DNA of 63,720 nucleotides, the filler included, from Folioceros fuciformis (lineage: Eukaryota): NCBI GenBank assembly GCA_049999805.1. It is 7 parts of 7 records of this genome, joined end to end, with 100 filler letters (N's around TTAATTAATTAA, not from the genome) between each part and the next. Parts side by side here need not be neighbours in the genome. Positions count along the whole stretch, not along the records: positions 1 to 20,964 come from JBNGIO010001023.1; 6 more parts are not named here. One strand, 5' to 3'. Of this stretch, positions 1 to 63,720 are shown piece by piece. The notes beneath the pieces are model-generated. The model did no database searches, had not been told where the DNA came from, and was given only the letters and a program-made list of their open reading frames with translations. The stretch's first letter is position 1, and each line of letters starts with the position of its first letter. The position numbers and the translations under genes are program-made.

Positions 1-547
1 GGTGTATGCAGGGAACTGAATGCTGGAGTGAGGCCCATCGATTCAACGAGTTTCGTCCTGTAAGATCCGGGAGCGGAATCCCGGTGCTGTGGGAGCGCTG
101 TAATTGAGCTGCGGGTGCTGCTGGCTGAGGTGTCGGAAGGGAAAGGCAGGCCCCTGGCTTCGCTTACTGCATGGCATCGGGGGTTTGGGATGGGACTTTG
201 GAGATAGGGAGCAGGGCCAGCAGCGGGATGGTAGAGGATTGTTGCATGTTGTCCATGATTTCCAATTTTAGTCCTCCCTCCGTGAGCACCATGTTTTTGC
301 GGAGATGCCTGGTGTCGGAAGTCAAGCTGAAGGTCGGACATGCTTGAGGAGGGAGGAAACGGAGTTCTTGCGTGGGACCTGGGACCGGTGTGCACGTCTG
401 TGCCGGACGATATATGAGGGCTCGAGTAGACTGCGGGGAGAATCTGGAAACTGCTGTTGGGAGAACCGAATGCTGGAATTGCGATCTTGCTGATAACTTC
501 GGAGAGGCAAGGACCTCGGCTGGTCTGAAGTGCTGGTAGAGAGGACG

Positions 548-3500
548 ATGGCCACAATGAATTCCTCCCCAACGGTCGCATCACAGGTTTGTGCTGCTGC
601 ATGACGTTGAAATTCTGTGCAGTCGGTCGCTGTCCTGCGGGAGTGGACGGGAGAGTGAAGGAGGGTGTGGCGTTTGCGGCATGTTAGGGGATGGAGCAGC
701 TGGTGAAACACTTCGTCGCTCCTCTGTTGCCATGGTTTGACTCTTGTGATGCGTCCGAATTTGCAGCAGGATAGTGGGGACCGCACTGGGTACTGGAGAG
801 CATTCGGAAGCGGGAGTCCGCTTTACGGGGATGTCAATGGCTTGGCCTCGCTCGGGAAGCTTCCCAGTGGAGAGATCTCTTCGTCCGGGGACGAGCTTGC
901 TATGAAAGTATGTCTTGACAACACCCTTACCTAGATGCTAGACGTGCACAACACTTTGTACCATGTATCTCTAATGCGTAATGTGCATCGTGATGCCTTG
1001 CAGGTCAGGAAGCCCTACACTATCACCAAACAGAGAGAAAGATGGACGGAGGAAGAGCACACAAAGTTCCTGGAGGCTCTAAAGCTGTACGGCCGCGCAT
1101 GGCGTCGGATAGAAGGTCAGCACCGTGGTCATCATTTGGCGCGGTCCTGGAATGAGTGTTTGGAGTCAAACCTCTGGCCCCCCCTTGCATTGTGTTGGAG
1201 CCTTACTTGAAAATGTCCTCCTCGGTTCGCAGAGCACATCGGCACCAAGACTGCAGTGCAGATCCGAAGCCATGCCCAGAAATTCTTCTCAAAGGTCTTT
1301 ACTTTGTGCAGTTCTTGTGTGGGCCATTCTTGTCAAGCGTCTGTACCTCATGTGGTCTGGTCTGCAAATCTTGTCCCCCCACCCCTCTTCCCAGTAGTCA
1401 CGCCAGATGTTGGTGAGCTCGAGGATCTGAGTGGCTGTCAACCAAGCCGTCTTGAACTCGCTTGGGAGGCTTGCAACTCGTCTTGTGCTTAACGTCTTCA
1501 TGTTATTCCTCTGCAGCTGGAGAGGGAGGCTACAGCTGCTGGCGGGGTGGTGGCTGGGGTGTCTCAGGATATAGACATCCCACCACCGCGTCCAAAACGG
1601 AAACCAAGTCATCCCTACCCGAGGAAAGCTGGAGGTAGTCTCTCCAACAGCCCTTCGGTGGCTGACGAGGATAACTCTCATGCTGGCGCGGGATCCCCTG
1701 GCAAGCCAGGAATCCCAGCAGTTGCAAACCATGGAGATGGGTTAATGAAGGTACGCTCCCGGGCAGTCCGGTCTACAAGTCCTCTAATTTCCGCAACTAC
1801 CTCTCTCTCTTTCTGTTCGTACGGTGTCTCACGATCGCGTCTGGCATGCAGCCTGCGGCATTTTCACCGTATGGGCTGAAGCCACCACTTCTGGAGATAC
1901 CCAGCTCTGCTTCCCAGCCGACAGTGTCACCAGCGAGTCTGAAATTGTTTGGACAAACGGTCGTGGTCCCAACAGCTCACAAAACGCTTCTTCCTGCTTC
2001 TAATGACTTGCAGGTCGGCCCACCATCAGGTCCAGGAGTTTCAGAGGGAGCTTGTGAGACACTCGAGGAGTCCTTGCAGGGAGTGGAAAGGAAAGCCGGA
2101 GAGGGAGCTGGAACTAGAAGGCCACCTTCAGGTTCCAGCGGTGAACTCTCCACAACAGGCACTTCAGAAATTAGCGTTCTGGAGTCTGGCATCAGTGCTC
2201 TGGAAGGTGCGAGCAACTCCTCTGCAGCTGAGCAAGTATGCCACAGAACAGGTCACAAGCCATCAGCAGGCAGGGAGCTTGAACCATCCTCCCAGGGCCA
2301 GTCCCGAAGGAATGAAGAAGCTATGCAGCAGTCTCCTCCAACCCACAGGTTTGCACAGTCCGGGGAGGGACCCTCGTTCGATTACTCTCAGTATCGTCAA
2401 GGCACCGCGACGGTGGCTCATCATCTGGCAGCTGCTTTAAGTGCAGGGATGCACCTCCACAACTTGACAGAGAGGCCGCCTTTCTCTCTCATCGACTTCC
2501 ACCCTGCAAGATTCATGGGGTTCCCTACCCACCCAGGGACACCTCAGCACCCTGCATTTGGGAACCTGGAAAGTCTAGCCAGGATCGCGGGAATTGCTCC
2601 ATGGCCGGCCGGAGCCTCTGATGCTCCAGCGTTTACTTCAGGGATGTGGCCAGCACTCATCCCAGCCGCGGCTGCAGCAGGAGCAGGAGTGGCCTTGCCC
2701 TTAGGAGTCGCTCTTCCAGGTGGCATCCCGAGACTGAGGCCTGCAGGGGACGGATCAGGTAATCATGATGATGCCGGCACTGCAGCAGCAGTAGCCGCAG
2801 CCACAATAGCAGCTGCCTCAGCCTGGTGGGCTCTCCAGGGCAGTGTGCCTTCAGGTGTAGTCCATCCCTCCGTGGCTGCTATGTACAGTCCAGGTGCGGC
2901 AGCTGCTGCGGCGGCGGCGGCAGGGGCAGCTGCTGCCATGGCCAGTGCTGCCGAAGCCGGAGTGATGCCACCCTGCCCCCCTCCTCTTCCTGCTAACAGG
3001 ACTCCACCAAAACAAGAGCCTGAGGCGGAGGATGAGCAGCAGGTGGGCTCCAACAACGACAGCGACGAGGGCGTCCCAGACGAAGCCCCATCCCGGAAGT
3101 GCAGTGCTGCCAAACGTGCAGAACGGGCTTCCAGGATGAAAGAGCAGAAGGCTCGCCGAGTGAGCCTCAGTGGCCCTGCAGCATGTACAGATTCTTCTCC
3201 GTCGGGCTGGGGCACCAGCCCGAGACTGAGCTATGCGGGGAGCTACAGCGAGAGCAGCGCTTTCCCTGGAGCCCTCCTTCTGGGCGACTCAAACCGAGGT
3301 AAGCCCAGATCGTGCAAACCTTCCATGGTGCAGAAGGACGGCGAAAACAAGCGGGCAGGCCCGTGCAGCGCCAACGGCGAGGAAGGAAGGAAGCGGGCCA
3401 GGGTGAGATCCGTAAGTGGGTCCAACACCCCTCCCAACGAGGAACGAAACAACAGGGACGTGGAGAAGAGTGGGGACGAGGGGCCATGCCAACCTTCCTC

Positions 3501-4371
3501 CTCCGGAAGCGATGGCAGCGGTGCCGGACGGGACGGCGGCAACCGCAGCTCGGATTCTTCTGGCTGCGGGAACGGGAACGAGCAGGGGAACGGAGGAGGG
3601 TCTGGCTCCTGTGACGGTGGCTCTTCCGACGGCGAAGGCCCTCTGGCCAGGGAAGAAGGCAGGGGAAGCACTTCACCTGATGATGGAGACAATGCCGTAC
3701 AGAGCGAGCACGTCGGGAACGGTGGGAAGCCATCATCCCCTTCCCAAGAAGCAGATGTGGGACCCGTCCTCTCTGGAGGAGATGCTGAAGTCAATAAAAC
3801 CCCGGAACAGCAATCTGTGTCCCCGCGTACTAGTACCCATCGAAACTGGCTCTCGGAGGAGACACGGCAGCAGACGCAGGCAGAAGATCCTGCTGAGCCC
3901 ACCATGCCACCACAGAAGCATGGTACTCCTCAAGAAGAAGACACTGCCAATGAGGAGGTGCTGGAAGGAGATGCAGAGCAAAGGGGAAGCGTGCCCAACA
4001 TTGGAGCCGAGCGAGAAGAAGAGGAAAGCTGTTCTGCCCAGAAGGAAGGCGAGGGTCCAGGAGCAGCTGCAGGAACAGGTGCCGGGTTTGGGAACAGATG
4101 TATAGACTCAGACGCTGAGGCTCATCTCCAGCGGCTGTCCATGTTCCGAACATGTCCGCCCACCTTGTCCACGGCTTCCAGCAGCGGGAGTGCTTGGTTC
4201 AGTGGAGTGGGATTTGTACCATACCAGCGCAACTCCATGGAGGCGAGTGGGAGCGGGGTGGACAGCCCTGGCAGCAAGCATCCCCGCTCCGAGGATGCCT
4301 GCAACTTCGAAGGTGAGTCGTGGAAGGAAAAGCGGGCTTGCACCAGGCAGGAAGCAGCCGTGCGAGCGTGA
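548..4371 (+). CDS. LHY: CCA1/LHY-type single-MYB (SHAQKF class) circadian clock transcription factor, 6 exons
   Basis: Exons 548-586, 770-907, 1004-1115, 1233-1294, 1517-1750 and 1852-4371 join in frame through GT-AG introns. Product has [91 protein letters not shown] and C-terminal GVGFVPYQR, hallmarks of the CCA1/LHY clade. Confidence 0.93.
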
Positions 4372-6139
4372 ATAACAACTCCAGTCAGCTGCTGGCCGCA
4401 GCCTGGTCGGGCCTGGCCTGGCCTCCCCTTCCTGTAGAGACCAGATTCCCTAGGGCAGAGCAGATTCTTTGGCGATTTGTACATTAGCATTTGCAAGCAT
4501 CAGGCCTAGATTGAGTGACCCCCACGGTAGTCGTCTCGTGGATTTCTCCTCTCCTCTCCCTTCCCCTCGTCCAGTGCTGTTAGCCTCGTAGAAATAGCAT
4601 GTGTAGATCGGCAGGCCATCAAGCATGACGTTAAAGTTTTCCCCCCACGGCTTTGTCTAGAACTCGAGGCTGAAACCCTGCTCGCCGTGCATCCGTAGCT
4701 TTCCGACTCCCACACCGCGTGGAGCCATTGCTACGGCAGGCTCATCCTCACGCGCCTCGTCCACAGCATGGTTTTTCCCCACACCCGTCTTCCACAGCTT
4801 GTTCATCCTCACGCTTTCAGGACCAATCTTCTACCTAAATTCTACAGTTGTAAGCGTCATATATTGTTCATTTTACGGTACATACTTCATGTGGATGAGA
4901 GATTGTATCGCTTGTATATTGACTACTTGTTTGATGTAGTTAAACCTGTTAAAGTTCGAGGGCTCTCTCCTTTGTTCATATATTATTGATTCCTTAACTT
5001 GCTCTTACACTCAATGTAGTTCATGAATACGCGCTTCTGGCACCTGCAGTTCAGGCTGGCGGGTGCTGCGTATCCTACCTTCGTGCTGCTTCCCCAAACT
5101 GCTGCTGTGTCAATCGAGTGTTTGTACTTCTGTGCGAGGCAACACGCCGACAAGCTTCTTGCTTCCTGTTCTTGGACTGGACTACCTGCTATGCTGTGCT
5201 CGAAAACTGCTCTTGAAGCTCCACAGACGGACAGATCTGTACCCGAGCAATCACCTCATGGAAGAAGCACGCGTAACGCACCCTAACCTTGAACCAGGCT
5301 ACGTCTTGGAAGAGCAGTCTGAGAGAAGACACCACCAGTACAGTATTGTTTCATCTCAGCCTCCGGCTGCATCATCAGTTTAATGCCTGTTCAACGAGAT
5401 TTATGGCAGATGTCATGAACGAGCTAGCATCAGGCAGCATTCTCAAGCGTGCATCTTGTTTCCCCCATAAGTAACAGCTCAGAACCTAACCTAGAGCACC
5501 GCCACCTCCTCCTATGGCTGCCTTGCAAGGACGCAGATGAAGACCAGTAGTGCATCTGATTTGCATCTGGTTGCTTCTAGGCTGCTGCAACGAAGATGTC
5601 CTTCACCCGTCCCTCTCAAGAGATGCTACAGCCGCCTGACCAGATCTGGCGGGGCAACCGTGCTGGGTGCGTGAGTTCTTTCCTGGCCTCTCCTCAATAT
5701 GTGTCTGGGCAAGCTCTTTGTTGACGTTTTCTACCCCGATGACAGAAGCCCCAATTCAACATAACGCAGTGAAAGAAGGAATCTGGACCGATCACTTGCA
5801 GTGGCGGGACAGTAGGTCCAAGAAGGTAACGTATGTCTTCTGCTGAGGATGCCCTGCTCTGCTGCGCTCTTTCAGTCAAGTGCCTCCCTCAGGTCCTCCC
5901 AACAGTCGCTCACATGATGAAATTCTTATGTACAGCAGCACTGCAGAGGCGGTTATCTGGACTGACTGTTCCTCCACCTCTCTGGGTTTCCATGGAGATG
6001 CGAATCCAGCAGGGCCTCGGGATGCAGGCAGAAATTCCGTGCTCTTTGAGTTTGATGCTCGAGGTGTATCTGAAAGGTCTTGGTCTGGCAGCCTGTTCTC
6101 ACCTGCTGAATTTGTGGCTGTGGCACCGTTCCTCGCTGA

Positions 6140-9100
6140 TTGCGGGATTATTGCTCTCGGGTGTGTAGGGTGGCAAGTAACAAAGGGACAATTCTGGGTG
6201 GGGAAGATCAGAAGAGCAGAGCATGGATTCATGTGCCTGCGTACGAGCCTGCTGTGGTACTTGACCTGATGGAGTGCCAAGGATGCTATGTATCTGAAGG
6301 CATGTTGTACAGAGTCCTCAAAGAGTATTCTGTGAAGAAAGACCTCAGAGGAGGCAGGCGCGTCCACGCCATCTCCGTGAGAAATGGATATGAGACGAAT
6401 GTGTTTCTGGCCAACCACCTCATCAGGATGTATGGCTCGCATGGCAGGTTGGTGGAAGCACGTGAGGTCTTTAGAAAACTTCCTTCACCAAACCCGCACG
6501 TCTGGGCTTCTATCATCGCAGCACACACAGGGAATGGCCAAGCCGAGAAGGGTATTCACCTGTATTGGGAGTTGCGAGAATCATCGAGTGTGAAAGCAAA
6601 TGAGTATGTGTTTGTGGCAGCTCTGAAAGCTTGTGCCATCATTGGAGATCTCGAGTCCGGGAGGCAGGTCCATGCTGATATTATGGACTCAGAATACAGC
6701 TTCAATGTGTTCGTTGGGAACAGTCTGGTAGACATGTATGCAAGGAGTGGCAGTTTGGATGATGCTCATACTGTGTTTGACAGACTGCCAGCTAGAAATG
6801 TTGTAACATGGACTGCACTCATGTCAGGATATTCCCACCACGGGCTCTGTCAGAAAGCCCTCGATCTCTTCGAGAGCATGGAGGACGATGGTATGACTTT
6901 AGCAAACGCTGTCACGTTTGTGTGTCTCCTGAAGGCATGTTCTACCATTGGAGCCATACATAAGGGCAAGCAGTTGCACCAGAAAATTAAGGAACGAGGG
7001 CTTGAAACAGATTTGGTTGTTGGGAATGCACTAGTTGATATGTATGCAAAATGTGGGGATTTAGTGGATGCTCGTGGGGTGTTTGAAAACATGCAAAGGA
7101 GAGATGTGGTGTCATGGAACACCTTGATTGCGGGGCATCTGCAACAAGGGTTTGGCAAGGAGGCTCTGAAACTGTATTCTGTGATGCCAAAGGATGGTGT
7201 CACTGCACCCAATGAGGTCACATTTGTCAGCCTTCTCAAGGCGTGTGCGAGTATACCATGTCTGCCCATGGGCAAGAAATTACATGCAGAAATATTGTTG
7301 CGTGGACTAGAATCAGACATTGCAGTGGGCACTACCTTGGTGGACATGTATGCCAAGTGCGGGAGTCTAGACAATGCTTGCCAGGTTTTTGACAGGCTGC
7401 CAATGAAAGATGTCGTCACATGGACGGCACTGATTGCGGGATATGCTGAGCAGGGGTTTGCTCACGAGGCTCTCAAGCTATATGCGCGTATGCGAGCGAA
7501 TCATGTGACTCTGAATAAGGTTACATTTGTGTGCCTTTTGAAGGCATGTGCTAGCGTTGGAGCTATGCTGGAGGGCAAGAATATTCACGCAGAAGTCCAG
7601 AAACAGGGATTCGATGGAAATGTAACTGTGGGCAATGCCTTGATCGACTTTTATGCAAAATGTGGAGATCTGGAGAGTGCTCGAGGAGTGTTTGACAAGC
7701 TGCAGGCCAGAGATACTATGACCTTGAATATCATGCTTGCAGGATATGCTCGACATGGTCAGGGTCAGGAAGCCCTCACGCTATATGCTAGCATGGACAA
7801 GGATGGAATTGTTATGGCAGATTCTGCAACTTTCACAAGCCTACTCTCATCGTGTGCCTGCATTGGGTCTTTCTGGCAGGGCGCACGCATCCATGCTCAA
7901 ATTCGGAAACGGGGGTTACATGTAGATCCGGGTGTTGCCAATGCCTTGATAGATATGTATGCAAAATGTGGAAGCTTGGGGGGTGCGCGTAGTGTCTTTG
8001 ACAGGCTGCCAGCCAAAGACCTAGTGACGTGGACAGCCATGATTTCAGGGTATGTTGCACATGGTTTTGGTGAGGAAGCTCTCAATCTGTATGGAAGCAT
8101 GTTGGAGGAGGGCCTGTGTCCAGTAGATAGTGTCATGCTTGCAAGCCTGCTCAAAGGATGTGCCAGCATCAAAGCCGCACATGAAGGGAAGCTGCTTCAC
8201 TCTCACATTTGCGAAAGGGGACAGGAAGTAGACGTGTTGCTTGGAAATGCTCTTGTGGACATGTACGCTAAGTGTGGCAGCTTAGAAGACGCTCACACTG
8301 TCTTCGACGGACTGCAGGTAAAAAATGCTGCAACATGGACGTCCCTCATTGCAGGTTATGCTCAGCATGGGCTTGGTGAAGAAGCTATCAAGCTTTATGC
8401 GAGCATGCAGCAATATGGCCTGAGTGAACCAGATAGGGTGACCTTTGTTAACATTCTGAAGGCCTGTGGGAGCACAGGAGCCATCCGTTTGGGTAGGGAG
8501 GTGCACGCCGAGATTCAGAAAAGGGGACTGGAATCAGACGTTTCTGTGGGGAGCACACTGGTGGACATGTATGCAAAGTGTGGCAGTCTAGACGAAGCTC
8601 GTGAAGTGTTTGAAAGACTGCCTACGAAAAATGTTGTTACTTGGAATGCTTTGATTAGTGGCTTCGGCCAGCATAATGAGTGCTCCAAGGCCATACAATG
8701 TTTTCAGCAAATGCAGCAGCAAGGAATTGAGCCTGACAGTGCCACCTTCACGTGTCTCCTGGTGGCATGCAGTCACGTGGGCCTGGTGACTGAGGGGCAG
8801 CAACACTTCAAGCAGATTGCTGAGTACGGAATCGAGCCCTCTTTGGAACACTACAACTGCATGGTTGATCTTCTTGGGCGGTCAGGGAACCTGACGGAAG
8901 CAGAGAACACATTGCGGAGGAGCCCTTTTCAGAATGATACTGTGGGTTGGAAATCTTTGTTGAGTGCCTGCAAGATACACGGTGATGTCCAGCGTGGGCG
9001 TCGATGTTTCGACCGCCTGGCTGAGTTGGAACCCCAACAAGCGGCCGGTTATGCATTAATGTCCAACATCTATGCAGATGCTGGAATGTGGGAAGATGTC

Positions 9101-9526
9101 CACAAAATTGACTGGTTGCGGAGGTCTGCCGGTGCTCAGAAGAGGCCTGCAATGGCATCAATTGAAGTTGATAACAAAGTGCATGATTTCATGGTAGGGG
9201 ACCAGCGGGACGATACATTGTCAAAGCTTAGGAGCCTAAATTTGTTGGTGGAGCAAGACCTCGGCAATGGGTTGGGTTCAGTAGCTGGCAACGTGAAGGA
9301 AGATGCTCTCTGTGGACATGCTGAAAAGTTGGCCTTGGCATTTGGTCTCCTCAACACTGCAGAAGGCACAACCCTGCGAGTTACCAAGAACCTTAGAATG
9401 TGCAACGATTGCCACATTAGCACCAAAACTCTTTCCAAGGTCGAGGGCCGTGAAATCATCGTTAGAGATGCACACCGAGTTCATCACTTCAGCGACGGGT
9501 TTTGTTCATGTGGAGACGCCCAGTAA
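6140..9526 (+). CDS. PLS-class PPR protein with DYW:KP-type deaminase-like domain; true start uncertain
   Basis: Long uninterrupted P-L-S repeat array (LVDMYAKCGSL..A..VF, VVTWTALI.GY, VTFV.LLKAC), E domains, then KRPAMASIEVDNKVHDF, CGHAEKLALAFGLL, VTKNLRMCNDCH and HHFSDGFCSCGDAQ. The ORF begins at TTG and the first ATG is at 6269; a possible acceptor near 6168 suggests an upstream exon. Confidence 0.93.
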   Translation: MRDYCSRVCRVASNKGTILGGEDQKSRAWIHVPAYEPAVVLDLMECQGCYVSEGMLYRVLKEYSVKKDLRGGRRVHAISVRNGYETNVFLANHLIRMYGSHGRLVEAREVFRKLPSPNPHVWASIIAAHTGNGQAEKGIHLYWELRESSSVKANEYVFVAALKACAIIGDLESGRQVHADIMDSEYSFNVFVGNSLVDMYARSGSLDDAHTVFDRLPARNVVTWTALMSGYSHHGLCQKALDLFESMEDDGMTLANAVTFVCLLKACSTIGAIHKGKQLHQKIKERGLETDLVVGNALVDMYAKCGDLVDARGVFENMQRRDVVSWNTLIAGHLQQGFGKEALKLYSVMPKDGVTAPNEVTFVSLLKACASIPCLPMGKKLHAEILLRGLESDIAVGTTLVDMYAKCGSLDNACQVFDRLPMKDVVTWTALIAGYAEQGFAHEALKLYARMRANHVTLNKVTFVCLLKACASVGAMLEGKNIHAEVQKQGFDGNVTVGNALIDFYAKCGDLESARGVFDKLQARDTMTLNIMLAGYARHGQGQEALTLYASMDKDGIVMADSATFTSLLSSCACIGSFWQGARIHAQIRKRGLHVDPGVANALIDMYAKCGSLGGARSVFDRLPAKDLVTWTAMISGYVAHGFGEEALNLYGSMLEEGLCPVDSVMLASLLKGCASIKAAHEGKLLHSHICERGQEVDVLLGNALVDMYAKCGSLEDAHTVFDGLQVKNAATWTSLIAGYAQHGLGEEAIKLYASMQQYGLSEPDRVTFVNILKACGSTGAIRLGREVHAEIQKRGLESDVSVGSTLVDMYAKCGSLDEAREVFERLPTKNVVTWNALISGFGQHNECSKAIQCFQQMQQQGIEPDSATFTCLLVACSHVGLVTEGQQHFKQIAEYGIEPSLEHYNCMVDLLGRSGNLTEAENTLRRSPFQNDTVGWKSLLSACKIHGDVQRGRRCFDRLAELEPQQAAGYALMSNIYADAGMWEDVHKIDWLRRSAGAQKRPAMASIEVDNKVHDFMVGDQRDDTLSKLRSLNLLVEQDLGNGLGSVAGNVKEDALCGHAEKLALAFGLLNTAEGTTLRVTKNLRMCNDCHISTKTLSKVEGREIIVRDAHRVHHFSDGFCSCGDAQ

Positions 9527-9700
9527 GCACCACAATAGAGGCGTGAAAATATTGTGTTATGTATGTAGATGTGACGTGAGGATATATGTACTCAAGAGAA
9601 GTATCCAAGCCAAATTGTTCACCAATCGAGCCTTTTGCACAAGATCCAGAAACAAGATCCTTCCCATAAGTGAACACAAGTCCCATTGTGTCTCTGGATC

Positions 9701-9738
9701 TTGAGCCAGATGTCGGACGTTGAGCCAGATGTCGGACG
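9701..9738. repeat. Direct duplication of 19 bp (TTGAGCCAGATGTCGGACG x2)
   Basis: Read directly from the sequence. Confidence 0.85.
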
Positions 9739-10023
9739 CACGCAGTGATACAAAGTTTTTCCCGAGCAGATGGAGCAAAGGCTAGTTTTTTTGCTGTGCG
9801 GAGAAGGAGCAATATAATAGCTCTCACCGAACCATAGTTTTCACGATGATGTAACGTAATCGAATTCCCATTTCATGCGGAATGATATGCCTCCAGGACC
9901 ATGTTGTATCTCTGGAGTTTGATAGAGTGCGATGGTGATGACCATTATTTGGCTCCGAGGAGAATGTGTCCCAGAAAGAAGCAGCCAGAGGTGCTGTTCA
10001 GGGTTCTTTTCTGCAATCCATCT

Positions 10024-11890
10024 CTAAGTTGCCAGCCTGGTAGACTTCATCATCTCAATGGCAGAAACGACCAGGGTTGTGATGGACCTTACGCTACAGC
10101 GGACAGCGATTATGGTTGTTTCAAAAAACAAACGCGGTAACTCTTCGTGACTGCGGCTCACATCCGTTAGGAAGAGGGCAACTTGGAGAGCTCCAGAGCG
10201 CAAGGTGGGAGCGATTGTTGACACGTCAAACCGGAGGTCCATGTAAGTCTGAGAACTCGGGTTCGTAGCTACCAGTACAACGCTGTCACCTACAGTATTT
10301 CTGGCGATGACCACAAAACTGTGCTCGAACTTGGGCACAAAGATCTCGAACCCAGGCCGAATCCATCGGCTAAAATGCATCACAGCGAAGAACTGCTTCT
10401 TCACCTGCACCGTGACAGGCAAGCTCTCATAGTTGAAGGGAGCTTGAATAAGGCCCCAAACCCCTCCCCCAGGCTCTTCTAAAGCTTGCCAGTAACACCA
10501 GGCAGAGGGTTGAAGCTCATTCAGATCCAAAGTCAGATGCCTAGCTACCCCCAGAGCTACCTCCATTTCATCCCCTCTCCAGTTCAACGGTCCGTATTCA
10601 GACATCCAAAGCTTCTTACCAAGTTTGCGTACGAGCTCTCTCACCTGAAAAACCGTTGTCAATTGCCTGACATTTTAAACAAAGATGCGTGAGGCCTCTT
10701 CAAGCACTAAAAAGTTACAGACCTGGGTGCGTTTTGCCTCGTCCTCTCTCAGCACATCGTTGATGTAAGTGTGAACATTTACTTGTTGTATGGTCGCTAG
10801 TGCCTCCTCTCCTATAGTTTCAAGTACACTGACAGTGTTCTTCGTCCATGCATCGAATCCTGATAGCTTGGTTGACAGGCCCTTTTCTCTCAAAAGATGC
10901 TGCACCTGAAGAGTTACCTGAACCACACACAGCGATCTTCATAAACCCACAAAGAACAGGGACCAGAAGCAATGCACTGTGACATCGTTTCTCACCTTCT
11001 CAAGTGCCTTCACTGAAAAGTTGCAGCCCTCCTGACTCCGCTTCTTTCGATCCACGTACCACCAGCCCTCTACTGGCTCGTTGAAAGGTGCTAAGGAGTT
11101 GAACTCGATCCCCCATGCGTCTCGATAGTGCTTGACCACTTCAGTTAAGTAATCTCCGAATGCCCCGTAATAAAGAGGATTCAGATTCTCTTGCCCCCAC
11201 CACTTGTTCCCTGTGGCAGACCTCAAAGATGAGCAAGAGCCCATGGGCTTCCAACAGCCATCAACCCAGCAATCCCAAATAAGATGGTTTCCACGGTTCA
11301 GACATGTGAACATCGACGACGCCTTGTAGCATCTAGCGTAAGCTTACGCACCTGTCACTGAACCACTGTAGGTCATCCAATGTGGAGGAGAGTTGGAAAA
11401 TGCCTCTACGACATCCACTCCTCGCTTCACCGCTCCCAGCAGTACCTTCCTCTGGCGCTCATCCGCCGACCAGTTGAAAGGCCCCCCTGGTCTGTCCTGG
11501 AAGCCAGGGACATCACCGAAAGGCCGCAAGTTTACATCAAACGACCGATGCGCACCTCCACCTATGTTGTATCGTGCTATGTTAAGACCCAGACCCTTCT
11601 TAGCATCAAACAGGAGATCGAGTATGTAGTCCATATCATCTTGGGGCAAACCCCCTGCAAAGTTTGCCCACCTGTACATCGGGCTCGATCACCAACCGTT
11701 GAATACAGGTAATAGCACAACGAATCAAAGCACAACAAAACCATACCAGCAAAGAGAAGTACCCCAACCCTCCCACTTCACGCCTGTGCTAGGAGAAACC
11801 TCCATCACCACGTCGATGAAGTCCTCCTGCACCTCAACCATGGGTCCATCACAATCGGTGTCACGTCTCCGCATACCAAGTTCCGCTAAC
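10024..11890 (-). CDS. Glycoside hydrolase family 30, endo-beta-1,6-galactanase-like; 5' end unresolved
   Basis: Exons ~11890-11747, 11671-11352, 11210-10996, 10905-10723 and 10644-10024 splice in frame. Motifs WEGWGTSLCWWAN, GLGLNIARYNIGGG, EAFSNSPPHWMT.SG, PFNEP (acid/base Glu), QVNVHTY, LWMSEYG (nucleophile Glu), AWCYWQ and HFSRWIRPG. Confidence 0.85.
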
Positions 11891-12992
11891 CTGTAGAAGC
11901 CTGCCAGCTCATAATGCAGACAGAGCAAAAACCTTGAGAGGAACCGGAGCCCAGAACTGCATCCAGGTCGTCACAACTGACATTCCAGATCTTGGTTTCG
12001 ACAATAGCACTAGGGTGTCTTCCAAGGCCCTTCTCACAGATGTCTGACTATCACCTCGAATTGCCCGCACGTTCTGCACTGTGGCTTGCTCCCCACCAGA
12101 ATTCCCATCACAGCGTCCCAGAGACACATGACGGATTGGACAGGTTGGACAAAACGTGCGCGACCCTACAAGGTACGGCATCCTCAGCTGCCAAGGACGA
12201 AACGACTTGTTGTCGACAACGCAGAGTGCCAAGCTTGGGTGACATTCAAAGTGCATCTCTCTTTCGTTGTTTGCACCTTGGCCTGGACCGCTCAATTTCC
12301 GCATCCGAGCACCCACTTCATAGCCGAGTCAGTTAAACTGCTGATCTATGCAAGGAACCAGCGAAGCGGATGCAACGGTGTCCTCGGATTGCCTCAATCA
12401 GAACTCGCCATGTCGGTCTTTCCTGCCTGAATGTGACCCGGAAACAAGTGGTCTCGTTTCTGCACGCCGCGTGTGAATCCCGTCGACAGAATAGGCCATG
12501 CGTTCCCGAGCCTCAGCCTCGGAATTGATAATGGTTCGGGAGCCGGCTCGTCACCAGCCTCGGTACCTGGGCTGAGAGGCAGTATTCTCTGAGAAGCATG
12601 CCAAAGAGGCTGGGGTTTGTTGCTTGCCGTGTGGTCAAGGCTCCCGGCTCTCTGAACCTCGAATGTGGCGGCTGGGCGTGACCGGATCGTGCGCTCGAGT
12701 GGCGAAATTCGTACAGGATTGAACAGCTTTCACACGGCTCGCTTTCGACTTGGGACTTGCACCGCAGCCTCAGGAATTGGATCCAGAAGTGGAGCAGCGG
12801 GAATTCAAGCTGGATTCTTTTGGTGAAGCTGTTTTGTGGCACTATCTGATTGCACGCGGGGGCTAGCTGAAGGAATGCGACCTGGCAAGATCCGGGCTGT
12901 GCAAGTAGCTGAAATCGGCAGAGGTTGGATTAGAGGTGAAGGTTACGGAGTAGTTGCAGCTCTGGGTTGAGAGGACTCTAAGGCAAGAAGAC

Positions 12993-14448
12993 ATGGATTG
13001 GAGCAATGTGACGTTGGATGAGCTGGTGGATGCGCTGCAAGAGGTGGAGTGGTCGTCACCTCCCCGGCCCTTAGCAGAGTTTTTCGCTAAGTTCACGGTG
13101 CCGAAGTCTCGATCCAAATGGGAGGGGCGGCTCAAGTGTAACTTCTATTAGTAAGTGGATGCCGCATGTTTCTGGCGAGTGGTATTTCGCATATCCTGCT
13201 GATCCGGTTGTCGCCATGGGTTGCTGAGTTTGACGAGCTAGCGGAGTTGTTGAACTCCCAGACTGTAGGTGAGAGCGAAGTAATCTCGGATTGAGGATGC
13301 AAAACCCTAGATACTCGGACGGATATGGATAGGTAGTTGGTTATGTTTGCTTGACGATTTGGAGATGATTTTCATGGAGCTTGTGGGTCTTGCAGTTACC
13401 GAACAAATTACTTCATCTTAATCTCCTTGATTCTTGGTGAGCTTTCTGTCAAGTTGCCTCACGTACAGGGCTTGAAAGAGTAGGATGTCATGGAAATACT
13501 GTATAAGCTGTTATGTCCTATTGTCACTTGTAGATTTGTTTCTCAAGGCAAGCATGATGTGTTGTCCTTGAAGTTAATTATGTTCGGGTTGCAGGAATTG
13601 GTTTCGTGCGGAATCCTCTGGCACTTTTAGCTGTCTTTGTTGCTGGCCTCAGTGTCGCGTGCCTCAATGACAGGTGCGTACTAACCTGCTTAGATTTCTG
13701 AAAAGCCCTGATTCGTTCAGCCAGCAGTATGCCGGAAGTTTCTTCCTCAATGATTGTGTATGGTTTTTGCAGCTTTGCCGAGTCTCTAAGTGAAAAGCTT
13801 ACACGGGGTGTAAGGAGAATATCACCTCCATTGGCAGCGAAATTAAGGCCACCTGTAACGTAAGCACCGCACAGTTGGAAGCGGAGTGGTTCTCTGAATT
13901 AAAGCTGCGAACCAGTTCTGCAAACTGTGAGTTGCGAACAGCTGGGTCCCCTGCTGCCGTGTTCTGATACTTATTGACTCAACTGCAGGCCAGGAGTTCG
14001 GCGTCGACCCTCTAAAGGGATAGTTTACATCTGTGGGAAAGACCGCCGTATTATTGTAGGTGGCCTAACTTCTGGTAAGCTGATGGGCCCATGTGAGTTC
14101 AGGATTCGTCTGTCAGTTGCAATTTTAGTGCCATGCAGTACCAATTGGTGCTTCTATCGCTCGCTGAAAATTTGGCACTCTGCAGTGAGCATTGTGGTAT
14201 GGTTCCTGACTGGAGCGTACATCACTGTTCTAGGAGCAGCATCCTTCGGCATCGTCTGTGAGCACTAATTTCAGGCTGTCTCGCTTATCGTTTGTCACAT
14301 TCCTTTGCCGGCGTCGTTCTAATTTGTGCTCCCTCTCGTGGCAGTGTCTGGTCTCCACGCAAGTTTCCGCACTCCAAATCTGAAGGCCAGACTCAATTCT
14401 GTGCGTGAAGAGTTCAAAGCAGTGTGGAGGGGGTATAGTGATGCATAG
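12993..14448 (+). CDS. PRA1.A: PRA1 family protein (prenylated Rab acceptor), clade A, multi-exon
   Basis: Starts MDWSNVTLDELVDALQEVEWSSPPRPLAEFFAKFTVPKSRSKWEGRLKCNFYY|YRTNYF and ends HASFRTPNLKARLNSVREEFKAVWRGYSDA*; GT-AG introns. Confidence 0.9.
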
Positions 14449-14741
14449 TTAGAATTGTCGCATGTAATCTTAGAAGGGAAATGATGCCTGTACTGGACCT
14501 ATCCTTGCCGCCGAGGTTCAGCAGTACCGTGTCCGGGAGGCCATCGTCCAATAGGTTGGGATGAGGGTTTACGATAGAAACATTTTTGGTTGTCCTCGAG
14601 TACGGCTCTGTGGTCAGACGTATTCATAACCAGTTCTGTTTGTGCATTCATATTGGAACACTTGGCCCTGTTCCCAGTGCGGCCTGACGCTTGGGGGTTC
14701 TATGTACCATTCTCATTACTGAACGGATTTGACTACTGAAT

Positions 14742-15643
14742 TTACTCGTGCATGTAGATGCGAGAGCCAATATCTGTAACAAGCCAGTCGAAGCCATCCA
14801 ACAAGCCATGTCCAGTCATGGCGCTGCATCCTAATATATGCCAGTGTCGGGTGTTATCCATCAACTCCAGCCTCAGAACCTGCAAAACAAACTCAAGATT
14901 TTGGTGCTTACTCAAAAGCAGAACTAGCTGCCCCCCGTTTTACCTGTCGGTTAGTAAGCTTCTCATCACGTCCTACCTTGGCAATCTCCTCCACTGTCAA
15001 TGCCCCGTCGATATCTTGCTTGTTCGCCAGAATAAGTAGGGAGGCTCCTGTAAGTCTCTGCACATATTGCACGCAAGCTTGCACGCTTACTAACAACTCC
15101 TCGTTTGATGTTTGCATGAGAGATCGAATGTGGAAAAACAACCTCCTCCTTGAGCAGAGAATGGAGCTCATTTCGGCAGTCATCCAGCCTCCTGAGGTCC
15201 GAACTATCCACCACCCACACCATCCCATCCGTTTGCTCGTAGTAGTTCCTCCAGTAGGCCCGCAGAGTCTTCTGCCCCCCGACATCCCAGATATTGAGCT
15301 TGTAGCTGCAGTTTGAAAATTCCCCACCCAATTACTCTCTGCCGCATTTTATTCAAGATGCCCGGAAGGTGCGGAATCCTCACTTTTTGTACTGCATGGT
15401 CTTGATGTTGAATCCCAGGGTCGGGCTGATGCTGCTTGCGTCCTCGCCGTTGATCCTTTTGACGATCGTGGTCTTGCCCGCGTTGTCCAAACCCCTGCGT
15501 CAGGATCGCATTGTGAGCTTCGGAGCTTGACGAGGCTGGCTCAGCCCCAGGCACAGGAGGATCCTGGCACTTGCTTACACCATGAGAACGCGCATCTCCT
15601 TTTCCTTCTTCTTCACCTTCCTGATGATCGTGAGCAGCCCCAT
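14742..15643 (-). CDS. ARL2: ADP-ribosylation factor-like GTPase 2 (TITAN5 homologue), 5 exons
   Basis: [61 protein letters not shown], ending [10 protein letters not shown]; splice phases are consistent. Confidence 0.95.
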
Positions 15644-15798
15644 TTGATCCTAACTAGCCCGCCCACGCTAACACGTCACAACAGGATTGCCAGCCTTAGC
15701 GGCAAGCATTGCTCGTTTCAGAGCTGTCGGGTGCGACACTTGGAAGCTCCAGCAATGGCAGAGGGCCCAACTGAAAGAAACTGCCTGTAGAATCGCGA

Positions 15799-15807
15799 TT
15801 AGGGTTT
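15799..15807 (-). promoter_or_regulatory. Telo-box (AAACCCTAA) about 160 bp upstream of ARL2
   Basis: TTAGGGTTT on the + strand in the divergent ARL2/PPR intergenic region; function inferred only. Confidence 0.4.
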
Positions 15808-15880
15808 ACATCTTGGGACAGTTCCATGGAGGCAAAATGGGAGCACGCGTCTCTGATCTGTCGAAGCTGTCGGTAAGTTT

Positions 15881-15933
15881 GTGACTTCTATCGGATTTTG
15901 AAGTGACTTCTATCGGATTTTGAAGTGACTTCT
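15881..15933. repeat. 22-bp tandem repeat GTGACTTCTATCGGATTTTGAA, about 2.4 copies
   Basis: Read directly from the sequence. Confidence 0.9.
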
Positions 15934-16717
15934 GTCATGCAACTTAGCTGATCTTGTGCTGTCAGAATGCAGGCTGCGGGAGGGGCCGGCACCTCTTAGA
16001 TTCCAGCTGCTTCATGGCCAAGCGTGTGACAGGGGGAAGGAGGCGGGCTTGTCGTGGTCAAGAGCTCTTGCAATGGCCTTGGGCCGGTTTGACTGTTCTG
16101 GTAAACAGATGCAATCAGAGGGTGTGTCTTGTTGCTTTTGCGAAAGGTCGGCCATTTTCTGCTCTTGCGACTTCAACAGTAGAGGACGGTATGTCTGCCG
16201 TGCATTCCAGATGAGCAGTCATTCTGCACGGATTGTCAATTCAGACGGAAGATCTGACTGTCTGTTGGTGTTTAGTCTCAGGACATCAGCCTTGCCCCAA
16301 GGGTGAAATGCGGTGGCACAAGTACTTTATGAATCCTCATCTGTGGTGGGACAACAGGGCAGCAAAGGTACTTTGCACGTCGCCTGGCACTACTCAGTGG
16401 TTCCAATGAATTGGTGCCTTTGTCACATTTTTGTTTGGTTGTTGCAGAAGAGCTCAACGGATCCCGACTTCCAGCACAGGACTACCGGGGAAGCTCTGTG
16501 GGTCGAAAGTCAATGGACACCCACTTGGGTACGTCCGAAGTTAGCCAAAGTCTGGCTCAATGGTTGGTCCTTAGCTCCTGGACTGGCCGCTTTCCGAGCA
16601 GAGACTGATGTAGGCGCACAATTCCCATCTAGTAGTGCCTCTTTGAAGTCTCCAAGGTATGCAGGCAGGGCTGAACTGGTCACACACAACCTGGTCCGGT
16701 TGGAAGGTGTCTAATTC

Positions 16718-19408
16718 TTGTTTGCAGTATCATCAATGGGATCTGAAAGGCTTGGGTTAAGTATGTCGCTGATTGAGCAGACATTTCAATGTAGGGATGC
16801 TAAGGAGTTCAGGAGACTTTGTGAAGAGGGGTTCTTGGGGCAGGCGCTTGAGAAGTTAGAGGATTTAGATGTCAAGAGCTTTGGGGATCCCATCAGCCTC
16901 TACAGCTCTATTATTAAGGAGTGTTGCAAGCGTCGTGCCCTGGTGGAAGGAAAGCGGTTGTTTGAACTTATTCTCAGCAGTGATTATGCTTCAAGCGTTA
17001 CTCTGGGTAATTGCATGATAGAAATGTTTGTCAAGTGTGCAAGTCTTAATGATGCACGCAAAGTATTCGACCGGTTACCAAGGAGAGAGGTATCGTCTTG
17101 GAACACATTGCTGTTGGGGTATGTCGACAATGAACTTGGTGAAGAGGCTCTTGAATTCTTTGAGGAGATGCTAGAGAATGGACTGCCACCAAATAGACAC
17201 ACCTTTGTGGGTGTGCTTCGAGCATGTATCGGTTTGTCAGCTGTAACTGAAGGCACGCTCGTTCATGCTCTTATTCTTGATGCTGGTTTGGAAGCAGATG
17301 CCGCTGTAGGGAAAGCCCTTGTCCATATGTATTTGAAGTTGGGAAATTGGAGAAGTGCTCATGAAGTTTTTGGTAAGCTATCACAGCGGGACGTAGTTAC
17401 CTATAATGCTATGATTCAAGGATGCATGCAAGCCAGTCACAGTGAGGATGCATTTGTTCTTCTTGGGCAAATGGTACAAGAGGGTTTGGACCCAGATGGT
17501 GTGACATTTACGAACATGTTGAAAGGATGTGCAAACCTGGCAGCTCTGGAGCGAGGCAAATTGGTTCATGCCCTGATAATGAGAAGCGGGGTACAGGTCG
17601 ACAAACTCGTGGGGACAACCTTAGTTGACATGTATTCAAAATGCAGAGAAATGGAGGATGCATTTGAAGTTTTCAGCAACTTGCCCACTCTTGATGTTGT
17701 GGCATGGAATTCCCTTATAGCAGGTTATGTGCGGAATGGAGATGCGACTCGTCCGTTATCGCTTTTCGAGAAAATGCGCCAAGAAGGGATCAATCCAAAC
17801 AGAATTACGTACCTCAGTGTTCTTAAAGCATTCAACTGTTCCAAGCATCTGAAGGAAGCTAAGGAGATTCATGCGGACGTGGTGCGAAATGGATTAGATA
17901 CAGATGTAGCTCTGGGGAGTTCTGTCGTTGACATGTTTGTACGATGTGGGAGTATGAGAGATGCTCGCCAAGTTTTCCAGAATCTACCTGAACGGAATGT
18001 AGCGGCGTGGAATAGTTTAATTTGTGGTTATTCCCAGGCCGGACTGGCAGAGGAGGCTCTGATATTGATCAAGGAAATGCTCGCTGCGGGTCAGAAGTGG
18101 GACAAAGTAGCCTTCGGTGTTACCCTGAACGCTTGTTCCACTTTGGAGGCTTTGGAGTATGGCAGGCTGGTGCATCATCTCGTTAGGACTGAAAGTGACT
18201 GTGAGGCCGATTCGTTTGTCGGCTCCACACTAGTGGATATGTACATGAGCTGTGGAAGTGTGGCAAATGCTTGTCACGTGTTTGAACGGTTACTAGTGCG
18301 AGATGTTGTGTCATGGGGTACAATGTTGGCAGGGTACGTAGAGTTTGGGAATAGTGAGACTGCCCTGAGAGCATTTGAGGAGATGCAGCAAGAGGGTGTG
18401 AATCCTGATCTGGTCACATTTGTCAGCGTTATAAAAGCTTGTGCCACTTTAGCAGATTTGAAGCAGGGAAAACGCGTTCACCTTCTGGCCATCAAAAGAG
18501 GCTACCAAAACGACACTATACTGGGGAACAGCTTGATAGATATGTATTCTAAATGTGGTTGCCTTGAAACTGCACGTGAATTGTTCACTGAGCTACCTGA
18601 CAAAAGTTTAGTCTCCTGGAATGCAATGCTCACAGGATATGCCCAGCACGGACAAGGTGTGGAAGCTCTCAACCTGTTCAGAGAGATGCAACACGAGCAA
18701 GTGATACCCGACTCAGTGACGTTTGTAGCCGTGCTCTCTGCATGCAGCCACGCTGGCCTGGTGGACGAAGGCCTTCAGTACTTCAAATCCATGACTGAGG
18801 ACTATGACCTTGCACCGTCCATGCAGCACTACGCAGGCATTGTGGACCTTTTGAGTCGTGCTGGAAGGCTGGATGTTGCAGAGGCAACTGTGGGGGCAAT
18901 GCCTTTCGAGCCTGATGCGGTGATTTGGCTGACCTTGCTCGGAGCGTGCCGAAAATACTGCAACGTCGAGGTGGGAAGGCGTGCTTTTGAGCATGTTATG
19001 CGCTTGGAACCCGGAAATGCTGCTGCATATATGCTGCTTGTACAACTTCTCTCTGAACAAAATAGGTGGGCCGAGGTTGCAGAGATCAAGAGACGGATGA
19101 GGGACGCCGGTGTGGAGAAGAAGCAGCCCGGGTGTAGTTGGATTGAGGCCAATAACGAGATGCATACTTTTGTCTGTGATGACATCTGCCACCCCGATAG
19201 GAAGCAAATCTATGCTGCGTTGGAGCGTATCCGCAAAATGGTGAGAATTAAAAGATACGACATCGCCTTATTTACTGTTCTGGAAGATGACGCAAATTCC
19301 ACAGGGACGTCAACCATGACTACCTCAACGCAGCAGGCAGGATTCAAGACAAACACAAATCATATGATTGTACCCAAATCCACCAGGCGGCAAACGTCCT
19401 ATATCTGA
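16718..19408 (+). CDS. PLS-class PPR protein of E+ type (PG box present, deaminase domain absent)
   Basis: PLS repeats, E domains and KKQPGCSWIEANNEMHTFV...HPDRKQIY, then unrelated sequence with no HxE/CxxC. The start is uncertain because the ORF begins at TTG. Confidence 0.92.
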   Translation: MFAVSSMGSERLGLSMSLIEQTFQCRDAKEFRRLCEEGFLGQALEKLEDLDVKSFGDPISLYSSIIKECCKRRALVEGKRLFELILSSDYASSVTLGNCMIEMFVKCASLNDARKVFDRLPRREVSSWNTLLLGYVDNELGEEALEFFEEMLENGLPPNRHTFVGVLRACIGLSAVTEGTLVHALILDAGLEADAAVGKALVHMYLKLGNWRSAHEVFGKLSQRDVVTYNAMIQGCMQASHSEDAFVLLGQMVQEGLDPDGVTFTNMLKGCANLAALERGKLVHALIMRSGVQVDKLVGTTLVDMYSKCREMEDAFEVFSNLPTLDVVAWNSLIAGYVRNGDATRPLSLFEKMRQEGINPNRITYLSVLKAFNCSKHLKEAKEIHADVVRNGLDTDVALGSSVVDMFVRCGSMRDARQVFQNLPERNVAAWNSLICGYSQAGLAEEALILIKEMLAAGQKWDKVAFGVTLNACSTLEALEYGRLVHHLVRTESDCEADSFVGSTLVDMYMSCGSVANACHVFERLLVRDVVSWGTMLAGYVEFGNSETALRAFEEMQQEGVNPDLVTFVSVIKACATLADLKQGKRVHLLAIKRGYQNDTILGNSLIDMYSKCGCLETARELFTELPDKSLVSWNAMLTGYAQHGQGVEALNLFREMQHEQVIPDSVTFVAVLSACSHAGLVDEGLQYFKSMTEDYDLAPSMQHYAGIVDLLSRAGRLDVAEATVGAMPFEPDAVIWLTLLGACRKYCNVEVGRRAFEHVMRLEPGNAAAYMLLVQLLSEQNRWAEVAEIKRRMRDAGVEKKQPGCSWIEANNEMHTFVCDDICHPDRKQIYAALERIRKMVRIKRYDIALFTVLEDDANSTGTSTMTTSTQQAGFKTNTNHMIVPKSTRRQTSYI

Positions 19409-19518
19409 GCTGCAGGAGGAAACTTGTGTCCCAACCCACGTAGCAAGCACAACAAACACGTCCGGAGAAGAATGTCGGACACGACGTCCTGGGGATGCAG
19501 ACGGAGCAGCGCTCTCGT

Positions 19519-20964
19519 CTAGGCTGCTGCGTGATTACAAGCAAGTGCCGGCTCGTCCAAAACCTTAGTGGCCGCCAGGACATGTTTCTCCTCCCACTCT
19601 TGGACCATGGCCTTGGTCAGCACAGGGTAATTTCCGGAGAAACAGGCATCACAGAATGTGGGAGCTTCATCCCCCAGCATGGCCCTCAACCTCCTCAAAG
19701 GCAGGAAAGCCAAAGAGTCGGCTTCCACTTCCTTCCTGGTGTCCTCAATGTTCAGCCTGAAGGAGATGAGCTCTTCACGACTGGGCGTATCCACTCCATA
19801 GTAACAAGACCCTATTATGGGAGGACTAGCTATTCGCATGTGGACCTCAGTCGCACCCGCCTCTCGGATCAGCCTCACTATCTTGGAAGAGGTGGTTCCC
19901 CGGACAATGGAATCATCCACAACCACCACCCTCTTCCCCTTAAGCACAGCCTGCACAGGAGCCAGCTTTAACTTAACCCCGAAGTCCCGAATCTTCTGCG
20001 ACGGCTCAATGAAGGTCCGTCCAACATAGTGCGACCTAATAAGCCCCTGTTGGAATGGCACCTTAACCTTAGAGGCATACCCCAGAGCTGCAACGACCCC
20101 GGAATCAGGAACAGCGATGACAACATCACACTCCACAGGAGCCTCTTCAGCGAGAATCTCCCCGAACGTGTACCTGGACTGGTACACAGACCGGCCGAAC
20201 ACTATGGAGTTGGGCATCGCGAAGTAGATATGTTCGAAGATGCAGGCCTTCCTCTCTCTCCGGGGCATGAGACAAAGGGAACTGATCCCATCCTTATCTA
20301 CCACCACAACTTCTCCGGGATTCACCTCCCTCTCATACGTGGCTTCAATCAGGTCAAGGGCGCACGTCTCGGACGCGAAGACGACAGCCCCGTTGTCCCG
20401 ACGCCCCATAACGAGCGGGCGGAAGCCATAGGGATCCCGCACTGCCACGAGCTTGTCCTCCGTGAGGAAGACGAGGGAATAGGCCCCCTCCAGCTGCTCG
20501 CAAGCGTCTACGAGCCTGGCGATGAAAGGTCGTGCTTTCGTGGTGGCGATTAGGTGCAGCACAACCTCGGTGTCGGAGGAGGTATTGAAGATGGACCCAT
20601 TCTCCTCCAGCATCGCCCGCAGCTCCTTGTAGTTAACAATGTTCCCGTTGTGAGCCACAGCCAGCTGCCCGAACCTGTACCCCGCCATGAAAGGCTGCAC
20701 GTTCTTTACCACGGACCCCCCCGCCGTGGCGTACCTGCAGTGCCCGATGGCCGCGGTTCCCGGGAGCTTTGCGAGGCGGGATTGGTTGAACACCTCCGAC
20801 ACCAGACCCATGCCCGTCAACGACTGCAGGACCCCGTCGTGCGACGCCACCATGCCCGCCCCTTCCTGCCCCCGGTGCTGCAGTGTGTGCAGCGCCAGGA
20901 AGCACAGCCTGCTGGCCTCCGGTTCCCCAAAGATCCCCACCACCCCGCATTCCTCCCGCACCCT
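19519..20964 (-). CDS. ASE: Amidophosphoribosyltransferase (PurF/ATase); transit peptide region lost in gap
   Basis: REECGVVG (N-terminal catalytic Cys after processing), LQHRGQE, HNGN, CIFEHIYF, PRPP loop VVVVDDSIVRGTTS, FCDACFSG; no introns in the visible part. Confidence 0.96.
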   Translation of the reverse strand, partial: RVREECGVVGIFGEPEASRLCFLALHTLQHRGQEGAGMVASHDGVLQSLTGMGLVSEVFNQSRLAKLPGTAAIGHCRYATAGGSVVKNVQPFMAGYRFGQLAVAHNGNIVNYKELRAMLEENGSIFNTSSDTEVVLHLIATTKARPFIARLVDACEQLEGAYSLVFLTEDKLVAVRDPYGFRPLVMGRRDNGAVVFASETCALDLIEATYEREVNPGEVVVVDKDGISSLCLMPRRERKACIFEHIYFAMPNSIVFGRSVYQSRYTFGEILAEEAPVECDVVIAVPDSGVVAALGYASKVKVPFQQGLIRSHYVGRTFIEPSQKIRDFGVKLKLAPVQAVLKGKRVVVVDDSIVRGTTSSKIVRLIREAGATEVHMRIASPPIIGSCYYGVDTPSREELISFRLNIEDTRKEVEADSLAFLPLRRLRAMLGDEAPTFCDACFSGNYPVLTKAMVQEWEEKHVLAATKVLDEPALACNHAAA

Positions 20965-21064
20965 NNNNNNNNNNNNNNNNNNNNNNNNNNNNNNNNNNNN
21001 NNNNNNNNTTAATTAATTAANNNNNNNNNNNNNNNNNNNNNNNNNNNNNNNNNNNNNNNNNNNN
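20965..21064. other. Artificial gap spacer 1
   Basis: 44 N + TTAATTAATTAA (stops in all six frames) + 44 N, identical at six places in the window. Confidence 0.98.
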
Positions 21065-21066
21065 GT

Positions 21067-22215
21067 ACCGGGGGGCCTGCTCCTGGCGGGGGCCTGGGCC
21101 GGGATGGGAGGCCTGGCGGAGCTTTCCAGCCGCCGTATCCGAGCCACAGGGAAGTGCCGTATGTCTCCACTTCCATGCAGCTGGGTGTGTCGTCCAGCAG
21201 CTATTTGCAGGGCCCGGAGCAAGAGGAGAGCCAGGGACAGGCTCAGGGTGCCACGCAGGCTCAGGCCCAGGGCCCAGGCCAAGGCCAAGGTCAGAGCCAG
21301 GGCCAAAGCCAGGGCCAAGGCCAAGGCCAAGGAGGCCAGAGAGATAGTCAGGCGGACGCTGACGGCCGATCTGAGCAAAGCACCATACCGCACGCCAACC
21401 TCGCTTATTCCTCTTACGACCGCCGCCCCGAGTCCAGCAGCTACGGGGGCCCGGCTGACAGTAGCAAGGCGGGAAGCGGAAGTGCTCTGAAGAAAGCCAG
21501 GAAGATGACTGACGCGGACTCTGAGGATGGGGATTCTGGTGGCGGTCCGGAGAATAGCAATGAGGAGCCCAATGCGCGTACTTTGAAACGTCCCAGACTG
21601 GTGTGGACTCCTCAGCTGCACAAGCGCTTTGTGGACGCCGTGGGCCACCTGGGTATCAAGAATGCTGTCCCAAAGAATATCATGCAGCTGATGAATGTTG
21701 AAGGGCTGACACGGGAGAACGTGGCGAGTCATTTGCAGAAGTATAGATTGTATCTCAAGCGTATGTCGGGTGTCCCTACGGAGGGTCCCGGCGCCAACGA
21801 TCAGCTTTTTGCCTCCACTCCCCTGCCGCCCAATCTGGGTTCCCCTCTCTTTATGGCTAACCACAGAGAAGATGTGCCCCCTCCAGGATTCCCTCCCGGT
21901 ATTGGGATGCCCACCCACATGGGATTGGGCCCGACTTTGAGCATGGGGCCCTATGGTAGCTATGAGCCTCATCATTTTGGAGGGTTTGCCAGAGTGCCTA
22001 CCCAAAGATCACCCAGTGGAGATCACAGTCATAGTCACTACAGCCTTAGCCAGAATCACCACCTGAACCATAGCCACAATCATGCTCAGAGTTCCCTTCA
22101 CAACCAAAGCCACCGAGAGCATAGAGACCACAGAGAATTTGTAGTAGATAGCCACAGCCAGCCTAGTTCCCCACCTCGGCGTATCCTCACGCTCTTCCCT
22201 ACCAGCAGTCATTAG
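21067..22215 (+). CDS. LUX: LUX ARRHYTHMO/PCL1-like GARP MYB transcription factor, 5'-truncated by gap
   Basis: [64 protein letters not shown] followed by DQLFASTP; the frame is open back to the gap; contains a (QG/QS)n tract. Confidence 0.93.
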
Positions 22216-23804
22216 GGTTTTCCTTGAACGAGTTGGCGGGGGAAAGTAGGAAGATGGGGTGTTTTGAGGGTTGAATCGGATTGGAGGATTCGTCTATTGC
22301 CTTTGTATACTTACAAACGATCGAAGACCAACTCGTTTTCATCTTCCTCCAATCCTGCTGCCTGCTGCCGTTCTTATTCTGGGACTTATTCTGTGTCGCT
22401 AGTCTTTGTACCAAGAATGGTCCCTTGGCACTTCGCCTCAGGCGCTTGAGATGTTAGCTGAGAGACTGAAGAGGGAGAAGGGGTTGTCTCTTCAGCCTTC
22501 TCTTAGAGTGATTTCTGCAGATGTAACACTTTCAGCCTTAAATTAGTGAGTGTGGGGGGAGGCACAGCATGGCGATGCTAGGCTTTCAGATGGACCAACC
22601 TTTAGCGTTTCTTCAGTGCCTTTTTAGCTTTTTTAGATTGTGGCAGGTGGCTCTGTTTCGGGCTCTAGTGTGCTGAAGGAGAGCTCACAATTCATGTGCT
22701 GACATTCCTTGTCAGCCCTTCTCATCCAACTGCTGTAGGGCACCCATGCAGCACATGCTGACAAAACTTGGGTTAGGCCAGCGCTGGAGTGAGATTTTTT
22801 TTCCTCAACAGACACAGTAGAGTGCGCTTCACTGCGATTGAGGGCCACACTATTTGGACTTTCGGTGGTAGCACTAGTCTCTGACAGCAACTGCACTCTT
22901 CATCAGGAAGGAGTTCTCCTATCTGGGTTTGTATATATTGTGCAAGCGCGGTCGGACGGCAGGGAGAGCGGCACTTCTGCATAGCACAGGCTCAGAACTA
23001 GTTAAGCGCCGAACTGGGAAGTGGACGTTGAATTATTGTCAAGGCTTGACATTTGCTCTATGCACACCAGTCATTGTCTTTGGCCTTCAACATGTGGGAA
23101 CAAATTTTCACGGGAGCTATGCTGCTGAGCTACATCCAGCGTGAGTCACAGACGTTGTATCTCGTGAGCAGAAATACATCTTCTGAGTTTTGCGTACTTT
23201 GGTTTGCTGTTGCAGTGTGTTGGGTAGCCAGTTGCATAGAAGGGATGGAATCCATTGCTGTTTGCCCGTGGTTCTACAGAATGATGCCCTTTGTCCATGT
23301 TGGCCTCAGTTGCAAGTTTGTCATTGCAGAGTGTAGCTTGTCACCTCTCTGTTTGACATATCTTGCTGGGTGGTCTAGTTATCGTATTGAACATTCTTCG
23401 TATTGCTTGTATACAGGGAGACGAAGGCTGTGCGCAGCAATGACAGAGACTTGAGGACCAAGTGTTTGGGAGATCGTGGAACGCTTAGGACGTGGTTGGA
23501 TTAGAGCATTGTGGTTGGGAAAAGGTGCTATGGATACTGTCCCCCCGGTAGTCATCTCGAAGACGCTGTTGTGTGTGCTAGGGTAGTTATCTGGGGTCGT
23601 TGTCTGTCACGGAGGAACACGATGGTTGTCCTTCCAATATTTGTCTGCCACCCTTGGGAGATTTGACTGTGCTAAAGTGTTGTTGGCTGTGAAATCGGCG
23701 AACTGTGGATGTGGGCCAAGCGCAGCAACTCGACTGGTTCTCAATGGTGATTTTGAAACCGAAAACTCTCGGGAGTAGAGCCCCTCCTGTTCCTGTTCTA
23801 CACT

Positions 23805-23832
23805 ACCCCACTCCACTCCACTCCACTCCACT
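23805..23832. repeat. (CCACT)n pentanucleotide microsatellite
   Basis: About five copies read directly. Confidence 0.8.
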
Positions 23833-37049: not shown

Positions 37050-39330
37050 TCCTGCGGCTCTACAGAATGATGGACATGGTACCATTCCCTTACAACAGTG
37101 TCTCTGAATTCAACCCTGGACATGATCTCGGTGGAACTATGGCAATTACCGCACATGCGTGGATTCTTCGTTACAAATAGAGGCGTGCCACTTGGGAGTG
37201 TTCAGGACACTAAACGACATAGCTAGCTGGCTTCTCAGCATGCCCACGAAACAAGTCTGCATTGTCCTCCTCAGACAGCGGATTTAACACCAGCTTTGTC
37301 TGTGGTACGTGGCCCCTTTCCTCCTTGAAACAGACATTTATTCTTGCTATCTTAGGTGAAATATCGTGTCTGTTTTCTCCCACCAAAAATGTATGTGCCT
37401 GTTGTTCACCTCAATGCGTGCCAACGCAGGTTTCTTGTTAGATCCTGCTACGATTCTCTGTGCTTCAGTCCTGTCCACATCTGTCCACCACCCTGCATCT
37501 GCATACACATTGGCCATGAGCACATATGGGAATGCCTCATAAGGCTTCAGAAGTATTCAGAAGACCGTTTGACTCTCTATATCCCCGTGACTTTTGCAAG
37601 CATTCAGCAAAGACCTCCACCCCACACCATAGTTTTGGCTCGGATGAGAAAAGGATCCGCTCTCGCTCTGCGTCATCTAAATGACCTGTACGAGCAAGAA
37701 AGTCAGTCATACACGTGTAGCGTTCTACAGTAGGTTCAATGCCATGTTGTTCAACCATGGCAAGTGTTTGCGTCGCTCATTCATCAGTCCCCCATCACCG
37801 AATGCAACCCAAAGGAAATTAAAAGGAGTACGCGAGGACGAAAACCAGCAACTAACATCTCCTCAAAACAAGCTAGTGCGTTGTGACCTTCGTTACAAGT
37901 ACCACACCCAGCTATCAGGGCATTCATTTGTCACCACATCCATTCCAAAAAGTTTCCAGGTGTGCCTCTTCCAGTTCTTCACATTTTGCATACGTGTCCA
38001 CCAGGTGATTGCCCAACAGTGTGTCACTTTCTGCGTCCTCCTTTCCACAATCTATGAATGCAGCTGGCTGCCCATCTGTTGGGCACCAGCGCTCGCAAAT
38101 GCCTTCAGAAAGCAAGCCAAATCAAACTTGGCAGCCAGAATCTGGCCCTCTTGCTCCCTTCATTCCGTACAGAACAACAGCCTCCTGGCCAAGCCTATGA
38201 TTTGCATACCCAGCTATAAAGACAGTCCATGTCACCACATCCTTTGTGGCCAAGGTGTCAAAACCTGGCGTGCATCTTCGAGTTCGCCACATTTTGCAAA
38301 AATGTCGGCCAGGGAGTTGCCAACAAACAAGTTATCCATCTGTGCTCTTCCCACAATCTGTGAGTGCAGCTGCCTACCCTCTAGCAAGCACCAGAGCTTA
38401 CAGAGGGCCGTCAGAGACCAAAATCACCAAAATCAGGCCCTCATGCTCCATTCGCCCATAGAGAGCAAGCGCTTCTTGACCGAGCCCATGATTTGCGGAA
38501 CAGGCTAACAGGGCGTTCCAGGTGACCACAGTCTTAGTGGCCAGACTGTCGAAAAGTCAACGTGCATCTTCCACTTTGTCCCATTTCGATTGCCCAGCTG
38601 TGAGGGCATTCCATTGACCACATTCCTTGTTGACAAAATGTCAAAAATCTCTCCACGTGCAACTTCCAGCTCATTTCACATACCCAGCTATCAGGCCATT
38701 CCATGTGACCACACTCCTTGTAGACAAACTGTGAAAAAACTCCGCGTGCATCTTCAATTTGCCCACATTTCGCATACACGTTCACCATGCAGCCGCCAAG
38801 AAAAGAATGAAGACGAGTGCCACTGTGCGATACATCCGAGTGCACTTATCTCTCAGATCCCAAGTCACAGGCAAACGCACCAACTTAAATGGCAGTTACA
38901 AAGATGTGGGAATTGGCCTCCACTCCTGATTTAAGCATCTCACTGTACAGTTTGAATGGCCTCATTATCTAGCATAGCCTCCCATATCTAGCATGCGCGG
39001 AGAAAATATGGAAAACCACATGAACGCATCTGGTTTGCTCACCCTGGTGAACACGTCCATGGCCCCTTGTAACCTACCTCCACATGTATACGTGCCCACC
39101 ACATGGGTTCCCAATAACGTGTTTGACTAGTACCCACGTTTGACAACAAGGTGATGAACTCTTCGCCCCACAACCAGACCTTCCTATCTGCACACAGTTT
39201 TAGCACGGCATAGAAGAGAAACGGAGAAATAGGACAGTCTGTCTGCACCAGAAATTCCAGGGCCCCAGCGGCCTCGGTAAGGTTCCCGTGCTGACATAAC
39301 GTGCTCACTGTTAAAGCCGACACTGCAGGT
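37050..39330 (-). pseudogene. Degenerate PLS PPR gene with DYW:KP domain
   Basis: Fragments across frames: LCQHGNLTEAAGALEFL, MVNVYAKCGQIEDARGVF, NHLVDTYAKC, HGIEPTVERYTCM, NKKPALARIEVNN (~37395-37438), GHAEK (~37232-37246), VTKNPRMCGNCH and YHVHH; many frameshifts and stops. Confidence 0.85.
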
Positions 39331-39759
39331 CTACCGGGCTCAGTTCATCAGGCTAGCAGCTGCACTTGGAAGGAGAAGCAGCTTATCCCCTCTGCATATA
39401 CAATGCAACGAGCTGTCCGTCCAGCCATGCAGGCTTGAAACGCTGTGCATCCACAAGACTTCGCCCGACTCCTTACGCCGGAAGTCAGGCGACCGGTGGC
39501 TCTTGTTACCTTGCCTGTAGTCCCAACACATAGTCGGGACCAGAATAATTCTCGCCACACCAGCTCTTGCTCTCCCCCCCTCCTGCCTCTGCTCCTCCTC
39601 CTGCTCCTGCTCCTGGCTAGATAGATCGTCTTGGAAAGCTGAGCCCCTTCCACTGCTGCGCCTGGAGCCGTACCAGTTTGCCAGCCCTCACAATGTGCAA
39701 CTCTGGGCCCCAATTCTTCAAAATGTACATGTAGGATTTGTGGTTTCGTAGGCTCATGG

Positions 39760-41490
39760 ATGGGTGTGACTGCAACTGGAGCTTATGCAAGGGCCCTCAC
39801 CACACTCGCTGGCCTAAAGGTCAAGATGGGAGAAGAGACAACTGAAGTCGTGAGTAGGCTATGTCAGGAGGGCCATCTCCTTGAAGCTGTTGAGGCTCTG
39901 GAGGTCCTGTTTGAGGCAAACCGTTGTGTCCCCAAGACACTATTTTGCAGAGTCTTGAAGAAATGTGCAGCGAAGAAAGACGTGGTGCTGAGTAGCCGCG
40001 TCCATGTTCTCACGGTGCGGAAGCGTACCAATCAGATACGTTCATAGGCTTCCACATGTTGCGTATGTATGCTTCTCACGGCAGGTTGCAAGACGCGATG
40101 GATGTGTTCGAGGAATTTTCTGAGCCAGATGCCTTCACTTGGTCTGCCATAATTTCTGCCCATGCCAAACACGGACGAGGAAGGCAGGCCATACGACTGT
40201 ATCATCGGATGCGCACGTCCAGTGTGAAACCCGATGGCCACGTGTTTGTGACGGCCCTTCAGCTTGTGCAATGGGATTAGACCTGGAAACCGGGCGGCGG
40301 GTGCACGCTGATGTAGTGGCCAGTGGCGTGAAGCCTGATTTGTTCGTTTGGAGTTGCTTGGTGGACATGTATGCGAAGTGGGGGATGCCCAGGGAGTGTT
40401 TGATCGAGTTCGTCGAAAAAACATGGTGACGTGGAAGCCATGATTGCAGGGTATTCTCAGCATGGCATGGGGCCGCAAGCCCTTGATCTCTACAGAGCTA
40501 TGCAGGAGGAAGGTATAGTTGCACCTGACACACTGTTACATTTGTGAGCCTCCTGCATGCATGTGCAGCTATGGGCAGCCCAGCTGTAGAGAAGGGTAAG
40601 GAGCTTTATGTTCAAATTAGAGAACGAGGGCTGCAAGCTGATGTGTTCCTGTCCAGCAGTTTGGTGAACATGTATTCAAAATGTGGCGGATTGGAGGACG
40701 CCCTGACAGTGTTTGGCACACTTCCGCAAAAATTGTGGTGACATGGAATGCTATAATAGCAGGGTACTCCCAGCAGGGCATGGGACAGGAAGCCCTTCGG
40801 GTTCACAGAACCATGAAAGGAGAGGGCATGACTGCACCCGATCGTGTGACATTCGTGTGCCTCCTGCGGGCGTGTGGAAGTATGCGTACCCCGGCATTGG
40901 AGACGGGAAAGCAGCAGGAAGTGGAGCAACATGGAGGTGGGACTCCATGCTTTCAATGAAGCAGTCAAGCTGGAGAAGAACGATCCTGCTCCATCTATGT
41001 TGATGTCAAACATATACAGAGCCAGCCAGATGTGGGAACATGCAGAGAAGATGCAGGCCAGGAGAAAGAGAATGAGGGCATGGAAGCAGCCTGGTCAAAG
41101 CTGGTAGACAGACAAGGACGGATTGGTGCATAGCTTTTCTGTCGGTGAGGAGAAGCATCGAGAGATTCAAGCCAGGACAGAGCAGGTGTCACCCAAACTG
41201 GACAAAGGTTGTGATCCATCACCATTGGGCTTGTCACCAGCAGATAAACTGAACGACACAAAGGTACAACATTTTTGCCGAGACAGCAGGAAGCTGACCA
41301 TCACACATTCCGTGGACGACACATCAGAAGGGACCCCACTCATCCCATTTCAATATTGTCGGATCTTCATTGGTTCCCGCAACGCCACCACCATATCCGC
41401 CACCACTGAGAATCACGTCATGATGTCCAGTGATGCACGTTGGGTACGTGGATCCAAACAGCACGATCTTTTCCGCCGAGGACTCACCAG
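39760..41490 (+). pseudogene. Degenerate PLS PPR gene with DYW:WW-type domain
   Basis: LCQEGHLLEAVEAL, LRMYASHGRL, LVDMYAKWG and LVNMYSKCGGLEDA lie in different frames; KQPGQSW*TDKDGLVHSF (TAG where TGG is expected) and eroded CRDSRKLTI...TSEGTPL. Confidence 0.85.
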
Positions 41491-41718
41491 TCTTGGGTTC
41501 CCTGCTTCTCGTGTATTTAAATACGCTGATAAAATTCCATTTATCCTTTCCAGTCTACCGTACTGTTATTCAACAAAAATGGCCTGAACTGTACATACAA
41601 GTCCAACCGTTGCAGCCATCCAACAACTGTTTGACCTCAAAAAAGATTTGATGCAAAAATTTTATCACTTAAAAAAAACAATTGGTCTATGTGGAATATG
41701 CAATGCCACGTACAGTAC

Positions 41719-41818
41719 NNNNNNNNNNNNNNNNNNNNNNNNNNNNNNNNNNNNNNNNNNNNTTAATTAATTAANNNNNNNNNNNNNNNNNNNNNNNNNN
41801 NNNNNNNNNNNNNNNNNN
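41719..41818. other. Artificial gap spacer 3
   Basis: 44 N + TTAATTAATTAA + 44 N. Confidence 0.98.
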
Positions 41819-41894
41819 GCCCGACGCCATCCCGCTCTCTCACTCGCTCTCACCGCTGGAAGCCGGCGAGCAGAAAGGCAAGAGCCAAATCCAA

Positions 41895-42395
41895 GACCTC
41901 CCTTCCTTCCTTCCTTCTTCCTTCCGTCCCTCCCTCCCTCCTTCCTTCCCTCTGTCTTACTGCCTGCCAGCCTCTCTTCTTCCAGCTCTGGGATGATGGC
42001 CAGCACTTACCAGGAGCCGCCAGGGTTTAAGGGGGAGTGGCGGGGGCTCGTAATTTGACGCCGCCACTCCCCGTGCCACGTGGCACCCCTTTAACTCTCC
42101 GGGGGCGGGGCCGGTTACGGCCCTTTTGCATGGGTCGTGAGTCCTGATGATGTCCTCGCTCCGCTCGGGCCCAGGCTCCAGCACTCCACGCGGGGATGAA
42201 GGCCAGGGCCGGGGCCGGGGCCGGGGCCGGGGCCCAGCGGCCTCGCCACCCAGCCTTACCCGCCCCCCGTGTAGCCGTAGGCCTTAACGGGCCTAACTGC
42301 CCTTGCCAGCGGCTCAAATGCTTACACCTCATCTCCTCATCATCGTCCAGTCGCTCCGGTTCCTGTTCTCTCGCTCGCTCGCTCGCTCGCTGCAT
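41895..42395. repeat. Low-complexity region with (CCTT)n/(CCCT)n, (GGGGCC)n and (TCGC)n tracts
   Basis: Read directly at about 41898-41952, 42205-42236 and 42370-42391. Confidence 0.75.
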
Positions 42396-43048
42396 GCCAA
42401 GCCCATTTTCTTGTCTTGTTTGTTGCATTCTATTATTCTCCCATCGCTCCCCTGTGCTCCAGTAGGTAGCCCGGCGAGGCGGCAAGCAACCCCCTCAACC
42501 GCACCTTCCTAACATTACGATTGGTGTCATGGCGCTGTTACAAGCTCCGCTCCCCTGGTGTCTTCGCATCGCCCGGATTCGGTTGGTTAGCGTCAGCTGC
42601 GGCCATAGCCTACCCGTCGCAAGGACGCCCGTAGAAGAACAAGGTCTTGTTCTGTATCTGGAACCCCTACGGTCCAGCAAAGACGATCCCTTTCTTCCTT
42701 CTCCATCTTGCTTTGGGTTTCCGGGGTCGGCCGAGGCTGGGGAATGATGTTTAGGGTTGGGGCTGGAAAGCTTTTCCTTTTCCCGTCACAAGAAGCAGCT
42801 TTGTTATGGCAAGCCTTGCACTGATAACCTTTTCTCATTCTGGTTGCATCGCTTGAGGTTCAACTCCTGAATTATCTTGTAACGTATAATTATTTTTATT
42901 ATTCTATAATAGTCTGCATACAACTCTTGATTATTTTCATCTACTACAGTGGTTACATGTTGGATCTTGTTTTTTTCCAAAACCCTTTGCTGCTCACAAG
43001 TTGGAAACCCAAAACTTTAAACCCTAAACCCTATATTTTAAATCCTAC

Positions 43049-43431
43049 ACCCATCTCTCTCTAAAACAGAGGACCCATGAGGGCAGCTTAAACCCTAAAT
43101 CAATTAGCATCTACCTCTAAAGAAATGTAAACAACCCAGCTAGACCCATCTCTCTCTAAAACAGAAGACCCATAAGGGCAGCTTAAACCCTAAATCAATT
43201 GGCATCTACCTCTAAAAGAAAGGTGAACAACCCAACTAGACCCATCTCTCTCTAAAACAGAGGACCCGTAAGGGCAGCTTAAACCCTAAGTCAATTAGCA
43301 TCTACCTCTAAAAGAAAGGTGAACAACCCATCTAGACCCATCTCTCTCTAAAACAGAGGACCCCTAAGGGCAGCTTAAACCCTAAATCAATTGGCATCTA
43401 CCTCTAAAAGAAAGGTGAACAACCCAACTAG
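43049..43431. repeat. 95-96 bp tandem repeat, 4 copies, each containing AAACCCTAA
   Basis: ACCCATCTCTCTCTAAAACAGAGGACCC..AAGGGCAGCTTAAACCCTAA... starts at about 43049, 43144, 43240 and 43336. Confidence 0.93.
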
Positions 43432-43934
43432 GGCATCCAAACTAGGGGGCTAGCCTCTCCATGCCTCAAAAAATAGCATGGTTTGGTTTGTGGTTCAAGA
43501 TGAGGATATATGGATAAAATCTAGCACTCGGAGTGATGGACGATCTCTTGCCACCTACATCTCCCTTGCCCAAGGTCCTGCCCAGGGTTTAAAATATTTA
43601 AAATATTAGTATATTAAAATATTTTATATTTAAAAAATATTTATCAAATAAAATATTATTTTCAATAAAAGTTTACCAAATCGGTTCGTTTACTGCAGTA
43701 CTTGTAAAGTGACGACGTTAATTGTCTGATAGCTGAAGTCAAATGTAGACAAATATAGCGATTCGATTCTTCAGCGAATTCATGCACCGTTGAATGCGTC
43801 GCAATGCCAATAGCAGTTAGACACAAATCACAAGTTCTGCCTTATAACAAAGACAAGCTGGGCGGCAGTAACAAATCCTATGGACAAGCCGAACAGGCCG
43901 AGGAGGCGGTACGTACCGTTGGCTCCACCGGATG

Positions 43935-44410
43935 CTGGCCTTCTCCAGATTCACAGCTGCAGTGTTGAATCCACCCGCGATTGCCAGGAGCAGAGCGAAT
44001 GCCCTTAAGGGCAGCCGGGGCGGGGAAGGTGGGCAGCGTGAAGGTGTGGATTCTGGAGAATATGGAGCCGATGAGACATGGATGGCTACCCACGGGCCGG
44101 GCGAGGTCGAGGTCGCGAATCGGAGATCCAGAGAGTAGCACGGGCAGGAAGATGAATTGAGTGCAGGGCTCGAAGGCGGCAGCAGCAGCGCGGCTTGGAT
44201 CGGCGGCGTTGATCACTGCGAGCCGCGCCTGCTGCGCCGAAAGTGGACTGGGAGCAGGGAGGCTCGGCTGCTCTTTTATCATACATTTCGACTCGGCAGG
44301 AAGGAAGACAGTCCCGAGCGCATAGATCTGGCTTCGTCGACCTCCGCGTGGGGTCCAGGCTGGGTGCCGACCAGGAGAGAATCAGACTTCTGTCGCTGAT
44401 CCTGATTCTA
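43935..44410 (-). pseudogene. Truncated diverged copy of the PR-1 upstream region and signal-peptide coding start
   Basis: Collinear similarity to about 33485-33990 (GATTGCCAGGAGCAG, GTGTGGATTCTGGA, GCAGGGAGGCTCGGCTGCT, GCGCATAGATCTG); the ATG-containing segment is deleted and no CAP domain follows. Confidence 0.8.
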
Positions 44411-45351
44411 CCTGACCCCGAAACAGCCAATCGTAAGGGACAGAGCCGACCAAGTTGTCCTGGATTACGATTACCGAAAGACAGAAGGAATGTACGGCTG
44501 ACGTCGATGACTGTCCGAGACTACTCAACACGTCTCCCGAAAGGAACATCTTCTGGCTCAACCGAATCGACAACTTTTTTGATCGTCCAAGGTGGCAGAA
44601 GCACGGTGAGACACACCTTGTTCAGCCGTGAATTGGATGAAGGATGTGTACAGCTGGGCAGCGGGACATTCTCGAGAGGGGGCGAGGGTGAAGATGGTTT
44701 AGGGTGTGATCTTACCAAGCATTCAGGTGTTTTTTGGTACCGGGTTGGGAAGAGGAGGTCGCTACAATGCGAGGCATATCAAACCGCTAAGGATCCTACT
44801 CTGTTGGTTCGGGGCCCATAACCTTGTGCTGTTTCCTTGCCCCACCCTCATCCCTGTTAGGGTTCTTCATAATCAGGGTAGGCGATGGCAATTCGAGGGA
44901 GAAATTCCCAAGGAGACAACCAATGTTGGGCCTTGCGAGTGGCCTGGCACCAGGGATTCCCCCCGGGTACAGATTCCTACAATAATTTGAGAATGGTGGT
45001 CTGGTGGCCTGAGCGACGAGGACGGAACTCTCCATCCCACATACCACCAGTCAATAGTCCAGAGGGATATCTACTGCCAGCTGCTACCCAGTTCCTCCAA
45101 GGCTTCACCTCTTCAGACATGCGCAGCAGGTGGTTTCGAAGATGTTATGAATCAATTCCAAGAATCTCCTCGACCCCAATGGGTTGCTTGGCGATTCCTC
45201 CAGGCCACCCTCCACAGTAGGGGCCATCTCTCGCACCGCAACAATTGACCAACCCCTTTCTTTGCCTGGAAGCCATTCTCACCTTGTCTGGCATTTTCCA
45301 TTGCCCATTAAATTTCGAGTCAAGTCTTTTTTCTCAAGTGCAGCCGTGAAG

Positions 45352-45366
45352 CTATATAAACCCTAA
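45352..45366 (+). promoter_or_regulatory. TATA box overlapping a telo-box upstream of UTP23
   Basis: CTATATAAACCCTAA about 60-75 bp before the ATG. Confidence 0.6.
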
Positions 45367-45426
45367 ACGCTATCTTAGGCCAGGGAATCTTGTCTTGGTT
45401 GAGCCGGCCTAAACGAGGTGGTGAAA

Positions 45427-46709
45427 ATGAGGGTGAAGAAGCGCAAACAGGTGCGCCGGACAGTGCGTTTCTACAAGGCTTGCTTAGGCTTCAGAGAACC
45501 TTTCCGGGTGCTGTGTGATGGCACTTTCTTGCACTATGTTGTGCAAGAGCGCCTTGGGGAGCTCACTGACCTCTTCACCGCGTTGCTGGGATGTGCAACT
45601 AGAATTTTTGTGACCAGGTAATATGCTGATGTTGATTGTAGCACATGGCTTGGATTGATATTGCGTGCTGACTCCTGCTGTTTCCAACCAGTTGCGTCAC
45701 TGCTGAGTTGAAGAGTCTGGGAAAGGACTACTCTGCGACTGTTTTAGCGGCAAGGAAGCACGCTCTTGCACAGTATGTGGGAAATGTCCTCACCTGGGTT
45801 GGTTGATGAGGTTTTTATCAGTTTAGGTTATTGCAGAAACTCTGTTTGAATTATCGCAATTTCACGTGGTCACAGTTGCAACCATGAAAGCCCAAAGCCT
45901 GCAGCCGAATGTCTGGAGGACATGGTTGGCACCAACAATTCCGAACATTACTTCGTTGCCAGTCAAGATTTGGAGCTCAGGAAGAAACTTCGAAAGGTCT
46001 GTATTTCGTCATATGACTACGTAGTCTTGGACAAATGTTTGTGTAGTGAGACTGACAAGTCTGAAATTCAATTGCTGCTTGCAGGTTGATGGTGGAGCAC
46101 TTCTCTTTGCAAAGATGAAGCATCTGGTGATTGAGCCACCGTCTGAGACGCAACGAGAGCTTGTGCGTCGACTTGAGGCAAGCCGAGCGCACTTGAAAAC
46201 ATCAGAGATCAAACTCCTGGAAGCTAGAGAAGAAGATAAGGTTGGCAGTGGTGATTCCGAGTCTCGTACTGTTTCTGCCGGCACAAGGCCAAAGTTCCCT
46301 CAGGACAAGCCTCGCTTTAAGCGAAAGATGGCGAAGGTACGGGTTACTCCCCCTTTTTTGTCTGCACATCTTGCGAGGCTTAAACGAAGGAACAGTGTCA
46401 CAGATTGACCATGTCTTCTGGATGTTTTCAGGGTCCTAATCCCCTCTCTTGCAAGAAGAAACAGAGCGAAACAAAGAAGCGGAAGAGAGCAGATAGTGAG
46501 GTTCCGGTCTTCAGCACGGTAAGCACCTCCTCTTCGCTCCTGCTCACCGTCTCTCAGCTTTAAGACCCCCCGTTAAGACCGAATATTCCATTTTTTCTCA
46601 GGGTGAATCTCAAGGCGAGCCTGAGAAGAAGCGATCCAGGAAGCGAGGGAGGCACCGGGGGAAGTCAAAGCTAAAGCAAAGTTCCGCGCAGGAGAACGCA
46701 GAAGGCTGA
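45427..46709 (+). CDS. UTP23: rRNA-processing protein UTP23 (Fcf1/PIN family), multi-exon
   Basis: MRVKKRKQVRRTVRFYKACLGFREPFRVLCDGTF, CNHE..PAAECL, HYFVASQDLELRKKLRK, GPNPLSCKKK and a basic tail ending ENAEG*. Confidence 0.92.
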
Positions 46710-46852
46710 TTAGCCAGTGAGGCACCGGGGGAAGTCAAAGCAAACAGCAAAGTTCCGTGCAGAAGAAGGCAGAAGGCTGATTAGCGAGTGAGGCACCGGG
46801 GGAAGTCAAAGTAATAGCAAAGTCCCGAGTACGAGAACGCAGAAGGCTGATT
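46649..46852. repeat. About 70-bp tandem repeat, 3 copies, spanning the UTP23 stop codon
   Basis: GAGGCACCGGGGGAAGTCAAAG...GCAGAAGGCTGATT starts at 46649, 46719 and 46790. Confidence 0.9.
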
Positions 46853-47939
46853 TCGAGATATCTACAGGGGTTCTCTTTGGGAGTTGTAGACACCAGAACG
46901 CAAGGGAGTCTCTTCATACGTTTAAAGCTTACAGAAGCGATCTGCTGTCTCTGTGCATGCAGTCAGGTGCAGGATCCTGTACCTATGGCCACGCACAACT
47001 TTCTGAGAGATAACTGACCAAAATATGCTGGTAGTTGCAAGAAACCGCGGCCCGTAGCTTCAGGACTGCAACACTGTGATTTTTGTGAGGATCAGAAGTT
47101 GCAGAATGAGACTGTGAACAGTGTGTCATTAAAGCTTGAGCTTGTTCTAGATATGGGCTTAACTGCCCTAGGCCAAGAATCCCCTCTAGCCCCGTGAGCG
47201 GGATGCTGTCGGTCCCGTCCTTGCTATTCTTCCAGGGTTTCTTATTTTATTAATTAATTTAATTAATTTAAATATTTTTATTTAATAATATTATACTTTC
47301 TACTATTAAAAAGGTAACATAAACTATTTACAGCTAAGACCCAGTTTCACGCCCGTTTGTGGAACTCCCGAAAGGGTACCTCCGTATTAAAACCTGTTGG
47401 GTTTCCTATGGGCAGTGATAGAATAATAGATTCTATTATTATGTTGGGTTTTATGGTAATGTATAGCTTAAGATCTACATTCTATGTACTATATTAGTGT
47501 AGTCTTCCTAAGCTTATAATATGGAGCTTCATTATTATGCTATATGCTTATCACTCTAGTCTTGTTACTGCACATGGTGAGCCTTATTTGAGGCTCTCTA
47601 TTGTTATTGCTTAATAGGAGGGTGTATGTTGTTATCGCTCCTATGAAGAGCACTCCTATCATAAAGCTCATGTGCTTATGTGATTCCGATATAATAGTAG
47701 GCAGCTCCCATTTCTTGGGGTTGTATTTCGAGCTAGGGCATTGATTAGTATTTGAGGGATACTATTTATCAATTAGTTTCTTCATGTTTGCAACAAGTTG
47801 AGCATAGGACCTCCCAAATGCTAATCAATGTCATTGTCCTACCAAAGCTCCCTAAGCACCACCATCTGCAATGATCGCATGAATGATTTCAAGTGCTTAG
47901 ACCACTAACATATACCACGTTCAGCCTCACGACTCTCCA

Positions 47940-47994
47940 CACACCCCTATCAAAGACAAAATCAACACACCCCTATCAAAGACAAAATCAACAC
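47940..47994. repeat. 26-bp direct duplication (ACACACCCCTATCAAAGACAAAATCA)
   Basis: Read directly from the sequence. Confidence 0.8.
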
Positions 47995-48339
47995 TTGACT
48001 CTTAGGCCAATTTCACCACCTAGCTAGGTGCTTCACGAAAACAAATTTTACCACTTAGCTCGGAAAGCACTCCTACCTTTCGGTCAATATGTCCATCAAC
48101 CCCTTTTGCTATCCTTAACGACACCAAGCTTCACATGGAGGGTCAACTTGAGAACCTTACCAAGATGGTGTCCAGGATCAAATTAGATTACACATGTACT
48201 TGCACCATGTAGTCATTGCCTATAGCTACACTTAAACACAATCTTAGGAAACATGCTTGATTTGCTTTCCTTGCATGGAGCAAAGCAAATACAGTTAGTC
48301 TTCATCCATGCCGCTCATGGCATCTTCCTCTACATCTAG

Positions 48340-48640
48340 CACCATAAAAATTGACTTACATGTCAAGAACACATTCAATGGCACATATTATGAAATTTGG
48401 AAAATGTGGGTTATCATCAAGAACACATTCAATAGCACACATTATGAAATTTGGCAAATGTGGGTTATCTCAATCCTAAAGGACAGTGAGTTAATGGGAG
48501 TCATTGATGGCTCCAAAGCTGACCCTTCACTTGCAACACACCTAGTAGCTGCTGAGATACTTACTTATCAAAAGAAGCATAGGAAAGCTTATACCATCCT
48601 CATCTCTTTCCTAAACAAGATCATGCTACAACACACATAA
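48340..48640 (+). mobile_element. Copia-type gag N-terminal remnant with internal duplication
   Basis: FNGTYYEIWKMWV (duplicated) ...ILKDSELMGVIDGS...KAYTILI resembles the copia gag pattern F.G.NY..W....L....L.G.IDG. Confidence 0.65.
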
Positions 48641-48799
48641 TATGATGAATACAATATGAAACTTTTACAGCTTGCATATGAAAGACTTTGAGTTAGTGGA
48701 GCACTCCTTTTTCTTTACCCACAACCATTGTAATTTTACAATCTTCCACTTCTGCTATTGCCTCATATTCTCTACATCGTTTGACTCCTGATGCCCTTG

Positions 48800-49601
48800 C
48801 AATTTAATGCCCTTGCAATTTACACTGATGGTTCTCTTTTGAATGGTCATGCCGGAGGCGCGGCTATTTTCTACTTCAAAGGGGATATTGTCCATCAATT
48901 ATTATTTGGTTTAGAAACATACTACGAGGTTTATGAGGCAGAACTCCTCTCTGTGGTCAAAGCAATTTCATGCCTACCCACCCTCTTTGCTTCCATCCCC
49001 AAGATTTCGTCAGTTACAATTTTCATTGATAATCAAGCAGCTATCATGTCTTTAACGGACACTTCAGCTCGCCCAGCCCAACCCATATCTCTCCAAGCTA
49101 GGACATCTCTCCATGCCTTCTCGGTAGCTCATCCAGAGGTTTCCCTTAAATCTCCACTGGATTGTGCGCCATCATAATATAGTTGGTAATGAGCATGCAT
49201 ATGTAACCGCCAAGGCTGCCACACTTCTTCCCATTTCCAACGAAGACTGCATCCTATCTGTGTCTAAAGCTCGCCAGCAAATTCATGCTGCAAGTCTACA
49301 GGAGTGGCGTTTACGACGGGTTTCCTCATCTAAGGCTTCTACGCTTAAGAGGGTGGTGCTTGGTAGCCCTTCGGCCTCGGTGGTACAACACCTTGGTCCC
49401 CATGACCATAAGCTCTCATCATTTCTCACCTAGCTTCGGATTGGGCATATGGCTATTAGGGCTTACTTTAGGAGATTCAACATTGCAGAGGATCCATTTT
49501 GTCGAAAATGCATGTCTTCAGAAGAAACTCGTCACCACATCCTTGGCCAGTGTATGGCCACTCGCAACACTTGGATCCAGATGTTTCAAGGCTCTTACTA
49601 C
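48800..49601 (+). mobile_element. Decayed non-LTR retrotransposon ORF2 3' part: RNase H plus CCHC knuckle
   Basis: IYTDGS, EVYEAEL, IFIDNQAAI, H.NIVGNEHA..AK, then CRKC...EETRHHILGQC; frameshift near 49150 and in-frame stop at 49431. Confidence 0.85.
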
Positions 49602-49701
49602 NNNNNNNNNNNNNNNNNNNNNNNNNNNNNNNNNNNNNNNNNNNNTTAATTAATTAANNNNNNNNNNNNNNNNNNNNNNNNNNNNNNNNNNNNNNNNNNN
49701 N
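49602..49701. other. Artificial gap spacer 4
   Basis: 44 N + TTAATTAATTAA + 44 N. Confidence 0.98.
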
Positions 49702-50207
49702 ATATGTATGTATGTATATACAGTATGTACGTATGACGTCGATATCACTCGGAATGACGACGTACAACACGGAATCTCTGTCCTACAACATTCACGATCC
49801 CATCCGTATTCAAAAAGCCACCACCCTTTGTCTGGACAAAACTGCAGTTTGTCAGTACAGGAGGTGCGGGCTGGGCCCACGCTCTTTATCCAGACAAGCT
49901 GCAAATTGCAGCAAAGGAACCACGGCAAGCCGCATTTCCTCTCACCAGGTTAATTCTAAGAAAACCTCAGACGATGTCTGTTCGGGTGTGAAGACTGGAA
50001 GGGCGAAGCGAAGGGCGAACGGCGAGTGGAAACATCAAACCAGGCCTGCATATGAACCAGTCTGTACAGTCCATCAACAGGGGGTACTGAAAGATGTACA
50101 AGGGGATAGAAAACATGGGAAGACATGCCAAGGAACAAATTCGGACACAGCCTGGGCAACGCACAAGATCAACAGAGTTCGCAGACATAAACAGAGGCTA
50201 TGGATGG

Positions 50208-50268
50208 CACACGCAATAGCACCACAATAGCCACACGCAATAGCACCACAATAGCCACACGCAATAGC
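50208..50268. repeat. 24-bp tandem repeat CACACGCAATAGCACCACAATAGC, about 2.5 copies
   Basis: Read directly from the sequence. Confidence 0.88.
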
Positions 50269-51137
50269 CCTTAGGCTAGGCAACTACCAAGGAGGTAAGC
50301 CCTATCTAGACTCGAGAGTGCAATATCCTAGTATATCCTAATAAACTAGATTAAGTAGCAGAGGATTAAAGCTCTAACAAGAATGCGGGGAGCCAGCAGC
50401 TGCACCTGCACGCACCGTGCTCAAGACACCAGTAGGTTTTCCATGCTTACATAGCATCCAGGACGCTTTTATGGTGTGTGGCCCGTTTCGTCTAGTAACA
50501 AAGTGCTGCAAACAGATTTTCGGAGGGAGAACCTGGCGTGGAGGACTTTGAGATGTTAGGCAACAGAGCTCTCTGCGGAGGAAGGAATTCGTCGCAACCA
50601 AACACAGTACGGACTGAAGCGCACCGGTAGGCGACGACGAGAAGCAGAGAGGGCCGGTGACAAACCTCACTCCGTGGCGCGCGCGGTGCGGAATCCTTCT
50701 TCTCCCCAAGCGAGTCTGAACAAGTCAGGTATGAAGAAACAGCTGCCGCACTACAGGCAAATGCTATACAGACCAGGCATTGTAGCAGAAGGGAGTGCCC
50801 AACGAGTGCAGCAGCGCACCCCGCCACGCTCATGTTTTGGCTCACTCACCTCCTTACTGCCTCCACCTCGGCAGGTTTCAATAAACACCATGCTTTCGAA
50901 ACACAGTTTGAATTCATCTAAATCAATAACCTGTTATTTCTCCATGATAATACGTATTATCATCTCCATGTCACGATGTCAAATCCACTATTTATCTATC
51001 GACGTGGTTGTACAGTGTCAGGCGCAAGGCTGTACGCTGCACAGCCACCGCATTGAATTAATGTACAATCGTAGGCCAATGCAGATTGATGCAGAGCCCA
51101 TGTCTACTCCTAAATCACCAACCGATAGTAGATAGCT

Positions 51138-53229
51138 CTAGCCCTGTAGAAGGTACTTGGAGAAAGGGAAGTTGATGCTCCGTGCAACCTGTGAAGAACC
51201 AACCCAGGTGCCGAAGTGTGAGTGGACGCAGTTTCTAGCGAGGTGTTCCTGGCTGAAGCTGAAGGGACAGGGGGAAGCCTAGGTCACTCACCTCTTGGAT
51301 GAAGTCCTCATCCACGTTGCAGCAATATCTAGAAGAGCCTTCCAGCGGGTTGCTGCATCCTTTGACGAGCAAGTTTGCGCTGACGAGAGAGGAAAGCTGC
51401 ATCAACACGTCTGCAGTTATGGAGACAGATACCGCATTGTCTGAATCCAGACACACAAATCCACTTCCAGTAGCGTCTGCTGCGTGGTGGTCCACTACGC
51501 ACTTGAAGATAGCCAAGAGTCTTTCCAGAGGGAAACTGCCGGGGCCTTTTAAATGCTTCTCACGTATCTGGAGGTCTTTCTTCTCCAGTGACACCACAGA
51601 ACATCTGAAACGGAAAGCACCAAGAGGTTGGGTCAGATTGACACCATGGACACAAGGACCCCCCACAAGTGTGATGCCACAAGCTTGGAAAATCGTGTCA
51701 CCTTCTCTTCTTCGGGCCCCTAGGTGCATCGGTCGAGTCAAACAGGGCGCCATCCAGTGTTGCGGCATTTCTCGACGCAATATATGCAGCCAGTAGGAGA
51801 TATTTGCTGCATGCCGTAAGGTGGAAATCCGACTGTTGTACTGTTTTTCTCTTAGTTGAAGTTCTCCATCCTGACGTTCCTCGGCCTTCGCTGCTTGCAT
51901 GATGGGAGGCATACTCTTCGATGGGGAACGTCTGACCAAGCGCTGAACGCACATGCTCCTGCACCAAAGTGCACAGCTTTCTCTTCCCAGCATTGGTGTC
52001 AGGATTGACCAATCCTTTAACCACTGGCTCACAGTATTTCTTGAACAGAGGCTCCAGACTTTGGGCTAGATCAGTAAGCCTGCCAGTCGTCTTACTGAAC
52101 GGTTTTAAGACAGCTCTGCAACCCAAGGAGCAAGCGAACCATCAGTTGAGAACCACATTCGTCCAACCAGTTCCGGAGTTCAGGGTTTATCCTGAGATAT
52201 CACTCACCTCAAAAATGCACCGTATAAATCAGAGTGATGCGGGGATTGCTTTAGAAGGATCTTGGATAGCTGATCGTCGGTATAGTCAGGAAAGAACACA
52301 GGGCTGAGCTCCCGGAAACCAGTACTGGAGTAAAAAGAGTCCGGTCCGAGACTGCTGATGAAGATGGGCCCTAGATTCGGCAACCTTGCAAGCTCAGGCA
52401 GTCTCACAAGTGCAGACAGTAAGCAGCTTCCTCCAGCCCACTCCCGTATCAACTCCAAGTTATCAATAATTATGTATACAACCTCACGTCCTGCCCTCCG
52501 GAAATCACAGTCCTGGTGACCCTGTGCAATAACACTGTAGTGAGCATTAATACACTGGGGAACAAGAAATCCTTCACCAGACAAACCAAAGGACAGCCAC
52601 GCTCACCTAGTATTCCCCTGAACAGGTGACCGAGATATGGCCTTAGCACAAGCATCGGCAAGATAATCGATGAACTCCGTGACCCTATCACATCGCTTTG
52701 CACTGCTGTAATTGTTGCTGGCCGACCGCACATGGCCTGCAAGCTGGTTGAGAATACTTTCAAACAACAGCCTGGGACTGTGGCAGGACCTTATGCTCAA
52801 GTAAGCATGAGGCCTTCCAAGCAGCTTAAACACATGTCGGACAATCCTCGTCTTGCCCGTGGCAGACGAGCCATACACTAGCAAAGGAGGAAGATAATCG
52901 AACGGATCTCCAACCAGCCCCAGAAGCTGCTTGATCTCCGTCTCTCTCCCAGGAAAGTGCTCGCAAAGGTGCCTGTTGAGATCATGGAGTGACAGCGGGC
53001 TGCATTCTCCCGCATATCCTCCACGGCAACAATGCGACGTGCTAGGAAAGTCCGCAGCGGCTGCTCCTGCTTCGGAATCCAGCGACTCTCGCCGCGAACA
53101 TTGAAGAACCGAGGTCGGGCTACAAACGACCGCAAGCTCCTCGATCTTGTCAGAGGCATGATCCTGAGATTGAGCAGCATCCTCCTTCGGGAGCTGAAAG
53201 TAACTGGGACTACCTTCCACTTCCGCCAT
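51138..53229 (-). CDS. ORC5: Origin recognition complex subunit 5, multi-exon
   Basis: FPGRETEIKQL, Walker A VYGSSATGKT, YIIIDNLELIR, FPDYT, KYLLLAAYIASRN...DGALFD, KGPGSFPLERLLAIF and last exon VARSINFPFSKYLLQG*. Confidence 0.95.
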
Positions 53230-53470
53230 CTGGCGTCCTCCCCTTCCGGACTCCTCTACTAGCCGGACGGTTCCAACATTCCCCTGGAACCTCACCAGAA
53301 GGACGGATGTTTACCACGACAATGCTGCCTCCTCAAAGTCGTTCAAAGTCGTATCAAACATTTCACAGCCGCCGACGTACTGCGCCTTACACACTCTTGA
53401 TGAAAATCAAGCACCGAGCAGATTCAACGACGCCAATCAACACCAGAAGCTCCCCGCGCAGCACAGAGTT

Positions 53471-53610
53471 GGCGGGAAAATGCGCACACCTACAGAGCAC
53501 AGTGGAGCGGCGCTGAACGTTGGCAAATTCGCTCCAGAATCCGCTCGTCACGCGTTCGACCCCTTGCAGGGTGGGAAGAAATGTTTCCCGCCTTCTCTCG
53601 GATTTCCCGC
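53471..53610. promoter_or_regulatory. Three E2F sites (TTTCCCGC) upstream of ORC5
   Basis: GGCGGGAAAA at 53471-53480 and TTTCCCGC at 53584 and 53603; E2F control of ORC genes is established in plants. Confidence 0.75.
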
Positions 53611-54109
53611 TCTGTCCTGGTATCCGATGGCAACGATCCCACAAGGCGAAAAACCCGGCCGGCGAAACTGCAACAGGGCCAGCGTCCCGCGTGATTGGCC
53701 GCGGCGAATGGCCCTTTCGTTGGCGATACGTCCACGGCGAGACGGGCGGGCGAAATGACGAATACGGGAAAGGAAGCCTAGTCATGGCGCAGGCTCTCAG
53801 CGAAACGGCCGGGTACTGAGACATTTTGCTGGCCTCCAGTCCTAGCTATGGTCATCCAGGCACCCCATCCAAGCGTGGTGTATAGGTAGAGCTGTTTCTT
53901 CTTTTGGGGATTACGGAAGGACGGAGACGCGTTCGAAGACTGACTCGATTCTCGATGATGGACTGAAAAATTCTCACATGCGAATCTGTGTCGTGATCCC
54001 CAGGCCTGAGGACGAATTGAACAATAGCGGGATGAATTCTGCAACCCCTATACTTTCCCAGATGGCATGGTCGGACTCATTTTTTTAAATCTTGAGGTCG
54101 CAGCAGGCG

Positions 54110-56427
54110 ATGGCGGAAACTGAGGTTGCGAAGCTCCTGGGTGAAAATGCACGCCTGCAGAAAGAGGTCGCAGAGCTGCAGCGGAAGCTGGGTCAGCTCT
54201 CCAAGGATGGAGATGGTGCCTCGAAGATGGCCAAGGTGGTGAGTAATGAGGGAAGGCGGGGTGCGTGCGAAGGAGTGCAGATAGGGCACGGGCTGCCTGC
54301 TGACATGATTCGAAGGTACAGCCGGCAGGTTTTGCTTCCATCCTTCGGGGTGCAAGGTGGGTGTCATAGTTTGCGGAAGTAGACAGGTGATCCTGCCGAT
54401 TTAGTCAATTGTGTGTTTTGATTTTCTGTGGCTGGGCCGGAAATCAGGTCAGGAAAGGTTGTTAAATTCGTCAGTGCTGGTGGTTGGAGCTGGAGGGTTG
54501 GGCTCTCCGGCGGCCTTGTATCTCGCTGCAGCTGGATTTGGTGAGCTACTTTGGGCCAGCATGTTGTTTAAGGGTGGAAACTTTTTTGTCTAGAAACTCT
54601 GGAAGTCTGACTGGATTCCGTTTCCGTTTTACTTTCAGGACGTCTCGGAATTGTTGACAGGGACACGGTGGAGCTCAACAATTTGCACCGCCAGGTTAGT
54701 GGAGGCGTAGATGAGGCTTCGATATCATGGTTGTGAGATTGTGCTTCCTTGCGCCATCAGTTTTTCTTAAATTTTTCCACCTGGAATAGGTCATTCACAC
54801 CGAAGCATCTATTGGTTTCCCAAAGGTCACGTCTGCAGCTACAGCTTGCCGGGAGTAAGCGGCTTCTGACACGTGATGTGTGTCACTTCTTCGGTATGAA
54901 AGTCATCGTTCTCAGAATAAGGGCTTCTGTGAGTGCAGTATCAATTCTTCCCTTGATGTGAGGGAGCATCACGATGGGCTGGATGCGGGTAACGCTGTGG
55001 ACATCATCAGCCAGTATCCTGCAGATGTTGTTCTCCTTCAATTGCTCACCCCCCCTAGAATATTTGCCGTTCGAGTGTCTGTGATGGATGCATGGTGCAC
55101 CTTGACCTGCCAGCAGATATGATGTTGTAGTGGATGCAACAGACAATTTACCTTCAAGATACATTATCAACGATGCCTGTGTTATTGCGGGGAAGGTAGT
55201 GGTGACGTTCGCCTTTGACCCTCTGCCTCTCCCCACCTCTTCTGTGCATTCAGAGACCAATTACAACGTGACCTGATGCAAGTTTCATGTCCTCATCCAG
55301 CCTTTGGTCTCAGGAGCAGCTCTGGGTCTGGACGGTCAGGTACGGCTATTGAGTTCATAGCTCTTCTCTTCCAATTTTCATGTGAATCCGGTTATTTCTT
55401 TTTAACGACTCCTTCCCATGCTGCAGTTGAGTGTGTACAACTACAAAAACGGACCATGCTACAGATGCTTGTTCCCTGCACCCCCTCCGCAAGCAGCATG
55501 TCAGAGGTGCTCTGACAGTGGAGTGCTTGGTATAGGTGAGCATAGTGTGTGAACGGCCGTATAGAATGTGCAATGCCTGCTACGACCAGCCACGTAATGT
55601 ATTCTGCTTTCTGTATGCAGTTCCAGGTGTTATTGGCTGCCTTCAAGCCCTTGAGGCAATCAAGGTTGCCAGCGGGTTGGGGAAACCTCTCAGCAGTGCA
55701 TTGCTCGTATTTGATGCTGAGCTTTCACGAATACAGACGGTAAGGGATAAAGCTCATGTTCTGGTACCTATACAATTGCAGTTTGCAACGCTGATGCAAT
55801 CCATGGTTCAGGTGAGGTTGAGGGGAAGAAATCCAAAGTGTGTAGCATGTGGAGACAAGCCAGAAATCTCTCACAGCAACATGCAATCCTTCGACTACGA
55901 AGTTTTCACCCAATCAACCTCATCTGACGAGGTACGTGTGTTCTCAATCTACGTGGTAATGTTTCACTGCAGAATGCCGCCTCCTGAGCACATGCGTGTT
56001 GCATGTGCTTGTACCCCAGGCCCCAGGGCGGATCCAAAGGCTGCCACCATCACTCGGTGTCTCCTGCACAGAGTACAAACGCCGGCGCGATCAAGGTGAA
56101 GCTCACCTGCTACTTGATGTTCGAAGTAGGAATGAGTTCTCCATCGTGTCTCTTCCGGATGCGATGAATGTTCCCTTTTCAGATTTAGGCAACCAAGTAG
56201 AGGCAGTCAGATCGGCCTTGGCCGCGGTCTGTAAGAAACCGAGTAGCACCCAGTTAGAGGGTGAGCATGGAGAAGACGTCCCCATTTTCGTGATTTGCCG
56301 GCGAGGAAACGACTCTCAATCAGCAGTTCAACTACTGAGAGCCTCGGGCTTGACTTCAGCTTTGGACATCACTGGTGGCTTAGTTTCTTGGGCCAAAGAT
56401 GTGTGCCCGGAATTCCCTCTATACTAG
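54110..56427 (+). CDS. CNX5: Adenylyltransferase/sulfurtransferase MOCS3 (CNX5/Uba4), multi-exon
   Basis: [65 protein letters not shown] and C-terminal rhodanese domain with ICRRGNDSQ, ending FPLY*. Confidence 0.96.
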
Positions 56428-56961
56428 ACTACAACGAGCTTTGACAGAGTTTGATCATTCATCTGAGTGGTGTATTCTTTACTCCTGAGGGTTAGCCCAC
56501 GGGTTTAGGATCTTCACTTTCAGCGAGCATAATATCTCGATTCTTGCCTACCTTTTCACACTCCGCTTTCCTTTGAGCCGTTATTTGCCCACTTCCTGTC
56601 CGTTTTCACACTTCTCTTCCCTACTAGCCGTTATTTGACCACTTCCTCCCCTCCTAAGGTTTCAACTGCTTTCTCATACACGTAACGTCAAATACTTCAT
56701 AATTTATTACACATTAAGTAAACTTGTAACATATAATACACGGACAGTCCTGCTTGACAGGACCCGGAACTTTGAGCACTACAGTGCAGTAATAGGTCTC
56801 GAAACCCAGATCCACAGCTACGTAGCGTACAACGAGATTGTGGGGATTAAGCACTCCATAGATCAGGCTACAGATAAGACACCACAGGTAAGAAAATGCA
56901 GTGGTCCTTCAACAAGAGGGAGTTTACTAGAGTGGAAGACGTTGTCGACGAATTCACACGA

Positions 56962-57767
56962 CTACACAAGAATGGCCGAAAACATGTGCCTAGCCACTCG
57001 CCAAACTACCCTCAGAACCAGAAACCACAACAAGGCAGATAACGCACCCAGAAGGAACACAAACACGAACCCACTGTTCGATCCCCTGACCACTTTCCTG
57101 GGCTCTCCAGCAAATTGCATGTCCATCTTGGCTTGCCGTAGTTCACATTCGCACGGTCCCCGGCCATCCGATTTGGAAGCTTCCTTCGAATCATCCGCGC
57201 GATGAGAAGGGAAAAGAATGGTGTGCCAAGGCCCCAATACTGTGCTGTAGGCGTGCACCTCATCATCCTTCCCCGCTCTGAAACAATGTTTCACAGCCGC
57301 CTGCAACTGTTCTGCTGCACCAGGGCAAGAACATGAGAAAGTAACAGCAGTAACGCTTGCATTCGTGGCAGTGACATGGATTGCACTGAAGCCAACAGCC
57401 TGCTCCCCGCCTTTCAACCTTTGCTCATCCCAAGTCTGCAAGTGTGCACTGTCGGGATACTCAGCGGCCGATGCTGGCATTGCTGGCATAGACCCCAACA
57501 TCTTTAACAATCCAGAAACAGGACCCTTCAATCTACTACCCTGATCCTCTTTGAGGGGGACACTCAGCGATTGCTGTTTTTCTTTTTCACCTTCCAAAAC
57601 CGGTCTTAGAGTGGAAGGCACCTTCAGGTCCATTACTGTAGATCCTTCCCCCTCCTTACTCTTGTGCGCCTCCCCCTCCCCTCTGTCTGGCTCGTCAAAC
57701 ACACGTAATTCATCTGCCTCCAGGCTTGGGGAGAGCTGGAGCAGGCTTCCGATAACCCTTGCTGACT
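56962..57767 (-). CDS. Partial gene, unknown protein with a C-terminal transmembrane helix
   Basis: ORF of over 240 codons extending toward the gap, ending GFVFVFLLGALSALLWFLVLRVVWRVARHMFSAILV*; no family recognised. Confidence 0.5.
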
Positions 57768-57867
57768 NNNNNNNNNNNNNNNNNNNNNNNNNNNNNNNNN
57801 NNNNNNNNNNNTTAATTAATTAANNNNNNNNNNNNNNNNNNNNNNNNNNNNNNNNNNNNNNNNNNNN
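57768..57867. other. Artificial gap spacer 5
   Basis: 44 N + TTAATTAATTAA + 44 N. Confidence 0.98.
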
Positions 57868-58709
57868 GACGGTAATAAGCACCATCCGAATACATCACCA
57901 ATGAATGATCTTATTTGTGAGAGAATAGATATATCTCCTTGATTAAGGCCAAGCACTCCCGACTCGTCCGGGGTAAACAATCCCTTTTGTATATTCCCAA
58001 CACCAAACGTGAACACAAATCCTTCGAACTTTGTTGGATCAGTAACAGTTGGCAAAGATAATGCATCTGTCAAAAGAAATCCAGATGTTGATGTTCCATC
58101 TCCATACTTCGCAAAATAACTACATACTTCACTTTTTCCATTTTGGCTCCGCGCACAACTTCGTTTCAGTTCCGAACTTGAAGAGCAAAAACGGTCGTTA
58201 CACGGGACTGGAATAAATGAGGCTGAATCCTGAGGAGAAAAATTAGATGCATCTGTTTGGAAACACTCTTGACATCCTTCTAGTTGTGCCCATGTCAAGC
58301 TGCTTCCGGTGTCTATTGATAAACAGAGGCTTTGAGGAGGAGTTCCTATCATAACGGTGGCACAGAACAAGTTAATGGGAAGCACAAAATCATCCTCAAG
58401 GTGCGCAGTAACATTCTTGTAGCTAAGAAGATTCATCCTCCTCCAATCTTGTAACATTGGTTTTTGTCCTGGTGATAAATGGTCCAGCAAAATGCCAGGT
58501 ACCACAAGTGGATTGCGTTCTGTAACATCCAATATGAACCTCCATGGAGTATGAACAACACTCGCATTCACAATGTCCCTATGCACAATAGTGGCATTCA
58601 TTGCCTCAAGAAAATCTGGCGTGGTGACACAGAAGAACACTGAAAGATTGCATAATGACAGAACAACCAAAAATATGAACAAAATATAAAAGCTCCTCAT
58701 TTTGACCAT
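57868..58709 (-). CDS. A1 pepsin-like aspartic protease (nepenthesin/TAXi type), 3'-truncated by gap
   Basis: Hydrophobic N-terminus, IGTPPQ, IDTGSSLTW, Cys-rich insert, YGDGTSTSG and SGVLGL. Confidence 0.9.
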
Positions 58710-60456
58710 ATATGAGGCAATACAAGCCTGAGTAACAAAGATGAGATTAGGAAAGATGAATATAGAAAGGGTGTGGAGAGAACAAAAGACTGAATGTGCT
58801 AGAAACCACTTATGCTCTTCTACATATATAGACTTCTTTGGAAAGTTAGCGAGAACCTCTTCTAGTCTCCCACATAAACAATGTAGAGCCCAATCTATAC
58901 ATGAACTTCTTTGAAGACATAGCGAGAACCTCTTATGGTTTTTGGGTCAGACATGGTATAGAGTTTCAAATACTACAATATTGTTTGGGTGTTCTTGCTT
59001 TCTTTTCAGTAGGCTTTAAGGCTTTGGGGTGGAAATTAAAAAAAGAATGTTACATAAACAAAGTACATGTTTGGGTTGAGGCAATTGATTTAAGACATGA
59101 AAAGCTTACATACTAAGGTTAAGAGATGACAAGGGTACTGTACTCTTGCCATCTCTTAACCTTATCCTATTACATGCTTGGGTTAAACCATTTAACAATT
59201 TGTCGAACACCAACTCAAAGTCTGGCGAATGTAGTTCAAACGAAGTTCAATATAAATGAGACTCGTGGGCTAAAAGAGCCACTTGCATGGGGTACCGTGG
59301 TGTGCCACTCGTAAGGCTCTCTCTTGCTTGTCTTCTCCTCTAGTCAAGTCCCAAACATTTTTTGATAGTAAACTTACAACACAATTAGTTAAGATATTGA
59401 ATTACATTCTTATTAACTAAAAAATATTAGTGTGATCCTCTACCATAAAGAGATAAGGTCCAAATAACATTGCCAAAAAGGTTATCGTAGCAAACTATAT
59501 ATCACATGGCGTTCCATCATATTTTAATCTCAAAAGAATTTTGGGAGCTGTGTATTTTGTAGTTGCACAATAATTATTTTAGAATTTCGAAGGGATCTCA
59601 TCAGCTATATAATTTGTGGTTGCACAATAATCATTTGAATTTGTTTTGTGACAGCCCATTGCGACCAAGTCCTAAATTTATAATTTTTAAAACTTTGAGA
59701 ATGGATATTCATTTAGATGGATATCATAATTCTAATGAAAATAAGAAAGGAGTGATGAGCTATGTACTATTTAGTTCCAATCCTGTAGATGGTATTGTTT
59801 TATAACTATAGGGTTGAATGTATTATAAGATATGTTGGAATATAGTACTCATTGTTCAGGATATATCCAAGTATAGAAATAGCCAACTTGCTTTCCTAGA
59901 ACATATCCAGAGTGAGTAAAAAGGAGGGTGAGCTTAGTGGCACATTTTTACAGAAGCCGGCACATTTTTACAGAAGCCAGCTTTGTTTCCAAGGACCGCA
60001 TGATCTCCTCTTGGTGCATCTTTGTTGAAGGGACAGCATGATCTTCCCTTACGAGATTTTGCAGAGGCTCTGGACAGATGATGTTCTCTTACTAACTTTT
60101 GCAGAGGTTGTCTCAAGGGACAACACGATCTCTTGCAAGCTTTCGCACAAGTTGTCTTGTACCGGATAACAACTGAAGTTGGATTGAAGAAGAAAGAAGA
60201 ATTCTACTAGATTCCTCTAAGGGACTTGGTGCTTAACAAGAGCTATGAGCAATGGAAGGACCCTAGTGTATACCCTTTGCTCCAATGGTTTCAGGCAAGG
60301 ATGAGGGTAGGTCTGTGGAGGGTGAGACCACCCATCTTCTAGATCTTTACGAACTTCAGAAACAAGGTGCAGAAGATATTGCCGTCTAAGACTTTAGGCC
60401 TGAGAGAAGAGAGAAGTCAGCACTGTAACTACAAGTCTGCAGTGCAACAAGTGCAG

Positions 60457-61064
60457 TCAAAACTTGAAGTCAACTCTGGGACGAAAGAGCTGGTTCCCCA
60501 AGCACCACAGCGAGTGTGCCGAGTCCAAGAGACGATTATGCATCACAGATTGCCAGTCTGTCGTCTGCAAGTCGAACTTCAGCAGATGCCACTCGCCAGA
60601 CACTCCGACAGACAACCAAATGCAGTCTCCCAGCACCACAGCCCCGCCAACGCCCATGAAGTCCTCACCCCCCTCAAAGCTCCGTTTGGCACTGGGAAGC
60701 CACTTGGTAGTGAGGTCGGCGATGGGCAACACGCTCACCCGATTCCAGACCAAATACAGATCATCCAGCACCCCGATCTCCACAGCAGCCTGCCGCCCGG
60801 ACCCCTGCTTATACCCAACCACGAAGTACACCACATCGTTATGCTCAACCAACACCAGATCCCTGATGTGGAAGGAGATGTCCGGCCTGGTCAACATACC
60901 CAGACGCCCTGCAGGGTGAAACCCATCCAGCTGGTATACTACCATGCTGCTCAACGTCTTCCCCGGCACATAGCCCTCACCCGAGGGAACCCCAAATGTG
61001 TTGTACGTGTACATCGCCCTGCTCGTCAGCACATCCAACCTTAACGCGAATTCACGAGGCTGAG
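60457..61064 (-). CDS. Partial ORF, possibly the beta-propeller region of an F-box-associated or kelch-like protein
   Basis: About 200 open codons next to the gap with beta-rich segments (MVVYQLD, VVYFVVG, LLKFDLQTTDW); family not established. Confidence 0.3.
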
Positions 61065-61164
61065 NNNNNNNNNNNNNNNNNNNNNNNNNNNNNNNNNNNN
61101 NNNNNNNNTTAATTAATTAANNNNNNNNNNNNNNNNNNNNNNNNNNNNNNNNNNNNNNNNNNNN
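61065..61164. other. Artificial gap spacer 6
   Basis: 44 N + TTAATTAATTAA + 44 N. Confidence 0.98.
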
Positions 61165-62188
61165 GTGTTGGGAGGACAGGATGGAGTGCAGGCAGTATGG
61201 TGTTCATCTTCCTCATGTTGCGGGAATTGCTGGCCGTGCGGATTTTGGAGCGCAGTCCGTGGCTCTTTCCGGTGGCTATGAAGACGACGAGGATCATGGA
61301 GACTGGTTCCTGTATACCGGCAGTGGAGGAAGGGACTTGAGTGGGAACAAGCGGACTAACAAGGAGCAGTCCTTTGATCAGAAATTCGAGAAATCCAATG
61401 AGGCGCTGCGTGAGAGCTGCCGGAAGGGGTATCCTGTGCGGGTTGTCCGCTCTCACAAAGAAAAGCGGTCTTCGTATGCTCCAGAGCAGGGAGTGCGCTA
61501 CGATGGGATTTACCGCATCGAGATGTGCTGGAGGAAGAAGGGCATTCAAGGCTTTCGGGTATGTCGGTATCTCTTTGTGCGCTGCGACAATGAACCTGCC
61601 CCATGGGCCAGTGATGAGCACGGAGACCGGCTTCGGCCCCTGCCCATTGTCGCAGAGTTGAAGGACGCCACCGACATCACAGAAAGGAAGGGCTCTCCGT
61701 TCTGGGACTGGCAGCAGGAGTCTGGACAGTGGGGGTGGAGCAAACCTCCTCCCCCGAGTCAGAGTGAAGGGCTTCCTGTGTTGTCTGAGAAGCGGAAGAG
61801 GAGAGATACTTTTGCTGGAGAGCAGAAACTTCTCAGGCAGTTCGGGTGTGGCCTGTGCCACCGTGTCCTGGAGCTTCCACTCTCCACACCCTGTGGTCAC
61901 AATTTCTGCAAACCTTGCCTGGAAGATAGCTGTAGTGCTCAGGAGGACTCCCGGCAGCGTGGTGGTGCGAGGAGTAGCTCCTTGCGCGTGAGGAAGCCTG
62001 TGAGGCGCTGCCCTACTTGCAAGACAGACATCAGTGAGTCGTATGCTAATCTTCAGGTGAACCGTCACTTGGAAGATATCATCGAGTCTATAAGAAAGAA
62101 GCAGAAAACAGAAGACTTCGGTGTGGCTGACGGTGATGTTGATGCTGATGCTGATGAGGACATGTCCTCGGATGAGGCAGCGGAGTGA
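61165..62188 (+). CDS. ORTH: ORTHRUS/VIM (UHRF1-like) E3 ligase, SRA-YDG domain plus C-terminal RING, 5'-truncated
   Basis: HLPHVAGIAG, SVALSGGYEDDEDHGDWFLYTGSGGRDLSGNKRT, VRYDGIYRI, RYLFVRCDNEPAPW and RING CGLC...PCGHNFCKPC...CPTC. Confidence 0.95.
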
Positions 62189-63018
62189 ATGACAAAGGGC
62201 ACGAAGGAGAACTGTTTTTTTTTTGTGGGGGGCAGCCCTGGTGCAGTTCTGTGGAATCTGCTGAAGGCAATCGGTGTTCGAGGTGAGGATTTTAACAACG
62301 GAGGAACTGACAAGACTTTGGCTTCACTGACGGACCTGACTCAAAAGCACCACGGTCAATCTTGCCAGAGTCTCAGACGGAAATTGGTTGCAGGGGATAT
62401 GTATGTCAGAACTGGCTAACGTAGGGTAGATCGGGATAGAGCAGAGTAGGTGTGATTTGTATAACAAGGAACTGCAGTATTTTCTCGCGTTTCTCTTCCG
62501 AGAGAGTGCCATCCTCTTGGGCTTCATTGATGTTCTGACATGTGGGTAAGGAGCCGATGGCAGCAAGAGAGCCTTACTTATTTTTTGCACCATAAATGGA
62601 GGTAGGTAGTACTTAAATTAAAAGCATAATCAAATGGAGTGTAGTGGCGTGGAGTGGAGTGGACTGTAATTGTTGGCTTCAGATGCCGGACAAAGCGCAA
62701 ACTTCCAACTCGCTTGTGGGTCTGTCACAGACCTTATTCTGTAAGAATCTGCCTTGCTGACGCTACAACAAGTTTTGAGCCAACGCATTGTAGATTCTGG
62801 AGGAGAAACAATCGTTCCTTCTGATGAGTCGCAGTTTGGTGTTTTATTTCAACCAGCCCTGGTTTGTTCCAGTTGCCTGCTTTGTTTGTCTCTTATGCCG
62901 GCCGCCGGTTGCAGTAGACTCCCCCTCCCGTCCTACCCTTTAGAAAGTCTATGGTACTACTGTAAACTCCAGCTGGAGCCGGAGCTGGAGCTGGAGCTGG
63001 AGCGGGAGATGCTTCCAC

Positions 63019-63720: not shown

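Follow-up and report, generated by a model that had tools for sequence, protein, structure and literature searches.

The closest described counterparts of the protein examined here are the hornwort KP proteins of the DRH and DXX types (Gerke 2020 and Gutmann 2020, via PMC9478123 and PMC7611903), with which it shares a PLS-E1-E2-DYW layout, a KPAxA-type box and the loss of xHP. DRH and GRP have been described as hornwort KP variants (PMC9478123), and the published ends of KP domains are DRH, DXX or GRP (Takenaka 2021, Supplementary Note 6, PMC7611903). Activity has been reported for designed proteins. Of seven KP designs, three showed activity, namely, two built on GRP proteins, which edited U-to-C only, and one built on fern proteins; KP1, based mainly on hornwort DRH proteins, was not among the active ones (PMC9478123). 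The fern-based KP6 edits both ways in HEK293T cells and C-to-U in vitro (PMC11332814, PMC9478123). A first-pass annotation of the present locus had stated that KP designs show heterologous U-to-C activity, which thus holds for two GRP-based designs and one fern design but not for KP1, and for KP6 only alongside C-to-U editing. As of PMC11845758, no natural KP protein had demonstrated activity. Neither natural-KP activity nor a shortened KP finger was found in literature titles and abstract openings, a search whose coverage took in few subscription papers. Since the U-to-C chemistry and the activity of native DYW:KP proteins are unsettled (PMC11845758, PMC12548569), any native KP gene found intact could serve as a test case; the present gene alone adds little, because hornworts carry many such genes and its end is of a described type.

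The gene, here called P0001, was located in a window of 63,720 nucleotides of Folioceros fuciformis DNA (GenBank assembly GCA_049999805.1), the whole stretch that was analysed. Its frame ran uninterrupted for 1128 codons from stop to stop, with the first in-frame ATG at 6269, and the DYW domain at 9140-9526 formed the final 128 codons. The following features, all on the plus strand, were recognized:

6140..9526, plus strand: uninterrupted reading frame P0001, with Pfam PPR, E motif and DYW matches
6296..8938, plus strand: PLS array of 26 repeats, L-S-(P-L-S)x7-P2-L2-S2, with repeats cut and code residues read
8939..9139, plus strand: E1 (8939-9040) and E2 (9041-9139) motifs, Pfam E_motif E 9e-15
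9140..9160, plus strand: KP-type box K-R-P-A-M-A-S replacing the PG box, with the leading Lys and Ala3/Ala5 retained and the K of "KP" changed to R
9242..9292, plus strand: shortened Gly-rich gating beta-finger region without GHVP, from alignment to relatives
9317..9415, plus strand: catalytic zinc site, with HAE at 9317-9325, Lys88 at 9386-9388, Met92 and CxxC at 9401-9412
9413..9523, plus strand: second zinc site (His97, His120, Cys127, Cys129) and terminal DAQ (9515-9523, DXX type)

The arrangement is the PLS-class PPR-DYW layout (P-L-S)n-P2-L2-S2-E1-E2-DYW. The motifs on which the first-pass annotation had relied were all recovered: KRPAMASIEV in place of the PG box from 9140, HAEK at 9317, CNDC at 9401, a short segment before the active site, and the end CSCGDAQ at 9503-9523, followed by the stop TAA at 9524-9526. 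The domain matched Pfam DYW_deaminase far beyond chance (E 1.1e-33) and also matched the solved structures PDB 9kfx (E 8.8e-35), OTP86 7o4e (E 6.7e-27) and DYW1 7w86; an Rfam search gave 0 matches. From 8851 onward, the contigs of two DNA runs and one spliced run showed 0 differences and 0 gaps, so an assembly error or an unspliced intron behind the DAQ end or the short segment was ruled out. The two DNA runs represent one sample, possibly the window's own source, and the spliced run belongs to another study.

For classification, a quick IQ-TREE tree was computed with 190 DYW domains out of 206 proteins, the remaining proteins not spanning the domain. P0001 fell inside an 83-row KP clade (SH-aLRT 99), apart from PG, and within it into a 39-row group (support 84) together with DRH- and GRP-ending proteins and apart from the named fern proteins; 4 members of this group were Nothoceros aenigmaticus proteins, with names available for 4 of the 10 proteins checked. 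As DRH and GRP are described hornwort variants, this placement makes a hornwort source likely. Our own profiles, built from 39 hornwort-clade KP, 55 other KP and 90 PG domains that had been retrieved with this query and not taken from published HMMs, scored the P0001 domain at 197, 171 and 143.5 bits, respectively. Both results upheld the earlier assignment to DYW:KP. An Atlas search with P0001 returned only generic DYW/E clusters, and a 50%-representative search added PG domains and KP domains of the fern type and nothing closer to P0001.

The residues of the domain were compared with those of 39 close relatives, namely, 38 proteins from the clade plus P0016. P0001 has the HAE, the CxxC and the second zinc site of KP domains, which carry HAE or HCE where PG domains have HSE, and it has in common with the hornwort DRH and DXX proteins, which belong to the same clade, the HAE, Met92, the first terminal Asp and Lys101. 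It differs from them in the pair RP, the DAQ end, a finger that is 5 to 6 residues shorter and lacks GHVP, and a position outside the DRH and GRP subclades. The "KP" pair, RP in P0001, has K in 33 of the 39 relatives and another residue in 6 (R in 1 of 39). In a 44-row tree computed without the finger and with 170 upstream residues added, P0001 was placed outside the tight DRH (98) and GRP (97) subclades, and its end branch measured 0.23 against a median of 0.26. It is also distinct from the GRP subgroup in retaining D131 and K101 and in lying outside the 4-row GRP clade. The DYW:PG deaminases OTP86 (7o4e) and the synthetic PPR-DYW protein (9kfx) share with it the core, two zinc sites, the active-site lysine and, by our own mapping with an offset of 2, 4 of the 5 DYW residues through which the 9KFX domain is anchored to its PPR tract. 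The fifth, a Phe, is Val in P0001 and in 37/39 relatives. P0001 lacks the PG box, has HAE instead of HSE, has 9 fewer residues before the zinc His and does not end in the DYW triplet. Compared by their described residues, the designs KP2 and KP3 (GRP-based) and KP6 (fern-based) have HAE, CxxC and Lys88 in common with P0001 (PMC9478123, PMC11845758, PMC11332814), which is natural, carries 26 repeats instead of 12 and, with D131 and K101 kept, is not of the GRP type. Judged by every testable sequence feature except finger length, P0001 is a member of the hornwort DYW:KP family. A distinct short-finger DXX subclade, which a domain-based FastTree analysis had suggested (12 rows, support 73), was lost when the finger was excluded and the 170 residues were added, and it is not claimed.

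The DAQ terminus had been put forward as one that was not recognized. Measured against the published KP ends, it is an ordinary DXX end. The 39 close relatives displayed 22 kinds of terminal triplet; 33 of these proteins ended in a triplet with D in first place, among them 12 in DRH, and another 4 ended in GRP. DAQ retains the terminal Asp along with Lys101, and in OTP86 the terminal Asp bonds to that Lys (PMC7611903). A second DAQ end was not found among 318 extracted domains, the nearest being DAH. Forms with short fingers or DAQ-like ends may already be on record in Gerke 2020, Gutmann 2020 or the accompanying supplements.

Canonical code pairs were present in 16 of the 17 P and S repeats of P0001. 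The pairs NN and AN specify C/U and A, respectively. The code used for the other pairs was TN/SN=A, TD=G and ND=U (PMC12733224), and the register was set with S2 at -4, following PMC13324415. Read in this way, the 26-repeat array would cover target RNA positions -29 to -4, with a predicted site from -28 to -4 of Y-a-n-Y-A-n-U-Y-n-G-A-n-U-U-n-U-G-n-Y-G-n-A-U-n-U. Because the repeat code is this clean, the expectation in the first-pass annotation that the long array gives a specific organellar target is plausible. In each of the three runs, several hundred short contigs of other loci also aligned to the repeats at 6308-8928 (607, 647 and 516); therefore, the PLS-PPR family in this genome is very large.

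The closest relative was P0002, an unnamed public protein of 1155 aa that is colinear with P0001 over 1099 aa and 56% identical. It had the top identity in all three homologue searches able to list it; in an array-only search, long unrelated PLS arrays dominated, and among the 120 entries listed P0002 ranked first by identity (55%). The code pairs of the two proteins were identical in 9 of 17 repeats (shuffle p 0.001), a number that did not exceed 5 for any of 16 other relatives examined, and 15/17 repeats specified the same base class (shuffle p 0.0001). P0002 keeps KP, a full GHVP finger within a 133-aa domain and a VDH end, where P0001 has RP, a short finger and DAQ. It would be either an ortholog or a close paralogue, with no supported node joining the two in the 44-row tree. 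The long clean code common to both proteins should ease target finding once combined with an organelle editome.

His65, Ala66, Glu67, Lys88, Met92, Cys93, Cys96, His97, His120 and Cys129 are all present in P0001 and in 39/39 relatives, and Cys127, also present, is found in 38/39. Lys88 corresponds to the K at His65+23. This lysine is essential for U-to-C editing and is proposed to form a crosslink with the uridine (PMC11845758, PMC11332814), and it is conserved in PG domains as well (PMC9478123, PMC11845758). HAE does not set the editing direction (PMC9478123). Seven positions in KP6 shift the direction, and single changes flip it (PMC11845758). At these positions, P0001 has the U-to-C-shifting residues A116 and V119 and the C-to-U-shifting residues G64 and V113; its residues at positions 6, 17 and 133 fit neither direction. 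All four of G64, V113, A116 and V119 are identical in 4/4 natural GRP-type relatives, and across the hornwort-clade relatives, G64 occurs in 39/39 and V113 in 38/39.

The domain had been described as intact. This was accurate for the catalytic and zinc residues, all of which are kept, but not for the gating finger, which is shortened and diverged. The short segment noted before the active site was confirmed: the zinc His lies 59 residues after the first Lys, compared with 68 in 80/90 PG domains and 64 to 65 in 28/39 hornwort-clade KP domains; the usual KP domain measures 132 to 133 aa. Three to four residues of the shortening are accounted for by the known KP loss of xHP (PMC7611903). The remaining 5 to 6 residues are missing from the gating beta-finger, where GHVP is also gone and where alignment to a DRH protein opened a 5-residue gap, and the helix part of the gating domain is conserved. 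Short fingers are not unique to P0001: 8 of the 39 relatives have 62 or fewer residues over the same interval, and intact catalytic cores accompany the short fingers of P0009, P0011, P0013, P0022, P0122, P0124, P0126 and P0136. From these alignments, the KP gating finger seems to have come repeatedly under relaxed constraint in the hornwort clade. Long insertions in the finger were seen in P0019 and P0021.

P0001 and P0002 are 78% identical across the core (60/77) and 70% across E1-E2; the array follows with 54%, and the finger drops to 18% (3/17). Because the finger is so much less identical than the core, constraint is judged to be relaxed locally in the P0001 finger and maintained in the core. 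Published effects of altering this region differ: removal of the whole beta-finger markedly lowered OTP86 editing (PMC7611903), and single alanine changes in the gating region left >90% activity in PG assays (PMC13324415). KP proteins have been proposed not to need strong autoinhibition (PMC7611903). It is conceivable, though doubtful, that P0001, as a hornwort KP protein of the DXX type, has lost most of its gating beta-finger yet goes on editing, which would make it a naturally "ungated" U-to-C enzyme. Were this so, reverse editing would do without an autoinhibitory gate, and P0001 together with the finger-bearing P0002, which has the same predicted site, would form a natural pair for a first test of native-KP activity and of the role of the gate. 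In any case, the shortened finger offers a natural way to examine whether KP enzymes require the gate.

The spliced run skipped nine GT-AG introns of adjacent genes, among the joints listed, that the DNA runs keep; it behaves as RNA, although its RNA label is a guess by the tool. Since this run also covers P0001, with further contigs at 6379-8159, the gene is likely transcribed. As a caveat on this point, the spliced-run contig over the DYW domain runs on into a convergent glycoside hydrolase gene. At 9526-10642, that contig joins the DYW domain to the glycoside hydrolase family 30 gene (minus strand, ~10024-11900), which suggests that the 3' ends of the two genes overlap.

The ATG at 6269 sits just ahead of the repeats and leaves no transit peptide. 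Upstream of it, a possible 5' extension was identified:

5537..5670, plus strand: candidate first coding exon, ATG plus 44 codons, with a GTGAGT donor at its end (inferred)
5671..6168, plus strand: candidate 498-nt intron, GT...AG, with an in-frame join to the main exon (inferred)

This exon is one of 20 one-intron 5' joins possible for P0001, and its donor is the only GT[AG]AGT within 4400-6170. Its 44 residues include 8 R/K and 1 D/E, plus an RCYS motif, a composition that we take to resemble a mitochondrial presequence cleaved at an R-3 site. On this basis, 5537-5670 is a candidate for encoding a mitochondrial-like presequence of P0001. No splice joint for the exon was seen among the joints listed (15 of 184). 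The candidate intron is 498 nt long, compared with 78 to 158 nt for introns in adjacent genes among the joints listed. Spliced-run depth was lower over 5707-6307, which is compatible with the candidate intron and was not counted as evidence.

Taken from its sequence, P0001 would most plausibly be a site-specific organellar U-to-C editing factor acting by the Lys88 route, and we regard this reading as reasonably probable. The protein would be nuclear-encoded and imported into an organelle, possibly the mitochondrion, by a presequence on a separate 5' exon. Its 26 repeats would bind one predicted RNA site at -28 to -4, and the uridine four bases downstream would be converted to cytidine. By the published KP model, Lys88 would attack uridine C4 at the zinc/Glu centre, giving a protein-RNA adduct and then cytidine, and the shortened finger would be tolerated since KP enzymes may need little autoinhibition. 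The decayed finger could also be read as a sign that P0001 binds RNA and has weak or no editing of its own, either lending specificity, as a scaffold, to a KP domain provided in trans or simply acting as an RNA-binding factor. The finger is 5 to 6 residues short and matches at 3/17 positions a closest relative that keeps GHVP; loss of the whole finger reduced OTP86 editing (PMC7611903), the DRH consensus design was inactive (PMC9478123), and trans-acting DYW and DYW:KP donors have been proposed for ferns (PMC12548569). We consider this unlikely, as the catalytic core is better conserved with P0002 than the PPR array is (78% versus 54%), the normal length of the end branch without the finger shows no decay in the remainder of the domain, and 8/39 relatives combine short fingers with intact cores.

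The direction of editing bears on a further reading, in which a P0001 of the KP clade edits C-to-U, or in both directions, at its site. The dual behavior of KP6 in HEK293T cells and its C-to-U editing in vitro (PMC11332814, PMC9478123) make such a factor imaginable, as do the single changes that flip direction and the G64 and V113 residues that favor C-to-U in KP6 (PMC11845758). These same two residues are nearly invariant in the relatives, however (39/39 and 38/39), and those relatives include the GRP type, on which the U-to-C-only designs were based; A116 and V119 of P0001 shift toward U-to-C, and in Anthoceros agrestis the numbers of full-length KP proteins track those of U-to-C sites (PMC12548569). 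C-to-U or dual editing thus appears rather improbable. It is more improbable again that P0001 arose recently as a copy lacking both organelle targeting and function and is turning into a pseudogene like other PPR remnants in the window. The missing transit peptide ahead of the repeats would fit such a copy, the degenerate first repeat of the relatives is eroded in P0001, and two other PPR genes of the window are broken. Against decay stand 3.4 kb without a stop or frameshift, a canonical code conserved with a 56%-identical relative, a strong donor leading from a presequence-like exon in frame, and the coverage of P0001 by the spliced run.

Other PPR genes and remnants were observed in the window. 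A second intact PLS gene at 16715-19408 (plus strand), 897 codons from stop to stop, has E motifs and a PG box with an HP motif; it stops before the zinc site, is therefore of the E+ type, and would need a DYW domain in trans. The E+ type is enriched in hornworts (PMC13386178). At 39234-37058 (minus strand) lies a frameshifted DYW:KP pseudogene with a full GHVP finger, which is probably a dead GRP-type copy, because it matches a GRP-type protein at 69% identity over 42 aa and has Glu at the Lys101 position. In a broken, frameshifted PLS-PPR gene at 39847-41500 (plus strand), a stop follows a PG-like box and the DYW remnant has decayed. The window consists of separate pieces divided by six N spacers (20965-21064, 31928-32027, 41719-41818, 49602-49701, 57768-57867 and 61065-61164), so genes past 20964 need not adjoin P0001.

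Ordinary plant genes were recognized at 13400-15800, 19519-20964, 21064-22212, 51238-53310, 57819-58895, 61166-62185 and 63022-63603. They comprise an intron-rich gene and an Arf-family GTPase arranged head to tail, an amidophosphoribosyltransferase-like gene and a Myb gene, as well as genes for ORC5, aspartyl protease, SRA-RING and root-cap-domain proteins. At position 2924, the window has G, and one of the DNA runs as well as the spliced run gave contigs with C. This position falls in a long frame at 1675-4371 that has no Pfam match, and the difference is either an allele or an assembly error.
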